Assembly: GCA_030631605.1 (NCBI GenBank)
Contig: DAOVKV010000001.1
Location: forward strand, 1 to 60,361
From: a bacterium
GTDB lineage: Bacteria > Zixibacteria > MSB-5A5 > CAIYYT01
Length of the DNA: 60,361 nucleotides
Reading direction: 5' to 3'
In this document: positions 1 to 60,361 of the stretch, piece after piece
How the letters are laid out: each line of letters begins with the position of its first letter
How positions within the stretch are numbered: position 1 is the stretch's first letter
Made by a program: the position numbers and the translations under genes
Notes under the pieces: generated by a model
Told to the model about the DNA's origin: nothing
Databases searched by the model: none
Seen by the model: only the letters and a program-made list of their open reading frames with translations

Positions 1-863
1 CCGGAGGTCTGCATGCCGACCAGGTGTTGGATTGCGCCCGATATGCCGAGGGCGAAATAGAGCTTGGGATTGACGGTCTTGCCGGTCTGGCCTACCTGGT
101 ACTTATAGGGTATCCAGCCAGCGTCGACGATTGCTCGCGAGGCGCCGACCGCACCACCGACGGCGTCAGCCAGTTCGCGCACATACTTGATATTGTCTGT
201 TTCCTTCAAGCCGCGACCGCCGGAGACGATGATATCCGCCTCAGTCAGGCTTAATTCACCCCCCGCTGCTGTTTCTGCCACTTCGATTTGCAAGGACGAT
301 TTCAACGCCTCAGGCGAAGGACTGAAAGCTTCGATAGTACCGCTTCTTCCTTCATCGATGGTTGCCTCCGGGAAGATTTTTGGTCTGACCGTGGCAATTT
401 GCGGCGTTGACTTGAATTCGACAGTCAGGTGCGCCTTGCCGCCAAAAGCGGGGCGAGTGGCTGTGAGTTTGCCATCCGCTGAGATATCAAGACCGATGCA
501 GTCGGCGGCCAGACTCGCGCCCAGAAGCGCTGCCAACCGGCCAAAGAGCGCCTTACCGTATGAATTGGCGGCGCCCAGGATCACCTGCGGCGCTTTCTCC
601 TTGATTAACTCCGCCAGAATTTGAGCGTAGGAGTCGTCATGGAACTGATCCAGTTCGGCGTTTTCCACTGTATAGCAGACATCCGCTCCCGCACCGATGG
701 CGGTTTTGCCCGGGGATTCAGTGTTACTGCCAAGGATAATCGCTCCGAAACCGCCGGAAAGCTTATCTGCCAGTTGGCGACCGATATTTAACAACTCAAA
801 TGTCGCACCTGAGAGTTTATCACCTTTTTTCTGTGCGAATACCAAAACCTTCAAGTCGCTCAC
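1..863 (-). CDS. etfA: Electron transfer flavoprotein alpha subunit; C-terminus cut by the window edge, so it is absent from the ORF track
   Basis: My translation of the minus strand from GTG at 863 gives VSDLKVLVFAQKKGDKLSGATFELLNIGRQLA...EADIIVSGGRGLKETDNIKYVRELADAVGGAVGASRAIVDAGWIPYKYQVGQTGKTVNPKLYFALGISGAIQHLVGMQTS. This is the EtfA FAD-binding C-terminal signature. The frame is open to position 1. GTGA overlap with the larC stop. Confidence 0.8.
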   Translation of the reverse strand, partial: MSDLKVLVFAQKKGDKLSGATFELLNIGRQLADKLSGGFGAIILGSNTESPGKTAIGAGADVCYTVENAELDQFHDDSYAQILAELIKEKAPQVILGAANSYGKALFGRLAALLGASLAADCIGLDISADGKLTATRPAFGGKAHLTVEFKSTPQIATVRPKIFPEATIDEGRSGTIEAFSPSPEALKSSLQIEVAETAAGGELSLTEADIIVSGGRGLKETDNIKYVRELADAVGGAVGASRAIVDAGWIPYKYQVGQTGKTVNPKLYFALGISGAIQHLVGMQTS

Positions 864-2038
864 GGGAAGTCTCCTTCTATTTTGCCGGCCGCTTGCATCG
901 CCGCCTGATGAGCTTTCGCAAATGACACTCCCGCAGCAGCGGCTACCTTGACTATATCCTCATATTCGGGGCTGAATTTACTCACATCGCCGCCGGAAAG
1001 AAACTTAATTCTTACCTTGCCGTATTCGGTTTGAACCTCTTTGATTTCTCGCGCCAGCTTTCGCCTCTTTTCCATCCGCAGCCGCAGACCGGCGGTGCTG
1101 GAATCGCGCAGGATGATCTCGCTTAATCGTTCGTCATCCTGCCGACGACAGATCACCGACAGCAGGAATCCGGGACGGTTCTTTTTCATCAGCACCGGCG
1201 TAACATAGACATCAAGTGCGCCTTTTTCGAGCAAGCGATTCTGGAGAAAGCCGATAAGCTGCGGCGTGGTGTCGTCGATGTTGGTCTCGATAATTGTGAC
1301 CTCGTCAGTCTCCCAGCCGGCTTGGGCGGAGCCGACAATCAGGCGCAACAGATTGGGTCGATCCGCACCGGCGCGGGTGCCGGCGCCATAGCCGATGTTT
1401 TCGGCTTTTATCTCATAACCAGGTGCGTACTGAGCCAGCTCGACAATGATGGCGGCTCCGGTTGGTGTGGTCATTTCGACGCCGCTGTCAATGCGCCTGA
1501 CCGGAAAGCCCCTGACAATCTCCTGTGTCGCCGGAGCGGGCAGAGGGATCATGCCGTGCGCCGACTTGATTATGCCGCTTCCCAGCAGGATGGCCGATGA
1601 ATAGAGCTTCTTAATACCGAGTTTCTCGAAACCGACCACGGCGGCGACAACATCACAGATGGCATCGACCGCCCCCACTTCATGGAAATGAATCTTCTCT
1701 AAGGGCAGGCCATGCACTTTTGCTTCCGCCTGACCGATACGGCGGAAGATCGCCACCGTTTTCTCCACCAAATGAGTCGCCAGCGTCGACTCGCGCAGGA
1801 TATTTTCTATCGCTACCAGGTTGCGACGAGGCGGATCGGTTTCGCCGGATTGAAAGCGGACACTGATACCTTTCAAGCTATGTCTGTTGACGGTCTCAGT
1901 GACCAGCTTCACACCGGGCAGGTTCAGCCGGTCAAGTTGGGATTGGAGATATTCCGGTTCGCAGCCGGCATCAATGATACTACCAACAATCATATCACCG
2001 GCAGCGCCGGCAAAACAGTCAAGATAACCGATTTTCAT
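860..2038 (-). CDS. larC: Nickel-pincer cofactor biosynthesis protein LarC (DUF111 nickel insertion protein)
   Basis: 392-aa ORF. N-terminus MKIGYLDCFAGAAGDMIVGS, HFHEVGAVDAICDVVA and the C-terminal LarC2-like part are typical of the DUF111/LarC family. larB lies in the same gene chain. Confidence 0.8.
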   Translation of the reverse strand: MKIGYLDCFAGAAGDMIVGSIIDAGCEPEYLQSQLDRLNLPGVKLVTETVNRHSLKGISVRFQSGETDPPRRNLVAIENILRESTLATHLVEKTVAIFRRIGQAEAKVHGLPLEKIHFHEVGAVDAICDVVAAVVGFEKLGIKKLYSSAILLGSGIIKSAHGMIPLPAPATQEIVRGFPVRRIDSGVEMTTPTGAAIIVELAQYAPGYEIKAENIGYGAGTRAGADRPNLLRLIVGSAQAGWETDEVTIIETNIDDTTPQLIGFLQNRLLEKGALDVYVTPVLMKKNRPGFLLSVICRRQDDERLSEIILRDSSTAGLRLRMEKRRKLAREIKEVQTEYGKVRIKFLSGGDVSKFSPEYEDIVKVAAAAGVSFAKAHQAAMQAAGKIEGDFP

Positions 2039-4545
2039 AAGGCTAACAGCGTTTGATCTTTCTTTGATGGGCGACGGCGGGTCCTGGCTGATTTCTCAGG
2101 TTTATCTGTAAGCTCAGCCAGAGACTTGCTTTTGTTCTTAAGGTCAGAGTAATTCTTGCGAAAGTGATTGTAGTAAATGACCTTCCAGCCATCTTTTGCG
2201 AATCGTTCCGCAAACATCGGCATTCTCAGTTTCCTTTGCAGCAATGGGTAACGTTCATCAGGCAGGAGAATGTACCTTTCTATCGACTCAGCAATGTGAG
2301 AACTGCGTTCCAGGACGGACGTAATGGACGTTGAATTTTCAACCTCGAACACCGCCCGGATTCTGTCTTCCTCAAGCCAGATCACATCTATGTTCAAGAT
2401 ATCCTTTAGAGCCTTCCGAGAGTATGGCAGGGAAGCTGCTTCTTTGAATGAGACCAGTGTCCGAAGCTTGTGGTCTCCCTGCGCCGTTCGATACTTCTCT
2501 CCCTGTTCTCTTCTGCCAATCCATATCTTGAACCCAAGCTCTGACCCCAATTCGGCCAGTTCCGCAATCAGGTTGTTGTGTTGCGACAGACTGTCACGGA
2601 CTGATTTCTTAAGCACCCACTCCCCTGAAGATGTCTTTTCCGCATATTCTTTCAGAGTCTCAACAATACTGGTACTGTCGGTCATCAGTGAATTTGGGAA
2701 TTCCAGGTTTACTTGTCGCCACATTTCAGTATAGGTAACTTTGTACTTGCTTGTCAGCAGGCGCAACACGCTTTGTTCAACTCTTTCGCTCAACGGGATT
2801 TCATGGTGCTTAATAATGCTGGGGTCCTTAAACCACCAGCTTTCGCCAACCGCGCTTCCCAACTCCGTGCGGACTAATACAAACACATCATCAAGGCTGT
2901 TTTGCAGAACCGTTTTGACGTCAAAGCCGGGATAGAGTTCGTGGAAAAAACCTTCCCGTGCGAGTACCGGATCGATGTAGTTAATTATCAGCGTATAAGG
3001 AGTAGGCTCCCACCGTTCCGCTAGAAGCCGCTTGGTCGTTTCAATAACAACGGCGCGAAATCTTGATTCGTTCAGACTCTTGCCCCTCTTTCTACCATTT
3101 ATATCATTCAACTTTCTTTGAAAGCGGAGATAGAAATCACCACTGGCGGACCCAAACGGCTGCAACAATGACTTGGCCGACGGACGCGCCAACTCTTGGT
3201 GATGAATCTTCTGGAATTCGAAGTTGGCAAACACTGCCGCCCTGATGGTTGCGTTCCTTACTTTGAAAGTTGGGTTGTGAAAGGTCACCGTGAAGTAGGA
3301 AGCAGGTTTCAGTATGCCGTAAATTTCCTTGAATGTCGCTGAGAGCATACTGTGATAACGTTCAAAATCCTTGTTCTGTCTCTCGTTGTGGATTACTTCG
3401 TCAGTCTCAATTCTCTCCAGGTATTGGTTGTCCTTCTTCAACCAGCAGACCCACATATATGACAATTCACCATACTGTATGGCAGAATCATAGGGGGGAT
3501 CAGTAAAGCAGTAATCACAAAGTACATCATGTTTTGCCAGTTCACGCAAGGTATCAAGCGCCGATGCATTGACGATCAACAGGTCCCGGTTGTTCTTGAC
3601 GAAATCCGTCACATTCCTGGCGATTGTCTTGCCCCGGAAGAGATCATTTGATTCCGCCTTCGCTTTCAAGATTCCCTGATGTCCTTTTACAGCACTCTTG
3701 AACTTGGCCCATACGTGCTGTTCCATGAATATCTTGGCATGCCAATAGCTGTGTTCAAACCAGACACCGCTTAGTGGTCTCGTAGGTCTGTCCGGCATCA
3801 TTTTGGAGCAAAGATGCACCATAGAAGAAAAAGCCATCAGAAACATCTCTCTTAGCTGCTGGTCTTGGATTCTATCAATCTCCGCGCGGATGAGCGCCAG
3901 GGCGTACAGCGCTCTCTGAGTAAATAGGTCATCGATGTTGCGATAGTGTTCTCGTTTCATAAACGGCTGACCGTCGCTATATTCCAGAGGTTGGTTGGGA
4001 TACCAGACTCCCGATTCCTTAAGCTCTTCTGAGACCTCTGCTACCAGCTTTTTGTCCTTTTTTTGTGGTGCGGTATTCTTTCTCCGTTCGTCGCCGCACT
4101 CCGGGCACTTGTATCTGACATCGTTAAGTCTTTCTTTGCCGAGAATATCTCGTTTCCAGATGTAGCACCTGGCTTGAATTTCTGCGCCACAGACTCTGCA
4201 TTTGGTGACATATAATGATTCTATCTTCCCCTTCACTGCTGCTTCGATTTTGGAAAAAGCATCGATTAGGGCCGTTTCTGAAATCAATTCCACTGTAGAG
4301 CGCAGAATGGAGGTGGCAATCGGATTGAGATCGATCGCTATCGCCCGACGGTTGCTCCTTAGAGCTTCAATAGCCGTAACGCCGCTGCCGCAGAATGGGT
4401 CGATCACTATTCCCCCCTCTGGGCAGTAAGTTCTTACAAACTCACCCACGACATTCCATGTTTTGCGCGACCAGAACTTGTGCCAATTGTACAACGGCGT
4501 GTGAGCCGCAGGTGGGACTTGATACTCTATGTGCTTCAATTTCAC
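2035..4545 (-). CDS. N6/N4 DNA methyltransferase with inserted zinc ribbon and a ~230-aa C-terminal nuclease-like extension
   Basis: 836-aa ORF. Motif I VIDPFCGSGVTAIEA at residues ~47-61. C4 ribbon CRVCG...CPECG at residues 116-150. Motif IV CFTDPPY at residues ~346-352, giving an alpha-type order with a ~300-aa spacer. N-terminal YNWHKFWSRKTW resembles Zn-ribbon adenine methylases (COG1743-like, from memory). C-terminus has NIDVIWLEED...AVFEVENSTS. GTG start. 4-nt overlaps with larB (GTGA) and larC (ATGA). Confidence 0.8.
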   Translation of the reverse strand: MKLKHIEYQVPPAAHTPLYNWHKFWSRKTWNVVGEFVRTYCPEGGIVIDPFCGSGVTAIEALRSNRRAIAIDLNPIATSILRSTVELISETALIDAFSKIEAAVKGKIESLYVTKCRVCGAEIQARCYIWKRDILGKERLNDVRYKCPECGDERRKNTAPQKKDKKLVAEVSEELKESGVWYPNQPLEYSDGQPFMKREHYRNIDDLFTQRALYALALIRAEIDRIQDQQLREMFLMAFSSMVHLCSKMMPDRPTRPLSGVWFEHSYWHAKIFMEQHVWAKFKSAVKGHQGILKAKAESNDLFRGKTIARNVTDFVKNNRDLLIVNASALDTLRELAKHDVLCDYCFTDPPYDSAIQYGELSYMWVCWLKKDNQYLERIETDEVIHNERQNKDFERYHSMLSATFKEIYGILKPASYFTVTFHNPTFKVRNATIRAAVFANFEFQKIHHQELARPSAKSLLQPFGSASGDFYLRFQRKLNDINGRKRGKSLNESRFRAVVIETTKRLLAERWEPTPYTLIINYIDPVLAREGFFHELYPGFDVKTVLQNSLDDVFVLVRTELGSAVGESWWFKDPSIIKHHEIPLSERVEQSVLRLLTSKYKVTYTEMWRQVNLEFPNSLMTDSTSIVETLKEYAEKTSSGEWVLKKSVRDSLSQHNNLIAELAELGSELGFKIWIGRREQGEKYRTAQGDHKLRTLVSFKEAASLPYSRKALKDILNIDVIWLEEDRIRAVFEVENSTSITSVLERSSHIAESIERYILLPDERYPLLQRKLRMPMFAERFAKDGWKVIYYNHFRKNYSDLKNKSKSLAELTDKPEKSARTRRRPSKKDQTLLAL

Positions 4546-5300
4546 TTATTCCCCTCTGCCTTCAGTATCCTGATAGCGGCGACGGCAGCGCCGAAACCAT
4601 TGTCGATATTTACCACCGTAACACCGGAAGCGCAGGAATTCAGCATGGCCAGCAGTGCCGCCACGCCGCCGAAAGAGGCGCCATAACCGACCGAGGTGGG
4701 AACGGCAATTACCGGCGCGTCCACCAGTCCGCCGACAACCGAGGCCAGCGCGCCTTCCATCCCCGCCGCGACGATAATCACTTTCGCCGCCCGCAGTTTT
4801 TCCGATTCAGCCAGGACACGGTGGATTCCAGCCACGCCGACATCGTAGAGCCGTTCGGGAAGATACCCCAGCGCCTCGCAGGTTGTCGCCGCCTCTTCGG
4901 CCACGCCAATATCAGAGGTGCCGGCGGTGATAATGAGAATTCCCGAATCCCGCCTTGGCACTTTCCCCAGCAGTGACGCCGTTCGCGCCTGCTTGTTGTA
5001 AGAGAGCCTGGGCAGTTTTTTCTTCAGGGCGCGAAACATCGTCTCGTCGATCCGCGTGATGAACAGAGGGCCTTTGCGTTCGATAATTTTCTCGGCGATG
5101 GCGATAACCTGTTCCGGCTCCTTGCCGGCGGCGAAGATGACTTCCGGGAAACCACAGCGTGATTCCCGCAGATGATCGATCCGGGCGAAACCGATATCCT
5201 CCAGGTTCAACTCTTCTATCAACTCGGCCGCCATGTTGATCTTGAGAGCGCCGCTTTCCACTTCGAGCAGAATTTTCTTCAGTCTCTCCTTTGTCGTCAT
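4542..5300 (-). CDS. larB: Nickel-pincer cofactor biosynthesis protein LarB (PurE/AIR-carboxylase-like)
   Basis: 252-aa ORF. ARIDHLRESRCGFPEVIFAAGK, ITAGTSDIGVAEEA and GVAGIHRVL...IVAAGMEGALASVVGGL are typical of the LarB / PurE-like fold. Confidence 0.8.
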   Translation of the reverse strand: MTTKERLKKILLEVESGALKINMAAELIEELNLEDIGFARIDHLRESRCGFPEVIFAAGKEPEQVIAIAEKIIERKGPLFITRIDETMFRALKKKLPRLSYNKQARTASLLGKVPRRDSGILIITAGTSDIGVAEEAATTCEALGYLPERLYDVGVAGIHRVLAESEKLRAAKVIIVAAGMEGALASVVGGLVDAPVIAVPTSVGYGASFGGVAALLAMLNSCASGVTVVNIDNGFGAAVAAIRILKAEGNK

Positions 5301-6274
5301 GCCGCGTTTTCCTGTATTGTTGCCAGCAGTTCATTAAGATACCCTTCGACTTCGGCGAAGGTGTTAAGCCGAAAGAGACGTTGATCGATTTTCGCTCTGC
5401 TGGTGATACGGCGACAGTACCAGCCCAGAAGTTTACGTGATCTCCTGATCGCCCGCTCTTCGCCGAAGCGTTCGACCAGCAGGCGAACATGTTCAAGACA
5501 GATTGCCACCCGTTCTTCATTTCCGGCTGGCGCTGTCAGCCAGCCGTCGGCAAGAAGCGATTTGATCTCACGAAAAATGAAAGGATTGCCAAATGAGGCG
5601 CGCGCCACCATTACGGCATCACAGCCGGTCTGGTGCATCAAATTAATGGCATCCTCAGCACACCGGATACCGCCGTTACCGATTACCGGAATCGACACCG
5701 TCTCTCTCAACTGGGCGATATGTTCCCAGTGTGATTCCGGTTTGAACTTGTCGCTCTGAGTACGGGCATGAAGGCAGATAAAAGCGGCTCCGGCTCCTTC
5801 GGCTACCTTGCCAACCTCGAGGAAATTCAGATGATTATCATCCCAGCCGGAGCGAATCTTCAGCGATAGGGGGATGTTCACTTTCTTGACAGTAGTCGCT
5901 ATGATGGTCTCCAGCAACGGCAGGTTTTTTAATAGCCCTGCTCCCCCATTTTTCTTAACTACCTTATGCACCGGGCAACCGCAGTTGAGATCGATTGAGT
6001 CGAAGCCGTGCGCTTCAACAACCTCTGCTGCCGCAGCGATTACTTCCGGCTTGCTGCCGAACAACTGGCAGCCGACAGCGTCCTCGCCCTGATATTTCTT
6101 TAGCATATCAATAGTCCGATGGTTGTTTCTGACCAGACCTTCAGCAGAGACCATCTCGGTAAAAGCGTAGTCGGCGCCAAAGTGTTTGGCCAGAAAGCGA
6201 TACGCCGTATCCGATATTCCGGCCAGTGGTGCGGCAAAAACAGAGAGCTGCTTTCTCAAGTTTGGCAGGATCAT
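5297..6274 (-). CDS. dus: tRNA-dihydrouridine synthase
   Basis: 325-aa ORF. LAPLAGISDTAYRFL, FDSIDLNCGCPVHKVVKKNGGAGLL and HARTQSDKF are Dus family motifs. ATGA overlap with the larB start. Confidence 0.85.
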   Translation of the reverse strand: MILPNLRKQLSVFAAPLAGISDTAYRFLAKHFGADYAFTEMVSAEGLVRNNHRTIDMLKKYQGEDAVGCQLFGSKPEVIAAAAEVVEAHGFDSIDLNCGCPVHKVVKKNGGAGLLKNLPLLETIIATTVKKVNIPLSLKIRSGWDDNHLNFLEVGKVAEGAGAAFICLHARTQSDKFKPESHWEHIAQLRETVSIPVIGNGGIRCAEDAINLMHQTGCDAVMVARASFGNPFIFREIKSLLADGWLTAPAGNEERVAICLEHVRLLVERFGEERAIRRSRKLLGWYCRRITSRAKIDQRLFRLNTFAEVEGYLNELLATIQENAA

Positions 6275-6398
6275 GACGAAAATATAATTAGTTGGGTCAT
6301 TACTGGCAAGTTATTTGGGTATAACAAGAAAGCTCAAGTCGCCGCCGGTGATTCACCGGGAGGAGAGGGGAAGGCTGGCGCAGAAAGGAACATTACCA

Positions 6399-7091
6399 AT
6401 GCCTGAGCTGCTGATAAAATTCAAGGATAGAATTATTGAGCGGGTGGTGACCGAAAAACAGCATCTAACGATTGGCCGAACCGCCGACAACGATATCGTT
6501 CTCGACAACCGGGGCATATCGCGTCGACACGCGCAAATAGAATTCTCCGACAATGGCGCCTTGCTGATCGATAATGATAGCCTGAACGGTACTTTCGTGA
6601 ATAAGCATCGGGTGACGGAACAATCGCTGGCCGACCGCGATACCATCACCATCGGCAAATACGACCTGGTCTTTTTCAAGGAATCAGAACAACCTTACCA
6701 GCTTTCCGACATAGAAGGCACAATGCTTCTCAATACACGGAAACAGCGAGATATGGTCAACCGCGACCTGGAAGAGAAGAAACTGACTGCTGCTGCTGGC
6801 GGCTCGATTTTCCTGGAGGTGTTTGGTTCTGAAAAGAAGGTACATCTTCTCGGCCCGGAAACCACCACCCTGGGCAAATCCAACCTGGTCGACATCAGGG
6901 TTGGGGGGTTCTGGCTTCCTAAAGTTCAGGCTAAAGTAGCCAGGGAGGGGCAGTCGTTTACTATTACCAACGTTGGCCGCCGCAGGAAAACCAGGGTCAA
7001 CGGCGAAGTCATCGATAGCCAATCCCTTAAGAATGGTGATATCATTGAGGTCGGGGGTTCAACCTTCCGGTTCATCGAAGGTAAGCAATGA
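6399..7091 (+). CDS. Protein with two FHA domains
   Basis: ATG at 6399 preceded by GAAAGGAA; the track ORF begins earlier at 6315. First FHA: LTIGRTADNDIVLDNRGISRRHAQIEF...NGTFVN...ITIGKYDLVF. Second FHA-like: TLGKSNLVDIRV...TRVNGEVI...GDIIEVGGSTFRF. Confidence 0.8.
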   Translation: MPELLIKFKDRIIERVVTEKQHLTIGRTADNDIVLDNRGISRRHAQIEFSDNGALLIDNDSLNGTFVNKHRVTEQSLADRDTITIGKYDLVFFKESEQPYQLSDIEGTMLLNTRKQRDMVNRDLEEKKLTAAAGGSIFLEVFGSEKKVHLLGPETTTLGKSNLVDIRVGGFWLPKVQAKVAREGQSFTITNVGRRRKTRVNGEVIDSQSLKNGDIIEVGGSTFRFIEGKQ

Positions 7092-7816
7092 AATATGCCC
7101 TGATCTCTGATGTGCACGGAAACCTTCAAGCCTTGCAGGCAGTGCTGAGTGATCTGAGGGATACCGATATCGACGAACTGCTTTTTCTGGGGGACGCAGT
7201 CGGCTACGGCGCCAATCCAAATGAGGTAGTCGACATTGTTGATAGCGAATGTAAGGTCTGTATCGTAGGAAATCACGACGCCAGCGCTCTCGGTTTGACC
7301 AGCACCTATAATTTTAACATTTACGCCAAGGCGTCAATTCATTACACTATTTCAGTACTGGTCCCCAAATCGATCGATTTAATGTCAACATATAGAATGT
7401 CGCACCAGTTTGACGGTATCCTGCTGACGCATGCAACTCCTTCAAGACCCGAGGCCTGGAAATACTGCCTTACCCGCCGCCAGGCAAAGAGTGAGTTCGA
7501 CCATTTCGATACCCAGTTGTGCTTTACCGGTCATACCCATTGGCCGATGATTTTCTCGCGCGGTAGTCAGGGGAACATAGGTGTTGAGCCACCGGGGGAT
7601 TTACTCCTGAAGCCGGACTACAAGTACCTGGTAAATGTGGGATCGGTCGGGCAGCCACGCGATGGTGACCACCGCGCTGCTTATGTCATTTATGATAGTG
7701 ACAAGAAAAAATTGATGTATCGGCGGGTAGCTTATGATATAACCTCTGCTCAGAATGCGATGGCAAAAGCCAAATTACCCCGCTTCCTGATTGACCGCCT
7801 GAGTAGTGGGAGATAG
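7088..7816 (+). CDS. Metallophosphoesterase (calcineurin-like; candidate partner phosphatase)
   Basis: 242-aa ORF. ALISDVHGN, LFLGDAVGYG, VGNHD and GHTH are metallophosphoesterase motifs. ATGA overlap with the FHA gene stop. Confidence 0.75.
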   Translation: MKYALISDVHGNLQALQAVLSDLRDTDIDELLFLGDAVGYGANPNEVVDIVDSECKVCIVGNHDASALGLTSTYNFNIYAKASIHYTISVLVPKSIDLMSTYRMSHQFDGILLTHATPSRPEAWKYCLTRRQAKSEFDHFDTQLCFTGHTHWPMIFSRGSQGNIGVEPPGDLLLKPDYKYLVNVGSVGQPRDGDHRAAYVIYDSDKKKLMYRRVAYDITSAQNAMAKAKLPRFLIDRLSSGR

Positions 7817-7819
7817 GCA

Positions 7820-10357
7820 ATGACGAAACGTTCTCTGCCACAAATGAACTTCGCGGTGATTCGAGGAAGACACAAAGGGACAACCCTCTATACCCTCGTG
7901 ACTTTGCTGCTGCTGATTCTCTACCTGCAGGGGATTCCGGCCCTGACACGACTTGAATATACCTTTGAAGATCAATTGCGCCGCCAGTCGCCGTTGGTCG
8001 GCGACCGGGACAACTTCGCCATTGTTGGCATAGATTCTCAATCGATCGCCGCAGTGGGAGAGTGGCCCTGGAATCACGGCACAATGAGCGATCTGCTTAT
8101 CACTATCTGCGACTACCAGCCCCAAGCGGTGATGCTTGACTTTCCGCTGGTGGAAAAAGCAGAAGAGTTTCTGTCCGGAAAATCGGGCGAACTGGCGCTT
8201 TCGATCAGAGAATGCGGCAATGTTGTTATCCCCTTTGATCTGGTGGTCGCAAAGCAGGGTAAGTTGTCGCGGGTAGCGCCCTCTTACCTGCGATCTTTCG
8301 CTATCCCGGCGACTGATGCCGATTTGTTGAAACGACTGCCAGTCGCCGCCGCTGTCTTCATCCCACCGAAGCTCCTTGCCGCCGGAGCGAAAGGTGTTGG
8401 CTTTTCCTATTACGAAGCTGACAGCGATGACAAAATCCGCTGCGCCAATCTGTTAATCAACTATGAGGGCAGCATCTATCCATCGGCGCCGCTGCAACTG
8501 GCCGCCATCTGCCTCGGTAGCAACCCGCAGGAGATTGCTCTGAAGGACAACCGTCACATTCACATTGCCGGACGAGATGTCCCGATTGATAATCATGGTC
8601 GGATGTTGCTTCGTTTCCCAGAGAAGATGGTTGATTTTCGTACCTGTTCGGCCATTGATGTGCTGACCGGTGAGGTTGAAATGGGCTTGCTTGCCGGCAA
8701 GACCATTATTATCACCACTACTGAGCCGCAACATACCGTCTCTCTTAAGACCGCTGCTATCGAAGCGATGCCGGCCCATGCTTACGCAGCGACGATTGTT
8801 CAGAATGTAATGTCGGACAAGTTTGTCTCCCGCTTTGAATTGCCGCTGCCGGTCGACCTGCTGCTTCTCCTGGTGATCGGCATTACCGGCACTTTGATTC
8901 TACCAGGGTTTAAATTAACCTATCGCTTAATAATCCTTGCTACCGGCACTGCCTTCCTTTTGGGAGCAAGTTTCCTGCTGTTTGCGAGCTATTCCGTTTT
9001 GCTACCGATCGTTTATCCGCTGCTGACAATTACTCTTCTTCTGGCTATCTCGCCGGCGATCAAACGTATCGAAACAAAAGCGGGATATAATGCCGATGTC
9101 GCTGCAGGATCGGCGGGGCAATTGGTGGCGACAGGTGTCGCTGGCAATGAGGAGGTCTGTCTCAATGAGATTCCCATTCGTCTTCTTCTCGATGAGAAAC
9201 CGTCTGCGGAAGCCTTCCAGGAGACGATCCAGCTTGATTTTCAGGCTCTCACTGACGGGAACTCAGGCGCCGCCATCCAATCTCATTCTCAGCCGAAAGA
9301 ATCAAGGATCGACCCGGATGCAGAGATAGCAGTCGACTCTCCCCCTCAGGAAGAAGAACTGACAGAGACATCTGCCTTCATACCTGACCTGCCTGATACT
9401 GACCTCTCCCGAACACCAGCCCCATATTCGTCGCCGCAGCCTCAGCAGGATATGCAGTCATCTCCGTTTATCGGGTCAACCGAGGTGAAATTCTCCAGCG
9501 ACGGCCAACCGCTCTCATTTGGCAGGTACCACGTGATCGAGCCGGTGGGATTTGGCGCTATGGGTACGGTATACAAGGGGCGAGACCCTGCCATCGACCG
9601 GTGGGTAGCGTTAAAAACGATCCGGTTGGATGCCATTGCCGATGAATCGGAGATCGGCGAGCTGAGGGAACGTCTCACCAGGGAGGCAAAGGCTGCCGGT
9701 AAACTGTCGCATCCTAATATCGTTACCATTTATGACGTCGGTGTGCAGCAGAATCTTCAGTATATCGCTATGGAATACCTTGAGGGCTACACGCTGGAGG
9801 CGTTGATGAAACGCAATCTGAAGCCCAACTACCGCATCATCGCCTCAATCATGCAACAGGTTTGTTCCGCCCTTGAATATGCGCACGGCGCCGGGATCGT
9901 CCATCGTGATGTCAAGCCGGCCAATATTATGGTGCTGGATGATTTCCATATCAAGGTGATGGACTTTGGCATTGCGCTCACACAATCCGCGTCAATCACC
10001 CAGACCGGCGTGACTATGGGAACACCCAACTATATCTCACCCGAAGTCGTGCAGGGTAAACAGGCGACAGCCGCTTCCGATATCTTTAACCTCGGCGTCG
10101 TGCTATATGAAATGATCACACATCGCAAACCTTTCATTGCGGATAATATCACTTCGCTGATCTACCAGATCGTGCATGAGGAGCCACCGCCGCCAACCTC
10201 CGTTGACCAGAGAATTCCTCCCCTGTTCGATTTCATTATTAAGAAGGCCTTGGCCAAGAATCCCCAGGAGCGCTATGCGTCAGCAAAGGAGTTCGCTTCT
10301 TCACTAAAAGATTTCACTGCCGACCTTACCAGCTCAGCAAACACCGTTGTCCGATAA
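7820..10357 (+). CDS. CHASE2 sensor domain fused to a Hanks-type Ser/Thr protein kinase
   Basis: 845-aa ORF. N-terminal CHASE2-like region (IVGIDSQSIAAVGEWPWNHGTMSDLL), then hydrophobic helices at ~residues 340-410, then a P/S/Q-rich linker. Kinase motifs GFGAMGTVYKG, VALKTI, HRDVKPANIMV, DFGIA, GTPNYISPE. Confidence 0.85.
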   Translation: MTKRSLPQMNFAVIRGRHKGTTLYTLVTLLLLILYLQGIPALTRLEYTFEDQLRRQSPLVGDRDNFAIVGIDSQSIAAVGEWPWNHGTMSDLLITICDYQPQAVMLDFPLVEKAEEFLSGKSGELALSIRECGNVVIPFDLVVAKQGKLSRVAPSYLRSFAIPATDADLLKRLPVAAAVFIPPKLLAAGAKGVGFSYYEADSDDKIRCANLLINYEGSIYPSAPLQLAAICLGSNPQEIALKDNRHIHIAGRDVPIDNHGRMLLRFPEKMVDFRTCSAIDVLTGEVEMGLLAGKTIIITTTEPQHTVSLKTAAIEAMPAHAYAATIVQNVMSDKFVSRFELPLPVDLLLLLVIGITGTLILPGFKLTYRLIILATGTAFLLGASFLLFASYSVLLPIVYPLLTITLLLAISPAIKRIETKAGYNADVAAGSAGQLVATGVAGNEEVCLNEIPIRLLLDEKPSAEAFQETIQLDFQALTDGNSGAAIQSHSQPKESRIDPDAEIAVDSPPQEEELTETSAFIPDLPDTDLSRTPAPYSSPQPQQDMQSSPFIGSTEVKFSSDGQPLSFGRYHVIEPVGFGAMGTVYKGRDPAIDRWVALKTIRLDAIADESEIGELRERLTREAKAAGKLSHPNIVTIYDVGVQQNLQYIAMEYLEGYTLEALMKRNLKPNYRIIASIMQQVCSALEYAHGAGIVHRDVKPANIMVLDDFHIKVMDFGIALTQSASITQTGVTMGTPNYISPEVVQGKQATAASDIFNLGVVLYEMITHRKPFIADNITSLIYQIVHEEPPPPTSVDQRIPPLFDFIIKKALAKNPQERYASAKEFASSLKDFTADLTSSANTVVR

Positions 10358-10367
10358 GCGGGAATCT

Positions 10368-11288
10368 CTATTTGCGGTGTAGACGGAGAATTCGATGCAG
10401 TTTGCCGTCGGTCGCGGCGAGCGTCTTTTTCGCCTCGCGGTAGTCTACTTCACAGAAGTGCATCACCAGAGCGGTCTTAACCTCTCCACGTGAGCGTTTC
10501 AGCAGACGACCGGCAGCCTGATAGGAAATACCAGCAATCTCAACCAGAATCAGCTTTGAGCGTTCGATCAGTTTCTTCGAGGTAGCGCGCAGATCAACCA
10601 TCAGGTTGCCATAGCATTTGCCGAGCTGCACCATGGCAGTGGTGGTAATCAGGTTTAGAATCATCTTACAGGCGGTACCCGCTTTCAACCGTGTCGAGCC
10701 TGCCAACACCTCAGGCCCCAGTACCGGATTAATCACCAGGTCAACGTAAGAGGGGCGAGCGCCGAGATCATTGCAGACCAGCAGGATCGTTTTCCCTTTG
10801 CGTTGGCGGGCACGTCGTAGCGCTGCCAGCGGATAGGGGGTACGTCCAGAGGCGGCAATCCCCAGTACCGTATCTCTTGCCGAAACGGAGAGCTTGTCCA
10901 CCGCCCGCTGCGCACTGGCGCGGTCATCCTCGACGCCCTCACGTGATCGGACCAAGGCGCGCCGACCACCAGCGATGATTCCCTGCACCATTTTCGGACT
11001 GACACCGAAGGTGGGCGGGCACTCAGATGCGTCCAGAACACCCAGCCGGCCAGAGGTTCCGGCGCCGGCATAGATCAATCGCCCCCCGGTCGTAAACGAC
11101 TCCGTAACCATCGCCACCGCCTCGGCGATCTCAGGCAACACCTTACGCACCGCCCCTGCCACCTTGCGATCCTCGGCGTTCATCGCCCCCAGAATCTGCA
11201 GGGGGGTCATGCGATCAAGCCGCTTAGTCTTCGGATTGATTGCTTCTGTGGTCAGCACTTTGAGATGATCGTAAAGTTCTCTGGCCAT
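10368..11288 (-). CDS. murQ: N-acetylmuramic acid 6-phosphate etherase
   Basis: 306-aa ORF. SIS domain with GRLIYAGAGTSGRLGVLDASECPPTFG and a MurQ-like N-terminus (LTTEAINPKTKRLD). Confidence 0.8.
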   Translation of the reverse strand: MARELYDHLKVLTTEAINPKTKRLDRMTPLQILGAMNAEDRKVAGAVRKVLPEIAEAVAMVTESFTTGGRLIYAGAGTSGRLGVLDASECPPTFGVSPKMVQGIIAGGRRALVRSREGVEDDRASAQRAVDKLSVSARDTVLGIAASGRTPYPLAALRRARQRKGKTILLVCNDLGARPSYVDLVINPVLGPEVLAGSTRLKAGTACKMILNLITTTAMVQLGKCYGNLMVDLRATSKKLIERSKLILVEIAGISYQAAGRLLKRSRGEVKTALVMHFCEVDYREAKKTLAATDGKLHRILRLHRK

Positions 11289-11310
11289 TAGCGGGGCGAT
11301 ATGTCTCCTC

Positions 11311-12096
11311 TTAGTTTGTCTGTGCCGTCAATACCAGTTTCGGCGGTATATACATAGCGCCCCCCTGTCCGGTGACACCGACTCGGGAGATATTATTCTG
11401 GAAACCGGCGGGCAGCGAGAAAGATATGCCCGGATACTCAATCGGATTGTCATGGTAAGCCACCACCCAGACGTAGTAGGTTCCCTCCTTGAAACCCTGG
11501 GCATTATGGAAGGCGCTGATCGGTATCGATCCGGCAGTGACGCCGCTGGAGAAAAACTCACTATAACCGGCGACGCCGCTGGCAGTATTTTCTGCTTCCA
11601 CCACGACGAAATACCCGTCCGCATGGGTTGAGCTGTTCCAGGAAAGGGGAATAGTGGCATCACTGCTGCGCACTATATTGTCGGGAAGGCCGGGTGCGGT
11701 GAAGCTGAAAGTGTCGGGCATGTTACACAGGAAGTTGAAATTAAACACGTCAAGCACCGACGAGAGTTCAATTTTGAGTTGCCGCGTGTTGTCCAGCAGA
11801 TCACCGGAAAACCATTTGCCGTAATTACCCGGAGCGACTCGGTCGAGAGTGGCGATGGCAGCGGTGTCGGTGGCGTTGAAGACCGATATCACCATTCCAT
11901 CCAAAGGCTCACCATCGCGGATAATTTGCAGGTAGGAGATGATCTGTCCGCTGGCGCCATCATACGAGTGCACCAGATTGATCTCATGGTTGTTCTTCAC
12001 CTCGCCTGTGGTGCCGGTATCACCGCAGGAAGCGAGAAAGGATGCTAAGACCAGCAACAAAAGCCCCATCACTGTTGGATAGATTTTTGATTTCAT
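11311..12096 (-). CDS. Hypothetical lipoprotein
   Basis: 261-aa ORF with signal peptide and lipobox MKSKIYPTVMGLLLLVLASFLASCGD. No family recognised. Confidence 0.55.
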   Translation of the reverse strand: MKSKIYPTVMGLLLLVLASFLASCGDTGTTGEVKNNHEINLVHSYDGASGQIISYLQIIRDGEPLDGMVISVFNATDTAAIATLDRVAPGNYGKWFSGDLLDNTRQLKIELSSVLDVFNFNFLCNMPDTFSFTAPGLPDNIVRSSDATIPLSWNSSTHADGYFVVVEAENTASGVAGYSEFFSSGVTAGSIPISAFHNAQGFKEGTYYVWVVAYHDNPIEYPGISFSLPAGFQNNISRVGVTGQGGAMYIPPKLVLTAQTN

Positions 12097-12169
12097 CGGT
12101 TTCCTCTCTAATTACTTGCTCTCCACGGCCACCTGACCTGTCAGAGTGACGCTGGCGACACCGACCCGT

Positions 12170-12817
12170 TCAAGGCAGTTTGACACCGTTTATCACGGCG
12201 CTGTCCAGGTACATCGGTTCCTCATCAGGAGACACCACCAGTCCGATTCCGCGAGCGTAGTACTCATCATAGATGCTGGTATCGGCCGCCTGCGTATCGA
12301 AAAAGGTAACGACTATTTCATAATGCAGTTTCAGGCAACTGTCAAGCATCACATCGCTGACTTCTACAGATTCATATCCCTTGAAGGTTATGGTACCCGC
12401 GAAACTGGCGATATCCTGGCTGATACCGACAAACCGAGCAGTAGAATTGATATCATGAGGTTTGTCTTTTTCCAGATTCAAAGAAATCGGCAGCGGTGGC
12501 TCGAACCAGAGATTGACAGTTGACCCGAGCAGCAAATGCTGGGCAAAGCGTTCCTCAGTCAGGCTCCAGGCTTCTTCGGTGTAGCCGCCCTGCAGCACCC
12601 GGACACAGGTGTCACCGTTGATAATGGTGTCACCCGATATCAGGCGTTGAATTTCGCCGTTGTTGTAAGACCAGAAATCTCCTTCCTGGATCGGGAAATA
12701 CTCCATGCCGTTGGTGATTTTAATCGTACCGTTCGGGTCGGGTCCATTGCCGTTAGAGCAAGTGCAAAAAAGCGTAAGGCAAAGAAAAAATGTTAATATC
12801 AGCATGAAATATCGCAA
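12170..12817 (-). CDS. Hypothetical lipoprotein
   Basis: 215-aa ORF with hydrophobic N-terminus and Cys (LILTFFLCLTLFCTCSNG). GGGAGGGA Shine-Dalgarno upstream. Start is ambiguous between TTG at 12817 and ATG at 12805. Confidence 0.5.
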   Translation of the reverse strand: MRYFMLILTFFLCLTLFCTCSNGNGPDPNGTIKITNGMEYFPIQEGDFWSYNNGEIQRLISGDTIINGDTCVRVLQGGYTEEAWSLTEERFAQHLLLGSTVNLWFEPPLPISLNLEKDKPHDINSTARFVGISQDIASFAGTITFKGYESVEVSDVMLDSCLKLHYEIVVTFFDTQAADTSIYDEYYARGIGLVVSPDEEPMYLDSAVINGVKLP

Positions 12818-12999
12818 TATCCCTCCCAGCTTGAAGGTTACCCAGTAGTCTAACCAATCATTTGTAATTATACACGCGAAAAATGATCTATGTCCAGGTA
12901 TCGGGTCATTTGCCGTTTCAGTTTACGATGTGAACTGGTTATACTTTTCCGGACACACAGATTTGGATAAATTAGAGATTAGACAAGGAGGTGTGTTAA

Positions 13000-13323
13000 G
13001 TGAGTGAAAAGAAGAAGTTACCGACCTATACTGCTGATTTCAAGGAGTCAGCCGTCAAGGTCCGGCCCTGACGGGCGGTACAATTGGCAGTATCGAGTAA
13101 TCAATCAATTGCGCAGACCGCAAGGGAACTGGGAGTCAACCAGAATACGCTTTATACCTGGATTGGGAAGTATCATCATTCCGGTAAAGGTAGTCAGAGC
13201 CAGGTAGACGACGAGCAACTTTATGATAAGCTGAAACGGCTGCAAAGAGAGAACCGTCGTCTCAAGGAGGAGCGAGACATCTTAAAAAAGGCGGCCGCGT
13301 ACTTCGCGAGAGCTGCGGAGTGA
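13000..13323 (+). pseudogene. IS3 orfA (HTH protein) interrupted by an in-frame TGA
   Basis: GTG at 13000 follows AAGGAGG. Reads SEKKKLPTYTADFKESAVKVRP-TGA(13069-13071)-RAVQLAVSSNQSIAQTARELGVNQNTLYTWIGKYH...ILKKAAAYFARAAE. The TGA and the following ORF (13084..13323) are in the same frame. Confidence 0.75.
13284..13290 (+). promoter_or_regulatory. A AAA AAG -1 programmed frameshift heptamer of the IS3 element
   Basis: In the orfA frame the sequence reads tt-A-AAA-AAG-gcg. The -1 frame continues into orfB (KKGGRVLRESCGVRYGFIKQH...). This is the canonical IS3 arrangement. Confidence 0.65.
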
Positions 13324-13529
13324 GGTACGGATTTATCAAGCAGCACAGGATTGAGTTTCATGTGATTCTGATGTGTCAGGTGTTGAGAGTGTCCCGCAGT
13401 GGTTATTACGAGTGGCTGAGACGGCCGGAAAGCAGCCGCCATCGTGAAGACCGACGCTTAAGCCGGGCGATCATGGCAATTCACCGAAGAAGTCGCGCCA
13501 CCTATGGTAGTCGACGTATCAAGGCAGAA

Positions 13530-13543
13530 CCCGCCGCGGCGGG
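13530..13543. repeat. 14-bp perfect palindrome CCCGCCGCGGCGGG, copy 1
   Basis: Read directly from the sequence. It starts on a codon boundary of orfB and shifts the frame by +2. Confidence 0.95.
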
Positions 13544-13997
13544 GGTGAACAGGTGAGCCGCACCCGTATTAGCCGCCTGCTGAAGGAGCAGGGACTCAAG
13601 GTGAAGAGTAGACGCAAGTTCAAAGCCACCACCAACTCGAAACATAAGCTGCCGGTAGCGCCAAACCTTCTTGAGCGGAAGTTCACTGTGGCAGAGCCGA
13701 ATCAGGTTTGGTTATCGGATATCAGCTACATTTGGACTGCTGAGGGTTGGTTATATCTGGCTGGGATTGTTGATCTCTATTCGCGGATAGTGGTTGGCTG
13801 GTCGCTGAACAGGCGAATCACGAAAGAGTTGACGCTCGACGCGTTAAACCAAGCTCTGAAACGCCGTTGTCCCCAGCCGGGTCTTTTACATCACTCTGAT
13901 CGTGGCAGCCAGTATGCGGCTGGTGATTACCAAGACCTGTTACATGACAACAAGATGATTTGCAGTATGAGTCGCAAGGGCGACTGCTGGGATAATG

Positions 13998-14011
13998 CCC
14001 GCCGCGGCGGG
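13998..14011. repeat. 14-bp perfect palindrome CCCGCCGCGGCGGG, copy 2
   Basis: Read directly from the sequence. It sits between CWDNA and SFFATLK, where the catalytic Glu is expected. Confidence 0.95.
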
Positions 14012-14125
14012 TCGTTCTTTGCCACCCTGAAAACAACAGAGTTGGTCTTCCATGAGCAGTTTGCTACTCGCGAAGAGGCTAAACGAAAGATATTTGAGTA
14101 CATTGAGGTGTTTTACAACCGACAA

Positions 14126-14139
14126 CCCGCCGCGGCGGG
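14126..14139. repeat. 14-bp perfect palindrome CCCGCCGCGGCGGG, copy 3
   Basis: Read directly from the sequence. It sits between FYNRQ and HSTIGY and shifts the frame by +2. Confidence 0.95.
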
Positions 14140-14366
14140 CATTCTACTATTGGCTATCAATCACCGGCTGATTATGAAGAAAAGCAGGAGAAAGTCGCGT
14201 GAACCCGTGTCCGGAAAACTCTTGCCAGATCATCACGCCGTCGTCGTCGGTGTCACAGGGGGCGGGTCAAGAGTCTGGCTCTCAAGGCGAACTAAGGTGC
14301 AAAGAATCGGGTGAGAAGCAAGAGAGACTCAAGCCGTCTCAGGAATGTACTTTTCGCTGGGACTTT

Positions 14367-16220
14367 CTACAACCCCCCCCCATCGATTGTCCGCAGAATC
14401 GTGCCATTGTAACCTACCGCTGTACCTGTATTAACATCTGTAAAGTCGACGTTGTAAAGAACATAATCTGTGCCGCTTGTCTGGCTCACCCAGGTAGCAC
14501 CACCATCTGTTGTCCGTAGAATCGTGCTCCCTTCGCCCACTGCTGTACCAATGCTTGCATCGACAAGACTGATTCCATCAAGGTACTTTGTGGTTCCGCT
14601 TGTTTGGCTTTCCCACGTTGCGCCGCCGTCTATCGTCCTAAGAATCGTCCCTCCTTCGCCAACTACCGTTCCCACATTGGCGTCAGCAAAGCTGACGCGG
14701 GAAAGCTCAGCATTCGTACCGCTCGTCTGGTTCACCCAGGTTGTGCCACCATCAGTAGTCCGTAGAATCGCGCCGTTATCGCCAACGGCCATACCCGAAT
14801 TCGCATCAGCAAAATCGACCCCGATAAGATCCATCGACGTGCCGCTCGTTTGTTTCACCCAGGTTGTGCCACCATCTGTGGTCCGTAGAATCGTGCCAAG
14901 GGCACCGACCGCTGTACCCGTACTAGCATCGATAAAGCTGACGGTGGCAAGCCAATTAATCGTGCCGCTCGTCTGGCTCACCCAGTTTGCGCCGCCGTCT
15001 GTTGTGCGCAAAATCGTACCCTCTTCACCAACAACCGTTCCCGTATTAGCATCGATAAAGCAGACGCCGTTAAGCCAATTAATCGTGCCGCTCATCTGGC
15101 TCTCCCAGTTTGTGCCGCCGTCCGTCGTCCTCAGGATCGTGCCATTTAAGCCTACTACCGTGCCCGTATTTGCATCAGTGAAGCTGACCGCGCGAAGAAC
15201 CTCTGTCGTGCCGCTTCTTTGATTCACCCAGGTTACACCACCGTTCTCTGTACGCAGCGTCACGCCAGCAAAACCCACCGCCATGCCTGTGGTTGCGTCG
15301 AAAAAGCTGACTGCCGATAGAATATCGAGTGTCCCGCTCGTTTGACTCACCCAGTTAGCACCACCATCTGTTGTCCGTAGAATCGTGCCATAATAGCCTA
15401 CCACTGTGCCCGTATTTGCATCAGCAAAGCTGACCCCGGAGAGATGGGTGCTCGTACCGCTTGTCTGGTTCTCCCAGGTAGCGCCGCCGTTGGTTGTCCG
15501 CAGAATCGTGCCACCGTAACCAACCGCGGTGCCCGTGTTCGCATCAGTGAAGTTGATTTCTATGAGAACATAGCTTGTGTTACTTGTCTGGCTCACCCAA
15601 GTAGCACCGCCATCCGTTGTCTGTAAAATCGTGCCCTGGATCCCGACTGCAGTACCGGTACTAGCATCGGTAAATGTAACTGAGGTGAGGCTCTTTGATG
15701 TACCGCTCGTCTGGCTCACCCAGGTAGCACCGCCATCTGTTGTCCTGAGGATCGTGCCATGATCGCCTACCGCCGTCCCCGTATCCGCATCAGTAAAGCT
15801 GACCCCGGAAAGATCAAAGTTAGTGCCGCTTGTTTGTCGCACCCAAGTTGTGCCCCCATCAGTTGTCCGCAAGATCGTGCCACCGGTGCCCACAACCGTA
15901 CCCGTGTTGGCATCTGCAAAGCTAACGCTGGTGAGCCAGTTGTCGTCTCCAATTGTCTGCCTCACCCACGTTGCGCCCCCATCTACTGTCCTGAAAATCG
16001 TGCCGCGACCTACCGCTATGCCCGTGTTCGCATCGGTCAGCTCAATGTCTCCTATCCAATTGCCATGTGGTAACGGATTCTGCCAGTACCAACCAGCTGG
16101 CCCCGAGGGAACATCTCCGGGATCTGTCGGTTTGTCGCCGTCACAGGCGCATATGGTACACAACAAGACAATTCCAACGAGGATTCTCGTGACCGGATTA
16201 GTGATGGATTGGCGCGCCAT
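14367..16220 (-). CDS. Lipoprotein with 14 BNR/Ycf48-like beta-propeller blades
   Basis: Start moved to ATG at 16220 (MARQSITNPVTRILVGIVLLCTICACDG, a lipobox). It has 14 repeats of ~41 aa of the form xxLxxVSFxDANTGTAVGxxGTILRTTDGGxTWxxQTSGT. The repeats also create long shadow ORFs on the plus strand. Confidence 0.8.
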   Translation of the reverse strand: MARQSITNPVTRILVGIVLLCTICACDGDKPTDPGDVPSGPAGWYWQNPLPHGNWIGDIELTDANTGIAVGRGTIFRTVDGGATWVRQTIGDDNWLTSVSFADANTGTVVGTGGTILRTTDGGTTWVRQTSGTNFDLSGVSFTDADTGTAVGDHGTILRTTDGGATWVSQTSGTSKSLTSVTFTDASTGTAVGIQGTILQTTDGGATWVSQTSNTSYVLIEINFTDANTGTAVGYGGTILRTTNGGATWENQTSGTSTHLSGVSFADANTGTVVGYYGTILRTTDGGANWVSQTSGTLDILSAVSFFDATTGMAVGFAGVTLRTENGGVTWVNQRSGTTEVLRAVSFTDANTGTVVGLNGTILRTTDGGTNWESQMSGTINWLNGVCFIDANTGTVVGEEGTILRTTDGGANWVSQTSGTINWLATVSFIDASTGTAVGALGTILRTTDGGTTWVKQTSGTSMDLIGVDFADANSGMAVGDNGAILRTTDGGTTWVNQTSGTNAELSRVSFADANVGTVVGEGGTILRTIDGGATWESQTSGTTKYLDGISLVDASIGTAVGEGSTILRTTDGGATWVSQTSGTDYVLYNVDFTDVNTGTAVGYNGTILRTIDGGGL

Positions 16221-16724
16221 TGCCGTTCTCCCTTCGATTTGGCTTTTTGAGATACGATTACTGACCATATTTACAATGAACGGACATCCTGTTATGTGTT
16301 AATGCAAGTATAATCCTCGGAACAAGGGACGTCAATGAAAAAGATTGTAAAAGTGAATATCCTCCACTCCATTGACCTGTCTCCAACGTATCGGTCCAGT
16401 CTTGGAAGAAAGTCTCGATTGTGGTTGAATCATGAAGGAAGGGCGAACGGACTAAAGCGGTCTTTGCAAGCCGTAGAGGACTTATGACCTGCCCCGTTTG
16501 CTGTACCACACGTTGAGTTTCTCCTGCAAGCCTAGGTTTTCTCAACAATCCGGCACGCCGTCGTCGTCGGTTAGGGGTGAAGTCTCTCGTCCCATCACTG
16601 AGCGCTTTAACACAGGATCGATTTAAGGGGTAGGCCGGCAAAGCCTTGCTTCTTCTCAGAATCGTGGTATATTCGAATCATGTTGTTAAGGATATGCCAC
16701 GAGGAGCTTTCCCATGAGGTATTT

Positions 16725-16912
16725 ATGAACTGCAAAAAACGGGCTATTGTAGGAATTTAGTCTGCCTGCTGACGTTCTGTATGATGCTTGCATCTTGCGG
16801 AGACGATCCTACTTCTCCGGATCCACCGCCGCAGGATTATTTGTGGGCGGCAGACGTCCGCGTCTACCCTTTGTTTATCCGGCGGATGGGTAGATCGGGA
16901 AATCTGCCGTGA
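16725..16912 (+). pseudogene. Possible small lipoprotein gene split at an A6 tract
   Basis: ATG at 16725 gives MNCKK then a stop. Adding one A to the A6 run (16734-16739) yields MNCKKTGYCRNLVCLLTFCMMLASCGDDPTSPDPPPQDYLW..., a signal peptide with lipobox. Very tentative. Confidence 0.25.
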
Positions 16913-16993
16913 ACAACGCCTCGATATGTTGCGGTTTGCCGATTGGACAATAAGCAATTGCAATATGATTCAAGCACGCTATATTGACATGAC

Positions 16994-18184
16994 ATGCAGA
17001 TGTCCTCAGTTACAGCGGTGGCAGCGGCCGCAACGAAACTTTTTAATCGGGCGGTAGCCCTGCGGCGCCAACTGCACCAGACGCCGGAAACCGCCTGGCA
17101 GGAGAAAAAAACCGCGCGGAAATTGCGCCACTGGCTGAAACACTACGGCATTTCCCATCGCTCCATCGCCGGTACCGGAATTATGGCCGAGATCAAATCG
17201 GGAAAAGGGAGGGTTATTGCGCTCCGTACCGATATGGACGCCCTGCCGATAACCGAAGAAACCGACTACCCCTTCAAATCAACTCAGCCGGGGCGGATGC
17301 ATGCCTGCGGTCACGATATTCACATGGCCGTGGTATGTACCTGTGCGACGATTCTAAAACAGCTTCAAGGGGAGTATCGCGGCACCGTCAAGTTTTTCTT
17401 TCAACCAGCCGAGGAAGTGCCGCCGGGAGGAGCGCGGGAGTTGATTCGAGCGGGGGTGATGAATAATCCACAGGTGGAGATGATTCTCGGCCTGCATGTC
17501 AATGCCGACATCAAAATCGGCCGGATTGGTGTGCGAGATGGCACTCTAATGGCGGGGGCGCTTGACTTTGATATCGAGATTGAAGGCAAAGGCGGGCATG
17601 GCGCGCTGCCCCACAAGACCGACGATCCTCTTCTTTGTGCGGCGACGCTGGTACAGAAACTGCAAACCATTGTGCCGCGAAATATCGATCCCTTTGAACC
17701 GGCAGTGGTATCAATTGGTAAAATTGAAGGAGGTTCGGCGCGCAATATTATACCGCCTGCCTGCAAGCTGTTGGGCACGGCGCGAGCAATGAATACGAAG
17801 ACACTGAGACAACTGCATCGACGGATTATGAAGATTGTCACCACTACCGCCAAAGGTTTTAACTGTCGCTCCCGCGTGACATTTCTCGATGGCTATCCGC
17901 CCCTGATTAACGATAGCAGGGCAAATAAGTTGATCGTGGCTGCCGCTAAGGAATCGCTGGGTGACAGAGCAATCGAGTACCTGGCAAATCCCTACCTGGG
18001 TGGCGAAGATTTCGCCCGTTATCTGGAGCATGCCACCGGCGCCATGTTTCACCTCGGCATCGGTAACAAGAAGATCGGCGCCGTTTATGGCTGGCACCAT
18101 CCTCGCTTCAAAGCGGACGAGAAAGCCATCGACATCGGCGCCAGAGTGCTTACCAATGCAGCGATTGGTTTTCTGAATGGCTAA
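16994..18184 (+). CDS. M20-family amidohydrolase (N-acyl-amino-acid amidohydrolase / hippurate hydrolase-like)
   Basis: 396-aa ORF. RRQLHQTPE, ALRTDMDALPI, MHACGHDIHMA, FQPAEE and GGEDFA are M20D motifs. Confidence 0.8.
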   Translation: MQMSSVTAVAAAATKLFNRAVALRRQLHQTPETAWQEKKTARKLRHWLKHYGISHRSIAGTGIMAEIKSGKGRVIALRTDMDALPITEETDYPFKSTQPGRMHACGHDIHMAVVCTCATILKQLQGEYRGTVKFFFQPAEEVPPGGARELIRAGVMNNPQVEMILGLHVNADIKIGRIGVRDGTLMAGALDFDIEIEGKGGHGALPHKTDDPLLCAATLVQKLQTIVPRNIDPFEPAVVSIGKIEGGSARNIIPPACKLLGTARAMNTKTLRQLHRRIMKIVTTTAKGFNCRSRVTFLDGYPPLINDSRANKLIVAAAKESLGDRAIEYLANPYLGGEDFARYLEHATGAMFHLGIGNKKIGAVYGWHHPRFKADEKAIDIGARVLTNAAIGFLNG

Positions 18185-19667
18185 GATAACCTTGAGTATA
18201 GCAGTTCTGACACTGGTACTAATGCCGGCGGCTGCCGGTCAGCAGATATATACGTTCTACAATCGGGGCGACTGGGTCAGCTACACTAATACCAGGTATG
18301 TTACCGCCATTGCCCGCGGTTTCAATACCATCTATTTCGGTACCACCGGCGGCATCCTGCGCTACGACAAAACGACTGAGAAGTGGCTTGACCCTCTGAC
18401 GATATCCAACGGTATGCCGGAAAACCATATCCGCAAAATGGTCGTCGACCGGCTCACCGACGAAATCTGGATTGAAACTCCCAATCATACCGCCTACTAC
18501 AGTGTCGGTTTCGAGGAATGGTATCTCAATGAGCCTTTTCCTGACAACCGACCGCAGCCTGACGGTATCTCGCCCGCGCGATTTCCCCAGATGTTTGTCA
18601 GCCCTGGCTATCACTACCTTCCCGGAGGATCATTGCTTGGGCACAACCTGCTGGAATACCCGATTACGGAAACGCTCCTGGATGATGCTGAAGTTGTCTG
18701 GGTTGGTGCCTGGGGTTTGGGCGCCGGTCGGGCTGACTTGCGGCGCGCGTCGCTGGAGCTGCTGCCCTTTGGGCCTTACGATTCTGACATCGGCGCTTTT
18801 ACCATCGACGGCGACGATTTCTGGTTCACCGGCGGCGGTGACGGTATGCCGGGTGCGATCAGCCACTATGACCGGCGAGAGGATAGCTGGGAGTATTTCG
18901 AGCCCCGCGAACATCTCCGCATCAATTCCGACCAGTTCTATGTCGTTAAGCATGATGCTAGAAATATCTGGCTGGGCACTGAACTGGGTCTGGTGCGCTA
19001 TGACAGGAAGAGAAAGGGATTTACTTCCTACACTCATTTCGACGGCATCTATGGCGAGCGGGTAACCGCCCTTCTGCCGACCCGGGGAAACGTGATCATC
19101 GGCACCGACATCGGTGTCAGTGTCTTTGATCTCAAACGAGACACTATCTATTCTGCCACCGAAGATAATCTCCGCGGTCGTATCGTCCTCGATCTCGAAC
19201 TTGGCGGTAAGACCATCTATGCCGCCACCGACTATGGTATCTACACGCTGCTCTGGGGCGGTAGCTTCTGGCAACGCTGTCTCGAGTCTGAACCGGTGGT
19301 GCATGGTGTTGTTTTCGATATCCAGATTGTTGATTCGCTGCTTTATGCCGTCAGCGATGACGGCGTGGTGGTGGTCAACCTGAACAGCAATGACTACGTT
19401 CTCCACGATCGCAACACCCGCTTTAACAATGCTGACCTGCGCGTACTGCTGGTTCATGAGGATGTGGTCTGGGCGGGCGGCGCTGATGGTCTCTTCCGGT
19501 TGAATAAGAAGACGGGTAACTGGTATCAATATACACCGGCTGACGGATTAATCAGCTACCATGTCACCTCGCTGGCGGCTGATGGTCAGCATATCTGGAT
19601 TGGTACCGACAAGGGTATCACCAGGTTTCTTTGGCAGGCGCAGTGGCGACCGGACAACCGGGAATGA
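18177..19667 (+). CDS. Secreted beta-propeller protein (two-component-regulator-propeller-like repeats)
   Basis: Signal peptide MAKITLSIAVLTLVLMPAAAGQQ. Repeated blades: IYFGTTGGILRYD, IWLGTELGLVRYD, VIIGTDIGVSVFD, IYAATDYGIYTL, VWAGGADGLFRL, IWIGTDKGITRF. Confidence 0.6.
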   Translation: MAKITLSIAVLTLVLMPAAAGQQIYTFYNRGDWVSYTNTRYVTAIARGFNTIYFGTTGGILRYDKTTEKWLDPLTISNGMPENHIRKMVVDRLTDEIWIETPNHTAYYSVGFEEWYLNEPFPDNRPQPDGISPARFPQMFVSPGYHYLPGGSLLGHNLLEYPITETLLDDAEVVWVGAWGLGAGRADLRRASLELLPFGPYDSDIGAFTIDGDDFWFTGGGDGMPGAISHYDRREDSWEYFEPREHLRINSDQFYVVKHDARNIWLGTELGLVRYDRKRKGFTSYTHFDGIYGERVTALLPTRGNVIIGTDIGVSVFDLKRDTIYSATEDNLRGRIVLDLELGGKTIYAATDYGIYTLLWGGSFWQRCLESEPVVHGVVFDIQIVDSLLYAVSDDGVVVVNLNSNDYVLHDRNTRFNNADLRVLLVHEDVVWAGGADGLFRLNKKTGNWYQYTPADGLISYHVTSLAADGQHIWIGTDKGITRFLWQAQWRPDNRE

Positions 19668-19867
19668 TTTGCTTTAATCACCTCTCGATGAACAGCCTGC
19701 GGCTGCGGCGACTGGGAAGAGAAGGTTTCACGACTGGATAGTCTGAAAGAAAGAGGCAACCTTCTGAAAACAGGCAAGGTAAAGAGAATGATAGAGATCA
19801 CTCAGCAGAGCACGAGCAATGGTGCGATCAGATCGGCGGTAACGGAAATGACGGGAGGAAAACGATT

Positions 19868-21346
19868 GTGATCTCTAATCCCCTGAAGACCTTTCTACTT
19901 CTCCTGTTGTCGGCAATGATACTGAGCGTGCAACCGAGCCGGGCTGCCGGTGATGAACGCTTTGACAGGCAGGATATCCCTTTTAATAGCAAGGTGCTGG
20001 GCGTTTTCTTCCCTGATCTGGACGGCGATGCCATAAGTGAGCTGTTGCTCTTTCTGGAGAATGATGACCAGACTCGCCGCTTAAGAATACTCAAGCAAGG
20101 GCAGTCACGATCTTTTGCCACCGCCACCGATATTGACCTGGCTCTGCCGTCGACGGTATTCGCTTTACAGATCATCGATTTCGACAATGACCGGAAAGAA
20201 GAGATTCTGCTGTTAGGGCACGACACGCTTTACCTGCTGGAGTTGGATAACGGCGTCTACTCAGGCAACATGGAGGTAGTCGCTTCCTTTGAACCTCTCT
20301 TTTCACTCCCAGACCCTGAGCATGTCACAGCGCTTGATTTTGCTTTCGACCTGAATGACGACGGGGTTTTTGAACTGCTGCTTCCCAATCGGTGTGGGGT
20401 GCAGTTACTGGTGCAGCACGATGGCAAGTACGTTCGCAGCCATCAATTTAAGATCAGGCAGAAAGCTGCCGGTGTTCGGCGCCGCGGTCTTTTGCAGGCC
20501 GGTCAACAAGGAGCCTTTAGCTTGGCTTTACCCCGGGTCGCGGCGCATGATCTCAATACCGATCGTATCCAGGATGTTTTCATCGAAACAGCCAACGGCC
20601 TGGCGGTTTTTCATCAGACCGGCGACCTGAATTTTCGTTCCGTCCCCGATAAAAGAGTCGGTGTTCGCTCATCATATCGAGAAGACCTTTGTTTCTTTAC
20701 TTCCGCGCTCAGTGACCTCAATAATGATGGCCTCATTGATTACTGTCGCGTCTTCACCCAGGCAGAGGGATTTGACGTCAAGTCGCTGGTGGAGGTTTTC
20801 CTGGGTAACATTCACAGCGGCTATCCGCAACGGCCTTCCAGGCGCATAGTCCTGGAAGAGTTCATTGTCGGCCTGACGCTGGTTGATCTCGGCGGCGGCA
20901 CGACGTCGCTGGTGGTGGCAACTGAGAAACTCAGCACGGTGAGCATGGTGAAATCGCTGATGGTGAAGCGCATTCCGGTGGAACTGAAAGTGTTTGCGTT
21001 TTCCGGCGGGATGATGGCCGAGGAGCCACTGGCGGTGAAAAAGACCTCCTGCGCGCTCAGACTGCTGGGACAGCAGTTCCCGGCCCGTTTTATCGGTTCT
21101 ATGCGGGCCGATTTGGATGGCGACGGTAAGAACGAATTGGTCGTAATCGATCATGACGACAAGCTCCAGGTTTACAAAGGAGGTGGCAAAGAGATATTTG
21201 CCGACAAGCCCCTTTATTCTCTTTCTCTGCCGGGGACAGGCACGATTATCACGGCTCACCTGGATTCAGACCGGAAAGCCGACCTGGTGCTGGTCGGTGT
21301 CGACGAGGATGGCCGCGAGCGGATCACGATTCTGCGCCCGAAGTAA
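19868..21346 (+). CDS. Secreted FG-GAP/VCBS-like repeat protein
   Basis: GTG start with signal peptide (LLLLLSAMILSVQPSRAAG). Repeated Ca-binding-type loops: DLDGDAISELLLF, DFDNDRKEEILLLG, DLNDDGVFELLLP, DLNNDGLIDY, DLDGDGKNELVVID, LDSDRKADLVLVG. Confidence 0.55.
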   Translation: MISNPLKTFLLLLLSAMILSVQPSRAAGDERFDRQDIPFNSKVLGVFFPDLDGDAISELLLFLENDDQTRRLRILKQGQSRSFATATDIDLALPSTVFALQIIDFDNDRKEEILLLGHDTLYLLELDNGVYSGNMEVVASFEPLFSLPDPEHVTALDFAFDLNDDGVFELLLPNRCGVQLLVQHDGKYVRSHQFKIRQKAAGVRRRGLLQAGQQGAFSLALPRVAAHDLNTDRIQDVFIETANGLAVFHQTGDLNFRSVPDKRVGVRSSYREDLCFFTSALSDLNNDGLIDYCRVFTQAEGFDVKSLVEVFLGNIHSGYPQRPSRRIVLEEFIVGLTLVDLGGGTTSLVVATEKLSTVSMVKSLMVKRIPVELKVFAFSGGMMAEEPLAVKKTSCALRLLGQQFPARFIGSMRADLDGDGKNELVVIDHDDKLQVYKGGGKEIFADKPLYSLSLPGTGTIITAHLDSDRKADLVLVGVDEDGRERITILRPK

Positions 21347-21429
21347 TCAATTTGGTTGACAAGGGGATGCAGAGCTGATAACTTCGGAGGAGTTGGAAAT
21401 GTGCCACCGGCAAGCAGTAAGGAGAGGTT

Positions 21430-21624
21430 TTGACTGAACACTGTTTTCCCGATTGCCTGAAGTGCAACAAGGGCAGATTGTTACCACTTTCTGATTATGG
21501 TCGGGAAGGATCGTCGATCTATTACAAGGCCTGGGTCTGTTCCAACCCTGACTGCGGCTTCAGTATTCGTATCGACAATGGTGAAATCTCGTTCGGCCGC
21601 ACTATCCTGCCGTCGAACAAGTAG
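21430..21624 (+). CDS. Small zinc-ribbon protein (64 aa)
   Basis: TTG start after AAGGAGAGG. Two Cys pairs, CLKC and CSNPDC. No family recognised. Confidence 0.35.
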   Translation: MTEHCFPDCLKCNKGRLLPLSDYGREGSSIYYKAWVCSNPDCGFSIRIDNGEISFGRTILPSNK

Positions 21625-21653
21625 CTACTAAGGCCGTCTTCGTGAAGGGAACC

Positions 21654-22577
21654 ATGCGCTTCAACCCCTTCAAGAATATCCTTCTCAGGGTCAGCGCCGT
21701 CGCTCTGGCGTTGTTGCTCTGGGTTCACGTCGCCACAAACAAAACCTATGAGTACCGGCTTGATATTCCCATCAGGATCGTTGATCTTCCGGAAAAGCTG
21801 GTATTGGTCAGCGACACGCCGGAGAATGTCTATGTCAAGGTTAAGGCGACCGGCAAACAGTTGATCTCAATGGCGATGACTGAGCCGGAGATTAGAATCT
21901 CCGCCGCCAAGTTCAAGAGGGGGTTGAACAAGCGCGAGATCAAGGACAGCGACATCTTAGGCGCCCTGACGCGACCCCATGAGGAATTCGAGCTGATCCT
22001 GCCACAAGAACTGCGGCTGCGCTGCGAGCGCCGGCTTGAGAAAAGAGTTCCGGTACGCGCCGACAATCTGGTTGAACCGGCGACCGGATTCGCCATCATG
22101 TCGCGTCTGCGAATTGAGCCGGAATCGGTGACGGTCAGCGGTCCCGCCTCGGTAGTGTCGCGGCTACGGAGTTTGAGGACAGATAGCACCAAATTCGTCG
22201 AACTGCGAGCGCCAGTAACCGAAGAAATCGACTTGATAATTGCCGATTCCCTGAGACTTATGGTCAGCGACTCGGCAGTACTGGTGACAATTGAAGTTGA
22301 GGTGAAAAGGCAGAAGATATTTAGCGAAGTTGCTGTTATCCCGCCGCGCAACTTCAAATCAAAGAGGTTCTCCTATCTTCCCGATACCCTGTCGCTAACA
22401 CTGGAAATCCCGCAGTCGCAGGTCGATTCTTTCACTGTTAATGATTTCCGGGTGACATTCAAAAGCCCACCGATCCTGAAAGATTCGGCCAGGGCGGAGA
22501 TCCGTTACGATCTACCCGAAAATGTCGGAATTGTCGGTCCAAAACCGGACTCGCTTCTCATTCTTGCCAAGAGATGA
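21654..22577 (+). CDS. YbbR-like domain protein
   Basis: N-terminal anchor (MRFNPFKNILLRVSAVALALLLWV) followed by repeated YbbR-type segments (TYEYRLDIPIRIVDLPEKLVL..., VSGPASVVSRLRSL...). The track ORF starts at GTG 21642; I prefer ATG 21654. Confidence 0.65.
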   Translation: MRFNPFKNILLRVSAVALALLLWVHVATNKTYEYRLDIPIRIVDLPEKLVLVSDTPENVYVKVKATGKQLISMAMTEPEIRISAAKFKRGLNKREIKDSDILGALTRPHEEFELILPQELRLRCERRLEKRVPVRADNLVEPATGFAIMSRLRIEPESVTVSGPASVVSRLRSLRTDSTKFVELRAPVTEEIDLIIADSLRLMVSDSAVLVTIEVEVKRQKIFSEVAVIPPRNFKSKRFSYLPDTLSLTLEIPQSQVDSFTVNDFRVTFKSPPILKDSARAEIRYDLPENVGIVGPKPDSLLILAKR

Positions 22578-23578
22578 GAATACTGGGCATTGAGACATCG
22601 TGTGACGAGACCGCTCTCGCTGTTGTCGAAGATGGCCGCAAGGTTCTGTGCGAGTTCGTCTACTCCCAGGTGGAGCATGCCGAATTCGGTGGCATTGTTC
22701 CGGAGATTGCCTCGCGGCAGCAGATTCGCAAGATTGGTCCCCTTTTCCAAGCCTGTAATGAGGCCTTTCCGTTGGCGCCTAATACTATCGATGGAATCGC
22801 CGTGACCTGCGGCCCCGGCCTGGTCGGTTCGCTGTTGGTCGGACTCAATTTCGCCAAGGGTTTGGCCTACGGCTGGGAGCTGCCGTTCCTAGGAATCAAT
22901 CATCTTGAAGGCCATATTTTCGCCAACTACCTGAGCGACGATTCGATATTGTCTCCTTTCATCTGCTTGATTGTCTCCGGCGGGCATACCATGATTGTCA
23001 AAGTGAACGATTGGTGCGACTACGATGTGCTGGGTTCGACACGTGATGACGCTGCCGGCGAGGCCTATGACAAGGTGGCCAAACTGCTTGGTCTCGGTTA
23101 CCCCGGGGGTGGACGTATCGATAGCCTGGCTGCCGGTGGCGATCCGGCCTTTCACAGGTTTCCCGCCGCGAAATTCAAAACCGGCGGCTACCAGTTCTCC
23201 TTTTCCGGTCTCAAGACGGCGGTGGCGATGTATCTCAAGGACAAAACAGAATCATTTATTGGGGATCATCTTGCCGATATCTGCGCTTCGTTTCAGGCGC
23301 GGGTCGTTGATATGCTGGTTTCACCGACAATCAGCGCTGCGAAAGACCATCAGATTAACACTGTCGCTATCGGTGGTGGCGTCGCGGCCAATTCCGGTTT
23401 GCGGCGGGAATTTGAACGTCGTGCCGCCGCGGAGAAAATACGAGTCTTCTTCCCCGACCTCAAGTACTGTACCGATAACGGTGCAATGATCGCTGCGGCC
23501 GGATGTTATCGTATGCAGCGCGGTGAGCGATCCGATTTTTCCCTGACGGCAACACCCTACCTGCCGCTGATAAGCTAA
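22574..23578 (+). CDS. tsaD: tRNA N6-adenosine threonylcarbamoyltransferase
   Basis: MRILGIETSCDETALAVV, HLEGHI, VSGGHT and GGVAAN are Kae1/TsaD family motifs. ATGA overlap with the upstream gene. Confidence 0.9.
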   Translation: MRILGIETSCDETALAVVEDGRKVLCEFVYSQVEHAEFGGIVPEIASRQQIRKIGPLFQACNEAFPLAPNTIDGIAVTCGPGLVGSLLVGLNFAKGLAYGWELPFLGINHLEGHIFANYLSDDSILSPFICLIVSGGHTMIVKVNDWCDYDVLGSTRDDAAGEAYDKVAKLLGLGYPGGGRIDSLAAGGDPAFHRFPAAKFKTGGYQFSFSGLKTAVAMYLKDKTESFIGDHLADICASFQARVVDMLVSPTISAAKDHQINTVAIGGGVAANSGLRREFERRAAAEKIRVFFPDLKYCTDNGAMIAAAGCYRMQRGERSDFSLTATPYLPLIS

Positions 23579-23737
23579 AAGCTGTCCAACAAGAGAATCT
23601 ACTTGGGCGTCGTCCGTCGGCGTCTGTGGATCGAAACTGTTGGTTTCGATATGTCAAAGAACAAAAAGAAAGGCCTAATCCGGATTAACCGGCATAAAGC
23701 GGAGCAACCGGCGAGCAAGGACGTTAAGCAAGGAGTA

Positions 23738-23767
23738 GTCAAAACCACAAGGGTTTTGACCTACAAG
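23738..23767 (-). repeat. REP-like hairpin with GTAG head (copy 1)
   Basis: Plus strand reads GTCAAAACC-acaag-GGTTTTGAC-CTACAAG. On the minus strand this is CTTGTAG followed by a 9-bp stem hairpin. Confidence 0.6.
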
Positions 23768-23807
23768 ATGTTTTCCACCATGAATGGTGAGTCATCGGCT
23801 AAGTTGC

Positions 23808-25526
23808 TTAGAATTGATTTGTTATCGGCCAGTGGTGCTCCTGGTCGAAGGTGCAGGGGGTGATCCTGACACCAGGGGGCGCCTGGCGACGTTTGTGCTC
23901 AGAAGCCATTACCATCCTGACTACTCTCTCGACCACTTTCCGGTCGAAACCAGCCTTGATGATTTCCGCGACAGGTTTGTTTTCCTCGATAAAGGCCTGA
24001 AGAATCTTGTCAAGAATATCATAGGGAGGCAGCGCATCGCTGTCGAGTTGATCCTTTCTCAGTTCCGCTGAAGGGGGACGTATGATGATTTCACGAGCGA
24101 TGATTTCCCGCTTGCGGCTGCGGTTGAGATAGCGGCAAATCTTGTAGACCATCGTCTTGGGAATGTCTTTCAGAACCGCAAACCCGCCTACCATGTCTCC
24201 GTAAAGGGTACAATAACCAACTGCGGCTTCACTCTTGTTGCCCGTATTGAGCACCAGATGACCAAACTTGTTGGAGAAGGCCATCAGCAGGTTGCCGCGG
24301 ATACGTGCCTGGATATTCTCCTCGGTAGTATCTTCAGGCAGATTCCGGAAAAACGGCCCTAGATCATGGCGATAAGCGGCATAGAGATTGTCAATTGACA
24401 TCTCATATAGCTTGATTTTGAGCAGCTTCGCCTGTTTGGCCGCCGCTTGACGTGATATTGCCAAGGTAAACTCCGACGGCATGAATAACGCTTCGACATT
24501 AGTATGACCGAGGGCGTCGACGGCCACAGCCGCAGCTAACGCCGAATCAACACCGCCCGAGAGGCCAAGCAACGCTTTTGTAAATCCATTCTTGCGGATA
24601 TAGTCGCCGGTACCCAGAACCAGCACCTGGTATATCTCTTCCGGTTCTGGTAAACGCCTTATGACCTGGCGACGTATCGGTCTCCTTTTCTTTCGGCGGC
24701 GGGTCAGTTTCAGTTCTACCTGCTCGACGGCGTACAACTCGTCACCCAGCAGAACGCCGCCGCCTACCTGGATCGCTGGTCCGCCGTTTTTCTGCCGGTA
24801 ACAAGGGAGATCAACAATCAGCAACTCCTCGACAAATTGCTGCGCGCGGGCAATCACCTTACCATTGAAATCAATTACCAGGGACCCGCCGGCAAAGACC
24901 AGCTCATCCTGTGCGCCCACAGTATTGACATAAGCAACATAGCAACGGCTGGCTTTTGCCTTTCGCTGTAACAGGCGTATCCGTTCTTTGGTTTTGTGCA
25001 GGTGGTAAGGCGAAGAGCAGAGATTCACCAGCAACCGATTGCCCAGCCCTGCCAGCAGGTCAGCTTTTGCGTGCGAAGCCTGGATATCCTCACCGATGCC
25101 GATCCCTATGGCTGTATCACCAATCCTGACAAGGGGAATGCGATTACCCGGCTGGAAGTAGCGTTTCTCATTGAACGCACCATAGTCAGGCAGCGCGATC
25201 TTGTCATAGACAAGCGTTACCTGCCGGTCGCTCAATACCGCTGCGGAATTGAATACTGCTTCTCCTCTCGCTGAGGCGTAGCCGCAAATGATGTTGATTT
25301 TGTCAGCCACCGCGGCAATCTTTTTGAGATATCTACGGTTGGCGTCAAGGAAACGCTGGTTCAGGAGAAGGTCTTCGGGCGGATAGCCGCATAACGCCAG
25401 TTCCGGAAAGAGAATCAGATCTGCTTTCTGTCGATGCGCCAGCTTGACAAAGGAGATAATCTTGTCAAAGTTGCCGGCAAAATCACCGACAGTCGGATTA
25501 ATCTGAGCAAGAGCAAATCTAATCAT
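23808..25526 (-). CDS. nadE: Glutamine-dependent NAD+ synthetase
   Basis: 572-aa ORF. N-terminal CN-hydrolase domain (LILFPELALCGYPPEDL) plus NAD synthetase domain (LGLSGGVDSALAAA, the SGGxDS P-loop). Confidence 0.9.
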   Translation of the reverse strand: MIRFALAQINPTVGDFAGNFDKIISFVKLAHRQKADLILFPELALCGYPPEDLLLNQRFLDANRRYLKKIAAVADKINIICGYASARGEAVFNSAAVLSDRQVTLVYDKIALPDYGAFNEKRYFQPGNRIPLVRIGDTAIGIGIGEDIQASHAKADLLAGLGNRLLVNLCSSPYHLHKTKERIRLLQRKAKASRCYVAYVNTVGAQDELVFAGGSLVIDFNGKVIARAQQFVEELLIVDLPCYRQKNGGPAIQVGGGVLLGDELYAVEQVELKLTRRRKKRRPIRRQVIRRLPEPEEIYQVLVLGTGDYIRKNGFTKALLGLSGGVDSALAAAVAVDALGHTNVEALFMPSEFTLAISRQAAAKQAKLLKIKLYEMSIDNLYAAYRHDLGPFFRNLPEDTTEENIQARIRGNLLMAFSNKFGHLVLNTGNKSEAAVGYCTLYGDMVGGFAVLKDIPKTMVYKICRYLNRSRKREIIAREIIIRPPSAELRKDQLDSDALPPYDILDKILQAFIEENKPVAEIIKAGFDRKVVERVVRMVMASEHKRRQAPPGVRITPCTFDQEHHWPITNQF

Positions 25527-25751
25527 TTAATCCAACTCACATCCCTTGGCGATGGCGTATCGCGACAGGTGAAGACTTCATTTTTTTTAATATATCCTAA
25601 AAAATCCATTTACTTTCAGTTCAAGCTGCGTATATTATTAAGATAGACCGACGTTGTACGTATTCTTGATTGCAAAACACGCAGCAAGGTGTATTATAAA
25701 TAGTGTTGTTCGCGAAGAGATCAACATAAAAAGAAGAGGAGGAGGGTTGCC

Positions 25752-26165
25752 ATGAAGATATCCCGAAAATCTGACTATGCGTTGCGTGCTATCGTCCATA
25801 TAGCGACGCATGTCGAAAAAGACAGGTGCTCCATTAACACCATCGCCGAATCGGAGCGGATACCGCGTGATTTCCTGGCCAAGATATTAAAAGAGCTGGC
25901 TCACACGGAGATACTGAAATCGTATCAGGGTGTGCATGGTGGTTACCAACTGGCGCGTTCGGCGGCGAAGATCAGCGTTCTTAATGTCATCGAGGCGATG
26001 GATGGCCCCCTTGGTCTCAATCTCTGCGTCCAGGGCGAACATGGCTGCGACTGCGAGGAAAAGGATAAATGTCCGATGTATCCATTCTGGGTCAAAGCTC
26101 AAAAGCAGGTTCGTTCGCTACTCAAGAATCAGACGATGGCCAAGTTCACGAAAAGGAAAAAGTAG
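25752..26165 (+). CDS. Rrf2-family transcriptional regulator
   Basis: MKISRKSDYALRAIVHIA is the Rrf2 N-terminal wHTH signature. C-terminal Cys cluster CVQGEHGCDCEEKDKC suggests an Fe-S ligand set. Confidence 0.85.
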   Translation: MKISRKSDYALRAIVHIATHVEKDRCSINTIAESERIPRDFLAKILKELAHTEILKSYQGVHGGYQLARSAAKISVLNVIEAMDGPLGLNLCVQGEHGCDCEEKDKCPMYPFWVKAQKQVRSLLKNQTMAKFTKRKK

Positions 26166-26279
26166 TTTTCCGGTGGGCGGTCAGCGGCAAGTTTCCTCTT
26201 GACGTCCGGCCTGTCGTGCGTAGTTTACCTGAAAAATCGGTTCCGCCACCTGCCGGTCGGGATGGAATCTATGGTTTAT

Positions 26280-26352
26280 GGGGCAGTAGCTCAGTTGGGA
26301 GAGCGGTACGTTCGCAACGTACAGGTCGGCGGTTCGATCCCGCTCTGCTCCA
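26280..26352 (+). tRNA. tRNA-Ala (anticodon CGC)
   Basis: Hand-folded cloverleaf. Acceptor GGGGCAG/CTGCTCC with G3:U70. D-arm GCTC-AGTTGGGA-GAGC. Anticodon arm GTACG-TTCGCAA-CGTAC. T-arm GGCGG-TTCGATC-CCGCT. Discriminator A. CCA is not encoded. Confidence 0.9.
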
Positions 26353-26407
26353 TTTATTACTGTTCGTTGTCTTCGCCAGCTTAGAAAACGGCTCCGGTTA
26401 AAACTCC

Positions 26408-27811
26408 TTATTTACGACAAAGCAGGTACTGGTTTGCGCCAGGAGCAGTTAGCGTCAAGGCTACTTGATACCTTTCCTCGAAATCGTCAGCTTCTAAGAT
26501 TACCCTTGAGGTGGGCAGGTCTGTGGCAATAAATAACCAGTCGGCGGCGACCGAATCGATGAATTCCTTGTAATTCCCTGATCGGTTAAAGGGAATGGCT
26601 TCCGGTGTAATCAGGCCGTCGCGGTCAATGATCGTTCCCCGATAGATGTAGCCAAGATGGCCGATATCCTCGGCGATCACTTTATCTTCTGGCTTAGCGT
26701 GCAGTACCAGGTAGCGTCCCGCTTGCTGATGTATTCTTTCATAGCAATCCATCTCCCAGCGCAGGCTATCCACCCGCCGGTTCAGACCGATAAAGGCCGC
26801 ACCGGCAATGAGCGCTGTCAGCGAAACGATGATCAGGTCTTGGCGAAATGAACGTAGAACGGGTATCCTCTGCCATATATCCTTGATACCGACGGTCGCA
26901 ATAAGAAACATCAACGGATAGACAGGAGCTGGATACCAGAAGAAGATATGAGTTTGAGCCGCTGCCAGAGTGACAAGATAACCGACGACAAAGAGACCGA
27001 TCAAAGAGAGGAGATGTTTCTCTCTCAGCCGGAAGAACATTCCCATCAGAAAGAAGAGCAATAGTATCCAGCCGATCGGCGAGGAAAGCCCAAACACAAA
27101 TTGCAGCGATTTTCCCAAACCCAAGTTCCAGTGAGAATGATAGAGGGCACTCTTGGCAGCGATTGAATTCGGCGCCAGGACACCAAAATAGACGTATGAG
27201 AATGTCAGCCAATTGCCCAGAACAAGCAACACTGGTATCGCTCTCACGATTAGCTGTCGTCGGTCAAGAAACAAAGATACTCCCACGACTGCCAGCAATG
27301 CTATGACCCCTTCCGGCCTGGTGATAGCAGCCAGAGAAGCTGTTGTCACCGCCAGTAGCAGCTTTTTCTGCGCCAGGAGATAGAATGATAAAAGTAACAG
27401 AAACGTGAACAGGGCGGTCTCCATGCCGCTGATGTCGGCGGTTACTGAGCGGGGAAACAGGATATAAAGCAAGGCGGGGAGATACGCCAGTTTCTTCAGC
27501 CCGATTCGTCCTCCCCAACGGTAGAGGATGACCGCCGTCAGAGAGGCTGACGCTATACTGATTGTGAGGGCTGATTTCAGGCTGCCCAGCCCCAGGTGAT
27601 TGCAGCCTGCGATTATCAGGGTGAAGAGTGGGGTAGTAGTACCCAGTACCCGCTCACCCAGGTTATAGACAAAACCGTTGCCAGCGGCGATATTCTCGGC
27701 GTAACGAAAGGAGATGAAGGCATCGTCGACAGCATAACCGGATAATTGCTGTACCAGCAGCCGCACACCTGCCGCCAGACAGAAAAGTAACAGTGGTATT
27801 AACCTGCGCAT
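26408..27811 (-). CDS. Polytopic membrane protein, GT-C-type glycosyltransferase-like
   Basis: 467-aa ORF with many hydrophobic segments. The N-terminal loop DDAFISFRYAENIAAGNGFVYNLGERVLGTTTPLF resembles membrane glycosyl/arabinosyl-transferases. Family assignment is uncertain. Confidence 0.5.
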   Translation of the reverse strand: MRRLIPLLLFCLAAGVRLLVQQLSGYAVDDAFISFRYAENIAAGNGFVYNLGERVLGTTTPLFTLIIAGCNHLGLGSLKSALTISIASASLTAVILYRWGGRIGLKKLAYLPALLYILFPRSVTADISGMETALFTFLLLLSFYLLAQKKLLLAVTTASLAAITRPEGVIALLAVVGVSLFLDRRQLIVRAIPVLLVLGNWLTFSYVYFGVLAPNSIAAKSALYHSHWNLGLGKSLQFVFGLSSPIGWILLLFFLMGMFFRLREKHLLSLIGLFVVGYLVTLAAAQTHIFFWYPAPVYPLMFLIATVGIKDIWQRIPVLRSFRQDLIIVSLTALIAGAAFIGLNRRVDSLRWEMDCYERIHQQAGRYLVLHAKPEDKVIAEDIGHLGYIYRGTIIDRDGLITPEAIPFNRSGNYKEFIDSVAADWLFIATDLPTSRVILEADDFEERYQVALTLTAPGANQYLLCRK

Positions 27812-27841
27812 CGAGCAAAAGATACGATTCCACGAGAGGCA

Positions 27842-27897
27842 GGCAAGAGTTTCATGGCGATCTCATTTTCGACTCACCCTGGCAACAGGAGATTGCT
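27842..27897. repeat. Degenerate copy of the nested-palindrome element (…GGCGATCTC…GAGATTGCTTCGCAATGAC)
   Basis: Inner arms GGCGATCTC (27846-27854) and GAGATTGC (27879-27886), followed by the family tail TTCGCAATGAC. Confidence 0.55.
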
Positions 27898-27957
27898 TCG
27901 CAATGACACTTTTAGGTGTCTATGTTACCTTTTGAAACAGTCTCATATACGTCTGGT

Positions 27958-28866
27958 CTATTTCAAGGAAGCAATAGCCAGCAGAAGAGAGTTGTATTTG
28001 ACCTGAGCGGAATCATCAGCCGATGTGATTACCGCCGGAACTTTACCGCCCAGGGTAACGAGACCATACTCACTCTTAGTGTACATGGCGAATGCCTTGT
28101 AGATGCCGTAGCTGACGGCAAGGTTATGACCGATCAGAATATCGGCATGGCCGGCGACCTCACCTCTAACGCTCTTCTCTTTAGCGGCGGATTCGATCAG
28201 GGCGACATCCATCGACAAGGGACCGTCTACTAAGCAGCCCTTGATCTGTCCCTTGTCAGCCATCTTGGCAATAACCGCCTCGGTAGTGGTTACCGGCATC
28301 TGCGGGTAGATTACCTCTACCGCCGCCAGCAGCGCCGCTTTGGGTTGCTCATATCCGAGTTTATGGGTCAGTGTAACGCCATTGTTCAGAATAGCCACCA
28401 AGTCCATCATCCGCGGGTGCGGGTTGACCACCGGATCGCAGATGAACAGCATCCGGTCAAGCTGGTCTACCTTGCAGGCCATTATGCCGCTGACCAGATT
28501 TTTACCCACGCGAAAGCCCTGATTTCGTTCCAGGATAAGAGAGAGGAAATCAGTAACACCGAAGATGCCTTTGACTAATCCCCCGACCTTATTTCCTTTT
28601 ACCAGTTCGAGTGCCGTGTAAACAGACTCATTCGGCTCGGCTGACCTGACCAGTTCCCAGCCCTTGATGTCAATACCGACTTTATCCGCCGCCTGCGTGA
28701 TCTGTTGCTCATCGCCAATCAGTACCGGTTTGACTAAGCTTTCTCTGACAGTTCGAGCAAGTGTCTCCAGCAGGGCCGGCTCGTGCGGCTCGACACAGGC
28801 AAACAGAATCGGATCGACAGCCTTTGCGCGAGCCAGCTCTTCAATCCGGGAGAAACCGGCGATCAT
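27958..28866 (-). CDS. Phosphate acetyl/butyryl-transferase family protein (paralogue 1)
   Basis: 302-aa ORF with Pta/Ptb-like length and motifs (PVLIGDEQQI, GLVKG, HADILIG). 4-nt overlap with the upstream paralogue. Confidence 0.7.
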   Translation of the reverse strand: MIAGFSRIEELARAKAVDPILFACVEPHEPALLETLARTVRESLVKPVLIGDEQQITQAADKVGIDIKGWELVRSAEPNESVYTALELVKGNKVGGLVKGIFGVTDFLSLILERNQGFRVGKNLVSGIMACKVDQLDRMLFICDPVVNPHPRMMDLVAILNNGVTLTHKLGYEQPKAALLAAVEVIYPQMPVTTTEAVIAKMADKGQIKGCLVDGPLSMDVALIESAAKEKSVRGEVAGHADILIGHNLAVSYGIYKAFAMYTKSEYGLVTLGGKVPAVITSADDSAQVKYNSLLLAIASLK

Positions 28867-29807
28867 TTGCCGCCCCTCTGAAGATGGTGAGAGAGAAGAC
28901 AGGCGATAGACACCGAGGCCAGTTTGTTGCGCGCGGTATCGGTTCGTGACACTAAGCTGACCGGCACGCCGGCGCCAACGATGACACCTGCAAAAGTAGC
29001 AGGCGAAAAGAGAATCATTACCTTCGAGACAACATTACATTCCTCGATCGAATCAACTAAGAAGATGTCGGCGTCACCGGCGACATGATTATCGATACCC
29101 CGCCGTGAGGCGACGTCGCGTGAAGTGGCAGCGTCAAAGGTAAGCGGGCCGAAAACCTCACAAGCGGCGATTTCACCCTTACCGGCCATGCTGGTCAGTT
29201 GTGCCGCCTCGGTAGTGGCCGGCATTTTGTGGTGGATATAGTCGACCGGAGCCGAGACCGCTACTTTCGGCTTCTCGTAACCAAGCGCATGAAACAGAGT
29301 GATGGCGTTTTCAATCAGTTGAACCTTTTGTTCAAACGTGGGTTTGACCACCATGCCGCCGTCGGTGATGCCGAGCAGCTTATGGTAGCCGGGGATATCA
29401 AGTACGGCGACATGGCTGAGTGTATTCTTACCCCGCAGAGAGAAATCGCGGGATAATACCGTTTTCAGCAGCGCCGAAGTGGAGAGAAAACCTTTCATGA
29501 TAACATCCGCTTCACCCTTATCCGCTGCCTCTGCCGCCAGGTAAGCGGAACGGGCGGCACTGTCCGAGTCGACGATGGCAAACTGGCTGAGATCAAGGGA
29601 AGCTGAGGCGATGATCTCTTTTAGTTTTGGCGCGGCGCCGTAAAGCGTGAATTGAGCGATTCCCGCTTCGGTGGCTTTGGCGGCCGCTGCCAAAACATCA
29701 GCGTCCTCAGCCGCTGCCACCGCCACCCGGAAAGGCCGATGCTTGTCAGCCAGCGCTCTGGCGGTGTCGATGATCTGGTCTGATGATGTTATCGGTTCCG
29801 CACTCAT
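28863..29807 (-). CDS. Phosphate acetyl/butyryl-transferase family protein (paralogue 2)
   Basis: 314-aa ORF with a Pta/Ptb-like pattern (FRVAVAAAEDADVLAAA, IMKGFLST, GDADIFLV). Confidence 0.7.
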   Translation of the reverse strand: MSAEPITSSDQIIDTARALADKHRPFRVAVAAAEDADVLAAAAKATEAGIAQFTLYGAAPKLKEIIASASLDLSQFAIVDSDSAARSAYLAAEAADKGEADVIMKGFLSTSALLKTVLSRDFSLRGKNTLSHVAVLDIPGYHKLLGITDGGMVVKPTFEQKVQLIENAITLFHALGYEKPKVAVSAPVDYIHHKMPATTEAAQLTSMAGKGEIAACEVFGPLTFDAATSRDVASRRGIDNHVAGDADIFLVDSIEECNVVSKVMILFSPATFAGVIVGAGVPVSLVSRTDTARNKLASVSIACLLSHHLQRGGK

Positions 29808-30005
29808 GGTTCTGCCAATTTATGGCAATGGTCGGTTGCTGTCAACGACTATGCTGAGGTTTTCTCTACCAGAGGAAGTATCCTTTTCCTGTTTCCTTGA
29901 CAACGGCGATATTCTCCCCTATTCTGGCAATGTGAAAACTCAGAAGAGAACTCAGAGCGGGTTGTCTGGAAGCGGTTTGTGTGACTATAACACGTGAGGT
30001 ACAAG

Positions 30006-30785
30006 ATGGAGTACAAGAACATCGATATTCTCGTAGATGGCGCCAAGGCGACAATTACCATCAATCGCCCCAAGGCGCTTAATGCGCTCAATAGCAATAC
30101 TCTCGCTGAGATCGGTGTGGCTTTTTCGGAGTTGGAAGCGAGCGAGGTGCGTGTTTGCATAATCACCGGCGCCGGCGAGAAAGCATTCGTGGCGGGGGCT
30201 GACATCGCCGAATTGAAAGAATGTAATGTCATGGGCGCCAAGCAGCTTGCCGAGCTGGGGCATGAGTTATTCAAGCAGATCGAGGATTCGGTGATCATCA
30301 CGATAGCTGCCATCAACGGTTTCGCGCTGGGTGGCGGCTGCGAGTTGGCATTGTCCGCCGACATCCGCCTTGCTTCGGAGACCGCCAGGCTGGGCCAACC
30401 GGAGGTCAGTCTAGGGATCATTCCCGGGTTCGGTGGCACTCAGCGTCTCGCCCGCCTGGTCGGCAAGGGTCGCGCCAAGGAATTGATCCTTACCGGTCGA
30501 ATGGTTGACGCCGCTGAAGCGCTGCGGATCGGCCTGGTGGAGGCGGTCTATCCGGCGGATAGACTGATCGAGGAAGCTGGCAAGCTGGCGGATACGATCC
30601 TCGCCAAGGGGCCGCTGGCAGTGCAATTCGCCAAGAAAGCGATCAACATCGGCCTCGACTTTGACCTTGCCAATGCCAGCCAGTATGAAATCATCTCATT
30701 TGCCGCGCTGTTTGGCACTGCTGACAAGGATGAAGGCCTGACAGCATTCTTAGAGAAGCGCAAAGCGGAGTTCAAGGGAAAATAG
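30006..30785 (+). CDS. Enoyl-CoA hydratase (crotonase family)
   Basis: MEYKNIDILVDGAKATITINRPKALNAL, ITGAGEKAFVAGADI and AAINGFALGGGCELALSADIR. I prefer ATG 30006 (preceded by GAGGT) over the track start GTG 29994. Confidence 0.85.
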   Translation: MEYKNIDILVDGAKATITINRPKALNALNSNTLAEIGVAFSELEASEVRVCIITGAGEKAFVAGADIAELKECNVMGAKQLAELGHELFKQIEDSVIITIAAINGFALGGGCELALSADIRLASETARLGQPEVSLGIIPGFGGTQRLARLVGKGRAKELILTGRMVDAAEALRIGLVEAVYPADRLIEEAGKLADTILAKGPLAVQFAKKAINIGLDFDLANASQYEIISFAALFGTADKDEGLTAFLEKRKAEFKGK

Positions 30786-30852
30786 TCCTCTGATTATACG
30801 AGTGTCTCCAAGTTTCAGGTAACTCACTCCTCCGAGGTGGGTGAATCGCATC

Positions 30853-31016
30853 CCAAGGAGACTGTCTCAAAGTCTCAAAAAGAGTCGTTGCGAGGAGCGG
30901 CTCCCGCGACGAAGCAATCTCCAAACCAATGGCCAGTAATGGATTGAGATTGCTTCGCTTCGCTCGCAATGACAACAGGTGACGCCTACCCTGACTTTTG
31001 AGACAGCCTCCAAGGG
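30853..31016. repeat. ~165-bp nested imperfect palindrome (gtcgttgcgag…ctcgcaatgac family)
   Basis: Outer arms CCAAGGAGACTGTCTCAAAG / CTTTTGAGACAGCCTCCAAGG. Middle arms GTCGTTGCGAG / CTCGCAATGAC. Inner arms CGAAGCAATCTC / GAGATTGCTTCG. It produces a spurious 106-aa minus-strand ORF. Confidence 0.8.
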
Positions 31017-31079
31017 GTGCGATACCCAGTGACGGTATAGAGCTCCTCCTGAAGCAACGTTTCATGAGGTGGCAGGCAT

Positions 31080-32588
31080 ATGTTCTTGCCACTGCCTGTC
31101 CACTTTTTCACTCAATATCTTGCCTCCTGTTCCGATATGAAAAGTACGGGAACGTGGTTTAAGACTGAAACCTATGGTGCCAAAATGACTGCTATCTCGA
31201 CCGGAACAGTTGCAGCAGAGACCGATACAGAAGACAAGCTCCATGAATTAATTGAGCTTCTTCACGTCAAGGTCTCGCGTCTGGCGAATCTGCTGACGCC
31301 GATGGAACTGAGGGACGCTATTCACAAGCGTCTCGGCGCGTTCCTTCGTGTGTCGGGCGTTGACCTGCAGATTTTGGTACAACCACCTAAAGCTGAAACC
31401 AGCCAGCGATTAACCGAAAGGGGGGTGAACATCCCCCTGACCGCTGCCGCCGGCGACTACCTGCTACGGTTGGAATTTGAAATGCCGCAAATATCATCTG
31501 AGGCCAAACGGTCGATTTTCCTGGCACTGGTCGCTGCCCTTGATGACCTGATTACTATCTATACTCACAGAGACTGGAATACAACTGCTGAGTCCGGTTT
31601 TCCTGAGAACATGATTACGGTCGCTGCCAATGATGGGAAGATATTGACCTGTTCGGAGGCAGCGGCGCAGTGTTTCGGTATCGAACCGGGAAAGATGCTA
31701 TTGGAGGACATCACTACCGAGGAATGTCGCGAGTATCTACGTAACTTCCTGTCCGCAGCGGGCAAGGACGATGCGCAATCCCGACAAATGTTCACCATGC
31801 GCAAGGGTTCGACCGGTAAAATCGATATTGAAATGGCGATAATAGATCGCGACCGTAATGAAATCACCTGTTCGCTCAGTGAGGTTGGTGCCGCTGTCAA
31901 CGCCCCACCGCCGCAGTACTCCCCGGCTCATGTGGCGGAAGGACTGGCTCATCGCCTGCGCAGTCCTCTCACTACGATCATGTCCTGCTGCAGCCAGTTG
32001 CTGGCATCCACCAAGTCAATTATCGACAGTGAAGAAGAGGATTTCCTCAAGTGGATCGACAAGGCTGCCGGACTACAGAATCGCACGATCGACCGTTACC
32101 TTATGCTCTATGGACCTGTACACACTGCCCTTCGCTCTTGTGACCTGAACAAGCTGCTGTTGACAGTTGCCGAAGAATACCAAACCCGCTACGGCGACCG
32201 ACTTGAGATTCAGCCGGCGGGCAAGGGGAGAGCCCACCTCGATATCGATCTCATGTTGCTGGCAATCAGTGAACTGCTTGATAATGCATTTGAAGCGGAT
32301 AACAACCACAAAGTCTCGTTTAGCTGGGAAAACGACGGCGGGAAAATGATTTTCAAGATTGTCAATGCCTGTGAGGATGATCTGCCGGAGTTCACCAGGC
32401 ATTTCTGCGAACCGTTTCATACAACCAAGTCGGAGCATGTCGGGCTCGGCCTCGCTATCGCCAAACATTATCTTTCCCTGTTCGGTGGTGAGTTGCGGGC
32501 AGCCGTACTCTCCGGAAAAGTGACCATTACTGTTCAACTGCCGTTAGAGCAGAACCCAACTCCCAACTCTCAGCAGGAAAGGAACTAA
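31080..32588 (+). CDS. Sensor histidine kinase (PAS-like + HisKA + HATPase_c); no obvious TM segment
   Basis: H-box EGLAHRLRSPLTTI. ATP-lid region ELLDNAFEA...HVGLGLAIAKHYL. ATG 31080 preceded by GAGGTGG. The start is uncertain. Confidence 0.75.
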   Translation: MFLPLPVHFFTQYLASCSDMKSTGTWFKTETYGAKMTAISTGTVAAETDTEDKLHELIELLHVKVSRLANLLTPMELRDAIHKRLGAFLRVSGVDLQILVQPPKAETSQRLTERGVNIPLTAAAGDYLLRLEFEMPQISSEAKRSIFLALVAALDDLITIYTHRDWNTTAESGFPENMITVAANDGKILTCSEAAAQCFGIEPGKMLLEDITTEECREYLRNFLSAAGKDDAQSRQMFTMRKGSTGKIDIEMAIIDRDRNEITCSLSEVGAAVNAPPPQYSPAHVAEGLAHRLRSPLTTIMSCCSQLLASTKSIIDSEEEDFLKWIDKAAGLQNRTIDRYLMLYGPVHTALRSCDLNKLLLTVAEEYQTRYGDRLEIQPAGKGRAHLDIDLMLLAISELLDNAFEADNNHKVSFSWENDGGKMIFKIVNACEDDLPEFTRHFCEPFHTTKSEHVGLGLAIAKHYLSLFGGELRAAVLSGKVTITVQLPLEQNPTPNSQQERN

Positions 32589-32591
32589 AGT

Positions 32592-33950
32592 ATGCCCTCC
32601 ATACTTATCGTTGATGATGATCAGATTTTGTGTTCTACCCTGACAAAGCTGCTGAGCGGTCACGGTTATGATGTAGCCGCAGCCGGCTCAGCGGAGGAAG
32701 CGGACAAACTGCTCGGGCAAACGATCTATGATCTAGTCGTAACCGACCTGCGCCTGCCGGGTCGCTCCGGCATCGATATCATCAAAAACGTAAAGGCAAC
32801 CATGCCTGACACCGAACTGGTGATGCTGACCGGCCATGGCTCGATCGACAGCGCTGTGGAAGCGATGAAACTGGGCGCCGGCGACTACCTCACCAAACCC
32901 TTTCAAGATGAGGAACTATTGCTGGTAATCGAGAAGGCCCTGCACCAGCAAAAGCTGAAGAACGAATTGAAACACTTAAAACGCGCCTTTGCTGAGACAT
33001 TTAATGTCGACAATATCATCGGCACTTCTCCCGCAATTAAAAAGATCGTTGACATCGTCAAGCAGATCGCACCACAGGATATAAGTGTCCTGATTACAGG
33101 TGGTTCCGGAACCGGCAAGGAGCTCTTCGCCAAGGCAATCCACAACAACTCGCCGCGCGCCGAATGCAAGTTTGTCGCTATCAATTGCTCGGCGATGCCC
33201 GACTTGCTGCTGGAATCGGAGCTTTTCGGGCATGTCAAGGGTGCTTTCACCTCGGCAGCCGCCAACAAGAAAGGACTTTTTGAAGAGGCCGACGGCGGTA
33301 CTATTTTCTTAGACGAAGTGGGAGATATGTCGCCCTCGCTGCAGGCCAAGTTGCTGCGGGTGTTGCAGGAGGAAGAAATCCGTCCAGTCGGTTCCAATCA
33401 AACAAACAGGATAAATGTGCGGGTGATCGCCGCCACCAACAAGGCTCTCGAATCGTTAGTGGCACAAAACCGTTTCCGCGAAGATCTTTACTATCGCCTT
33501 AATGTGATCTCACTGAAGATACCACCCCTCGCCGAGCGTTGCGAGGATATCGTTCCCCTGGCCCATCATTTCCTGAGGAAGTATTGCCGTCATTTCAAGA
33601 AGACTGATATGACTCTGACCCAGGCCGCCTGTGATAAGCTGGTTACACATAATTGGCCGGGAAACGTGCGCGAACTGGAGAATACGATCAAGCGTGCGGT
33701 GGCGCTCTCGATCAGTGACACCATCGACGTGGCGAATCTCTTCCTGATGGAACCGGTACGTATGCGAACCACGACAACCGCAGGGGATAGCATCGCCCGC
33801 GGCTTGTCACTGGCGGAAATGCAACAGCAACATATCCTGAGAAGTCTCAAGGAGAATAACTGGAACTACTCGTTGACGGCCAGCAAGCTCGGTATCGGCC
33901 GTACCACTCTCTGGCGAAAGGTCAAGAAGTTCAACTTAGCCAAGTCGTGA
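32592..33950 (+). CDS. Sigma-54-dependent response regulator (NtrC family)
   Basis: REC domain (ILIVDDD...DLVVTDLRLPG). AAA+ domain (VLITGGSGTGKELFA, GAFTSA, ESELFGH). C-terminal Fis-type HTH (SKLGIGRTTLWRKVKK). Confidence 0.9.
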   Translation: MPSILIVDDDQILCSTLTKLLSGHGYDVAAAGSAEEADKLLGQTIYDLVVTDLRLPGRSGIDIIKNVKATMPDTELVMLTGHGSIDSAVEAMKLGAGDYLTKPFQDEELLLVIEKALHQQKLKNELKHLKRAFAETFNVDNIIGTSPAIKKIVDIVKQIAPQDISVLITGGSGTGKELFAKAIHNNSPRAECKFVAINCSAMPDLLLESELFGHVKGAFTSAAANKKGLFEEADGGTIFLDEVGDMSPSLQAKLLRVLQEEEIRPVGSNQTNRINVRVIAATNKALESLVAQNRFREDLYYRLNVISLKIPPLAERCEDIVPLAHHFLRKYCRHFKKTDMTLTQAACDKLVTHNWPGNVRELENTIKRAVALSISDTIDVANLFLMEPVRMRTTTTAGDSIARGLSLAEMQQQHILRSLKENNWNYSLTASKLGIGRTTLWRKVKKFNLAKS

Positions 33951-34025
33951 TTTTCTTCCAGCCGTGGTCTCACCCGGCAGGGTGGCGGGGACTTAGGGAA
34001 GGCATACTTGATCGCGTTACTTCAC

Positions 34026-34064
34026 CAGGCCGTAGGGCGCCAACACCCGACGGCCTGTTTTTTT
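34026..34064 (+). terminator. Rho-independent terminator after the response regulator gene
   Basis: 8-bp stem CAGGCCGT...ACGGCCTG followed by T7. Confidence 0.6.
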
Positions 34065-34137
34065 CAGATGGAAAATCCCATTCGCAGGACAAGCGCGAGG
34101 AGGTTGTCCCAAAAGCAAGCATAGACGATGGAACCCG

Positions 34138-34188
34138 GTCATTGCGAGTTCGGCGGCTGCCGTCCGCCTGCGGCGGACTCGCAATGAC
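34138..34188. repeat. Short copy of the gtcattgcgag…ctcgcaatgac palindrome
   Basis: 12-bp arms GTCATTGCGAGT / ACTCGCAATGAC around a 27-nt GC-rich loop. Confidence 0.8.
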
Positions 34189-34213
34189 ACGGCTTGTGGG
34201 ACGGCCTCCGAAC

Positions 34214-34243
34214 GTCGAAAGTACAAGACTTTCGACCTACAAG
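34214..34243 (-). repeat. REP-like hairpin with GTAG head (copy 2)
   Basis: Plus strand reads GTCGAAAGT-acaag-ACTTTCGAC-CTACAAG. Confidence 0.6.
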
Positions 34244-34347
34244 AAACTTCCGACATTCACCCTGCGGATCATGAGAGTAGGGGCACGTTGCTACGTGCCC
34301 AAGCCCATAAGGCAAACAGCCTGCGCGCCTGGTTTGGTAACTCAAGA

Positions 34348-34375
34348 TTGACAATCCTGGCATGACTACTATAAT
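34348..34375 (+). promoter_or_regulatory. Sigma-70-type promoter, TTGACA-N16-TATAAT
   Basis: Consensus hexamers read directly from the sequence. The -10 hexamer ends 6 nt before ATG 34382. Confidence 0.5.
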
Positions 34376-34381
34376 GGGTGT

Positions 34382-36274
34382 ATGTATCGACTGGTCTCAA
34401 TCTTGATCGCCATACTTCTCTGTCTTGGTTTTTTCTTGTTCGGAACTCATATCACGCAAACTTTCTCTATTGGTATAGATTTTGAGGGCCAACGGCAGCA
34501 GATAACCGAGAGCAAGATTAACTGGCGCTCCTGGAATCGTAAGACATTGACCGTGGCAGCGCAAACGGATAAGCCTATCTTCCTCTATTTATCCCCCTTC
34601 TGGTGCGGTCGCTGCACGCAAATGGAGATGGTAACACTCAATCACGACTCTGTCGCCAACCTGATAAACCACAAATACGTTCCCATCAAAGTTGATCCCG
34701 GACGTTACCCCAATGTCGCCGAGCGCTACCAGCTCGGCGGTTATCCGTCATCGGTCATTCTGACACCGGACGGCAGAACTATTGGCGGCGGCACTTACCT
34801 GGGACCTGATTCTCTTGGCAAGCTGCTGACCGACATCGACCGTATCTGGCATCGTAACCGACCGGCAATTGAAGCACAGGCAAACCGACTGCGGGAGCGT
34901 TTCGCCGCCGCTGTTGATTCGTTGATTGGACGTCCGTTATCCAATGAAGTGCTGACTGAGGTGCAGAAGCTGTTGACCGATCAATTTGATTCCACCTATG
35001 GTGGATTCGGCACGCAGCCGAAATTCCCCCTGCCTGAAGTCGTACGCTTCATGCTTGGCGCCGTCCGGCCGGATGGTGTTCCTCTATATGCGGAAATGCT
35101 CACCAGCACACTGGCAGCGCAGCTTGGTCTGATCGATACGGTTTGGGGTGGTTGCTATCGCTATGCCCGCTTTGCTGACTGGAGCAGTCCCAGCCATGAA
35201 AAGCTGCTGGCTGATAACGCCCAACTGCTGAACAGCTACCTCGACGCCTATCTTGCCACCGGCGAGGAGAATTACAAATCGGCCGCTGAACAGATCATCA
35301 GATATATGGATCATTTCCTGAAAACAAACAGGGGTTGGGGCTTTTGTAACAGCCAGCATGCCGACTTACCCGCTCCCGACGGCTACATCGAGGGAGAGGA
35401 CTATTATTCGCACAACGACGAGCAGCGTCGGCGTTATGGTATCCCGCCGGTCGATTCCTCCATCTACACCGAGGCCAACTGCTATGCGGTCAGAGCCTAT
35501 CTCAAGGCGGCGCAGGTTCTGGGACGCGACGATTGTCGCGCTTATGCTATCGAGACGCTGGAAAACGTTCGGATCAAGGCTAAGGGAGCTGACGGCGGCT
35601 TGTATCACGACGTTGTCAATCATCGTCAGGCGCCTTTTGGGTTGCTGCCCGATCAGGTTGTCTGCGTCCTGGCGCTGCTGGATGCCTATGAAATGACCGG
35701 CGATAAAAGATACCTGTCGCAGGCTGCGGAGATAGTCGACTTCTTCGAAAGGCGGCTGGCTGACTGGACAATGAAGGGATTGATGTTTGAGCTGCCTGAG
35801 GAAGACCGCACCGGCAGGATGGAAATCACTATTAGACCCTATGGCGTCAACTGTCAGGCGGTGGTGGCGCTCATGCGGCTCTATCATCTGACCGCTGAAA
35901 CTCGCTACCGGCAGGCGGCCGCGACCACCCTCGCTTATCTCTACCGCGTACCCCTCGCTAGTGACGATCTGCGTCTCTGTCAGTATGCCAACTCCTTTCT
36001 CTGGCATTCCCTCTACCCGGTGATATTTGTTTTGATCAGCGCTCTTGACGCCAGCAATGAAAGTTTCCTGCATGAACTTTGGGGAGGCTATTATCCCCGG
36101 TCAATTGTGGTTCAGTTGCGAACCGGTCAGGATAGCCTGCGGCTGGGCGAACTGACGTTTCCGCCCTCAGAGAAACCTATTCTTATCATCTGCCGACAGA
36201 ACAGTTGCTCGGCACCAATCGAGGAACCGGAGCAGGCCACCGCCGAGATCAGGGCCTTTTTAGCCGCCTACTAA
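34382..36274 (+). CDS. Thioredoxin-domain protein of the YyaL/DUF255 type (thioredoxin fold plus six-hairpin-glycosidase-like domain)
   Basis: 630-aa ORF with an N-terminal anchor. PIFLYLSPFWCGRCTQME is a variant of the DUF255 CxxC region. FGTQPKFP and LLADNAQLL are motifs typical of the family. Confidence 0.8.
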   Translation: MYRLVSILIAILLCLGFFLFGTHITQTFSIGIDFEGQRQQITESKINWRSWNRKTLTVAAQTDKPIFLYLSPFWCGRCTQMEMVTLNHDSVANLINHKYVPIKVDPGRYPNVAERYQLGGYPSSVILTPDGRTIGGGTYLGPDSLGKLLTDIDRIWHRNRPAIEAQANRLRERFAAAVDSLIGRPLSNEVLTEVQKLLTDQFDSTYGGFGTQPKFPLPEVVRFMLGAVRPDGVPLYAEMLTSTLAAQLGLIDTVWGGCYRYARFADWSSPSHEKLLADNAQLLNSYLDAYLATGEENYKSAAEQIIRYMDHFLKTNRGWGFCNSQHADLPAPDGYIEGEDYYSHNDEQRRRYGIPPVDSSIYTEANCYAVRAYLKAAQVLGRDDCRAYAIETLENVRIKAKGADGGLYHDVVNHRQAPFGLLPDQVVCVLALLDAYEMTGDKRYLSQAAEIVDFFERRLADWTMKGLMFELPEEDRTGRMEITIRPYGVNCQAVVALMRLYHLTAETRYRQAAATTLAYLYRVPLASDDLRLCQYANSFLWHSLYPVIFVLISALDASNESFLHELWGGYYPRSIVVQLRTGQDSLRLGELTFPPSEKPILIICRQNSCSAPIEEPEQATAEIRAFLAAY

Positions 36275-36430
36275 GGGGCTTGTTGAAAAACCTGTATCTT
36301 ATGTCATCGCGAGTCCGGCGGCTGACGGACGTGGCGATCTCAACATACCGTATTCAAACAACTTGGAGATTGCCACGTCGTTCAGGACTTAAGTCCTTCA
36401 CTTCTCGCAATGACTTTTTCAACAAGCCCT
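36275..36430. repeat. ~155-bp nested imperfect palindrome (same family as 30853-31016)
   Basis: Outer arms GGGGCTTGTTGAAAAA / TTTTTCAACAAGCCC. Middle arms GTCATCGCGAG / CTCGCAATGAC. Inner arms GTGGCGATCTC / GAGATTGCCAC. It begins immediately after the stop codon at 36272-36274. Confidence 0.8.
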
Positions 36431-36500
36431 GAGGGTGCGGTGCGCCATGGCGCGGAGTCGAATCCTACTCAGTGCAAGGTTGCAGTTGAGAGTTTGCTGA
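36431..36500 (+). other. Conserved upstream element, copy A
   Basis: …GCGCCATGGCGCGGAGTCGAATCCTACTCAGTGCAAGGTTGCAGTTGAGAGTTTGCTGAC. About 85% identical by eye to 42762-42830. Confidence 0.6.
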
Positions 36501-36539
36501 CTATGTCTTAGCTGTTTGTCAATGAAGGCAAATCCATCC

Positions 36540-36567
36540 TTGACAAAACAGGCGTATTTGCTATCTT
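36540..36567 (+). promoter_or_regulatory. Sigma-70-type promoter candidate, TTGACA-N16-TATCTT
   Basis: Hexamers read directly from the sequence, ~120 nt upstream of ATG 36690. Confidence 0.4.
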
Positions 36568-36689
36568 CTATTCAAGCGCGTAGCAGAACACCTACTTGGA
36601 CATTCATCACAAGCGCAGCATTATAGTCTTCACGTTGGGAAGAGAGTTTTAGCTATAACATCTAACCTTTAGCTCACAGGAGGAATGGG

Positions 36690-38858
36690 ATGAAACCCAC
36701 ACTTCTACTCACAACGTTCGTAGCTGTCACACTGATACTGGCAGCCGCAAGTGCAATGGCAGCAGTGCCGCAAATGATCAACTACCAGGGGCGGTTAACA
36801 GATTCTGCAGGAGTACCGATAGACGGTGCTCAGCTGATCAAGTTCATCATTTATGACGACTCTACGGATGGCAACGAACTCTGGAACAGCGGCTTCCAAA
36901 ACGTGACCGTAACAGGTGGCCTTTTCAGCAAGCAATTGGGGGCTTCGCCGATGCCACCCATCCCGGACACGGTCTTTTTGGACACTGTCCGTTATCTGGG
37001 AATAACTGTAGGAGTCGACCCAGAGATTACACCGCGCACGAAGTTAATCTCTGTTCCGTATGCTTACTACGCCCTGCACTCTGATACTGCGGCGATAGCC
37101 ATCATCTCGCAGGATATTTCCTGTGTTGGCTGTGTCGGCTCCACCGAAATCGAGGATGGCACCATTCAGTTTGGCGATATCGGTAATAATGGAGCCTCAG
37201 AAAACCAGGTGATGAAATGGAACGGTTCTGCCTGGGCGCCGGCTAATGACGAGACCGGCGGTGGCGGTGATATTACAGCAGTTAATGCTGGCAATGGCTT
37301 GACTGGTGGTGGCACAACCGGTGATGTAACTATCTACATTGACAGTGGTTGGGTCGACGCCTTTGTTGACACTGCCGATGCTCGTTACGCGGATCAAGCA
37401 GGTTTTGCGGACTCTGCGGATGCCATCACCGATGGTGCCGTAGACTTTACCGATATCGGCCAGAACGGCGCAGCGTTAGATCAGGTGATGAAGTGGAGTG
37501 GCTCGAATTGGATTGCCGCCGATGATGAAACCGGCAGCGGCGGCGGCTGGGTTGATGACGGCGACGTCTTGAGGCTTGAGACTGCGACCGACTCGGTTGG
37601 TATAGGCACCGCCACACCCACAGAGAAACTCGAAGTGTCGGGCAATATCAAAGCCAGCGGAACGATTCAAAGCGGAAATTCGATAGTAATTGACGGCAGC
37701 ACTGACAAGATCACCGCATCTGGCGGAATGATTGATTTCGACGATGAGAATCTGGTGACTACCGGTAAGGCAACCATTGGTCCCAACAACACCAATACAG
37801 GAGTAGACGCCTTCGTGGCAGGCAGTTACAACAAAGCCTACGGTGACTACTCTGTGATAGCTGGTGGTGGAGGCGCTGCCGAAGCTGACTCAAACGCCGC
37901 GCCCGGAGATAATTCGACCGTGGGTGGTGGTGCCGGGAATCGGGCCAGCGATTACTTCGCTACGATCTCCGGCGGCCGGCTAAACACTGCAGCTGAGTAT
38001 GGCAGCACTGTCGGTGGCGGGCAGTTCAACACTGCCAGCGGCCATGACGCGGTCATCGGTGGTGGTCAGATGAACGTTGCCAGCGGCAGTAGCAGCACTG
38101 TCGGCGGCGGGGATAGCAACGGGGCAACCAATAGCTTCAGCACTGTCGGCGGCGGGAGCAGCAACCAGGCAACGGGTGAGTTCAGCACGGTCGGCGGCGG
38201 GAATGGCAACCATGCCAGAAGCTACTGGAGCACTGTCAGCGGCGGTTACAGTAATCGAGCCAATGGTTCATGTAGTACCGTTCCCGGCGGTCATCTTAAC
38301 TACGCCGACAGTGCCTATACATTTGCAGCCGGTAGACGGGCCAAAGCCGTGCATGACGGCGCTTTTGTCTGGGCCGACCACACCGATGCTGACTTCACCT
38401 CCACTGCGAGTGACCAGTTCCTCATTCGCGCCAATGGTGGCGTCGGCATCGGCACAAACTCGCCTTCAGAAGAACTTCACGTCGTTGGTGATATTTGCTA
38501 TACCGGTACTATAGGCGCGTGTTCTGATGTTCGCTACAAGAAGGATATCGAAACTATCGGGGCAGCTTTGGAGACTGTGTTGCAGCTTCGCGGTGTCACG
38601 TACAATTGGAAGCAGGGCGAATACCCGGATCAGAAGTTCGACGACCAGACTCACCTCGGATTCATCGCCCAGGAGATCAAAGACCTGCTGCCGGGTGTGG
38701 TCATGACAGACAACGACGGCTACATGTCGGTCGACTACAGCCGCCTGACACCGTTGTTGGTGGAAGCCATGAAAGAACTGAAAACTGAGAATGATGAGCT
38801 GCGTAACAGACTTGCCAAGATTGAAGCGCTCCTGCAGCAATTGGTCAATAACCAGTAA
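36690..38858 (+). CDS. Secreted fibre/adhesin-like protein with a C-terminal S74 intramolecular-chaperone domain
   Basis: Signal peptide ends ...AASAMA-AV. N-terminal INYQGRLTDSAGVPIDG...LWNS module. YadA-head-like repeats STVGGGxxNxAxxxxSTVGGG. C-terminal CSDVRYKKDIE...LRGVTYNWK...GFIAQE...VDYSRL plus a coiled coil (Peptidase_S74 pattern). Confidence 0.75.
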   Translation: MKPTLLLTTFVAVTLILAAASAMAAVPQMINYQGRLTDSAGVPIDGAQLIKFIIYDDSTDGNELWNSGFQNVTVTGGLFSKQLGASPMPPIPDTVFLDTVRYLGITVGVDPEITPRTKLISVPYAYYALHSDTAAIAIISQDISCVGCVGSTEIEDGTIQFGDIGNNGASENQVMKWNGSAWAPANDETGGGGDITAVNAGNGLTGGGTTGDVTIYIDSGWVDAFVDTADARYADQAGFADSADAITDGAVDFTDIGQNGAALDQVMKWSGSNWIAADDETGSGGGWVDDGDVLRLETATDSVGIGTATPTEKLEVSGNIKASGTIQSGNSIVIDGSTDKITASGGMIDFDDENLVTTGKATIGPNNTNTGVDAFVAGSYNKAYGDYSVIAGGGGAAEADSNAAPGDNSTVGGGAGNRASDYFATISGGRLNTAAEYGSTVGGGQFNTASGHDAVIGGGQMNVASGSSSTVGGGDSNGATNSFSTVGGGSSNQATGEFSTVGGGNGNHARSYWSTVSGGYSNRANGSCSTVPGGHLNYADSAYTFAAGRRAKAVHDGAFVWADHTDADFTSTASDQFLIRANGGVGIGTNSPSEELHVVGDICYTGTIGACSDVRYKKDIETIGAALETVLQLRGVTYNWKQGEYPDQKFDDQTHLGFIAQEIKDLLPGVVMTDNDGYMSVDYSRLTPLLVEAMKELKTENDELRNRLAKIEALLQQLVNNQ

Positions 38859-38885
38859 CCGCAGTAGTGGAAGGAGTAATGTGAA

Positions 38886-39437
38886 ATGAGAACTCTATTC
38901 ACAGCGACGAAACTGGGATTGGTGGCCATGCTGCTCATTGGCAGCCTGACCATTGCCGCAGACAATGCCGGCAATTCAGGCAAACCAGGCACAGAAACTG
39001 AAGCCACACAACCCGGCAGGTTTGGTGAAACGATCGACTGGCAGGTGATCTCCTCCGGCGGTACTGATGGCAGTTCCACCAACTACCAACTGATGGGAAC
39101 GGCAGGACAAACAGCCGTTGGGACAGGTAGCTCGACCAACTACGGCCTGAATCAGGGGTACTGGCAGGAGTTTGCCGTTCAAGAGTGTGACTGTATTCCG
39201 GGCGATGCCGACGGCAATGCTATGATCAATATTGCCGATGTCGTCTATCTGATCAATTTTATTTTCGGTGGCGGCCCTGGGCCGGTACCATACGCCATCT
39301 GTTCCGGCGATGCCGACTGTAACTGCATGGTTAATATCGCCGATGTTGTGTTCCTGATCAGCTTCATCTTCGGAGGTGGCCCCGCGCCGTGCACCTGCGA
39401 GGAGTGGCTGTCTATTTGCGGCCCACCAATGAGATGA
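38886..39437 (+). CDS. Small secreted protein with a C-terminal dockerin-like module
   Basis: Signal/anchor sequence. Two EF-hand-like dockerin repeats, GDADGNAMINIADVVYLINFIF and GDADCNCMVNIADVVFLISFIF, flanked by Cys. GGAAGGAG Shine-Dalgarno. Confidence 0.7.
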   Translation: MRTLFTATKLGLVAMLLIGSLTIAADNAGNSGKPGTETEATQPGRFGETIDWQVISSGGTDGSSTNYQLMGTAGQTAVGTGSSTNYGLNQGYWQEFAVQECDCIPGDADGNAMINIADVVYLINFIFGGGPGPVPYAICSGDADCNCMVNIADVVFLISFIFGGGPAPCTCEEWLSICGPPMR

Positions 39438-39446
39438 CGTAAGTTC

Positions 39447-39484
39447 GCAGGTCGGAACCTCTACGGTTTCGACCTGCTCTTTTC
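39447..39484 (+). terminator. Hairpin plus T-tract after the dockerin gene (also a member of the REP-like stem family)
   Basis: GCAGGTCGGAACC-tctac-GGTTTCGACCTGC followed by TCTTTTC. Confidence 0.55.
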
Positions 39485-39500
39485 ACGCTCCCGCGTGAAT

Positions 39501-39530
39501 GTCGAAAGCGCGGGACTTGTAACCTACAAG
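39501..39530 (-). repeat. REP-like hairpin with GTAG head (copy 3, degenerate stem)
   Basis: Plus strand reads GTCGAAAGC-gcggg-ACTTGTAAC-CTACAAG. Confidence 0.45.
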
Positions 39531-39593
39531 GGCGCAGCGCTATCCCTCTTCAACCCGTGATAGTTTTTGAGGAAAGTCCAACGAAAAAAACCC

Positions 39594-39622
39594 TTGACAA
39601 TTCTGCTGCTTAGGTGCATAAT
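39594..39622 (+). promoter_or_regulatory. Sigma-70-type promoter, TTGACA-N17-CATAAT, preceded by an A-tract
   Basis: Hexamers read directly from the sequence. It lies ~410 nt upstream of ATG 40036. Confidence 0.45.
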
Positions 39623-40035
39623 ATAGTATCGACATAGTCTCTTTTGTCCGGTTTGTGGAGGGATAATCAGCCACTCCGGAGCCTTATCTTGTTGATTCTC
39701 GTTGGGTCGGTGGAGTGGGGTGAGATTGTCATCCAGGGCGAGTTTCTCCCAACCTTACTCTCCTTACTTTGTTACGGAGCGTATCTGGCAGTTTGTGTTT
39801 GAATATACGTGCGTGCGCCGCCTGGCAGCGGTGAACTGTCAAGAAAAACGACGTCAATCTGTCCGACACACAACGAAAAGACGTTGGAAGATAGTTGATC
39901 CTTAACTAGAAACAAGGAGCTGCTTAAATGGACTTCTTTCAATTCAGAGGGAACTTTTTGAAGATACGACATCTTAGGTTTCAACATCGCAAACAAAGTA
40001 TCACTAGTAACTTGCACCTCAACAAGGAGGAAGCA

Positions 40036-42606
40036 ATGAGAAAAGCAGCTTACATTTCGTTGGCTCTGGCGTTGGTGGCGTTTGCCGGGCCGACGGCAGA
40101 TGCCCTGGCCAAAACCGTGAGTCTTTCAACGACTTCGGGCAATGGTGTTGCCAGCACGGCTATTCCGACAATGGGATTAGCCGCTTATTGGCAGTTTGAT
40201 GAAGGAAGTGGAAGCACGGCTTACGATGAAACGTGTAACAATAACGATGGAACAATCAGAGGAGTAAGCTGGACAAATGGCGTCTCTGGGGGTGCTCTGT
40301 ACTTTCACGGCGGGGGACAATGGCATGACGGTGACCGTGTGCTCGTACCACACTCTTCCAGCCTGGATATCACCGGCGAGTTGACCATCACCGCCTGGAT
40401 AAAAGCAACTGGAACAGACAACTACCTGGCAATTGTTGACAAGTTTCGTGGCGGTGCGACAATTCCTTCCTACGGATTTACGCTATATGTCAGTTCGGGA
40501 AGACTCAGACTTTCAATCTACTCTGGTCCTGACGGACACCACGACGGCTGCGTAGGAACATCTGAACTGAGGGACGATACCTGGCATCATGTCGCTGGCG
40601 TATGGGATGGCAGTCATATTAAGGTCTATGTTGACGGGCAACTAGAAAGGGAAGTGGCATGGGCCTTCCCACCAGCTTCAACAACCAATGATCTTGGGAT
40701 TGGCGAACGACCCTACGGCTATGGGGGATATCTGCCATTCCTCGGAGTTATCGATGGGGTCTGTATCTACAAGAAAGCATTGAGCGATACTGAGATAATG
40801 GGGCAGACTGTCGGTAACACAGTCGATTTGACACCCTATTTCGATTGGGGTGCGATCTCCTCCTACGCCGGCTTAGCTCCGCCGGGGTATATGGGAATTT
40901 GGTCCCCCTCTCACAGCATGAACTTCTTTTTCCCCTCGGATTCCTCCGCTCCAGACCCCGCGGGTAATAGTCCCAGGGCGTGGCTCATCCCGGGAGTTCA
41001 CCTGGCCACTTTCTATGGACCTGACAGTGTGTTCATCCCCAGTAATCCTATGGTTATTGTTCCTGACAGATATTCCAAACCTTGTTCCCTCCTCGTGGAG
41101 ATTCCGCCGGCGAATCTCATAGATCAGGCCACTGATTCGAATGTGATCCAAATATCCACAAGTGAGACTAAAACGATACCCCTCAACGACACGGTGGAAA
41201 CCATGGTCTTTCTGGCAAATTGTGACGGGGCCGCCTATTGTAGTCCTGATCAGCCGTTAGAGGTACGGATCAACTATCAGGATGGTACAGCAGATACTGT
41301 GGTCTTCGACAATATCCATCCAGGGGAACGCTCAACTTATGTTTCCGACCCCAACATCATCTGTTACGGCAATGAAGTTTTCGGCTGTGGTCCCTTTTAT
41401 ACTGACTTTCCCCCTCCCTACTCTACCGACTCGCACTCGGAGTTCTGGCACTGGTATACCCTGTACCCGGATAACACTAAGCTGCTCAACAGCATAGCTT
41501 TCGTAGGGATACAAAGTGAACACCCCTCTGAGATTCACATCTCGGCTCTCTCCTACACTAGACCGCTGCCACTTGAATGGGGCGAATCCATAGACAATTC
41601 GGTCGATTTAACACCCTATTTCGATTGGGGTGCAATCTCCTCCTACGCCGGCTTAGCCCCGCCAGGGTTTATCGGAATTTGGTCCCCCTCTCACAGCAGG
41701 TACTTTTATTTCCCCTCTGATTCCCTGGCTCCAGGCATGCCTCCTAATTATCCCCGAGCCTGGCTCGTCCCGGGAGTTCACCTGGCCACTCTCTATGGAC
41801 CTCATAATGTGCTCATTCCCAGTAATCCCATAGTTGCCGTTCCTGACAGAAACTTTAAACCCTGTTCCCTCTTTGTGGCAGTTCCGCCGGCGAATCTCAT
41901 AGATGAGGCAACTGATGTAAATGTGATCCAAATATCCTCGGGTGAGACTAAAACGATAGCCATCAACGACACTGCGGAAACCATGGTCTTTCTGGCAAAT
42001 TGTGACGGGGCCGGCTATTGTAGTCCTGACCAGCCGTTAGAGGTGCGGATCAACTACAATGATGGTACAGTAGATACTGTGACCTTTGCCAATATCCATC
42101 CGGGGGAACGCGCAAATCCCATTTTCTGGGGGCCTTATACGATCTATTGCAATGAAGTTTTCGGCTGCGGTCCCTTTTATAATGACCTTCCCGTTCCCTA
42201 CTCCACCGACTATCACTCGGAGTTCTGGCATTGGTATGCCCTGTATCCGGATAACACCAAGCCCATCAACAGCATAACCTTCGTAGGGATACAGAGTGGA
42301 TACCCCTCTGAGGTTCACATCTCGGCTCTCTCCTACAATAAGCAGAAATGTGACTGCATACCAGGTGATGCTGACGGCAACGGCATTATTAACATCGCCG
42401 ATGTCGTTTATCTGATCAGCTTCATCTTTCTTCCTGGCAGCCCACCGCCGACGCCGTACGCTACCTGTTCCGGCGATGCTGACTGTAACTGTATGGTTAA
42501 CATCTCTGACGTCGTCTACCTGATCAACTTCATCTTCGTTCCTGGCAGCGCACCGCCTTGCACTTGCCAGCAGTGGCTGGCTGCCTGCGGCCCACCACTA
42601 AGATGA
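40036..42606 (+). CDS. Secreted LamG/concanavalin-like protein with a duplicated ~260-aa domain and a C-terminal dockerin-like module
   Basis: ATG 40036 after AAGGAGGAAG; the track start 39928 is unlikely. Signal peptide MRKAAYISLALALVAFAGP. LamG-type segment (LAAYWQFDEGSGSTAYDE...TITAWIKA...DDTWHHVAGVWDG...VYVDG). Two near-identical domains. Dockerin repeats at the C-terminus. Confidence 0.75.
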   Translation: MRKAAYISLALALVAFAGPTADALAKTVSLSTTSGNGVASTAIPTMGLAAYWQFDEGSGSTAYDETCNNNDGTIRGVSWTNGVSGGALYFHGGGQWHDGDRVLVPHSSSLDITGELTITAWIKATGTDNYLAIVDKFRGGATIPSYGFTLYVSSGRLRLSIYSGPDGHHDGCVGTSELRDDTWHHVAGVWDGSHIKVYVDGQLEREVAWAFPPASTTNDLGIGERPYGYGGYLPFLGVIDGVCIYKKALSDTEIMGQTVGNTVDLTPYFDWGAISSYAGLAPPGYMGIWSPSHSMNFFFPSDSSAPDPAGNSPRAWLIPGVHLATFYGPDSVFIPSNPMVIVPDRYSKPCSLLVEIPPANLIDQATDSNVIQISTSETKTIPLNDTVETMVFLANCDGAAYCSPDQPLEVRINYQDGTADTVVFDNIHPGERSTYVSDPNIICYGNEVFGCGPFYTDFPPPYSTDSHSEFWHWYTLYPDNTKLLNSIAFVGIQSEHPSEIHISALSYTRPLPLEWGESIDNSVDLTPYFDWGAISSYAGLAPPGFIGIWSPSHSRYFYFPSDSLAPGMPPNYPRAWLVPGVHLATLYGPHNVLIPSNPIVAVPDRNFKPCSLFVAVPPANLIDEATDVNVIQISSGETKTIAINDTAETMVFLANCDGAGYCSPDQPLEVRINYNDGTVDTVTFANIHPGERANPIFWGPYTIYCNEVFGCGPFYNDLPVPYSTDYHSEFWHWYALYPDNTKPINSITFVGIQSGYPSEVHISALSYNKQKCDCIPGDADGNGIINIADVVYLISFIFLPGSPPPTPYATCSGDADCNCMVNISDVVYLINFIFVPGSAPPCTCQQWLAACGPPLR
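40822..42336 (+). repeat. Intragenic tandem duplication, period 780 nt (units ~40822-41556 and ~41602-42336)
   Basis: The string GTCGATTT(G/A)ACACCCTATTTCGATTGGGGTGC... recurs exactly 780 nt apart. The units stay alignable to ...CACATCTCGGCTCTCTCCTAC. Confidence 0.85.
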
Positions 42607-42615
42607 CGTAAGTTC

Positions 42616-42653
42616 GCAGGTCGGAACCTCTACGGTTTCGACCTGCTCTTTTC
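42616..42653 (+). terminator. Hairpin plus T-tract, near-identical to 39447-39484
   Basis: GCAGGTCGGAACC-tctac-GGTTTCGACCTGC followed by TCTTTTC. Confidence 0.55.
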
Positions 42654-42668
42654 ACGCTTCGCGTGAAT

Positions 42669-42698
42669 GTCAAAAGCGCAGGGCTTTTGACCTACAAG
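42669..42698 (-). repeat. REP-like hairpin with GTAG head (copy 4)
   Basis: Plus strand reads GTCAAAAGC-gcagg-GCTTTTGAC-CTACAAG. Confidence 0.6.
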
Positions 42699-42761
42699 GA
42701 TGCAATCCCTGGGTTGTCACGCTCCAGGAAATCGCGACCCACGGCTTTTCTCACAACCTCA

Positions 42762-42830
42762 GGAGAGGTGCCATGCCGCCGAGTTGAATCCGACTCAGTG
42801 CAAGGTTGTAGTTCAGAATCTGCTTGACAA
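42762..42830 (+). other. Conserved upstream element, copy B
   Basis: …GGTGCCATGCCGCCGAGTTGAATCCGACTCAGTGCAAGGTTGTAGTTCAGAATCTGCTTGAC. Its 3' end overlaps the -35 hexamer of the next promoter. Confidence 0.6.
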
Positions 42831-42852
42831 AGACGGGCAAGAATAATATAGT
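42824..42852 (+). promoter_or_regulatory. Sigma-70-type promoter, TTGACA-N17-TATAGT
   Basis: Hexamers read directly from the sequence, ~60 nt upstream of ATG 42916. Confidence 0.5.
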
Positions 42853-42915
42853 ATGATTAGAAGCGTTGAAAGAGAGATCGGTGCTTTTAATTCTCGCATT
42901 TCTAAGGAGGGAGGC

Positions 42916-43629
42916 ATGAGAAAAATTCTTGGTAAGTTGTGTTTGGGCATCGTTCTTCTGGCTCTGGTACTCACGCCGGTTGAGCTTTGCGGTCAGTCAT
43001 TCATTTGCGGCGATGTCGATGCGAACAGTATGGTCAATATCGCCGATGTTGTCTATGTAATAACTTATATTTTCGGCGGCGGGCCTTCTCCTGATCCACT
43101 TCTGGCAGGCGATGTCGATTGCGATGGCACGGTGAATATCGCCGATGTGGTGTTCTTGATCAACTACATCTTCGCTGGCGGGCCGGAGCCCTGCGCTGTT
43201 CCGACCGGAATTCTGGTCGACTACGCCGGCTGCAAAACATTCACAAGGGGAAGCGCCGCCGGTAGTACGCCGCCCGATCAGGACTGCATAGAGTATCAGT
43301 ATGATGGAGCAAGAACTCTTCTGCTTAAGCATATAAATGCAGGTTTCAATTGCTGTCCCGTCATTGCGGCTGACATAACCATTGAGGGGAATCTCATAAC
43401 AATACATGAGAGCGAGTCTTTTGATAGCACGGGGCCGTGTTGGTGCCTCTGTCTTTTTGATTTAGACTTGGAAATCAGCAATCTGAGCCCCGGAGAGTAT
43501 ACAATAAGTGTAATCGAGGTATGCACAAATCCAGAGGATGAAATCCTGGAATTCACCGTGAACTTGGTTTCCTCACCTTCAGGCATGTATTGTGTATTCA
43601 GGGATCACTATCCCTGGGGTTTCTATTGA
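42916..43629 (+). CDS. Secreted protein with an N-terminal dockerin-like module and a Cys-rich C-terminal domain
   Basis: ATG 42916 after AAGGAGGGAGG. Signal peptide MRKILGKLCLGIVLLALVLTPVELCG. Dockerin repeats GDVDANSMVNIADVVYVITYIF and GDVDCDGTVNIADVVFLINYIF follow the signal peptide directly. Confidence 0.7.
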   Translation: MRKILGKLCLGIVLLALVLTPVELCGQSFICGDVDANSMVNIADVVYVITYIFGGGPSPDPLLAGDVDCDGTVNIADVVFLINYIFAGGPEPCAVPTGILVDYAGCKTFTRGSAAGSTPPDQDCIEYQYDGARTLLLKHINAGFNCCPVIAADITIEGNLITIHESESFDSTGPCWCLCLFDLDLEISNLSPGEYTISVIEVCTNPEDEILEFTVNLVSSPSGMYCVFRDHYPWGFY

Positions 43630-43640
43630 TACCTGTGCGC

Positions 43641-43672
43641 GGCAGGTCTCCCGACCTGCCCGTCCGTTTTTT
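43641..43672 (+). terminator. Rho-independent terminator
   Basis: GGCAGGTC-tccc-GACCTGCC followed by CGTCCGTTTTTT. Confidence 0.65.
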
Positions 43673-43700
43673 GCAGGTCGGAACCCTTACGATTTCGACA

Positions 43701-43847
43701 AACTGGTAACCCGCGCAGCGGGTGGGCTTGAGTGATTGTGCCTGAAATGCTTGTCTCAATCAGTACCATTTATCTTCCCGATCTCAAAGTGTTGGTATCA
43801 GCATCTCAGGCAACGCCTGAGGAACTCACCTGTTAGGTGGGGTACCG
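43701..43847 (+). repeat. ~147-bp hairpin-ended repeat, copy C1 (complete)
   Basis: AACTGGTAACCCGCGCAGCGGGTGGGCTTGAGTGATTGTGCCTGAAATGCTTGTCTCAATCAGTACCAT...CTCACCTGTTAGGTGGGGTACCG. It ends 14 nt before the protease ATG. Confidence 0.85.
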
Positions 43848-43861
43848 AGTGAGATAGCCGC

Positions 43862-44617
43862 ATGAGATTCCGAAAGAAGAACATGGATCAAACTCGAAAG
43901 ACAGAAGAGGGGGTGTTCCACCTCGAAACTCGTGTGTTTCCGCTACTGGATGTTAAGGAGAGCATTGGTGGCGCTCCCCCCACTGTTGAGTACAAGGGCA
44001 CCTGCTTCTTGATGATGATAGGGCAGCAGCACGTCTTTGTAACTGCCAAGCACCTACTCCAAGAGACCCCCGACAAGTACAACCTCTACATAGGTTACAA
44101 TACTCCGGCAGGACAGTCGTCTTTACTCAAGGTCAGCGCTGCTTATGTTAACCATCTCAACGAGGATATTTCGTTTTTCCTGCCCACTGCCCGAATGAAG
44201 AAGAAGTATAACCATCTGCTTGTTCCCATGAAACTACTCAGGCACCCTCTGCCCGTTGGTCAGGGCGTATTGGTCTATGGGTTCCCTAACAGTGGTCAGC
44301 AAGGTGGCCGCAGAGACATACCCGTTGTGAATATTCAGAGGACAAGGCATGAGGGGAAGGTAGTCAGAGTCGACCACGACTGTCCACTACCGCCGATGAA
44401 GACCGTGTACCAATTGGCCCTCCCATCTCCAAAGGGGCTAAGTGGTGCGCCGGTGATGGTAGTGCATAATAACACTTTGGCCGTTGCTGGTTACATTATC
44501 GGCGAGCAAACAACCAATGGCAAGTCGGTTGCTATCGCTACTGACTTCACCCCATTGGTCGAGATAGAGCAACTGTTGATCGATGTAAGTCGCAAACGGG
44601 CATCCGGAAACGAATAA
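43862..44617 (+). CDS. Trypsin-like (S1/Trypsin_2-type) serine protease without a signal peptide
   Basis: 251-aa ORF. Candidate catalytic triad: His in FVTAKHLL, Asp in NEDISFF, Ser in PKGLSGAPVMV. The N-terminus is hydrophilic. The Shine-Dalgarno is weak and the start is uncertain. Confidence 0.7.
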   Translation: MRFRKKNMDQTRKTEEGVFHLETRVFPLLDVKESIGGAPPTVEYKGTCFLMMIGQQHVFVTAKHLLQETPDKYNLYIGYNTPAGQSSLLKVSAAYVNHLNEDISFFLPTARMKKKYNHLLVPMKLLRHPLPVGQGVLVYGFPNSGQQGGRRDIPVVNIQRTRHEGKVVRVDHDCPLPPMKTVYQLALPSPKGLSGAPVMVVHNNTLAVAGYIIGEQTTNGKSVAIATDFTPLVEIEQLLIDVSRKRASGNE

Positions 44618-44755
44618 GCTATCAATGCGTGTCGGCGTCACACGCTCAGGCTGTTGGCCAGGCTGAGCTGGTCGACCGTCATACTCTGATGCTGGCTGTT
44701 GGGCTATGCCGTCCTGGATGTCGATGAGGCGGGCTGTTCGCGTGAAGTGTTTCAA

Positions 44756-44880
44756 AACTGGTAACCCACTCAGTGGGTGGGCTTGAGTGATTGTGTCTGA
44801 AATGCTTGTCTCAATCAGTACCATCTCTCTTCCCTAAATCTCAAAGTTTTGGTATCAGCATCTCAGGCAACGCTTAAGGT
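44756..44880 (+). repeat. ~147-bp hairpin-ended repeat, copy C2 (3' hairpin missing)
   Basis: AACTGGTAACCCACTCAGTGGGTGGGCTTGAGTGATTGTGTCTGAAATGCTTGTCTCAATCAGTACCAT...GGCAACGCTTAAGG. Confidence 0.85.
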
Positions 44881-45037
44881 AATTACAAGGCCGTCTATTC
44901 CATAATACTTCATGTGTGGCTCGCCGTGGCGAGTTCACACCTCCACGTGCGTATGATATTTTATGGCAGTGGGTCTGAAGACCCACCGATCACAACGTAC
45001 GAAACCATTGTCGAAACCACGTCTCGCTTATGTATAA

Positions 45038-45529
45038 TTACTCGGTTTTCGATTGGGCTGTTTTCAGAACATAAAATACCGTATTCTCACCCGGCTTTTC
45101 CGCAAATTCCTTGTACCGCTTGTGAGTGGGCGAGTAACGCAACTCCAGTGTATCAGCAGTGTGAAATCGAAAAATACAGAAAAGCGTTGTCCATTCCGAA
45201 CCGGGGCCACCGCATTCACCGACACAAAGATCGAGAGCATACGGCGATTGCGCCATATCAAGTTTATACGGGCCGGTGACAGAGGCATCGACATCACTCC
45301 GAATATAGGTGCCGTCCTCACGCACGATCAGACCGACATGGTGTGTCGAATCTGTCGATATCACTGTCCACTCGCCAATCAGGTTCGGTTCAGCGGCAGG
45401 TGTTACTTCAGCCGGCGCGCTTTTCTCCTGTGCCGATGTGTCGGCTTTTTGGTCAGATGACTGCCCGCAGGCAGCAAACATCAAAACAACGAGAATCAAA
45501 ATTCCTGTGAAATTCGTTCTCTTTTTCAT
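45038..45529 (-). CDS. Hypothetical lipoprotein (164 aa)
   Basis: Start moved to ATG 45529 (MKKRTNFTGILILVVLMFAACGQSS, a lipobox) after GAGGGA. The N-terminal 50 aa of the track ORF derive from repeat C3. Confidence 0.6.
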   Translation of the reverse strand: MKKRTNFTGILILVVLMFAACGQSSDQKADTSAQEKSAPAEVTPAAEPNLIGEWTVISTDSTHHVGLIVREDGTYIRSDVDASVTGPYKLDMAQSPYALDLCVGECGGPGSEWTTLFCIFRFHTADTLELRYSPTHKRYKEFAEKPGENTVFYVLKTAQSKTE

Positions 45530-45609
45530 GGTACGTCCCTCATGTGTAACTAAACCAAAGGTTTTTGTTCTATCTTTTTTAAATATAGAACGATTTATCC
45601 GCAAATGGC

Positions 45610-45760
45610 AACTGGTAACCCACTCGGCGGGTGGGCCTCGAGTGATTGTGCCTGAAATGCTTGTTTCAATCAGTACCATCTCTCTCCCCTAAATCTCAAA
45701 GTGTTGGTATCAACATCTCGGGCAACGCCTAAGGAACCCACCTGTAAGGTGGGGTACCGG
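45610..45760 (+). repeat. ~147-bp hairpin-ended repeat, copy C3 (complete)
   Basis: AACTGGTAACCCACTCGGCGGGTGGGCCTCGAGTGATTGTGCCTGAAATGCTTGTTTCAATCAGTACCAT...CCCACCTGTAAGGTGGGGTACCGG. Confidence 0.85.
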
Positions 45761-45849
45761 TGTCGTTTTGGGCACAGCAATTAACGGACTGAAGATACAC
45801 AAATGAGAAGCGCCTGTCAACTCTTTTATTAACAGGCGCTTATAGTTAT

Positions 45850-45925
45850 TGGTAGCCCTAGGGGGAATCGAACCCCCGTTTGATGGCTGAGAACCACCCG
45901 TCCTAGACCACTAGACGATAGGGCC
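45850..45925 (-). tRNA. tRNA-Glu (anticodon CTC), CCA encoded
   Basis: Hand-folded from the reverse complement GGCCCTATCGTCTAGTGGTCTAGGACGGGTGGTTCTCAGCCATCAAACGGGGGTTCGATTCCCCCTAGGGCTACCA. Anticodon loop TTCTCAG. T-arm GGGGG-TTCGATT-CCCCC. There is a G1-U72 wobble. Confidence 0.85.
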
Positions 45926-46005
45926 GAATACTCTTCTCTGTGGTCGGCTGCCATCGGCAGATTCTCGATGTCGTCACCTGGCAGCCGACACCTTCCACGC
46001 CTGGT

Positions 46006-46033
46006 ATTATAATCATTCGCGACCGGTTTTCAA
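46006..46033 (-). promoter_or_regulatory. Sigma-70-type promoter for tRNA-Glu, TTGAAA-N16-TATAAT (minus strand)
   Basis: The reverse complement reads TTGAAAaccggtcgcgaatgatTATAAT. It lies ~75 nt upstream of the mature tRNA 5' end. Confidence 0.45.
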
Positions 46034-46316
46034 GATAATTCTCGAACCGCTGTCAGCAAGATATCAAGCGACTCTTTCGCGCGGTATCTTCTTGATGATA
46101 TCCTTTACCCTCTGAGTAAATGATGTTTCCATCTGCTCGGTTTCAACCTACGGTTGTATCTCGCCACAGGTTTCAGTCCATCAACGGATTCTCTTTCCCC
46201 ACCATAAATGGTGGGCCACCTGTCCTCCATTCAAGAACCGCTCCGGTGAATCAAACGCTCAGCGGGATACGGACTGTTCGCAGAACCCACCAGCCGCTTC
46301 GCTGGTGGGCTACCGG

Positions 46317-47000
46317 CTAGTTGTCTAGTCGACGTCCTGACATGTCAGTTCTGACTTTCCGTGCACCAAAGTCTGAGAAGCTGCACAAATCAATGAACTT
46401 TTTACCTATGGCTTGGTGCATAGCGATCCAAGTTAAATCTGTTACTCCAGAGTACACATACTGCGCCGCGACGCGAGGTTGATGTGGCCTGTTGACCCCC
46501 GTGATGACCAACAACCTGCCTGACTGCCTGTACCAAACTACATCGTCGGTGAATTCCTCCGTCGGCAATATTACTTCCGTTCGTCTTATCTTAAGGATGT
46601 CAAACTCAGTACCCTGATTGATGACTTCTACGACCTTGTTTATCACTGCTGTGTCATTACAATTTATCTTTTTCTCACAAACCGGGAACTTGCCGATGTC
46701 ATACGACACAACTATGGGCTCTCTAACTTCGCTAGATGCCTCGGAACCAGAGGAGTCACCGTACGACGGGAATATGGGCTCTCTGGCTTCACTAAATACG
46801 TCAGAGCCAGAGGAGTCTCCATACGACATGACTATGGGCTCTCTGACTTCACGAGAAACTGCAGAGCCGGAGGAGTCACCGCCTTCCTTCCGTCCACAGC
46901 TGAAAACCATTAGCAAAGAGAGAAGTCCGCCAAGCGCCACCCCACAAGTATGAAACCCATTACAATACCTTCTCTCAAGTGAGAACTTCATACGTTCCAT
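46317..47000 (-). CDS. Hypothetical lipoprotein with three tandem 20-aa repeats
   Basis: 227-aa ORF with LLSLLMVFSCGRKEGG (lipobox-like). Repeats read REPI(V/F)xSYGDSSGSxxxSE(V/A). No family recognised. Confidence 0.5.
   Translation of the reverse strand: MERMKFSLERRYCNGFHTCGVALGGLLSLLMVFSCGRKEGGDSSGSAVSREVREPIVMSYGDSSGSDVFSEAREPIFPSYGDSSGSEASSEVREPIVVSYDIGKFPVCEKKINCNDTAVINKVVEVINQGTEFDILKIRRTEVILPTEEFTDDVVWYRQSGRLLVITGVNRPHQPRVAAQYVYSGVTDLTWIAMHQAIGKKFIDLCSFSDFGARKVRTDMSGRRLDN
46714..46893 (-). repeat. 3 x 60-nt in-frame tandem repeat
   Basis: ATGGGCTCTCT recurs at 46714, 46774 and 46834, a period of exactly 60 nt. Confidence 0.85.
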
Positions 47001-47408
47001 TACAAATCCTCCCGTTTTTGTGGTTGGCGTTTGCTCTGTGCGCCAACTGCAGCTCGTAGATTGCTACCACTACTGGCTCACGATTCATGGTGGGACTCTT
47101 ACAAGTGGCAAGATAAAGATTGACGATTCTTCTCGCAAGGAAACCCCCCCCTGGTCTAGACCAAGGTTCATATCAAGAGATAGTGTGCGGAAAGAAAATT
47201 ACTGTGCCTCTGGTTCCTCTGGTTCCCCGCGTTCGCGGGGATGACGAATTTCAGTTGATTGCCTCCGGCGATGTCACTGCCGCGCAAGCGGGGACATAGC
47301 TATAGATACCGTGTCTCAAGTCAAGGGTTTTACGTTAAGCAACCGGCCGGCCTGATATCTTATCTGCCGGCAGTTGACATTTATCCTATCAGCGCATTAC
47401 TTCCGGTG

Positions 47409-48629
47409 ATGGCGACACTGAAGCTGATACTTGTCTTCATCCTGATTCTAATTGCCCTGCGCAAGAAAGTCTCGGTAGGGGTGACTCTATTTGGAGCGGG
47501 CGTACTGACGGCGCTCTTGTACCAGGTAGACATCCCTGATCTGCTGGACGGCTACTGGGAATTGATTAAGTCCCGCCGCTTTATTTCGCTGACGGCGGCG
47601 ATCTGCCTGATCACTATGCTGGGCGCTCTGCTCAAAGAGATCGGTTTCCTCTCCAGGCTGACGGAATCATGCCGCGGCCTCTGGGGCGGTCGGAGAACCG
47701 CAACGGCGATGCTGCCGCCGCTGGTCGGGATGATGCCGATGCCGGGCGGTTCGCTCCTTTCGGCGCCGCTGGTTGATAATGTTTTATCCGACCCCAAGTA
47801 CACGCCGCATTTCAAGTGTGCTGTCAACTACTACTTCCGGCATGTCATCGAGCATTTCTGGCCGATTTACCCCGGGATGATTGTCACCGAAGCAATAACC
47901 GGTCTGCCGATAGCCACGGTGGCGCTTTTGCAATCACCGTTGGCGGTGATCATGCTGATTCTTGGGTTCGTTTTCTTTCTTCGCAGGATCACTAATGCCG
48001 CTGGCGAACGAAAAGATACTATGCGTTCCCTTTACGGCATCATCAGCGCTCTCTGGCCGATGGCTATCGCCATTGCTGTTTACGGCATCCTCAAGATCGA
48101 GTTATCCCTGGCGGTGCTGGCGGCTTTTCTCATATTAGTGCTGGTCAGGCGGCCGCACTGGCATAGTATCAGTGTCTCACTTAAGAAAGGGTTGTCCTAC
48201 AAGCTGATTTTCCTGGTTTTCGGAATCCTCTCCTTTCAAACCGCCATTCACCTGTCGGGCGCGGTCGAACTGCTGCAACAGGTTTCCATCAGGTATGGCT
48301 TGCCCGCCGAACTGGTGATTATCATCGTCTGTTTCGCTTCCGGTATCCTGACCGGCATGTATGCCGCTTATGTGGCATTGGGATACAGTCTCCTGGCCGG
48401 ATTTCTCTATCAACCGGAGATTATTCCCTCGCATATTTTTCTGGCCTTTCTCTCCGGCTACGTCGGTATGATGCTTTCACCGGCGCATCTCTGTCTGATC
48501 GTCACCAACGAATACTTCAAGAGTGATCTTCTCAAAGTCTACCGGACAATGGTGATTCCCTTTCTGTTGCTGGGTGTTATCGGTTACCTGATTTACCTCA
48601 CCCCCTGGGCAAGTCTGGTTTATCCCTGA
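47409..48629 (+). CDS. Polytopic membrane protein (DUF401-like putative transporter)
   Basis: Start moved to ATG 47409 (MATLKLILVFILILIAL). Hydrophobic throughout. The upstream part of the track ORF runs through hairpin repeats. The family name is from memory. Confidence 0.6.
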   Translation: MATLKLILVFILILIALRKKVSVGVTLFGAGVLTALLYQVDIPDLLDGYWELIKSRRFISLTAAICLITMLGALLKEIGFLSRLTESCRGLWGGRRTATAMLPPLVGMMPMPGGSLLSAPLVDNVLSDPKYTPHFKCAVNYYFRHVIEHFWPIYPGMIVTEAITGLPIATVALLQSPLAVIMLILGFVFFLRRITNAAGERKDTMRSLYGIISALWPMAIAIAVYGILKIELSLAVLAAFLILVLVRRPHWHSISVSLKKGLSYKLIFLVFGILSFQTAIHLSGAVELLQQVSIRYGLPAELVIIIVCFASGILTGMYAAYVALGYSLLAGFLYQPEIIPSHIFLAFLSGYVGMMLSPAHLCLIVTNEYFKSDLLKVYRTMVIPFLLLGVIGYLIYLTPWASLVYP

Positions 48630-48661
48630 ATATGATTCATACGCGAAAGGAGATTTGATTA

Positions 48662-48865
48662 TTGGCTAAAATCAATGCTACTGATTCGGTTGAAGAACTG
48701 ATCGAGCGATATCCCGATCTGGTCGGCTTCCTGATGGATCACGGTATCGTCTGCATCAAATGCGGCGAACCTTTCTGGGGCCCTCTGGGTGACTTGATTG
48801 AAAGTAAAGGCAAAGATACAGACGCGATCTTGGCCGAGATCAATGACCGATTTGGCGGCGATTGA
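48662..48865 (+). CDS. DUF1858-like small redox protein (67 aa)
   Basis: VEELIERYPDLVGFLMDHGIVCIKCGEPFWGPLGDL resembles the hybrid-cluster-protein-associated DUF1858 CxxC domain. TTG start after AAGGAG. Confidence 0.55.
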   Translation: MAKINATDSVEELIERYPDLVGFLMDHGIVCIKCGEPFWGPLGDLIESKGKDTDAILAEINDRFGGD

Positions 48866-49095
48866 AGATATGCCCCAAGTAAGTTGCTGTGGCAGGTTCA
48901 GGTAGCGCTTCCTCCGGCCTGCTTGTCACTTACTTGCCGCCGCCGCCGCGAATGAAAACCTTAAGCCACCTCTTGAAATTCCGCCTGTCTTATCATACTA
49001 TTTCATATATTCAATAGTCGGCTGCTCAGGGAAGAGTGGGCTGGCGGTAACTGAGGAATTAACATGGTGAGCAACTGAGGCAGATTGTAAGAACT

Positions 49096-50421
49096 ATGAA
49101 AAAAGAGACGATTACTGACATCATTCTTGACAGTATCGCCGATGGCGTCTTTACCGTCGATCGTGACTGGCATATCACCTCGTTCAACAAAGCTGCCGCG
49201 AAAATCACCGGCATCCCGCGCGAGGAGGCTATTGGTCAACGCTGCTCTGACGTTTTTCGCGCCTCGATCTGCGAATCGGGATGCGCCCTGAGAAAAACAT
49301 TCGCCACCGGGCAACCTGTAGTTAATCTGACCATATTCATAGTTGATCCCGACGGCAGACAGATACCGGTGAGTGTCTCCACCGCTCTGCTTAAGGATGA
49401 AGATGGTAATGTCATCGGTGGCGTCGAAACATTCCGGGATTTGAGCGTCATGGAAGCACTGCGGCGGGAATTGCAGCAAAGCTATTCTTTTGAAGATATA
49501 GTCAGCAAGAGCAAGCAGATGCGGCAGATATTCGCTATTCTGCCCAGTATCGCCGAAAGCGACACGATCGTTCTGATTGAAGGTGAAAGCGGCACCGGCA
49601 AGGAGCTGATTGCCCGCGCGATTCATCATCTCTCGCATCGAGCCGAGAAACCGTTAGTCACTGTCAATTGCGGCGCTCTGCCCGATACCCTGCTGGAGTC
49701 GGAGCTATTCGGCTACAAGGCGGGCGCTTTCACCGATGCCCGCAGTGACAAACCGGGTCGTCTCGCTCTGGCCGAAGGCGGCACCCTTTTCCTCGATGAG
49801 ATCGCTGATGTTTCGCCCGCCCTGCAGGTACGCCTGCTGCGGGTGCTGCAGGAGCACACCTATGAACCGCTGGGGGGAGTTGAACCGATCAAAGCCGATG
49901 TTCGCATTGTCGCCGCCGTGAATCGTAACCTGGAAAAACTGGTCAAGGCAGGGAAGTTCCGCGAAGACCTTTACTACCGCATCAATGTTCTGAAAATAGA
50001 ATTGCCACCCTTGCGGGAAAGAAAAGAAGATATACCACTGTTGATAGAACATTTCATTGAGCGATTCAACCAGACCAAAAGCAAATCGATCACTGATGTT
50101 TCTTCTGATGTGCTGGCAATTCTGATGACCCACAACTATCCGGGGAATGTCCGTGAACTGGAGAATATCATCGAGCATGCATTCGTGCTCTGCCGCGGCA
50201 CGATCATCGAGAGAGGACATCTGCCGCAGAATCTGCTGGCAAAGGAGAAGAAAGCGTCTCCAACGGTGCATTCGGTGGATGATTTCGAGAAACACATGAT
50301 AGAGGACGCGCTCCGCAAAAATGACTGGAATCGAGTGAAAACCGCAGCGGCGCTAGGGATGAACAAATCGACGTTGTGGCGCAAGATGAAAAAGCTCGGC
50401 ATTATAGTTCCGGAGCAATAG
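49096..50421 (+). CDS. Sigma-54-dependent transcriptional activator with an N-terminal PAS domain
   Basis: PAS (ILDSIADGVFTVDRDWHITSFNKAAAKITG). AAA+ (VLIEGESGTGKELIA, GAFTDA, ESELFGY). C-terminal HTH (AALGMNKSTLWRKMKK). Confidence 0.9.
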   Translation: MKKETITDIILDSIADGVFTVDRDWHITSFNKAAAKITGIPREEAIGQRCSDVFRASICESGCALRKTFATGQPVVNLTIFIVDPDGRQIPVSVSTALLKDEDGNVIGGVETFRDLSVMEALRRELQQSYSFEDIVSKSKQMRQIFAILPSIAESDTIVLIEGESGTGKELIARAIHHLSHRAEKPLVTVNCGALPDTLLESELFGYKAGAFTDARSDKPGRLALAEGGTLFLDEIADVSPALQVRLLRVLQEHTYEPLGGVEPIKADVRIVAAVNRNLEKLVKAGKFREDLYYRINVLKIELPPLRERKEDIPLLIEHFIERFNQTKSKSITDVSSDVLAILMTHNYPGNVRELENIIEHAFVLCRGTIIERGHLPQNLLAKEKKASPTVHSVDDFEKHMIEDALRKNDWNRVKTAAALGMNKSTLWRKMKKLGIIVPEQ

Positions 50422-50424
50422 AGG

Positions 50425-50438
50425 TTGCATATATGCAA
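50425..50438. promoter_or_regulatory. Candidate activator binding site 1, palindrome TTGCATATATGCAA
   Basis: Perfect 14-bp TTGC-N6-GCAA palindrome immediately after the activator gene stop. Confidence 0.55.
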
Positions 50439-50457
50439 CCAAATATTCAACGATAAG

Positions 50458-50471
50458 TTGCGTATCTGCAA
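50458..50471. promoter_or_regulatory. Candidate activator binding site 2, TTGCGTATCTGCAA
   Basis: Same TTGC-N6-GCAA frame. Its centre is 33 bp (three helical turns) from site 1 and ~100 bp upstream of the -24 element. Confidence 0.55.
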
Positions 50472-50566
50472 TCCCATGATTGCTAACACGAACGATGTAA
50501 AAACATACCGTCGCATAACCACTTAAATAACAATACATTATGTGCCGCATGATTGTGGCGTGGATT

Positions 50567-50582
50567 TGGCATGAATTCTGCT
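50567..50582 (+). promoter_or_regulatory. Sigma-54 promoter, TGGCAT-N5-CTGCT (-24 GG / -12 GC)
   Basis: GG and GC are separated by exactly 10 nt, as in TGGCAC-N5-TTGC. It lies downstream of the two palindromes and next to a sigma-54 activator gene. Confidence 0.6.
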
Positions 50583-50597
50583 CATATTCCAAGCGAG

Positions 50598-51038
50598 ATG
50601 AAGATCGGAATACCAGTTTGGGATAATCGGGTTTCACCCCTGCTTGACACAGCCGGTCAGCTCCTGATGGTCAACGTTGAGCAAGAGAAGAGACTTCCTC
50701 GTGAGGTGGTCAATATCCCCTTGCAGCCTCCCTGGCAGAGAGCGCGGTATATCCACGATGCCGGCGTTGGTACTCTGATTTGCGGGGCGGTTTCGCGTCC
50801 CCTGGAGTCGATGTTGATTGCTGCGGGAATAACAGTAATACCCTGGATTCGAGGAGAAATCGAGGAGATTATCGCCGCCTATTCCGCCGGCACTCTCGAT
50901 AAGAGTAGTTATCAACTTCCGGGTTGTTGTCGGCGTCGGGGTCGCCATCGGAGCGGGAGACGCCATCAGCCCAGGGGTGGTTTTGGACAATACAGACAAT
51001 TCTTAAGGAGGAGAGATGAGAATTGCGATTTCTTCTAA
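50598..51038 (+). CDS. NifX/NifB-like (Nitro_FeMo-Co family) protein with an Arg-rich tail
   Basis: Start moved to ATG 50598 (MKIGIPVWDNRVSPLLDTAGQLLMV...GVGTLICGAVS...AGITVIP). The tail reads PGCCRRRGRHRSGRRHQPRGG. Confidence 0.65.
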   Translation: MKIGIPVWDNRVSPLLDTAGQLLMVNVEQEKRLPREVVNIPLQPPWQRARYIHDAGVGTLICGAVSRPLESMLIAAGITVIPWIRGEIEEIIAAYSAGTLDKSSYQLPGCCRRRGRHRSGRRHQPRGGFGQYRQFLRRRDENCDFF

Positions 51039-51378
51039 AGGTAAAGAGCTGAGCAGCGAGATTGATCAGCGTTTCGGCAGAACTCGATACCTGATTGTTT
51101 ACGACACCAGCGACGACAACTGGCAGGCGATCGACAACAGCGCCGCCGAAATGGCGCATGGTGCGGGGGTGCAAGCCGCTCAAACTGTCGTCAACCAGAA
51201 AGTTGATGTTGTGGTTTCCAGTAACTTCGGCCCGAAGGCTTTTCTAATTCTGCAGGCGGCCAAGATTAAGGTGGCGCAACTGGCGCAGGGGACGGTCTCT
51301 GAGGCGATTGATCTGGCTCGGAACAACCAGCTTACTTTCATCGACGGTGCCAGTGTGCCACAAGGCGGTCCCCAGTGA
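51016..51378 (+). CDS. NifX/NifB-like (Nitro_FeMo-Co family) protein
   Basis: MRIAISSKGKELSSEIDQRFGRTRYLIVYD...HGAGVQAAQTVVNQKVDVVVSSNFGPKAF is the classic small NifX-like pattern. Confidence 0.8.
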   Translation: MRIAISSKGKELSSEIDQRFGRTRYLIVYDTSDDNWQAIDNSAAEMAHGAGVQAAQTVVNQKVDVVVSSNFGPKAFLILQAAKIKVAQLAQGTVSEAIDLARNNQLTFIDGASVPQGGPQ

Positions 51379-51547
51379 ATATGAAGGACACAGCGCGGGG
51401 CTTATTGAAAAAGCCATTGCGGCGTGCCCTCGGGTGCAGCTCGCTGCGCCCCTACAAATTGAATTTAACGGTAGGTTGAAACCCCTGCGGTTTCGACTTC
51501 CGAGGATTGGTTTGAATCGTTAACCTTATTTAAGAGGAGTAGAGAAA

Positions 51548-51943
51548 ATGCCAAGAGGAGACAGAACAGGACCGGCTGGCGCCGGGCCGATGACGGGTCG
51601 CGGTGCCGGCTACTGCGCCGGTTATGGCGTACCCGGCTACATGAACCCGGGATTTGGCGGTTATGGCCGTGGTGGTTTTGGCGGCGGGTTCGGCTATGGA
51701 GGCGGACGAGGCCATCGCTGGGGGTATCATTTGACTGGTATGCCCGGTTGGGCACGGGGAGCACCCGGCTACGGGGTCGGCTTTGGCGGCTCTGGCTACC
51801 CTGGTTACTTCGAGCCCGCGCCGGAAGACGAACTCAAGATTCTGAAGAACGAAGCAAGGCTGGCTCAAAAGGCGCTTGATGATATCAACAAGCGAATTGC
51901 TGAGATACAGCCCAAGAATGCGAAGACGCAGAAAGGAGAATAA
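51548..51943 (+). CDS. DUF5320-like protein (RG/GY-rich N-terminal half, coiled-coil C-terminus)
   Basis: MPRGDRTGPAGAGPMTGRGAGYCAGY...GFGGGFGYGGGRGHR...PEDELKILKNEARLAQKALDDINKRIAEIQ. AAGAGGAG Shine-Dalgarno. Confidence 0.7.
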   Translation: MPRGDRTGPAGAGPMTGRGAGYCAGYGVPGYMNPGFGGYGRGGFGGGFGYGGGRGHRWGYHLTGMPGWARGAPGYGVGFGGSGYPGYFEPAPEDELKILKNEARLAQKALDDINKRIAEIQPKNAKTQKGE

Positions 51944-51945
51944 TC

Positions 51946-52248
51946 ATGGGACGTGGAGGTAGAGGTTCCGGCGGCGGTAGTGGTGGTCAGGGCGGTGGAG
52001 GTGGACGTGGCCAGGGTGGCGGCCAAGGACAGGGTGGCGGCAAAAAAGGCGGTGGTGATCAGGGAGGTGGTCAAGGGCAGGGTCGTGGCGGTGGTCGTGG
52101 GCGCTTTCAAGATCAGGGTGGCAGCGGCGCTGGTATCGGTGGAGAATGTGTTTGCCCCAGTTGCGGGGCAACAGCGCCGCACCAAATGGGCGCACCCTGC
52201 AATAGTATACAGTGCCCTAAGTGTGGCCAGACGATGACAAGAAAATGA
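51946..52248 (+). CDS. Gly-rich protein with a C-terminal zinc ribbon (100 aa)
   Basis: ~75 aa of GGxG/RGG low complexity, then CVCPSCG...CPKCG. It starts 3 nt after the previous stop. Alternative-frame ORFs here are shadows of the GC-rich repeat. Confidence 0.5.
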   Translation: MGRGGRGSGGGSGGQGGGGGRGQGGGQGQGGGKKGGGDQGGGQGQGRGGGRGRFQDQGGSGAGIGGECVCPSCGATAPHQMGAPCNSIQCPKCGQTMTRK

Positions 52249-52267
52249 TGGAAGCAACGGCGCTACA

Positions 52268-53140
52268 ATGCAGATAGCTATCGCCAGCGGCAAAGGCGGC
52301 ACCGGCAAGACGACGGTCGCGACCAACCTGGCCGTCGCCCTGGCCGATGCCGGCGAGAAAGTCGCCTATCTTGACTGCGATGTTGAGGAACCTAATGGTC
52401 ATATCTTCATCAAGCCTGAGATCGACCGCAGCGTCAAAATCGAGTTGCCTTTCCCGCAGGTAGACCTGGAGAAATGCACTTTCTGCGGTGAATGTGCTGA
52501 GGCCTGCAAGTTTGGGGCGATGGCGGTAGTTCCGGATAACGTTTTGATCTTTTCGGAACTCTGTCATAGTTGTGGCGCCTGCTTTCACCTCTGTCCGGAG
52601 AAGGCGATCAATGAAATCCCCCGAACGATAGGCGCGGTCCGGCAGGGTTCCGGTATGGGAGTCGATTTCGCCGAAGGGCGGCTTCAGGTCGGCGAGCCGC
52701 TGGCGCCACCTGTTGTTGCGGCTGTCAAACGGTCGATCACACCTGACATAGTGCGTATCCTCGACGCCTCACCGGGTACCACCTGCCCCACGATTGAAGC
52801 AGTCAAGGGGAGTGATTTCGTTCTGCTTGTAACCGAACCGACTCCCTTCGGCTTGAACGACCTGAAACTGGCGGTGGCGATGCTGCAAAAAATGGCATTG
52901 CCGTTTGCGGTAATTATCAACCGCGCTGACATCGGCGATGACCGAGTCGAAGAATACTGCCTGGCGGCAGGCATCGATGTACTTTTGAGGATTCCCCACG
53001 ATAGGAAAATCGCGGAAGTTTATTCTCGAGGTGAGATGATTCTAAACAGTCATCCTGATTATCGGAAGAAGATGCTTTCACTTTATCAGGACATACTGAA
53101 CAGGTTGTCATATGCAAGAACTGGTAATCCTCAGCGGTAA
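52268..53140 (+). CDS. MinD/ParA-superfamily P-loop ATPase with an inserted 4Fe-4S ferredoxin domain (paralogue 1)
   Basis: IAIASGKGGTGKTTVATNLA is a deviant Walker A. It has CTFCGECAEACKF and CHSCGACFHLCPE ferredoxin motifs. COG1149-like, from memory. Confidence 0.85.
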   Translation: MQIAIASGKGGTGKTTVATNLAVALADAGEKVAYLDCDVEEPNGHIFIKPEIDRSVKIELPFPQVDLEKCTFCGECAEACKFGAMAVVPDNVLIFSELCHSCGACFHLCPEKAINEIPRTIGAVRQGSGMGVDFAEGRLQVGEPLAPPVVAAVKRSITPDIVRILDASPGTTCPTIEAVKGSDFVLLVTEPTPFGLNDLKLAVAMLQKMALPFAVIINRADIGDDRVEEYCLAAGIDVLLRIPHDRKIAEVYSRGEMILNSHPDYRKKMLSLYQDILNRLSYARTGNPQR

Positions 53141-54044
53141 GGGCGGCACTGGCAAAACCAGCCTGGTCGGTTCCCTGGCGGTACTGGCGGAAAAGAAAGT
53201 GTTGGTTGATTGCGATGTCGACGCCGCCAACCTCTATCTAATTACCAAGCCGCAAATCGTGAGGAAGGAGAGTTTCTCCGGCGGGATCAAGGCGCGAATC
53301 GATCAGCAAAAATGCAACTCCTGCGGCGTCTGTCTTGATTACTGCCGTTTCGAGGCGATTACCGTTTCCGACGACGGCGTCAACGGCAGCAATCCGGTAT
53401 TCGATATTGATCAGTTGGCCTGCGAGGGTTGTGATCTCTGTTCTCACTTCTGTCCCGAAGATGCGATAATAACAGCGCCAGTAGAAACAGGTGAATGGTA
53501 CATATCAGATACTCCTTACGGACCGATGGTGCATGGGCGTCTTGGTATCGCTGAGGGGAACTCCGGCAAACTGGTCTCGTTGCTGCGGGACCAGGCGCGA
53601 GACCTCGCCGCCGAACGGGAGCTTAACCTGGCGATAATCGACGGGCCGCCGGGGATCGGCTGTCCGGCGATTGCTACCCTCACCGGTGCCAGTTATGTCC
53701 TGATTGTCACCGAACCGTCCCTGTCCGCTTATCATGATCTGAAGCGGGTGGCTGATCTCGCCCGCCATTTCCGGCTGCCGGTAGGAATTTGCCTGAACAA
53801 ATCTGATATAAACGCCAGGATAGCTGGTGAGATTGAGACCTACGCTCGCAATAATAATATGGACTTTCTCGGCGCTTTACCCTATGATGCATTGTTTACC
53901 AGAGCGCAGGTTGCGGGAAAGACGCTGATTGAATATACTTCAAACCAGACTACTGATCGTATCAGATCATTGTGGGTCAGACTGCAAGAGAAGCTTGAAT
54001 TGGGAAATAAGGACTCGCTTCCAGCCGACCAGAAAAAAAGATGA
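53112..54044 (+). CDS. MinD/ParA-superfamily P-loop ATPase with an inserted 4Fe-4S ferredoxin domain (paralogue 2)
   Basis: VILSGKGGTGKTSLVGSLA. CNSCGVCLDYCRF and CEGCDLCSHFCPE. 29-nt overlap with paralogue 1. Confidence 0.85.
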   Translation: MQELVILSGKGGTGKTSLVGSLAVLAEKKVLVDCDVDAANLYLITKPQIVRKESFSGGIKARIDQQKCNSCGVCLDYCRFEAITVSDDGVNGSNPVFDIDQLACEGCDLCSHFCPEDAIITAPVETGEWYISDTPYGPMVHGRLGIAEGNSGKLVSLLRDQARDLAAERELNLAIIDGPPGIGCPAIATLTGASYVLIVTEPSLSAYHDLKRVADLARHFRLPVGICLNKSDINARIAGEIETYARNNNMDFLGALPYDALFTRAQVAGKTLIEYTSNQTTDRIRSLWVRLQEKLELGNKDSLPADQKKR

Positions 54045-54070
54045 CTCTTCAACATAAGGAGCCAACAGAC

Positions 54071-54466
54071 ATGAAAATCGCGGTGCCGACATCAGATGGT
54101 CTCTTGTCTCCCCATTTCGGGCGCTGCCAGGAGTTTACTATTCTGGAAGTCGAGTCTTCAGGGGGGGAAATTGTCGCTGTGGAACATGCGAATCCACCGG
54201 CGCATCAGCCGGGGGCGTTTCCGCAATGGCTCAGTCAATTGGGCGTTAGCCTTGTAATCGCCGGTGGTATGGGAGTGCGGGCCATCCAGATGTTTGAAGC
54301 AAGCGGCATCAAGGTTATCTCTGGGGCGGCGGCGTTACCTCCTGAGGAGTTAGCCAAAGCCTATCTGGAAGGCGAGATGTCCAGCGAGGAGAACCCCTGC
54401 GATCATGACAGCAGCCAGCCGTGCCAGGGGCATGAAGGCAGTCCCCGCAGGCGAGGATGCCGGTAA
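54071..54466 (+). CDS. NifX/NifB-like (Nitro_FeMo-Co family) protein
   Basis: Start moved to ATG 54071 (MKIAVPTSDGLLSPHFGRCQEFTILEV...GVSLVIAGGMGVRAIQMF) after AAGGAG. Confidence 0.8.
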   Translation: MKIAVPTSDGLLSPHFGRCQEFTILEVESSGGEIVAVEHANPPAHQPGAFPQWLSQLGVSLVIAGGMGVRAIQMFEASGIKVISGAAALPPEELAKAYLEGEMSSEENPCDHDSSQPCQGHEGSPRRRGCR

Positions 54467-54819
54467 ATGGCAACGCCAAGCGGACCAAGCCACTTGACCT
54501 GTAGTACTTATAACCATGACTGTGACAAAAAAAGGTGAGCGGCGTCCTAATCAGGTAGGTGCTCCAGAAAACTGGATTAACGCGCTTAGGCTGTCCTGAC
54601 ACCCCGAGCTAAAAACCTGAACTCGGTACTTGGACCCAGGCTTACCGCTCACCAACAGATATTCGCCAGGCCGAGTGTACCCCAACCTGCTGTTACATGA
54701 GCATATCACCAGTTAATATATGGCAGTTCTATCCCCCTGTCAATGAGAGAATCGGAAACACAGAAATCAAATCACGACGGTCTTTGACCTGCCTCATATT
54801 CAGGCTTTTGATATAGCTT

Positions 54820-55698
54820 CTACTCGATCGCCTGCCTGATTGCCCGGATGTGCTCCGGCGTCGTACCACAACACCCGCCGATGATCGAGACACCAGCGTC
54901 AATCAAATCTTTCGCCTTCCCGGCCATGTATTCCGGTGTCTCCGGGTAAACCAGTACACCATCTTCTATTTCAGGCAGTCCCGCATTGGATTGGATAAGC
55001 AAAGGCAGCTTCGTATGCTTCCTGAAGCGACGGGCGATCTTAATCATATTATTGATACCGTTACCGCAGTTGGAACCGATGATATCCGCGCCGATGGTAG
55101 CCAGGCGCGCGGCGGCGGTTTCGATATCGACACCCATGACGGTAAAGAAACCTTTCGGTGTGGCGTCAAAGGTCATCGTCGCCATCACGGGAATGGTGGC
55201 AGACACCGCGCGGGTCGCCTCAATCGCCAGGCTTGCCTCAGTCAGGTCGGTCATGGTTTCAACGCAAATGATATCAACACCGGCGTCGATCAGCGCGCTG
55301 ACCTGCCGTTTGAAGCTTTCGAACATGGCTTCCGGTTTAGTATCACCATAGGGTTTTAATATCTTACCGGAAGGCCCGCAAGAGGCGGAGACATAAGCCT
55401 GCTGACCAACGGCTTGCCGGACAGCCTTGACCGCCTTGCGGTTGATCTCTTCAGTTTGATCCGCCAGCGAATAATCAGCCAGCCGCAGCGGTGAAGCGCC
55501 AAACGTATTGGTCTGGATGATCTCGGCGCCGGCGTCAAAATACGCCTGAGCAATTTCTGTGAGCAGGGCGGGTTTGGTGAGATTAAGGGCTTCCGGACAG
55601 TCGCCCGCTTTCAAGCCACGACTGAAGAGCATCGTCCCCATCGCGCCGTCAGCGACCAGAATCTCGCCTTGCCTTACCCTATCAAGTATACTTCTCAT
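54820..55698 (-). CDS. Homocysteine S-methyltransferase-domain protein (MetH Hcy-binding module as a stand-alone protein)
   Basis: 292-aa ORF. ILVADGAMGTMLF, IIQTNTFGA, Zn-ligand Cys in GSNCGNG and a Cys pair in IGGCCGTTPEHI. Confidence 0.8.
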   Translation of the reverse strand: MRSILDRVRQGEILVADGAMGTMLFSRGLKAGDCPEALNLTKPALLTEIAQAYFDAGAEIIQTNTFGASPLRLADYSLADQTEEINRKAVKAVRQAVGQQAYVSASCGPSGKILKPYGDTKPEAMFESFKRQVSALIDAGVDIICVETMTDLTEASLAIEATRAVSATIPVMATMTFDATPKGFFTVMGVDIETAAARLATIGADIIGSNCGNGINNMIKIARRFRKHTKLPLLIQSNAGLPEIEDGVLVYPETPEYMAGKAKDLIDAGVSIIGGCCGTTPEHIRAIRQAIE

Positions 55699-55699
55699 C

Positions 55700-56338
55700 T
55701 CATTCCCTGCCGATGAGAGCTTTGACCCGCTCTACCGCGCTGACGCCGTCAAAAGCGTAGGCATCGGCACCGATCTGATCGGCAAATTTTTGGGTGACTG
55801 GCGCACCACCGATGATGACTTTGATCTTGCTTAACAATCGTCGCTCACGGAGCAGGTCGATAACCTGTTTCATCACCGGCATCGTTGTGGTCAACAGCGC
55901 TGACAGGCCGATGGCCCCGGCTTCTTCCTTCTCAGCAGCGGACACGAACTGCTCCGGGGTAACATCACTGCCCAGATCGATGACCTCAAACCCCGCGCCT
56001 TTGAGCATGATTGCCACCAGGTTCTTGCCGATATCATGCAGGTCGCCCTGTACCGACCCGATCACCACCTTGCCGCTGGTCGGTATATTCTCCCTGATCA
56101 TCAGCGGTTTGAGCAGGTCCATACCGGCATACATCGCCCGTGCCGCCAGAAGCACCTGCGGCAGGAAGATCTCATGCGCCTTGAACCGTTCACCGATCAC
56201 CGCCATACCGCCGATCAAACCGTCATCAAGTATCTGTTTCGGCGGCAGCTTCTTCTCTATTGCCCGGCGGGTAAGCTCGGCCACATGTGTATCGTTACCC
56301 TTTTGCAAACTCGCGGAAATCTGTTCTAATATACCCAC
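55700..56338 (-). CDS. Corrinoid (B12-binding) protein
   Basis: 212-aa ORF. Cap helices plus a Rossmann domain with VQGDLHDIGKNLV (DxHxxG), LSALLTTT and IIGGAP. Confidence 0.85.
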   Translation of the reverse strand: MGILEQISASLQKGNDTHVAELTRRAIEKKLPPKQILDDGLIGGMAVIGERFKAHEIFLPQVLLAARAMYAGMDLLKPLMIRENIPTSGKVVIGSVQGDLHDIGKNLVAIMLKGAGFEVIDLGSDVTPEQFVSAAEKEEAGAIGLSALLTTTMPVMKQVIDLLRERRLLSKIKVIIGGAPVTQKFADQIGADAYAFDGVSAVERVKALIGRE

Positions 56339-56363
56339 TACGAATTTTCTCCAACAGGCAAAC

Positions 56364-57077
56364 TTAAATACTCAATCTTGTCGGCATCCGCGTCTGGCAG
56401 GAATGATCCTGACAGGCAGCACAAAATGGATAGGAGTCGGCAATAACAAACAGACCAGGCGCGCCTGCCAGCAGCACTCCGGAGACAGATTTCAACGGCT
56501 CCATCAGGAAACTTGATCGCAAGGTGATACCGATCTCCTCAGGTTGCAGGTAAGCAAACAGGCGCTTCTGCCCACTGATATGCCAGCCGCAGTAGCCGGG
56601 GCTGAAACGTGATGCTGCCATCGTTGTCATAGTCTGTTGTCTTTTCACGAGATTTTCAAGGAAGCGATACTCAATATCAGCGGCGGCGCGGTCGGCAGCG
56701 GCTGATGCAACTGCATCAAGCAGCGAACCGAGCGCAAACTCTCTCGTTTGGAAAAGCTCGCTAATTTTCGTCTCGACATCGTGACCGATGGTCACGGCAA
56801 AAAGAGCAAGACACTCTGCTTGGGGATATATCTCAGCAACAGGCGTGACCGGTTCATTGCGGCCTTCGCCTGCATAGATTTTCTCAAACTCAAGGGTGGA
56901 TATTTCGGCCATTATCGCCACCGGTCGGGCTAATTGCTCAAATAGAGTGAAAGCATCGTCAAGGAGACCAATGATTCTATCATCAGGTTTTTCCGCCGCA
57001 GGTATGCCCTGGGCTTGTAGTACTTCTGCTTCTTCTGGAAGAACACCTCGTACAGGCAGTGAAACAATCTTCTTCAT
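56364..57077 (-). CDS. Methionine-synthase activation-domain-like protein (Met_synt_B12 family)
   Basis: 237-aa ORF. RFSPGYCGWHISGQKRLFAYLQPEEIGITLRSSFLMEPLKSVSGV matches the PGY..W...Q..LF...IG..L.....M.P.KSVS pattern of the MetH reactivation domain. C-terminal CAACQDHSC. Confidence 0.65.
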   Translation of the reverse strand: MKKIVSLPVRGVLPEEAEVLQAQGIPAAEKPDDRIIGLLDDAFTLFEQLARPVAIMAEISTLEFEKIYAGEGRNEPVTPVAEIYPQAECLALFAVTIGHDVETKISELFQTREFALGSLLDAVASAAADRAAADIEYRFLENLVKRQQTMTTMAASRFSPGYCGWHISGQKRLFAYLQPEEIGITLRSSFLMEPLKSVSGVLLAGAPGLFVIADSYPFCAACQDHSCQTRMPTRLSI

Positions 57078-58534
57078 GTTGTCTGATCGGGCAAGTGTTC
57101 CATGCCGTGACGGTGCGCTTCCCTCTGCATCAAGCGCGTCAGCTCTTTCTTACAATCATCAGGCAGACGGGAGGGTCGGTATTCCGTTAGCAGTTTGCTT
57201 ACTTCCTGAGCGGCACGCTGCCGCAAGGTAAAGCCGCCCTCTTCCTGCCAGCGTGACTTGTTGGCACGGTTGATGACCGGGCCAGGGAAATAGTGTTCAT
57301 CGCGGAGGTATCGTTGCGAGTGTTCCGAAATCAGCAGATGTTTCTCCTTAAGCAGTTCCTCGAAGCGAGGCAACGCCGGAAAATCCTCTTTCGGTTCGAT
57401 CCCCTTGAGCATACGCAGGGTCATGCCGCAGATCTCGTTGTCGACAACCAGCTTTTCCAGGCTCTGGCAACTTTCAAAGTCGATCATCCCGGGCCCGGAG
57501 ATGTTGTTAATGCCTGCTAACGCCGCCAGGGTCGCTCCCATCGAGGTCTCCAAACCGGCTTGCGCATCGAGCGCATTGGCGTCACTCAAACCGATGTAAG
57601 CCTGAGTCGGCAGACCGAGATGTTTGCCGATCTCGTTGTGGGCGCAGTCGATCATCATCGTCTCCACCGCACCCATCGGGGTGGTTTCATAGCGAACGTC
57701 GAAGACAGCAGGCGAACCGCCGTAAAGAGCGGGCGCGCCAGGATTGGTCAACTGGCTGATGACAATGCCGGAAAGCGTTTCCGCCGTGTGCTGTACCAGT
57801 GTCCCCACCAGTGTCACCGGCGCCATGAAACCGGAAAGAGGCATTGAGATATACTCGACCGGAATCCCGTAGCGGGCGCAGTCAACCAGGTTTTGCGAAG
57901 TGACATCACTCCACTTTAAGGGTGCCGTCGGACAGACCGAAAAGATGGTCAGGGGTCTTTCTTTTAATCCCGATTCACTGCCGCGCACCGCCAGTTGCAG
58001 TTCTTTCATAATCGTGAATGCCTCAATGGTGAAAGCGCCGGTCACCACCGGTTTCTCGCAGTGCAGCAGACTGAGGTAGAGACGGTAACTGTCGGAGACC
58101 TGTGCGTTCACGTCGGTCGGGATCAGGGCGGTGCTCTGGGAAGCGATATGGTTAAGCCTGCTTACCAGTTTGGTATACTTGATATAGTCGGCGCTGGTCG
58201 GAGGACGCATTTCCCCTGTCTCATTGTCCAGGATTGTTATCGCCGCGGAACCGGGAGTGAAGTGAACATTGTCGCCGCTGAAATCATGAGTCTCATTGCC
58301 CAGGACATCATAGAGTTTGAATGAGTGACATGCGGTTTTCAAGGCGTTGTCGATGATTCCATCTGTCAAGATGGCATGATGTTTCTCGAGATCAATAGTC
58401 GCGCCATGATCAGCCAGCATTTTCAGGATATCCTGGTTATGGATATCCAGTCCCGGACGGCAGAGGAGTATTCGCGCCTCTCTGACGATCTGCTCAATGA
58501 GATCATCACTTAAGAACTTAAGCTTTGGTCGCAC
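57074..58534 (-). CDS. MttB-superfamily (trimethylamine methyltransferase family) protein, non-pyrrolysine type
   Basis: 486-aa uninterrupted ORF with no in-frame TAG. GTG start after GGAGG. N-terminal FLSDDLIEQIVREARILLCRPGLDIHNQDILKMLADHGA and overall length are typical of the MttB family. ATGA-type 4-nt overlap with the next gene. Confidence 0.8.
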   Translation of the reverse strand: MRPKLKFLSDDLIEQIVREARILLCRPGLDIHNQDILKMLADHGATIDLEKHHAILTDGIIDNALKTACHSFKLYDVLGNETHDFSGDNVHFTPGSAAITILDNETGEMRPPTSADYIKYTKLVSRLNHIASQSTALIPTDVNAQVSDSYRLYLSLLHCEKPVVTGAFTIEAFTIMKELQLAVRGSESGLKERPLTIFSVCPTAPLKWSDVTSQNLVDCARYGIPVEYISMPLSGFMAPVTLVGTLVQHTAETLSGIVISQLTNPGAPALYGGSPAVFDVRYETTPMGAVETMMIDCAHNEIGKHLGLPTQAYIGLSDANALDAQAGLETSMGATLAALAGINNISGPGMIDFESCQSLEKLVVDNEICGMTLRMLKGIEPKEDFPALPRFEELLKEKHLLISEHSQRYLRDEHYFPGPVINRANKSRWQEEGGFTLRQRAAQEVSKLLTEYRPSRLPDDCKKELTRLMQREAHRHGMEHLPDQTT

Positions 58535-58652
58535 TACGCTATTCCTAACCTCCTACCGTAAACAGTATACCTTTGCATAATAAGGGAAGACCCCCTCGGA
58601 ATGTCAAGCGGGCAAACCGTTTGAGATTTCGCCTCGAGCCACCCCCGTCGGC

Positions 58653-58681
58653 TTGACAGCTTGTAATCCAATCGATATATT
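58653..58681 (+). promoter_or_regulatory. Sigma-70-type promoter for pyrE, TTGACA-N17-TATATT
   Basis: Hexamers read directly from the sequence, followed by GGGAGG and GTG 58709. Confidence 0.5.
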
Positions 58682-58708
58682 GGCTGCACTAACACGTGGG
58701 AGGTTTTA

Positions 58709-59263
58709 GTGTCGGAACAATCCAGGCAACTACGCAACCAACTCCTGGAGTTGGTCAATAAACACGCCGTGATTCATGGCGATTTCGTGCTGACTTCCGG
58801 GCAGAAATCAACCTACTATATCGACGGCAAGCTGCTCTCACTGATGCCGGACGGTCTGCTTTGCCTGGCACAGGTTATCCTGGAGATGATAGCAGAGGAT
58901 GAAGTCGACGCAGTCGGCGGCCTCACCCTGGGCGCTGACCCGATCATCGGCGCGGTGGTAGCGCTCTCGCAGGAGAGCGGTCGGCCGCTCAAGGGTTTGA
59001 TCGTCCGCAAGGAACGTTCCGGTCACGGCCGCACCAAGCGTATCGAGGGACCGTTACAGCAAGGCATGAAGGTTGTGGTAATCGAGGATGTCGTCACTAC
59101 CGGCTCGTCATCGATCACCGCCGGTGAGGCCCTCGAAGAAGCGGGCAGCGAAATCGTCAAGGTAGTGGCGATGGTGGATCGCCTGGCCGGCGGTCAGGAA
59201 AACTTCAAGGCCAAAGGCTACCGTTTTGAACCGATCTTCACGCTTGACGATTTGAATATCTGA
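58709..59263 (+). CDS. pyrE: Orotate phosphoribosyltransferase
   Basis: GDFVLTSGQKSTYYIDGK and the PRPP loop VVVIEDVVTTGSS. Confidence 0.9.
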   Translation: MSEQSRQLRNQLLELVNKHAVIHGDFVLTSGQKSTYYIDGKLLSLMPDGLLCLAQVILEMIAEDEVDAVGGLTLGADPIIGAVVALSQESGRPLKGLIVRKERSGHGRTKRIEGPLQQGMKVVVIEDVVTTGSSSITAGEALEEAGSEIVKVVAMVDRLAGGQENFKAKGYRFEPIFTLDDLNI

Positions 59264-60246
59264 TGCCGGAAAGCAGGGTCTACCAGACAAGCGACTGTGA
59301 TCGCGGCAAGATCAAGGGCAAACGGATCACTGTTGTCGGCTATGGTTCGCAGGGACGTGCCTTTGCGCTCAATCTGCGTGACTGCGGTATGGATGTTCGA
59401 GTCGCTTTACGTGATAGCAGCCCATCACTTGCAGAAGCGAAGGCTGATGGCATTGAAGTCAGCTCCCTGGCACAAGCTGCCGACGCCGATATTATTATCC
59501 TGGCGATCCCCGACCATGAACATACTCTGTTCTACGATGACTGCCTCAAGGAGAAAAGCAGTCACAAACAGATTATCGTATTCTTGAGCGGCGCTAATGT
59601 GTATTACGACAATATCGACTTTGACTCTCGACATGATGTTATCCTGATTGCACCGCACGGGCCGGGAAGCGATCTGCGGGAGAAGTATCTATCGGGTGCG
59701 GGACTCTCCTGCTTTCTGGCAATCACGCCGAACGCCTCTGAAAAAGCTAAGGAGATCGGCCTGGCAATCGCTGACGCTATCGGCTGCAGCCAGGCGGGTA
59801 TCTACGAAACTACCTTCAGAGACGAAGCTATCGGCGACCTGTTCGGGGAGCAGGCATTGCTGGTCGGCGGCCTGGCGGGGATGACGATGGCGGTATTTGA
59901 CAAGCTCGTCGATCGGGGTTTGAAGCCGGAACATGCCTACCTGGAAACCGTCGCCCAGTTGAAGCTGCTGGCGTCGATGATCGAGAAATATGGTCCCGCG
60001 GGAATGATGGCGCGTGTTTCGAAAACCGCCCTATCCGGTTCGCTGATGGCGATGCTGCTGCTGTTCAACGAGGATTTCGATCAGCGACTGGACAAGATTT
60101 ATGAGTTCGTCGCTTCCGGTGAGTTCAACAAATTCCTGCAGAATGAAGCCTGTAACGGTTTCGTCAAGACCAGGGAGATGCTGAAACTGCTGCACGATGA
60201 TCCCTGTCAGCAGGCAGCCGAAACCTTCGATCGCACCGGAGACTGA
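59263..60246 (+). CDS. ilvC: Ketol-acid reductoisomerase (class I)
   Basis: ITVVGYGSQGRAFALNLRDCG, IAPHGPG and DLFGEQALLVGG. TGATG overlap with the pyrE stop. Confidence 0.9.
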   Translation: MPESRVYQTSDCDRGKIKGKRITVVGYGSQGRAFALNLRDCGMDVRVALRDSSPSLAEAKADGIEVSSLAQAADADIIILAIPDHEHTLFYDDCLKEKSSHKQIIVFLSGANVYYDNIDFDSRHDVILIAPHGPGSDLREKYLSGAGLSCFLAITPNASEKAKEIGLAIADAIGCSQAGIYETTFRDEAIGDLFGEQALLVGGLAGMTMAVFDKLVDRGLKPEHAYLETVAQLKLLASMIEKYGPAGMMARVSKTALSGSLMAMLLLFNEDFDQRLDKIYEFVASGEFNKFLQNEACNGFVKTREMLKLLHDDPCQQAAETFDRTGD

Positions 60247-60248
60247 AC

Positions 60249-60361
60249 ATGAGTGAGACTATCGAGTATCGTTATTTGTGGGCGACCGACTACGATGATA
60301 CTATTCGCGTATGGAACGAGGCCAAACTGGACTATCGGCCTCGCGGCCGCGACAATCGGGA
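60249..60361 (+). CDS. 5' fragment of an unidentified ORF (runs off the window)
   Basis: ATG 60249 lies 2 nt after the ilvC stop. MSETIEYRYLWATDYDDTIRVWNEAKLDYRPRGRDNR. No family recognised. Confidence 0.3.
   Translation, partial: MSETIEYRYLWATDYDDTIRVWNEAKLDYRPRGRDNR

Follow-up and report, generated by a model that had tools for sequence, protein, structure and literature searches.

Three copies of one perfect 14-nt palindrome replace conserved sequence within a single IS3-family element

Template-switch and filler mutagenesis have so far been documented mainly in E. coli reporters and in eukaryotic genomes. Nearly precise excision of Tn10 leaves a palindromic remnant, and mobile palindromic elements normally accumulate in non-coding DNA. 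Quasipalindrome template-switch mutation is known in E. coli (PMC7202029), short-range template switching can make perfect hairpins (PMC7954356, PMC8794818), and in double-strand-break repair a partly copied strand re-aligns on another template (bioRxiv 10.1101/2023.08.09.552703). Here we describe a bacterial insertion sequence (IS) into which one palindrome is written three times. It lies in a 60,361-nt stretch of DNA, analysed over its whole length and called the window below, from a MAG (BioProject PRJNA707313) recovered from a complex deep-sea sediment metagenome.

The palindrome, CCCGCCGCGGCGGG, is perfect over its 14 nt. Its three exact copies all fall within a single IS3-family element, where they are clustered in 610 bp (Table 1). 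The first-pass annotation had reported these three copies and no other; indeed, no further copy was found elsewhere in the window, even with up to two mismatches allowed. The partial match that it had mentioned in tsaD was also recovered: the longest sub-word of the 14-mer outside the three copies is 9 nt long, with one such match, CCGCCGCGG at 23424, inside this gene. The number of exact copies expected per window is 5e-4 to 1.5e-3 (~0.001) under Markov models of order 0 to 3, and the probability of three or more is ~1e-11 to 5e-10 (~1e-10), in line with the earlier claim of a pattern far from chance; none of 100 shuffled windows contained three matches. We thus confirmed that the triple pattern is real and far from chance, on evidence from one locus and 60 kb of genome. 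The compositional expectation for the 14-mer is about 0.01–0.1 per Mb. Palindromes of at least 10 nt showed no overall enrichment in the window (60 observed versus ~62 simulated), and no further repeat of this type, short, dispersed and non-coding, was detected in the 60 kb.

Outside the window, 592 kb of related IS loci contain no match to the 14-mer, even with one mismatch allowed. At least 120 viral contigs carry it, each in a single, chance-like copy (median GC 0.66). One viral locus (L285) holds an 18-nt palindrome three times; this case is not analogous, since its palindrome belongs to a longer repeat with conserved flanks. As a linker, adapter or repeat in the literature, the 14-mer gave zero matches in a full-text search of 8 million papers.

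The host element was assigned to the IS3 family by profile matches. NCBIfam NF033516 (IS3 family transposase) scored 373.6 bits against a cutoff of 160, and Pfam recognized HTH_Tnp_1 in orfA and HTH_21 (PF13276), rve (PF00665) and rve_2 (PF13333) in the repaired orfB. The ends, set by alignment to four intact relatives, follow the IS3 form 5′-TG...CA-3′. As stated in the first-pass annotation, the 26-nt terminal inverted repeats (left against the reverse complement of right, 21/26 positions) and the A AAA AAG frameshift site are intact. No target-site duplication of 3–4 bp surrounds the IS (flanking trinucleotides ATG and TCA), and the relatives' copies are likewise devoid of one. No RNA family was found in or near the IS with Rfam, and the 78-aa orfB fragment of the window does not figure among recorded gene calls. 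Both catalytic D residues of orfB are kept (SDISY, HSDRG) and the catalytic E is replaced; judged by its sequence, this copy is a dead IS3-family member with a broken catalytic triad. In reference-genome and metagenome scans, only relatives of at most 66% identity and no lesion-bearing copy appeared among the matches listed, and neither the known 86% relatives nor the source genome was among them.

Table 1. Coordinates of the insertion sequence, its components and its lesions in the window
Feature	Position	Strand	Remarks
Degenerate IS3-family insertion sequence	12931..14232	+	1302 bp; about 1262 bp pre-lesion
Left terminal inverted repeat TGAACTGGTTATACTTTTCCGGACAC	12931..12956	+	Kept in relatives
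orfA, HTH transposase N-terminal ORF, interrupted	13000..13323	+	Pfam PF01527
24-nt in-frame insertion CGTCAAGGTCCGGCCCTGACGGGC	13053..13076	+	In orfA; absent from all relatives
A AAA AAG -1 frameshift heptamer, intact	13284..13290	+	Invariant in four relatives
orfB, DDE transposase, split into three reading frames	13320..14202	+	
14-mer copy 1	13530..13543	.	Replaces 12 nt, L(T/A)EQ, HTH_21 region; net +2 frameshift
14-mer copy 2	13998..14011	.	Replaces 11 nt, (A)PME; net +3, in frame
3-nt ACA tandem duplication	14033..14038	+	LKTTEL versus LKTEL
14-mer copy 3	14126..14139	.	Replaces 6 nt; net +8, +2 frameshift
Right terminal inverted repeat, ending CCAGATCA	14207..14232	+	Alignment to relatives

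We read the ancestral state of the three sites from intact relatives (~85% at the amino acid level), in DNA and protein alignments. The 14-mer copies are the derived state and replace ancestral sequence; they are not pure insertions. The relatives carry CTGAC(C/A)GAGCAG or CTGGCGGAGCAG at site 1 (12 nt), (C)ACCGATGGAG or (C)TCCAATGGAA at site 2 (11 nt including the shared C) and CGACGG at site 3 (6 nt), where it encodes the RR of a conserved YNRQRRHS motif. These lengths agree with the 6–12 nt per site estimated at first. It had also been considered that intact homologues might naturally encode RRGG or the like at the sites; they do not, as canonical residues were found at all three sites in 8/8 aligned relatives, down to 60% identity.

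Reading of the frames bore out the earlier account. A +2 frameshift is caused by copy 1 and again by copy 3, and deleting them re-joins the frame: cutting out copy 1 brings ...RRIKAE directly before GEQVSRTR..., and cutting out copy 3 restores the frame after ...FYNRQ. Copy 2 is frame-neutral and removes the DDE glutamate, present in 8/8 relatives, with RRGG encoded instead. Of the three points, described at first as functionally critical, only site 2 is catalytic; sites 1 and 3 fall in conserved non-catalytic motifs. The deletions differ in length while the insert stays fixed at 14 nt, and microhomology between the 14-mer and the six junctions amounts to 0–2 nt, varying with the relative chosen as parent. 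Copies 2 and 3 are 128 nt apart and copies 1 and 2 468 nt; no flanking sequence is shared among the three.

Two further lesions, absent from the first-pass annotation, were observed in the same IS: the 24-nt insertion in orfA and the ACA duplication. The former brings a TGA stop at 13069–13071, forms with its flanks an imperfect GC-rich palindrome centred between CC and GG, and folds into a hairpin CCGTCA..TGACGG. No donor for it was found in the window; a 12-mer at 7936 was considered and rejected as probably a chance match, with no flanking similarity. Without the insertion, orfA is 97% identical to an intact OrfA (P0121). The five lesions in total are all block events with net sequence gain, and neither point nonsense mutations nor 1-nt frameshifts were detected in the IS copy. 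Its private codon changes comprise 23 synonymous versus 12 nonsynonymous ones (P = 4e-6 under neutrality), so that, lesions aside, the element looks recently functional. The three 14-mer lesions are thus recent, gene-inactivating, deletion-plus-insertion events confined to this locus.

Four independent knock-outs, the orfA stop included, in an otherwise well-preserved IS, with one lesion exactly at the catalytic glutamate, could suggest a dedicated host or selfish system that overwrites transposases. Alternatively, the palindromes may have been selected as sites for a dimeric DNA-binding protein, of which identical perfect palindromes are typical. We consider either highly improbable. A single locus is affected, sites 1 and 3 are not catalytic, and no candidate machinery is encoded nearby: of the genes within 10 kb of the IS, one alone is DNA-modifying, and it encodes a type II methyltransferase fusion for which no link to the 14-mer could be demonstrated. 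Restriction-modification acting at the CCGCGG core was likewise rejected, the core not being avoided in the window (14 sites observed versus 20 expected). For binding sites, the copies are over 700 nt away from any promoter region, and three identical 14-nt deletion-plus-insertion events are hard to obtain by selection. Rather than selection, four independent knock-outs point to a high local mutation rate.

We then asked whether the sequence is genuine, as an assembly or consensus artefact had been among the explanations offered at first. The published assembly was made with MEGAHIT (PMC9357000). An independent Logan assembly (k=31) of the same plain Illumina 2x150 library (SRR13892601) contains one contig identical, base for base, to positions 11641–14527 of the window (2887 bp), which holds all three 14-mers and both IS-chromosome junctions. 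Since two assemblers agree over this length, the pattern is not an assembler artefact. A third assembly from the same BioSample (ENA ERZ23498525) breaks inside the IS at 13052 and 14178, and other variants of the IS are therefore probably present in the sample. This leaves room for aberrant library molecules, or for a chimeric path stitched from several IS variants: the breaks fit shared k=55 graph nodes, one of which (12998–13052) begins directly after a private SNP at 12997 and another of which (14178–14232) is the final 55 nt of the IS, and the MAG derives from a complex sediment metagenome. Against this, deposited and Logan contigs share unique flanks on both sides of the IS; every k used exceeds the length of the 14-mer, so that each copy with its flanks must have been spanned by at least two reads; and copies 2 and 3 are close enough for a single 150-nt read. 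Moreover, no relative carries the 14-mer, hence mixing of IS variants cannot create it, no palindrome-prone amplification step was reported for the library, and the 14-mer matches nothing in the literature searched. An artefact or chimeric consensus is thus unlikely, and all lesions are presumably linked on one molecule. Intact IS copies from the same sample are not on record; the intact proteins P0001, P0003 and P0121 come from other samples.

No known mechanism accounts fully for the triple palindrome, and the pattern is in this sense unexplained. Our preferred reading, with a probability of roughly one in three (about 0.35), is that break- or fork-repair patches were copied repeatedly from one palindromic template. 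The account that follows is inferred, in the mechanism of repair or template switching as well as in the succession of events and the source of the first copy. A short stretch of 6–12 nt would be lost at a break or stalled fork and then patched with the 14-mer: a 3′ end would quit its own template, copy a short palindromic one and re-align a few bases downstream, either by a template switch or by templated synthesis of filler DNA. Because a perfect palindrome equals its reverse complement, either strand of the first copy could template later ones, and a copy on the nascent strand may also serve as template for the next. Such self-templating would yield identical copies, their clustering in 610 bp and their absence from the rest of the window. 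The near-palindromic orfA insertion may be a product of the same error-prone, hairpin-prone kind of repair. The gene-conversion-like option of the first-pass annotation comes closest to this reading.

Several features argue for repair by template switching. In all three deletion-plus-insertion events the replacement yields a perfect inverted repeat, and the fourth lesion, in orfA, is a GC-rich near-palindrome too. Variable deletions with 0–2 nt of junction homology are a signature of end joining or template switching and not of transposition, which would duplicate its target. On the other side, no template for a first copy was found in the window, the IS or the relatives' IS, as sub-words of at least 10 nt or as arms; thus an ancestral arm is missing for the first copy, although copy 1 could have templated copies 2 and 3. 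Documented short-range switches copy from tens of bases away, against 128 and 468 nt here. It is also odd that copying started and ended exactly at the palindrome boundaries every time, and the junction microhomology is minimal.

The same junctions would be produced if an abundant self-annealing 14-nt oligonucleotide, present as a blunt duplex, were captured as filler during end joining of double-strand breaks in the IS, each resected by a few bases. Variable small deletions, a fixed identical insert and 0–2 nt of microhomology are what such capture predicts, and a palindromic insert is the same in either orientation. We hold it to be rather unlikely, as three separate breaks are needed in 610 bp and no source of the oligonucleotide is known or visible; to our knowledge, nothing similar has been described in bacteria. 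Imprecise excision could equally account for the form of the insert, if an element with terminal inverted repeats CCCGCCG...CGGCGGG left 7 nt per end: two inverted termini joined in a scar necessarily make a perfect palindrome, the same at every site. However, the element would have to enter the same 1.3-kb IS three times and be excised each time, the target bases are missing and not duplicated, and neither a parent element nor its looped arms turned up in the window or among the loci examined, which makes this origin very unlikely. Searching for a larger hairpin element with these arms and a loop of 0–80 nt gave only chance matches in the window and in 176 loci. These chance matches lie in GC-rich DNA.

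An identical unit with sharp boundaries, at three sites without common flanks, could also be a tiny invasive palindromic element that inserted three times into the IS, in the manner of organellar GC clusters or palindromic repeats, or as a very small REP-like unit. The spread of short GC-rich palindromes, at times into genes, has a precedent in GC42 of yeast mitochondria (PMC4478555). We regard this possibility as doubtful. There are zero copies in the other 59 kb of the window, including ~8 kb of non-coding DNA, and none in the 592 kb of IS loci; 6–12 target nt were lost with no target-site duplication. The unit has neither a REP-type GTAG head nor a common flank, its 14 nt are far below the described elements (42 nt for GC42, with AG duplication), and a scan of 26 window proteins revealed no Y1/RAYT-like gene. 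In the DNA examined, neither the tiny mobile palindrome nor directed transposase inactivation, the second option put forward in the first-pass annotation, is supported. A target motif was likewise rejected: in one lineage (L001) ACCGA occurs three times in the IS, every time at a lesion site, but it is missing in L176 and L011, the relatives that most resemble the window at these first two sites, and is therefore a lineage-specific coincidence. Mosaic or recombination breakpoints matching the lesions were not convincing. We consider it improbable that an undescribed process of this bacterium writes the palindrome over parts of the transposase gene, either a host mechanism disabling ISs, in effect repeat-induced mutation in a prokaryotic form, or the smallest self-propagating palindromic 'replacer' element yet seen, spreading by patch replacement instead of insertion.

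Provided that single molecules genuinely carry the lesions, these would reveal a mutational route that pastes one exact palindrome repeatedly into a 600-bp stretch and, in little evolutionary time, destroys a gene at several points. Such a pattern is not predicted by the standard models of how pseudogenes decay, which assume point mutations and small indels biased towards deletion. Repair by template switching or filler synthesis would then extend to natural bacterial populations, and a palindrome would be shown able to template its own further copies. Should the 14-mer prove widespread in the genome, it would instead represent a new, unusually small invasive element. For annotation, the locus is a warning that intact ends and an intact frameshift site do not guarantee a live IS.

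Compared with the IS3 family at large, the element shares orfA/orfB, the A6G frameshift site, the DDE rve domain and TG...CA inverted repeats, but differs from a typical member in its lost catalytic glutamate, its three frames, the orfA stop and the lack of a target-site duplication. Its palindromes resemble the template-switch mutations of E. coli, yeast and primates, which are clustered deletion-plus-insertion events, create perfect palindromes in one step, and arise in replication or break repair with little homology (PMC7202029, PMC7954356, PMC8794818, bioRxiv 10.1101/2023.08.09.552703). The known ones, however, copy the neighbouring arm of an imperfect inverted repeat and their product is locus-specific, whereas here the same unit occupies three unrelated sites with no pre-existing arm visible. 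Excision remnants and end-joining filler DNA similarly pair the loss of a few bases with a short insert, and remnants of inverted termini are palindromic, but for the 14-mer neither a parent element nor a source oligonucleotide is known; we know of no description in bacteria of an identical insert at three sites. REP/BIME sequences, which RAYT (Y1) transposases mobilize, are also short hairpin-forming bacterial repeats. These are extragenic, imperfect palindromes of 20–40 nt with a conserved GTAG head and hundreds of copies, in contrast to a perfect 14-mer without this head and with zero extragenic copies in 60 kb. HIP1 (GCGATCGC) of cyanobacteria is, like the 14-mer, an exact palindrome found inside genes far above expectation; it is genome-wide, arises by substitution, preserves the frame and is linked to methyltransferases (PMC5861425, PMC4390886), while the present case is local and indel-born, with two of three copies frame-breaking and no wider signal in 60 kb. 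Finally, the fungal and algal organellar GC clusters, such as GC42, are likewise short, GC-rich palindromes that can lie in or near coding sequence; they are sporadic in distribution, measure 30–50 nt, number dozens of copies, lie mostly in intergenic or intronic DNA and carry an AG target duplication (PMC4478555), whereas the unit described here is 14 nt long, is present three times in one gene and has replaced its target.

The host of the 14-mer is an ordinary IS3-family copy, now dead. Pfam domains were found on OrfA (HTH_Tnp_1) and on the repaired OrfB (HTH_21, rve and rve_2), and the NCBIfam IS3 model gave 373.6 bits (cutoff 160). As the first-pass annotation had reported, the terminal inverted repeats (26 nt, TGA... 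at the start and ...TCA at the end) and the A AAA AAG heptamer (13284-13290) are intact. The element lies between a 215-aa hypothetical gene and the gene of the BNR/Ycf48-like repeat protein. No target-site duplication was detected (ATG at 12928-12930 vs TCA at 14233-14235), nor was any for intact relatives on other contigs. At 787-1845 of JGI contig L002, the intact relative lies just 3' of an IS110-family (DEDD) transposase gene, an arrangement that is a mobile-element nest.

A pattern search of the 60,361-nt window recovered exact CCCGCCGCGGCGGG at the three sites first claimed and, with up to 2 mismatches permitted, nowhere else. Its longest sub-words elsewhere are of 9 nt, one of them being the partial match noticed in tsaD (23424). 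With the IS left out of the training sequence, Markov models (order 0-3) of the window predict only 5e-4 to 1.5e-3 exact copies, hence P ~1e-11 to 5e-10 for three, in line with the initial judgement that they are far from chance. The window shows no general excess of palindromes of at least 10 nt (60 observed vs ~62 simulated) and, protein-coding-internal repeats set aside, the 14-mer is its only 14-nt word with three occurrences.

A protein search returned intact relatives P0001-P0003 (84-86% identity) together with P0004, the window's own broken ORF, from NCBI and Logan, and the relatives' contigs were fetched and aligned to the window. Canonical residues are kept in 8 of 8 aligned relatives, at identities down to 60%. 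The 14-mer state is therefore derived, and at each site sequence was both deleted and inserted, as opposed to a pure insertion. Replacement had been proposed on first reading, along with +2 shifts by copies 1 and 3 and a frame-neutral copy 2 sitting on the DDE glutamate, and the alignment bears out each of these: the site 2 loss includes that residue. Junction homology with the 14-mer is limited to 0-2 nt, and no flanking sequence is shared among the three copies. ACCGA was at first an apparent target motif; this was gone once the closest relatives were compared.

Features of the element and of the window
Feature	Position	Strand	Details
836-aa protein	2035-4545	-	N6/N4 type II DNA-methyltransferase domain, PglX-like similarity, weak C-terminal restriction-enzyme match
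IS3-family insertion sequence	12931-14232	+	Pfam domains, NCBIfam score, inverted repeats, heptamer
24-nt in-frame orfA insertion	13053-13076		CGTCAAGGTCCGGCCCTGACGGGC; alignment with relatives
14-mer, site 1	13530-13543		relatives CTGACCGAGCAG / CTGGCGGAGCAG / CTGACAGAGCAG (12 nt), L-T/A-E-Q; net +2
14-mer, site 2	13998-14011		relatives (C)ACCGATGGAG or (C)TCCAATGGAA (11 nt incl. shared C), (A)PME; window RRGG; +3, in frame
3-nt ACA duplication	near 14033-14038		alignment with relatives
14-mer, site 3	14126-14139		relatives CGACGG (6 nt), RR of YNRQRRHS; net +8 = +2 shift
633-aa BNR/Ycf48-like repeat protein	14367-16268	-	adjoins right end of IS
In-gene tandem repeats, two short	38093-38212; 46700-46880		45-nt unit x2.7; 60-nt unit x3
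Paired 81-nt repeats	39197-39382; 42360-42548; 43005-43184		dockerin-like motif (GDADGNG..NIADVVYLINFIFGG)
Conserved non-coding repeats, 30-100 nt	39444-39536; 42613-42704; 43670-43699		directly 3' of dockerin-motif genes
Second non-coding repeat family, 101 nt	43724-43824; 44779-44879; 45634-45734		~1 kb spacing
Rfam PYLIS_3 (pyrrolysine insertion sequence of mttB)	57490-57589	-	39.8 bits vs gathering score 38

Two further lesions, the orfA insertion and the ACA duplication, were unmentioned in the first-pass annotation. The former brings a TGA stop (13069-13071), forms with adjoining bases an imperfect GC-rich palindrome and occurs in none of the relatives. Lesions aside, the copy seems healthy: window-private codon changes are 23 synonymous vs 12 nonsynonymous (P = 4e-6 under neutrality), no worse than the intact relatives inter se (66 vs 61), with zero point nonsense mutations and zero 1-nt frameshifts. 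Each of the five lesions is a block event with sequence gain, and four of them would each suffice alone to inactivate the element. Ordinary decay is deletion-biased, the opposite of such lesions. Taken together, this favours an unusual mutational process acting in a burst, and speaks against slow decay and against selection. The way in which this IS was killed is not ordinary.

All of this evidence is at assembly level and concerns one locus of one metagenome-assembled genome. Logan contig SRR13892601_512449 likewise encodes P0004, and its 2887 bp match window 11641-14527 at every base, with the three copies and both IS-chromosome junctions. The library (Illumina HiSeq X Ten, 2x150) had been assembled with MEGAHIT by its authors, then binned and re-assembled (PMC9357000). 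Since the 14-mer is shorter than every k used, each copy with its flanks must be present in at least 2 reads; being absent from relatives, it could not be created by strain mixing. The exact string had zero matches in a full-text literature search and so does not correspond to any known adapter or linker. A read-level artefact or chimeric path is rather unlikely, two assemblers being in agreement. For this BioSample there is a third assembly (ENA ERZ23498525), and it breaks inside the IS, with contigs corresponding to 11641-13052 and 14178-16895. Both break ends are compatible with k=55 graph nodes: 12998-13052 starts directly after private SNP 12997, and 14178-14232 is exactly the final 55 nt of the IS. 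This suggests that the sample probably has other copies of the IS with those 55-mers; that 13052 also coincides with the left border of the orfA insertion was given little weight. The break at 11641 is common to two assemblies, a hint that strains vary or coverage is low at that point; further assembly ends fall at 14527 and 16895. All lesions are likely linked on one molecule, as copies 2 and 3, 128 nt apart, fit within one read.

Searches for a source or further instances were made beyond the window. No 14-mer at up to 1 mismatch occurred in 176 IS-related loci (592 kb), two-mismatch matches being scattered over high-GC loci. In reference-genome and metagenome scans, the relatives among the matches listed were all at most 66% identical, and the present genome was not among these matches. 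Viral contigs with the 14-mer had one copy each, in DNA of median GC 0.66, as expected of a chance background. A tiny invasive palindrome (compare GC42, PMC4478555) is unlikely, with no other copies in the window, the target deleted and no duplication. Scars left by excision of an element with matching termini are very unlikely: the search for such an element was negative, and no larger hairpin element with 14-mer arms was found in the window or fetched loci. Most improbable is a system dedicated to IS silencing, or selection of the palindromes as binding sites, given a single locus and no candidate machinery among 26 neighbouring proteins scanned; the sole DNA-modifying gene near the IS is the type II methyltransferase fusion, 9 kb distant. 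Avoidance of CCGCGG was not seen in the window, nor any Rfam family on the IS. The IMG/VR UViG contig L285 (67% GC) has three copies of an 18-nt palindrome, CCGCGGCGATCGCCGCGG, within 1.3 kb (9437, 10187, 10708), but each copy lies within a longer repeat with conserved flanks, whereas the window 14-mers lack common flanks.

Other features were recorded in the window. The gene of the 836-aa protein, probably a type IIG-like fusion acting in restriction-modification or defence, is flanked by larC-like (Ni insertion) and AIR-carboxylase-like genes. The BNR/Ycf48-like gene carries a 123-nt (41-aa) tandem array of ~12 units (14380-15882). The dockerin-like repeats are at the C-termini of three adjacent genes; an example of the non-coding repeat following them is TTCGCAGGTCGGAACCTCTACGGTTTCGAC, with two copies identical and one at 87%. 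The 101-nt family adjoins a tRNA (45853-45925). The PYLIS_3 match lies within a 486-aa ORF (57074-58534), which suggests a putative MttB-family methyltransferase gene.

What has to be explained is an anatomy of small deletions that vary in length, a single palindromic insert that does not vary and near-zero junction homology, with tight clustering in one element and a further near-palindromic insertion. The best fit, adopted tentatively (probability about 0.35), is error-prone repair at breaks or stalled forks that copies a short palindromic template. A break or stalled fork in the IS would be repaired by a 3' end that copies the template and then re-aligns a few bases downstream, and an existing 14-mer could serve for the next. 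Being its own reverse complement, any copy on either strand can do so, and such self-templating would leave copies identical, clustered and absent elsewhere. The junctions would also suit a self-annealing oligonucleotide captured at breaks, which is doubtful without any known source. Weak points of the repair-template reading are the absence of a visible template for the first copy and the exact boundaries of the copied segment, the same at every event. We know of no described bacterial case in which a single short palindrome has, in identical form, replaced sequence at several positions within a gene. We file the lesions as templated or filler deletion-plus-insertion, a known kind of mutation; that they reflect something categorically new is quite unlikely. 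A further weak point is that the usual distances of template switching are shorter than the 128 and 468 nt between the 14-mers. Mutagenesis by template switching, with hairpins perfected or newly made, is established (PMC7202029, PMC7954356, PMC8794818), as is re-alignment on another template in break repair (bioRxiv 10.1101/2023.08.09.552703).

What the first reader, a model, noticed from the sequence alone, without database searches (positions are those of the whole stretch)
43701..45760. Three direct copies of a ~147-bp hairpin-ended repeat bracket a protease gene and a lipoprotein gene next to tRNA-Glu
C1 (43701-43847), C2 (44756-44880, 3' end missing) and C3 (45610-45760) all lie in the same orientation. 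I estimate they are ~85-90% identical by eye. They alternate with two unrelated genes of opposite orientation. The array ends ~90 bp from tRNA-Glu.

- The 5' hairpin shows compensatory change between copies: ACCCGC-gca-GCGGGT in C1, ACCCAC-tca-GTGGGT in C2, and ACCCAC-tcg-GCGGGT in C3 with one mismatch.
- The complete copies (C1, C3) end with a second hairpin, (C/T)CCACC-tgt(t/a)a-GGTGGG, followed by GTACCG.
- The two termini are imperfect inverted repeats of each other (CTGGTAACCCAC versus CGGTACCCCAC). They can therefore pair locally or with each other.
- A central TGATTG...CAATCA stem is invariant.
- More diverged CCCACC/GGTGGG hairpins occur at 44970-44990, 46198-46220 and 46283-46316.

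The layout looks like gene cassettes separated by recombination sites, or like MITE/PATE-type non-autonomous elements. A repeated structured RNA is also possible. There is no integrase, transposase or reverse transcriptase in the window. I cannot match the repeat to any family I know.
Basis: seen in the sequence. Interest (0 to 1): 0.7.

Follow-up and report, generated by a model that had tools for sequence, protein, structure and literature searches.

The report
Three REPIN copies beside tRNA-Glu
The three ~150-bp repeats are copies of a REPIN, a small non-autonomous mobile element made of two inverted REP hairpins; the same REP hairpins are scattered through Zixibacteria genomes and flank a dedicated REP-associated transposase gene there, so this is a known kind of element in a phylum where I found no description of it.

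Summary
C1 (43701-43851), C2 (44756-~44880, 3' end missing) and C3 (45610-45762) are co-oriented and 88-89% identical. Their flanks are unrelated, and the 60-kb window holds no other copy.

Each end of the repeat is a REP unit, G-GTA(A/C/G)-CCCAC…GTGGG, with the tetranucleotide tag facing outward. The two units are separated by a conserved, self-pairing spacer of 98-101 nt. This is the architecture of a REPIN, also called a "head-head" GTAG-REP dimer.

- One variant of this REP matched at least 120 stretches of GTDB genomes (about 4 expected by chance), most of them in Zixibacteria MAGs and spread along megabase contigs.
- In two Zixibacteria MAGs the same REPs flank a 165-182-aa gene. The L081 copy passes NCBIfam's "REP-associated tyrosine transposase" model (105.6 bits, cut-off 80).
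- In L064 a ~145-nt REP doublet with the same left-end REP lies next to that gene.

No such transposase (RAYT) is in the window, so mobilisation in trans is inferred, not shown. The integron attC, DDE-type MITE, tRNA-att and Rfam RNA readings failed their tests. The verdict is a new member of a known kind, of low to moderate interest. The tight local clustering and a recurrent REP-protease adjacency remain unexplained.

The parts
43701..43851 (+). C1, a complete REPIN copy. The left REP is at 43706-43726: tag GTAA, stem CCCGCGC/GGGTGGG. The spacer is 43727-43824 (98 nt). The right REP is at 43825-45 on the - strand: tag GTAC, stem CCCACC/GGTGAG.
   Evidence: As RNA the + strand folds into one long rod, -56.1 kcal/mol, z = -3.45.
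44756..44880 (+). C2, a REPIN copy whose right REP has been deleted. The left REP is at 44761-44781: GTAA-CCCACTC-AGT-GGGTGGG.
   Evidence: The covariance model scores it 157 bits.
45610..45762 (+). C3, a complete REPIN copy. The left REP is at 45615-45635. The spacer is 45636-45736 (101 nt). The right REP is at 45737-45757 on the - strand: GTAC-CCCACC-TTACA-GGTGGG.
   Evidence: It folds as RNA at -58.8 kcal/mol, z = -4.0, and as ssDNA at -26.3 kcal/mol, z = -3.5.
46198..46219 (-). Single REP unit, GTGG-CCCACCATTTATGGTGGG.
   Evidence: The identical unit GGTGGCCCACCATTTATGGTGGG is found in six other loci fetched from Zixibacteria MAGs, and once more with a GTAG tag.
46286..46313 (-). Single REP unit, GTAG-CCCACCAGC-GAAGCG-GCTGGTGGG, preceded by CCG on its own strand.
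43883..44617 (+). Trypsin-like serine protease gene between C1 and C2. An upstream in-frame ATG at 43862 is also possible.
   Evidence: Pfam Trypsin and Trypsin_2, both weak. It has 23 homologues. In five other contexts a REP unit lies within 60 nt upstream of the homologue's start, or within 200 nt in L004.
44630..44755 (-). Decayed C-terminal fragment of a tyrosine recombinase (…LKHF.T…SPTASIRV*, with frameshifts), convergent with the protease gene. Its truncation point is the left end of C2.
   Evidence: Translations. DNA homology to L003 runs past the protease stop codon. The L003 fragment NLGHSTLRVTERYVHV… hits only HP1 integrase, XerA and XerD C-termini in the PDB. Similar fragments are seen in L004 and L015.
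45038..45529 (-). 163-aa putative lipoprotein gene between C2 and C3.
   Evidence: signal-peptide-like N-terminus with Cys. No Pfam family. It is unrelated to the small genes that neighbour the protease homologues elsewhere.
45850..45925 (-). tRNA-Glu (CUC). Its 3' end faces C3.
   Evidence: No second copy of its 3' part exists in the window.
43670..43699 (+). Third copy of a terminator-type hairpin module, also present at 39444-39473 and 42613-42642. It is cut off inside its 3' arm exactly where C1 begins.

Best explanation
C1, C2 and C3 are copies of a REPIN. A REPIN is a non-autonomous element built from two REP (repetitive extragenic palindrome) units in inverted orientation, with their tetranucleotide tags facing outward. 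Here the two units are separated by a conserved spacer of about 100 nt that itself base-pairs, so the single strand folds into one long hairpin. The REP units belong to a family, G-GTA(A/C/G)-CCCAC…GTGGG, that is multi-copy and dispersed in Zixibacteria genomes and that flanks the RAYT gene (REP-associated tyrosine transposase, a Y1/HUH enzyme) in those genomes.

**Shown here**
- The anatomy of the three copies.
- The identity of the end hairpins with the Zixibacterial REP family.
- The RAYT association in related genomes.
- The mostly extragenic position of the family.
- The precise element boundaries with unrelated flanks and no target-site duplication.

**Inferred from the E. coli and Pseudomonas literature**
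- A RAYT encoded elsewhere in this genome recognises the folded REP on single-stranded DNA.
- The RAYT uses the tag as a guide and cuts and rejoins the strand, so that doublets are excised and inserted without target duplication.
- The shared orientation of the three copies would follow from strand-specific insertion on one replichore.

Under this reading the layout that looks like 'gene cassettes' is three independent insertions, or local copying, into the intergenic gaps of a small variable region next to tRNA-Glu. One copy (C2) later lost its right end.
For: 1. **The ends are REP units.** The left units are at 43706, 44761 and 45615 (+). The right units are at 43825-45 and 45737-57 (-). All have G at position -1 and a GTAA or GTAC tag next to a CCCAC…GTGGG stem-loop.
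2. **The REP family is abundant and dispersed.**
My estimate of the chance expectation is about 4. Most of the matched records are titled Zixibacteria/Zixiibacteriota MAGs, with many hits per genome spread along contigs of 1-1.6 Mb.
   - In those loci I counted 165 units with tags GTAC 69, GTAG 54, GTAA 37 and GTAT 5, and with G at position -1 in 71%.
   - Only 30% of units lie inside long ORFs, against 79% of random positions.
3. **The family is associated with RAYT.**
   - In L081 a 165-aa ORF scores 105.6 bits against NCBIfam NF047646 'REP-associated tyrosine transposase' (cut-off 80) and also matches Pfam Y1_Tnp. It is flanked by inverted REPs at 4093-4114(+) and 4656-4677(-).
   - RAYT homologues are present in seven more REP-bearing loci.
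4. **A RAYT-adjacent doublet resembles C.**
   - In L064 the RAYT is flanked by GTAA-CCCACCC-AGC-GGGTGGG, the same REP variant as the left end of C.
   - Next to it lies a ~145-nt tags-outward doublet whose first ~60 nt align to C1 at 77% (E = 2e-6). It folds as one hairpin with z = -6.7.
   - Heterodimeric doublets with the same left REP occur in L027 and L034.
5. **The single REP at 46198 recurs elsewhere.** It is identical to units in six other Zixibacteria loci.
6. **The layout matches published descriptions.**
   - Di Nocera et al. 2013 (PMC3733652) describe dimers with tags outside, spacers of 20-100 bp that are conserved in such dimers, folding into one large stem-loop, and frequent heterodimers.
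   - Bertels & Rainey (PMC3337134) describe REPINs with REP spacings up to 104-112 nt and RAYT genes flanked by REPINs.
7. **The boundaries look like insertion ends.** Similarity between copies stops a few bases outside the tags. The flanks are unrelated and there is no target-site duplication. C1 interrupts a copy of a local terminator module.
Against: - No RAYT gene or RAYT remnant is in the 60-kb window. The rest of the genome could not be reached, so a cognate transposase in this organism is unproven.
- All eight REP units of the window (seven at sequence level, because C2's right unit is deleted) lie within 2.6 kb, and the other 57 kb hold none that is convincing. For a dispersed element that is a strikingly local distribution.
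- The exact 147-nt element was not found anywhere else. A 22-mer from its core gave 0 hits in GTDB genomes, JGI metagenomes and IMG/VR.
- The spacer's similarity to the L064 spacer alone is not significant: 57 of 500 shuffles score as high.
- The fourth tag base varies (A/C/G). In the E. coli system every tag base was needed for cleavage (PMC3479197).
- Mobility itself (excision, empty sites) was not observed.
Confidence: 0.8

Rival explanations
1. The repeats are recombination sites of a cassette array: integron-like attC sites, or att sites left by small elements that integrated one after another at tRNA-Glu. A tyrosine recombinase would then exchange whole repeat-gene units.
For: - The three copies are co-oriented and alternate with single genes at spacings of 1055 and 854-855 bp.
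- The array lies next to a tRNA gene, and a tyrosine-recombinase fragment abuts C2.
- Homologues of the protease sit in many different contexts, several of them next to tRNA genes and defence-type genes.
- The single strand folds with paired termini, as attC sites do.
Against: - The termini (CTGGTAAC… and …GGTACCG) do not fit the attC core sites RYYYAAC and GTTRRRY (sequence).
- The two genes have opposite orientation.
- There is no IntI-type or any intact tyrosine recombinase in the window.
- The recombinase fragment is found beside the protease gene in L003, L004 and L015, none of which has the repeat.
- The repeat does not contain any part of the tRNA.
- The ends are units of a RAYT-associated REP family whose stem extension and loop vary from 3 to 14 nt between units. 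That fits hairpin recognition and does not fit a fixed-spacer duplex core site.
Confidence: 0.06
2. The repeats are three paralogous genes for a ~150-nt structured RNA, or cis-acting RNA elements in the untranslated regions of the neighbouring genes.
For: - The + strand folds better than the - strand (z = -3.5 and -4.0 against -2.1), and several differences between copies are wobble-compatible only on the + strand.
- C1 ends 30-35 nt before the protease start codon.
- C3 lies on the path of a predicted promoter that reads towards the lipoprotein gene.
- Published work notes that REPs are often transcribed and can act as RNA elements (PMC3733652).
Against: - No Rfam family matches, even at E up to 10.
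- The flanks are unrelated, so there is no shared upstream promoter, and none is predicted inside the repeat.
- No terminator follows the repeat.
- Covariation cannot be assessed with three near-identical copies.
- The orientation relative to neighbouring genes is inconsistent: C1 is sense-upstream, C2 is downstream, and C3 is antisense-upstream.
- An RNA role would be secondary to the DNA-level identity as REP doublets and is not an alternative to it.
Confidence: 0.05
3. The copies arose by local segmental duplication or unequal recombination, not by transposition. A single resident REP doublet was copied within this variable region.
For: - All copies lie within 2.1 kb, and none is found elsewhere in 60 kb or in the public collections.
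- The neighbourhood is rich in duplicated promoter and terminator modules.
- Tandemly reiterated REPINs with flanking DNA are described in the literature.
Against: - Similarity stops exactly at the REP outer ends in all three copies, and no flanking DNA is co-duplicated.
- The copies differ from each other by about 11-12%, so they are not recent duplicates.
Confidence: 0.05
4. The repeat is a classical MITE derived from the IS3-family element at 12.9-14.2 kb and is mobilised by its DDE transposase.
For: - An IS3-family element is present in the window.
- Its left inverted repeat, TGAACTGGTTATAC…, shares the heptamer AACTGGT with the left end of the repeat.
Against: - There is no target-site duplication around C1 or C3.
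- The repeat does not begin with the IS3-type TG, and similarity to the IS terminal repeat is limited to 7-9 nt.
- The ends are REP hairpins with a RAYT association instead.
Confidence: 0.02

Closest known systems
REPINs of Pseudomonas fluorescens SBW25 (Bertels & Rainey 2011; PMC3116915, PMC3337134)
   Same: - Two REP units lie in inverted orientation.
- The spacer pairs with itself, so the element forms one long hairpin.
- The REP-to-REP spacing of 98-101 nt lies just below the longest SBW25 spacing classes (104-112 nt).
- The elements are extragenic.
- The cognate REPs flank a RAYT gene; here this is seen in related genomes L081 and L064.
   Different: - The REP sequence and phylum differ (Zixibacteria).
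- The two REPs of the doublet are different variants (a heterodimer), whereas SBW25 REPINs are formed from REPs of one group.
- Only three copies were seen, and they are tightly clustered.
- Copy number, RAYT presence in this genome and excision were not observed.
GTAG-tagged REP families and their 'HH' dimers (Di Nocera et al. 2013; PMC3733652)
   Same: - Each unit is a short stem-loop with an unpaired tetranucleotide tag at one foot.
- The dimers carry their tags outside.
- Spacers of 20-100 bp are conserved in such dimers.
- Heterodimers and G·T pairs in stems are common.
- The units are mostly intergenic.
   Different: - The fourth tag base is freely A, C or G here (GTAN, with some GTGG). 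In the published families the variation is mainly at tag positions 2-3.
- The paper's abstract names Proteobacteria, Cyanobacteria and Planctomycetes among its 8 phyla. I did not check its full species list for Zixibacteria.
E. coli REP/BIME with TnpA-REP (Messing et al. 2012; PMC3479197)
   Same: A hairpin plus a 5' tetranucleotide guide is recognised by a Y1/HUH enzyme. That is the mechanistic model I apply here.
   Different: - The E. coli enzyme needs GTAG and cleaves at CT.
- The cleavage dinucleotide for GTAA or GTAC tags is unknown.
- E. coli BIME spacers are much shorter.
IS200/IS605-derived PATEs (palindrome-associated transposable elements)
   Same: They are non-autonomous, carry hairpins at both ends, make no target-site duplication and are served in trans by a Y1 transposase.
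   Different: PATE end hairpins have the same orientation on one strand, and insertion occurs next to a fixed tetra- or pentanucleotide. Here the end units are inverted relative to each other, and the left flanks share no motif.
Chromosomal integron attC arrays (for example Vibrio VCRs) and CALINs
   Same: Co-oriented ~120-150-bp repeats with imperfectly inverted ends alternate with genes of ~0.5-1 kb, and the repeats fold as single strands.
   Different: - The attC core sites are absent.
- No IntI integrase is present.
- Gene orientation is mixed.
- The ends belong to a RAYT-associated REP family.

Membership tests
REP (tagged repetitive extragenic palindrome) | Short (20-40 nt) imperfect palindrome forming a stem-loop | tested here: met
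   The left units read CCCACTC-AGT-GGGTGGG and the right units read CCCACC-TGTAA-GGTGGG. Single units lie at 46198 and 46286.
REP (tagged repetitive extragenic palindrome) | Conserved unpaired tetranucleotide tag (GTAG or a degenerate form) at the 5' foot of the hairpin | tested here: met
   The window units carry GTAA, GTAC, GTAG and GTGG. Across 165 units from related genomes the tags are GTAC 69, GTAG 54, GTAA 37 and GTAT 5, with G at -1 in 71%. The fourth base is more variable than in published families.
REP (tagged repetitive extragenic palindrome) | Many copies dispersed over the genome, mostly extragenic (tested in related genomes) | tested here: met
   At least 120 stretches matched one variant, with many hits per Zixibacteria MAG spread along megabase contigs. 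30% of units lie inside long ORFs against 79% of random positions.
REP (tagged repetitive extragenic palindrome) | Many copies dispersed over this organism's own genome | tested here: inconclusive
   Only 60 kb is available. All units are extragenic but confined to 43.7-46.3 kb. The rest of the assembly could not be reached.
REP (tagged repetitive extragenic palindrome) | The same REPs flank a RAYT gene | tested here: inconclusive
   Met in related genomes: L081 (NF047646, 105.6 bits against a cut-off of 80, with inverted REPs on both sides) and L064. Not met inside the window, which has no RAYT or remnant. Not testable for the rest of this genome.
REPIN (REP doublet forming a hairpin) | [quoted passage not shown] | tested here: met
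   The tags face outward and the spacers are 98 and 101 nt. Rod-like folds have z = -3.5 to -4.0 as RNA and z = -3.5 as ssDNA.
REPIN (REP doublet forming a hairpin) | The doublet, not the single REP, is the repeated unit: copies share the spacer and end at the REP outer feet | tested here: met
   The three copies are 88-89% identical across the spacer, and the flanks are unrelated.
REPIN (REP doublet forming a hairpin) | Evidence of mobility (excision products, empty sites, insertion polymorphism) | not testable with these tools
   No reads or sister strains are available. The closest relative locus, L001, shares only the protease ORF.
Integron attC site / CALIN | Core sites R'' (RYYYAAC) and R' (GTTRRRY) at the two ends | tested here: not met
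   The ends read TGGTAAC… and …GGTACCG, matching at most 3-4 of the 7 positions of each core site.
Integron attC site / CALIN | Match to the attC covariance model (IntegronFinder) | not testable with these tools
   That model is not available here. Rfam has no hit.
Integron attC site / CALIN | IntI integrase with attI next to the array. CALINs by definition lack a nearby integrase, so this row bears on complete integrons only. | tested here: not met
   The only recombinase sequence is a ~35-40-codon C-terminal fragment of a tyrosine recombinase. It is also found beside the protease gene in other genomes.
DDE-type MITE | Terminal inverted repeats matching an autonomous IS, and target-site duplications | tested here: not met
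   No duplication is present at C1 or C3. Only a heptamer is shared with the IS3 terminal repeat.
att repeats of tRNA-integrated islands | The direct repeat contains the 3' part of the target tRNA gene | tested here: not met
   The 25-nt 3' end of tRNA-Glu occurs once in the window with up to 3 mismatches. The repeat lies 88-90 bp outside the tRNA.
Any described RNA family (Rfam 15) | Covariance-model match | tested here: not met
   No hit on the repeats at the gathering threshold or at E up to 10.

The most novel reading that the evidence does not exclude
The REP/REPIN copies may be more than passengers. They may act as the ends of gene-sized mobile units, so that a gene bracketed by two REPs or REPINs is moved or exchanged as a cassette, either by the RAYT or by recombination between REPs.

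This would explain three observations:
- A REP unit lies within 60 nt upstream of the trypsin-like protease gene in the window and four other contexts, and within 200 nt in a sixth.
- The REP variants differ between those contexts.
- In the window the REPINs alternate with single genes at a tRNA-linked variable spot that also carries a conserved recombinase fragment.
Probability: 0.1. Interest if true: 0.6.

Novelty: new member of a known kind. Interest (0 to 1): 0.22.

Why it matters
REP/REPIN-RAYT systems have been characterised mainly in Proteobacteria. Here a clear REP family, with its RAYT gene and REPIN-type doublets, turns up in Zixibacteria, an uncultured FCB-group phylum. My full-text search for 'Zixibacteria' together with 'RAYT' returned nothing relevant by title.

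For annotation, this means a puzzling 'cassette array' can be labelled as mobile-element debris. It also gives a simple motif, G-GTAN-CCCAC…GTGGG, for masking or tracking these elements in Zixibacteria MAGs.

The free fourth tag base is a small mechanistic curiosity, because in E. coli the third and fourth tag bases are thought to pair with the cleavage dinucleotide. The recurrent REP-protease adjacency could become more interesting if REP pairs turn out to move genes.

Tried and rejected
- **Rfam.** Searches at the gathering threshold and at E up to 10 found nothing on the repeats.
- **Exact core 22-mer.** It gave 0 hits in GTDB genomes, JGI metagenomes and IMG/VR. A left-end pattern gave 0 hits in IMG/VR.
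- **blastn of C3.** Searches against plasmids and phages found nothing meaningful.
- **Source contig.** Look-ups by exact protein did not reach it, and the cluster look-up returned no accession.
- **Covariance model R1.** On the protease-homologue loci it gave only a weak hit to a single hairpin. That hit was nevertheless the lead to the REP family.
- **Duplicated protease promoter or leader.** I tested whether the repeat is a copy of the protease promoter or leader. Local alignments to the upstream regions of ten homologues were no better than shuffles beyond the terminal hairpin, so I rejected the idea.
- **A diverged fourth doublet at 46195-46320.** I rejected this because both hairpins there have the same orientation, so they are two single units.
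- **tRNA-Glu att duplication.** None was found.
- **Tandem ~1056-bp periodicity.** The spacings 42613→43670 and 43701→44756 suggested it, but the intervening sequences are unrelated genes, so I rejected it.
- **Simple insertion of C1 into the terminator module.** The missing 3' part of the module is not found after C1 or after C3.
- **RAYT pseudogene in the window.** tblastn with seven RAYTs gave no hit better than E = 0.085, and none near the repeats.
- **Homology among the small neighbouring genes.** The lipoprotein is not related to the small genes next to protease homologues elsewhere.
- **Pfam on the recombinase fragment.** It found nothing because the fragment is too short. A PDB sequence search did identify it.
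- **Protease alignment against JGI metagenomes.** It added only two loci.

Full report
**1. The observation.**
Reading 43400-46500 and running the repeat finder confirm three co-oriented copies. C1 is at 43701-43851, C2 at 44756-~44880 and C3 at 45610-45762. Global pairwise identities are 87.7-89.1%. A 40-nt core matches three times with at most 1 mismatch, against none in shuffles. A covariance model built from the three copies finds nothing else in the whole window with filters off. C2 lacks the 3' hairpin. tRNA-Glu (CUC) is at 45850-45925 on the - strand, 88-90 bp from C3. Flanks outside the copies are unrelated, and I see no target-site duplication.

The + strand folds into one long rod: -56 and -59 kcal/mol as RNA with z = -3.5 and -4.0, and z = -3.5 as ssDNA. 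The - strand folds less well. With three sequences it is no better than shuffles, 332 of 500, and the family-wide register is a different one.

**2. Surroundings.**
Pfam scans of the likely genes show an ordinary chromosomal stretch. The best homologues of its DUF401 protein are named Zixibacteria and are 62-74% identical. The window is an NCBI contig of exactly this length.

- An IS3-family element lies at about 12931-14232.
- Directly left of C2 on the - strand lies a decayed fragment of the last ~35-40 codons of a tyrosine recombinase. Its counterpart in locus L003 reads NLGHSTLRVTERYVHVDDSDLRSAYERF…. In the PDB that sequence matches only the C-termini of HP1 integrase, XerA and XerD.

The same fragment follows the protease gene in L004 and L015, next to tRNA genes, and those loci do not carry the 147-nt repeat. 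The fragment is therefore linked to the protease gene rather than to the repeat.

C1 begins exactly where a third copy of a local terminator module is cut off. This marks C1's left end as an insertion or rearrangement breakpoint.

**3. Looking for relatives.**
Rfam has no match. A 22-mer from the core gave no exact match in GTDB genomes, JGI metagenomes or IMG/VR, and plasmid and phage blastn gave nothing.

The lead came from the contexts of protease homologues. Many of them carry short hairpins of the form CCCAC…GTGGG followed by (C/T/G)TAC, often CCGG-proximal. These are the same motifs as the two ends of the repeat. Read on the appropriate strand, each is G-GTA(N)-CCCAC-(variable paired extension and loop)-GTGGG. 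That is the signature of tagged REP elements (PMC3733652).

In the window such units occur only at 43.7-46.3 kb. They are the left ends of C1-C3 (+), the right ends of C1 and C3 (-), and two single units at 46198 and 46286 (-).

**4. The family test.**
I scanned GTDB genomes for one variant seen in three relatives, GTANCCCACRGCWWGCYGTGGG. My estimate of the chance expectation is about 4 hits. The matches are overwhelmingly in Zixibacteria MAGs, with many per genome, spread along contigs of 1-1.6 Mb.

The loci contain 165 units in all. The tag counts are GTAC 69, GTAG 54, GTAA 37 and GTAT 5, and G precedes the tag in 71% of units. Stem variants include paired changes such as AGC/GCT, GGC/GCC, CGC/GCG and ACC/GGT. 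Only 30% of units lie inside long ORFs, against 79% of random positions. The single unit at 46198 (GTGG-CCCACCATTTATGGTGGG) is identical to units in six other loci.

**5. The transposase link.**
In L081 (Zixibacteria AUK044) a 165-aa ORF lies between inverted REPs at 4093-4114(+) and 4656-4677(-). It has the HUH and Y motifs and scores 105.6 bits against NCBIfam NF047646 'REP-associated tyrosine transposase' (cut-off 80). It also matches Pfam Y1_Tnp. phmmer finds homologues in seven further REP-bearing loci and none in the window. tblastn finds no remnant in the window.

In L064 the RAYT is flanked by GTAA-CCCACCC-AGC-GGGTGGG, the same variant as the left end of C1-C3. Next to it lies a ~145-nt tags-outward doublet. 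Its first ~60 nt align to C1 at 77% (E = 2e-6), and it folds as one hairpin with z = -6.7. L027 and L034 carry heterodimeric doublets with the same left REP.

**6. Interpretation.**
The repeat is a REP doublet with tags outside ('HH' in Di Nocera's terms) and a conserved, structured spacer of 98-101 nt. That makes it a REPIN. The published descriptions fit:
- Spacers are 20-100 bp and are conserved in HH dimers.
- The dimer folds into one large stem-loop.
- Heterodimers are frequent.
- REP spacings reach 104-112 nt.
- RAYT genes are flanked by REPINs.

The mechanism is inferred from the E. coli system (PMC3479197). A Y1/HUH enzyme binds the folded REP on single-stranded DNA, uses the tag as a guide and cleaves a nearby dinucleotide. 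Excision and insertion leave no target duplication. What I could not show is a RAYT in this genome, copies elsewhere in it, or movement.

**7. What remains odd.**
- All REP units of the window sit within 2.6 kb, interleaved with a protease gene, a recombinase fragment and a lipoprotein gene, next to a tRNA.
- Protease homologues have a REP unit within 60 nt upstream in the window, L001, L007, L008 and L016, and within 200 nt in L004. The REP variants and the genomic contexts differ between these cases.
- In contrast, about 53 kb of DUF401-anchored loci from related contigs hold one unit, and the protease is absent from the 120 REP-selected loci.

The simplest reading is that such variable, tRNA-linked spots accumulate REPs. 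A more novel reading is that REP pairs delimit movable gene units. That reading is not excluded, and I give it about 10%.

**8. Rivals.**
- Integron attC or cassette array: the core sites are not met, there is no IntI, gene orientation is mixed, and the recombinase fragment is linked to the protease gene elsewhere.
- DDE-type MITE: there are no duplications, and only a heptamer is shared with the IS3 terminal repeat.
- tRNA att repeats: there is no tRNA sequence in the repeat.
- Structured RNA genes: there is no Rfam hit, no shared promoter or terminator, and the orientation relative to neighbouring genes is inconsistent.
- Local duplication without transposition: this remains possible for the origin of the three copies. 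However, the copies end precisely at the REP feet and differ by about 11-12%.

**9. Verdict.**
The finding is a real feature, correctly seen. It is best explained as three REPIN copies plus two single REPs of a RAYT-associated REP family that is widespread in Zixibacteria. It is a new member of a known kind, and its interest is low to moderate.

Noticed in passing
window 12931-14232: This is an IS3-family element with 26-nt terminal inverted repeats, an HTH_Tnp_1 orfA and an rve orfB. It carries three copies of the perfect 14-bp palindrome CCCGCCGCGGCGGG (at 13530, 13998 and 14126) inside the transposase reading frames, where they are translated as PAAAG or RRGG in place of conserved IS3 residues. 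Two of them form 22-nt inverted arms 106 nt apart. The palindrome occurs nowhere else in the window.
   Followed up: partly
window 44630-44755; L003 10789-10910; L004 ~3350-3470; L015 ~2900-3060: The same short C-terminal fragment of a tyrosine recombinase (from the LGHS motif to the stop codon) lies convergent right after the trypsin-like protease gene in four diverged genomes. In three of the four (window, L004, L015) a tRNA gene lies nearby; the L003 contig shows none. The fragment appears cut at the same motif in the window and in L003. Why such a fragment is kept is unexplained.
   Followed up: partly
window 43825-43883; L001 2428-2463; L007 19-93; L008 2846-2921; L016 4060-4092; L004 2399-2614: A REP unit sits just upstream of the protease start codon in six of eleven independent contexts. 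The REP variants differ between contexts, and four of the six have the tag facing the gene.
   Followed up: partly
window 36444-36498, 39269-39536, 42435-42824, 43670-43699: The dockerin-bearing secreted-protein genes share duplicated 3' ends, a terminator hairpin (100% identical at 39444 and 42613) and an upstream segment (85%). This suggests a locally amplified gene family with common promoter and terminator modules.
   Followed up: partly
window 57490-57589 (- strand), inside ORF 57074-58534: Rfam PYLIS_3 (the pyrrolysine insertion element of mttB) matches at 39.8 bits, just above its gathering score of 38. The MttB-family ORF is uninterrupted, with no in-frame UAG. The hit therefore looks like coding-sequence homology in a non-pyrrolysine MttB homologue, which lies next to B12-binding corrinoid protein genes.
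   Followed up: partly
L081 4093-6515: A Zixibacteria MAG contig carries two identical RAYT genes, each flanked by inverted REPs, in a 1838-bp tandem repeat. RAYTs are described as single-copy in the literature. An assembly artefact is not excluded.
   Followed up: no
loci L025, L033, L046, L048 (Ignavibacteria); L021, L038, L070, L094 (Dehalococcoidia); L036, L058, L096 (Pasteurellaceae): The same 22-nt REP variant also matches in Ignavibacteria, Dehalococcoidia and a few Pasteurellaceae genomes. I did not examine whether this reflects shared REP/RAYT lineages, horizontal transfer, mis-binned contigs or chance.
   Followed up: no
L007 852-1729: Next to one protease homologue lies an orphan Rhs-type C-terminal toxin fragment (…DPIGFAGGLNLYGYAGNNPINYIDPLG…) followed by a weak Imm32-like gene. 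The downstream REP of the protease lies inside the start of that fragment.
   Followed up: no

What the first reader, a model, noticed from the sequence alone, without database searches (positions are those of the whole stretch)
48662..54466. Sigma-54-controlled operon of NifX-like, DUF5320, Gly-rich zinc-ribbon and MinD/ferredoxin ATPase proteins
A DUF1858-like redox protein gene and a PAS-containing sigma-54 activator gene are followed by a seven-gene operon:
- NifX-like with an Arg-rich tail
- NifX-like
- DUF5320-like
- Gly-rich zinc-ribbon protein
- two paralogous P-loop ATPases, each with two CxxCxxCxxxC ferredoxin motifs
- NifX-like

From memory, the pairing of COG1149-type ATPases with COG1433-type NifX-like proteins is widespread in anaerobic bacteria and archaea. 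I am not aware of an experimentally defined function.

No nitrogenase genes are present here. A role in assembly or trafficking of some other metallocluster, under redox or NO-type control via the PAS activator, is an inference.
Basis: partly seen in the sequence, partly recalled or inferred. Interest (0 to 1): 0.6.

Follow-up and report, generated by a model that had tools for sequence, protein, structure and literature searches.

The report
Orange-protein (ORP) operon with OrpR activator
This is a single-operon version of the "orange protein" (ORP) gene cluster of strict anaerobes with its redox-sensing sigma-54 activator OrpR; the system has been partly studied in Desulfovibrio since 2011, so this is a new example of a known system whose cellular job is still unknown.

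Summary
All nine genes are real and the families are confirmed. The first operon gene starts at 50598, not 50553. The DUF1858 match is below threshold and that gene does not travel with the cluster.

The locus is an orp (ORange Protein) cluster like Desulfovibrio vulgaris DVU2103-2109.
- The activator has OrpR's C-x-D-x6-C-x3-C [4Fe-4S] motif and the rare GAFTDA loop.
- Two TTGC-N6-GCAA palindromes lie upstream of a -24/-12 promoter. This combination occurs once in the 2.6-Mb genome.
- The operon encodes three NifX-fold proteins. One is closest to the D. gigas orange protein and one to the C-terminal domain of MrpORP.
- It also encodes two paralogous MinD-type ATPases, each with 2x[4Fe-4S] motifs.
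- DUF5320 and a Gly-rich protein with a six-Cys/one-His ribbon are extras. They were not found in the one Desulfovibrio-type locus I examined.

The gene set recurs in many phyla, and two related genomes keep the same gene order.

The likely mechanism is expression at low redox potential of an ATP-driven metal-sulfur cluster handling complex. This scan has already reached the same reading in at least 87 other genomes.

The ribbon module is the newest part. It has no Pfam model and is fused elsewhere to NifX, rhodanese and PDZ domains.

The parts
48662..48865 (+). DUF1858-like small CxxC protein. It is probably co-transcribed with the upstream DUF401 membrane-protein gene and is not a conserved part of the orp unit.
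   Evidence: Below threshold for DUF1858 and TIGR03980. It lies 32 nt after the DUF401 stop. It was found in 0 of 42 related loci and is absent next to DUF401 in the sister genome G405.
48973..49001 (+). Candidate sigma-70 promoter of orpR (TTGAAA-17-TACTAT).
   Evidence: Consensus scan only. It agrees with D. vulgaris orpR being sigma-70 transcribed; that fact is from my memory of the Fievet 2011 abstract and was not re-read.
49096..50421 (+). orpR: sigma-54 enhancer-binding protein with PAS, AAA+ and HTH domains. It has C50-x-D52-x6-C59-x3-C63 and a GAFTDA loop.
   Evidence: Pfam domains. The Cys/Asp spacing is identical to DvH OrpR C52/E-or-D54/C61/C65. GAFTDA matches DVU2106. The triad is invariant in 16 cluster-linked orthologues.
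50423..50440 (.). UAS 1: perfect 18-bp palindrome GGTTGCATATATGCAACC (core TTGC-N6-GCAA), starting 2 nt after the orpR stop.
   Evidence: Read. Equivalent palindrome pairs are visible in related loci. Only 9 such palindromes occur in the genome.
50458..50471 (.). UAS 2: TTGCGTATCTGCAA, with its centre 33 bp from UAS 1.
50528..50540 (+). IHF-like site TAACAATACATTA (1 mismatch to WATCAANNNNTTR), in the 60% A+T stretch between the UAS and the promoter.
   Evidence: This is weak, consensus-only evidence. IHF is required at the DvH orp promoters (PMC3897727).
50567..50581 (+). Sigma-54 (-24/-12) promoter TGGCATGAATTCTGC.
   Evidence: The same element precedes the first NifX gene in 12 of 15 OrpR-linked loci, with near-matches in the other 3. 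It is the only s54-like motif in the genome with a UAS 40-250 nt upstream. rpoN is present.
50598..51038 (+). NifX_A: divergent NifX-fold protein with conserved Cys62 and a PGC motif, followed by an Arg-rich (31% R) disordered tail.
51016..51378 (+). NifX_B: orange-protein (Orp8/ORP) type NifX-like protein.
   Evidence: PF02579 at 77.3 bits. PDB 2WFB (D. gigas ORP) E=3.5e-16 and 1RDU E=1.2e-21.
51379..51547 (+). Structured intergenic spacer inside the operon.
   Evidence: MFE -61.1 kcal/mol, z=-3.43, 0 of 200 shuffles as stable. No promoter or terminator match. The spacer is much shorter in relatives L009 and L010.
51548..51943 (+). DUF5320 protein: N-terminal MPRGDRTGPAGAGPMTGRGAGYC motif, a Gly/Tyr/Arg-rich region (40% G) and a C-terminal coiled coil.
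   Evidence: PF17253 at 77.7 bits. Conservation.
51946..52248 (+). Gly-rich (61% G) protein ending in a ribbon with invariant C68, C70, C73, H79, C85, C90 and C93.
   Evidence: No Pfam match. Alignment A2. 2217 representative homologues at E<=1e-3. Fusions to NifX, rhodanese, PDZ and FeS domains. Its N-terminal motif is shared with DUF5320.
52268..53140 (+). ATPase 1 (Orp3/Orp4-type): MinD/Mrp-class P-loop with a deviant Walker A (SGKGGTGKT), an inserted 2x[4Fe-4S] ferredoxin domain and invariant Cys173 after switch II.
53112..54044 (+). ATPase 2 (Orp3/Orp4-type paralogue), 30% identical to ATPase 1, with the same architecture.
54041..54466 (+). NifX_C: stand-alone homologue of the C-terminal 'Di-Nase' domain of MrpORP (Orp9). 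It has conserved C29, H54 and C120 and a Cys-rich tail.
   Evidence: NF041136 positions 259-364, E=9e-34. PF02579 at 78.4 bits. PDB 1O13/1T3V. Conservation.

Best explanation
The locus is an orp (ORange Protein) system: a dedicated OrpR-type sigma-54 activator plus one seven-gene operon.

Regulation, inferred by homology to experiments in D. vulgaris:
- OrpR is made from its own promoter.
- It sits on the two TTGC-N6-GCAA palindromes just downstream of its own gene.
- It holds a [4Fe-4S] cluster in its PAS domain through C50, C59, C63 and possibly D52.
- While that cluster is intact (low redox potential), its AAA+ domain opens the sigma-54 promoter at 50567-50581, probably with an IHF-type bend.
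- Oxidation of the cluster shuts the operon off.

Products, with families shown and function inferred:
- The two paralogous MinD/Mrp-class ATPases, each carrying two [4Fe-4S] clusters, form a heterodimer like Orp3-Orp4.
- The heterodimer associates with the small NifX-fold carriers: the ORP/Orp8-type NifX_B, the Orp9-C-terminal-type NifX_C and the Cys-bearing NifX_A.
- Together they use ATP, and probably low-potential electrons, to build, hold or hand over an oxygen-sensitive metal-sulfur cluster. This could be Fe-S or a Mo/W-Cu-S species of the kind the D. gigas orange protein binds. No nitrogenase is involved.
- The Arg-rich tail of NifX_A, DUF5320 and the Gly-rich six-Cys/one-His ribbon protein are accessory adaptors of the NifX carriers.
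For: Regulator:
- PAS-AAA-HTH architecture.
- C-x-D-x6-C-x3-C spacing identical to the DvH OrpR residues shown by mutagenesis and spectroscopy to carry a redox-sensitive [4Fe-4S] cluster.
- The GAFTDA variant is the one listed for DVU2106.
- The triad is invariant in 16 orthologues linked to the same gene set in several phyla.

Promoter:
- TGGCAT-N5-CTGC with correct spacing.
- Conserved position in 12 of 15 loci, with paired palindromes.
- Unique UAS plus promoter combination in the whole genome. This matches the DvH ChIP-seq result that the orp operons are OrpR's only targets.
- rpoN is present.

Structural genes:
- NifX_B matches D. gigas ORP 2WFB at 3.5e-16.
- NifX_C matches MrpORP positions 259-364 at 9e-34.
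- The two ATPases have 2x[4Fe-4S] motifs and are 30% identical, like Orp3/Orp4.
- A high-GC locus carrying the published DvH UAS GGGCGYRTTTTGCGCCC has an OrpR orthologue at 503 bits and the same protein families.

Co-conservation in 42 well-flanked loci:
- ATPase2 41, NifX_B 38, NifX_C 31, ribbon protein 23, DUF5320 20, NifX_A 18, OrpR 13.
- Gene order is identical in L009/G424 and L010/G405.

Metal-sulfur reading:
- MrpORP transfers Fe-S clusters to Orp3-Orp4-Orp8 in vitro.
- The nearest folds to the ATPase are MinD, ATPase-type HypB, ApbC, Cfd1 and NifH.
- The ribbon module is fused elsewhere to NifX, rhodanese, an FeS domain and PDZ.
Against: - There is no expression or biochemical evidence for this organism.
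- The function of the ORP complex itself is unresolved in the literature, which favours a cell-division link.
- The Mrp half of Orp9 is missing from the cluster. The genome's only Mrp-class gene lies elsewhere and lacks Cys where the CxxC motif is expected. The published Fe-S loading route may therefore not apply here.
- The UAS sequence differs from the DvH one.
- The predicted 5' UTR is only about 5 nt, so either the first gene is translated almost leaderless or the promoter call is slightly off.
- I could not obtain the D. vulgaris protein sequences, so Orp3/4/5/7 orthology is by family and literature description only.
- The genome has only one molybdopterin oxidoreductase and no detected ModA. 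This does not favour a Mo-based cluster here.
Confidence: 0.75

Rival explanations
1. The complex is a MinD-like positioning or cell-division device. This is the hypothesis originally put forward for the D. vulgaris ORP complex. Its Fe-S clusters would act only as redox switches.
For: - The best structural matches of ATPase 1 include archaeal and bacterial MinD and FleN/FlhG.
- Both ATPases end in a candidate amphipathic helix (muH 0.55-0.61), as reported for Orp3/Orp4.
- The DvH orpR mutant has morphological defects and MrpORP is polar.
Against: - The ATPases score far below the MinD family cut-offs (66.7 and 55.7 against 201.75 bits).
- The cluster is very patchy: 1 of 18 same-family genomes and 4 of 12 same-class genomes searched. 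That is unlike a core division function.
- Every partner gene is a NifX-fold or Cys-rich metal-type protein.
- The ribbon module is fused to rhodanese and FeS domains.
- The C-terminal regions are not conserved across the family.
Confidence: 0.12
2. The two ATPases are an ATP-driven low-potential electron donor, a NifH-like 'archerase', for an enzyme encoded elsewhere. The NifX-like proteins would act as docking adaptors rather than cluster carriers.
For: - The fold is of the NifH/BchL class, with a signature-lysine Walker A.
- Each subunit has two [4Fe-4S] motifs.
- An invariant Cys follows switch II in both paralogues.
Against: - No candidate client enzyme is encoded in or next to the cluster in the 80 loci examined.
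- NifX-fold proteins are known as cofactor carriers.
- The D. gigas ORP carries a Mo-Cu-S cluster non-covalently (literature).
Confidence: 0.1
3. The genes are neighbours by chance or a remnant of nitrogenase cofactor biosynthesis, not one functional unit.
For: - The NifX-like domain is named after nitrogenase cofactor proteins.
- A 169-nt gap splits the operon.
Against: - The set recurs across phyla with the same members, and with identical order in two relatives.
- No NifD/K-family gene was found in the genome.
- The genes overlap or are at most 19 nt apart apart from the one gap.
Confidence: 0.02

Closest known systems
orp operons, ORP complex and OrpR (DVU2103-DVU2109) of Desulfovibrio vulgaris Hildenborough (Fievet 2011; PMC3897727; PMC6345978; PMC8359166)
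   Same: - A dedicated sigma-54 activator with a PAS Cys triad and GAFTDA loop.
- Paired palindromic UAS, an A+T-rich spacer and a -24/-12 promoter.
- Two paralogous MinD-type ATPases with 2x[4Fe-4S] motifs.
- An ORP-type NifX-like protein and an Orp9-C-terminal-type NifX-like protein.
- A predicted regulon limited to the cluster itself.
   Different: - One unidirectional seven-gene operon instead of two divergent three-gene operons.
- The UAS core is TTGC-N6-GCAA rather than GGGCGYRTTTTGCGCCC.
- The Mrp/NBP35 half of Orp9 is absent from the cluster.
- DUF5320 and the Gly-rich ribbon protein are present. They were not detected in the Desulfovibrio-type locus L091, where the N-terminal motif is instead fused to the ORP homologue.
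- The host is outside the Deltaproteobacteria, to which PMC8359166 says OrpR seems restricted.
Orange protein of Desulfovibrio gigas (PDB 2WFB), carrier of a non-covalently bound [S2MoS2CuS2MoS2]3- cluster
   Same: NifX_B aligns over 106 residues at E=3.5e-16, including the RFGR and HGAG motifs.
   Different: Cluster binding is untested here. The genome shows little sign of Mo use: one molybdopterin enzyme and no ModA found.
NifX / NafY / NifB C-terminal domain (PF02579), the FeMo-cofactor precursor carriers of nitrogenase assembly
   Same: All three small proteins have the same fold.
   Different: The genome has no nitrogenase or NifEN. The sequences are nearer to the stand-alone TM1290, TM1816, PH0822 and ORP proteins.
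SIMIBI-class metal-centre ATPases: Mrp/ApbC/Nbp35-Cfd1, ATPase-type HypB, NifH
   Same: P-loop fold with a deviant Walker A signature lysine, implying a nucleotide-dependent dimer. Best Foldseek matches have TMq 0.53-0.60.
   Different: The window's ATPases carry an inserted two-cluster ferredoxin domain after the switch I region. No solved structure has this. They also lack the Mrp CxxC motif.

Membership tests
orp / ORP system (D. vulgaris type) | Adjacent sigma-54 EBP with an N-terminal PAS domain bearing three conserved Cys (C52, C61, C65 in DvH) plus an Asp/Glu two residues after the first Cys | tested here: met
   C50, D52, C59 and C63 have identical spacing. The triad is invariant in 16 orthologues.
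orp / ORP system (D. vulgaris type) | GAFTDA variant of the GAFTGA sigma-54 contact loop | tested here: met
   GAFTDA is present in the window and in 13 of 16 orthologues. It is listed for DVU2106 in PMC4641369.
orp / ORP system (D. vulgaris type) | -24/-12 promoter preceded by a palindromic OrpR binding site | tested here: met
   TGGCATGAATTCTGC plus two TTGC-N6-GCAA palindromes. The arrangement is conserved in related loci and unique in the genome. The palindrome sequence differs from the DvH consensus. Binding was not tested.
orp / ORP system (D. vulgaris type) | IHF site between the UAS and the promoter | tested here: inconclusive
   One 1-mismatch match to WATCAANNNNTTR at 50528-50540 within a 60% A+T spacer.
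orp / ORP system (D. vulgaris type) | Two paralogous MinD/ParA-class ATPases (Orp3, Orp4), each with two [4Fe-4S] ferredoxin motifs | tested here: met
   They are 30% identical and 46% similar; Orp3/Orp4 are reported as 41% similar.
orp / ORP system (D. vulgaris type) | Orange protein (Orp8) homologue | tested here: met
   NifX_B against 2WFB gives E=3.5e-16.
orp / ORP system (D. vulgaris type) | MrpORP (Orp9): an Mrp/NBP35 P-loop domain fused to a Di-Nase (NifX-like) domain | tested here: not met
   NF041136 scores 117 bits against a 450 cut-off, and only positions 259-364 are matched. The only Mrp-class gene is on another contig. Fused forms occur in 8 of 42 related loci.
orp / ORP system (D. 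vulgaris type) | The proteins form one physical complex, and ORP binds a Mo-Cu-S cluster | not testable with these tools
   This needs anaerobic purification and spectroscopy.
Pfam PF02579 Nitro_FeMo-Co (NifX-like) | Score above the 26.3-bit gathering cut-off | tested here: met
   NifX_B scores 77.3 and NifX_C 78.4. NifX_A scores 25.6, just below the cut-off, but its predicted fold matches PH0822 at rmsd 1.3-1.4 A and 13 other NifX-fold entries.
Pfam PF17253 DUF5320 | Score above the 27-bit cut-off over the full profile | tested here: met
   77.7 bits over profile positions 1-99.
Pfam PF08984 DUF1858 / TIGR03980 | Score above the curated cut-off | tested here: not met
   26.1 against 32.2 bits, and 27.8 against 44.95 bits.
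MinD (TIGR01968 / TIGR01969) | Score above the curated cut-off | tested here: not met
   66.7 and 55.7 bits against 201.75; 42.1 and 40.0 bits against 212.9.

The most novel reading that the evidence does not exclude
Three parts share features that suggest one undescribed adaptor system: the Arg-rich tail of NifX_A, DUF5320, and the Gly-rich protein with the invariant C-x-C-x2-C-x5-H-x5-C-x4-C-x2-C ribbon. In most homologues of the two stand-alone proteins (the window's own ribbon protein has a degenerate copy), and in some NifX_A fusions, there is a common N-terminal MPxGDxTGPxGxGPxTGRG motif. The proposal is that they dock onto NifX-fold carriers and bind or deliver anionic metal-sulfide species. 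The ribbon would be a new metal or cluster site rather than a structural zinc ribbon. The RG/GY-rich segments might concentrate the machinery in a condensate-like assembly.
Probability: 0.3. Interest if true: 0.55.

Novelty: new member of a known kind. Interest (0 to 1): 0.3.

Why it matters
The ORP system is among the most widespread gene sets specific to anaerobes that still lack a known job. The ATPase family alone gave at least 7966 clusters (90% identity) at E<=1e-60 among the 8000 candidates scored.

This locus adds little on its own. It does show three things:
- The OrpR [4Fe-4S]/sigma-54 redox switch works with the cluster well outside the Deltaproteobacteria.
- The compact seven-gene form is a natural minimal set for heterologous reconstitution.
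- Two unstudied small proteins, DUF5320 and the six-Cys/one-His ribbon, belong to the system. The ribbon's domain fusions to NifX, rhodanese and FeS domains favour metal-sulfur cluster handling over cell division.

Public annotation calls these genes only 'ATP-binding protein', 'MinD superfamily P-loop ATPase' or 'hypothetical protein'. Linking them to ORP would improve annotation.

Tried and rejected
- Fievet 2011 (PMC3133258) is not held. The roles of Orp5 and Orp7 and the DvH sequences could not be checked, so I did not assign Orp3 versus Orp4 or Orp5/Orp7 orthology.
- I searched 401 genomes of the phylum of L082's genome for the DvH UAS. That gave one true orp locus (L091) and one unrelated hit (L092, no orp genes).
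- An Rfam scan of the window found nothing in the locus.
- The sigma-70 and terminator scans were at background level, and no terminator was found after 54466.
- NO sensing was rejected. NorR-type sensing uses a GAF/non-haem-iron domain, whereas this protein has the OrpR PAS Cys triad.
- A RiPP-precursor reading of the conserved-N-terminus, variable-Gly-rich proteins was considered and dropped. No modifying enzyme is encoded in this cluster.
- A nitrogenase remnant was rejected.
- A second weak DUF5320-like hit on contig C80 (25 bits, with an internal TGA) was not pursued. My own scan found no paralogue at E<=1e-4.

Full report
**Observation**

- 49096-50421 encodes a PAS + sigma-54 AAA+ + HTH_8 activator.
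- Downstream lie three Nitro_FeMo-Co (NifX-like) genes at 50598-51038, 51016-51378 and 54041-54466.
- There is a DUF5320 gene at 51548-51943 (77.7 bits).
- A Gly-rich gene with a C-terminal Cys ribbon and no Pfam match lies at 51946-52248.
- Two CbiA/ParA-type P-loop genes lie at 52268-53140 and 53112-54044. Each has two CxxCxxCxxxC motifs, and they are 30% identical to each other.

Three corrections are needed.
- The first gene begins at ATG 50598, because the sigma-54 promoter lies inside the longer TTG-initiated ORF.
- The 67-aa DUF1858-like protein scores below both curated cut-offs. It follows the DUF401 membrane-protein gene by 32 nt and was found in none of 42 well-flanked related loci. 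It was also absent beside DUF401 in the sister genome G405. It is therefore a neighbour and not a member.
- The operon is tight (overlaps or gaps of 19 nt or less) except for a 169-nt spacer at 51379-51547. That spacer folds unusually well (z=-3.43).

**What it is**

NCBIfam gave the lead. The last NifX-like protein matches the C-terminal domain of 'MrpORP' at E=9e-34. [quoted passage not shown]

In that organism two operons, orp5-orp4-orp3 and orp7-orp8-orp9, flank the activator gene orpR (DVU2106). They are transcribed by sigma-54 RNA polymerase with IHF (PMC3897727; PMC8359166).

The published properties are as follows.
- Orp3 and Orp4 are paralogous ATPases, each with two [4Fe-4S] motifs.
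- Orp8 is the orange protein, whose homologues hold a non-covalent [S2MoS2CuS2MoS2] cluster.
- Orp9 is an Mrp/NBP35 domain fused to a NifX-like domain. It transfers Fe-S clusters to Orp3-Orp4-Orp8 in vitro (PMC6345978).

The window matches this system on the following points.
- The activator has C50-x-D52-x6-C59-x3-C63. [quoted passage not shown]
- It has the unusual GAFTDA loop that PMC4641369 lists for DVU2106.
- NifX_B is closest to the D. gigas orange protein 2WFB (E=3.5e-16) and to 1RDU.
- NifX_C is closest to 1O13/1T3V and to the MrpORP C-terminal domain.
- NifX_A is divergent in sequence. Its AlphaFold model has core pLDDT >90 and a tail near 53. The model superposes on PH0822 at 1.3-1.4 A, and the top 14 Foldseek hits are all of the NifX/NafY/ORP fold.

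**Control region**

- Two nucleotides after the orpR stop lies the perfect palindrome GGTTGCATATATGCAACC (50423-50440).
- A second copy, TTGCGTATCTGCAA (50458-50471), follows 33 bp later.
- Next comes a 60% A+T spacer with one IHF-like site.
- Then comes TGGCATGAATTCTGC (50567-50581), which has exact GG-N10-GC spacing.

In 15 loci where an OrpR orthologue precedes the cluster, 12 show a strict TGGCAY-N5-hTGC element before the first NifX gene. The other three show near-matches. Paired TTGCA/TGCAA-type palindromes sit right after the orpR stop in at least 12 of them.

In the whole 2.6-Mb genome (95.5% complete) there are 43 promoter-like motifs and 9 such palindromes. Only this operon has a palindrome 40-250 nt upstream of a promoter motif, and it has both copies. 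This parallels the ChIP-seq finding that the orp operons are OrpR's only targets. rpoN is present on contig C172.

The -12 element ends only 16 nt before the ATG, so the predicted leader is about 5 nt. Four of the nine related loci I measured also have predicted leaders of 3-7 nt.

**Conservation**

A search with ATPase 1 returned 80 loci at 49-59% identity. They come from Planctomycetota, Desulfobacterota, Chloroflexota, Ignavibacteria, Aminicenantes, Omnitrophota, NC10, Hydrogenedentota, Bacillota and Zixibacteria.

Scoring the window's proteins against their ORFs gave the following counts in the 42 loci with enough flank.

| Component | Loci (of 42) |
|---|---|
| ATPase 2 | 41 |
| NifX_B | 38 |
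| NifX_C | 31 |
| Ribbon protein | 23 |
| DUF5320 | 20 |
| NifX_A | 18 |
| A third Mrp/MinD-like ATPase | 17 |
| OrpR | 13 |
| NifX_C homologue longer than 300 aa (probably Orp9-like fusion) | 8 |

Two genomes reproduce the window's order exactly: G405 (same family, equal to L010) and G424 (same class, equal to L009). That order is OrpR, NifX_A, NifX_B, DUF5320, ribbon, ATPase 1, ATPase 2, NifX_C.

Within the window's own lineage the cluster is patchy. It was found in 1 of 18 same-family genomes and 4 of 12 same-class genomes searched, most of them at least 94% complete.

The source names of the best ATPase hits point to candidate division Zixibacteria.

The OrpR Cys triad is invariant in all 16 orthologues, including ones from Planctomycetota, NC10 and Hydrogenedentota. 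PMC8359166 states that OrpR seems restricted to Deltaproteobacteria; these data extend that range.

**Link to the Desulfovibrio type**

I could not read Fievet 2011 or fetch the DvH sequences. Instead I searched 401 genomes of the phylum of L082's genome for the published OrpR site GGGCGYRTTTTGCGCCC.

One hit, L091 (68% G+C), lies between an OrpR orthologue and TGGCACGCTTCCTGC. The orthologue scores 503 bits and has the Cys triad and GAFTDA. The genes that follow are NifX_A-like, Mrp, ORP-like, ATPase 1, ATPase 2 and NifX_C-like.

No separate DUF5320 or ribbon gene was detected there. However, the ORP homologue carries an N-terminal MPGMNGKGPRGAGPMSGGGRGRC motif followed by GGGRGM repeats.

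**The three low-complexity proteins**

The composition of the three segments is as follows.
- The NifX_A tail is 31% Arg.
- DUF5320 residues 1-88 are 40% Gly and rich in Tyr and Arg.
- The ribbon protein's residues 1-66 are 61% Gly.

Most ribbon-protein homologues begin with MPRGDGTGPxGQGPGTGRG, which is the DUF5320 N-terminal motif. A profile-profile comparison gives 95% probability and E=2.5e-8 over those 20 columns. The window's own copy is degenerate (MGRGGRGSGGG).

The ribbon has seven invariant ligand-type residues in 26 positions: C68, C70, C73, H79, C85, C90 and C93. That is three more than a zinc ribbon needs.

A profile search of 1.84 billion representatives found 2217 relatives at E<=1e-3 and 707 at E<=1e-10. 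Most of the 150 best-scoring relatives listed are 60-110 aa. All the hits in a word-based search that carry a source name are called 'hypothetical protein'.

Longer relatives are informative.
- Two PDZ domains + ribbon repeats + NifX.
- Rhodanese + three ribbons + NifX.
- FeS (PF04060) + DUF5320 motif + ribbon.
- Several NifX + ribbon proteins.

In L067, NifX_A itself ends in the ribbon. In L062 and L081 it ends in the MPxxDxTGP motif. These fusions tie the modules physically to NifX-fold domains and, through rhodanese, to sulfur transfer.

**The ATPases**

The ATPase 1 model is confident (pLDDT 94.5). Its nearest solved folds are archaeal MinD, ATPase-type HypB, ApbC, FleN, Cfd1 and NifH. TMq is only 0.53-0.60, because no solved structure contains the inserted ferredoxin domain.

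Invariant features are as follows.
- The signature-lysine Walker A (SGKGGTGKT).
- DCDVEEPN.
- All eight ferredoxin Cys.
- A Cys just after switch II (PGTxCP).
- TEPTPFGxxDL.

Both proteins score far below the MinD cut-offs.

**Mechanism**

The regulatory half rests on direct experiments in D. vulgaris, carried over by strict conservation of motifs. The operon should be on when the OrpR [4Fe-4S] cluster is intact (low redox potential) and off after oxidation.

The functional half is inference. It proposes an ATP-dependent heterodimer loaded with Fe-S clusters, working with NifX-fold carriers to assemble, store or deliver an oxygen-labile metal-sulfur cluster.

Nitrogenase is excluded. No PF00148 match was found, and the Fer4_NifH matches are P-loop fragments only.

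A Mo-containing cluster is not favoured in this genome. It has one molybdopterin enzyme and no ModA detected. This evidence is weak.

The published alternative, a role in septum positioning, remains possible. It fits poorly with the patchy distribution and with the domain fusions.

**Differences from the model system**

- A single operon.
- A different UAS sequence.
- No Mrp domain in the cluster. The genome's only Mrp-class gene lies next to dnaA/dnaN, has a DUF59-type N-terminus and shows no Cys where the CxxC motif is expected.
- Presence of DUF5320 and the ribbon protein.

**Novelty and verdict**

This is a new member of a known, partly characterised system.

I reached the ORP reading from NCBIfam and the literature before consulting the scan's notes. 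Those notes show that follow-up agents gave the same reading for similar clusters in at least 87 other genomes.

Interest is modest. The one thread worth following is the undescribed ribbon/DUF5320 module.

Noticed in passing
window 50581-50600: The sigma-54 -12 element ends 16 nt before the ATG of the first gene, so the predicted 5' UTR is about 5 nt and has no Shine-Dalgarno sequence. Four of the nine related loci measured also have predicted leaders of 3-7 nt. In L048 the AGGAG would lie upstream of the predicted start site. This suggests near-leaderless translation from a sigma-54 promoter.
   Followed up: partly
window 51379-51547: A 169-nt spacer inside the operon, between NifX_B and DUF5320, folds at -61.1 kcal/mol (z=-3.43). 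No promoter, terminator or Rfam match was found. The spacer is much shorter (31-64 nt) in relatives with the same gene order.
   Followed up: partly
G000:C113:27855-28940 (-), locus L001: The genome's only Mrp/ApbC-class gene lies beside dnaA and dnaN. It reads ENMSYFETESGTREYIFG where Mrp proteins normally have the cluster-binding CxxC motif. I read this by eye and did not check it with an alignment.
   Followed up: no
L091:7773-8672 (-): In a 68% G+C Desulfovibrio-type orp locus, the orange-protein homologue carries an N-terminal DUF5320-like motif (MPGMNGKGPRGAGPMSGGGRGRC) and four GGGRGM repeats. In that lineage the motif is therefore fused to ORP itself.
   Followed up: partly
P0022, P0026, P0030: These are proteins of 600-990 aa with PDZ or rhodanese domains, three to four tandem copies of the six-Cys/one-His ribbon and a C-terminal NifX-like domain. 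I know of no description of this architecture.
   Followed up: partly
window 57490-57589 (-): Rfam reports a PYLIS_3 (pyrrolysine insertion sequence of mttB) match at 39.8 bits inside the MttB-family gene of the convergent downstream cassette. That cassette was the subject of another finding of this scan.
   Followed up: no
relatives G403-G432: The orp ATPase was found in only 1 of 18 same-family genomes and 4 of 12 same-class genomes. Yet G405 and G424 keep the identical eight-gene order. This suggests either loss in most lineages or lateral transfer of the whole block.
   Followed up: partly
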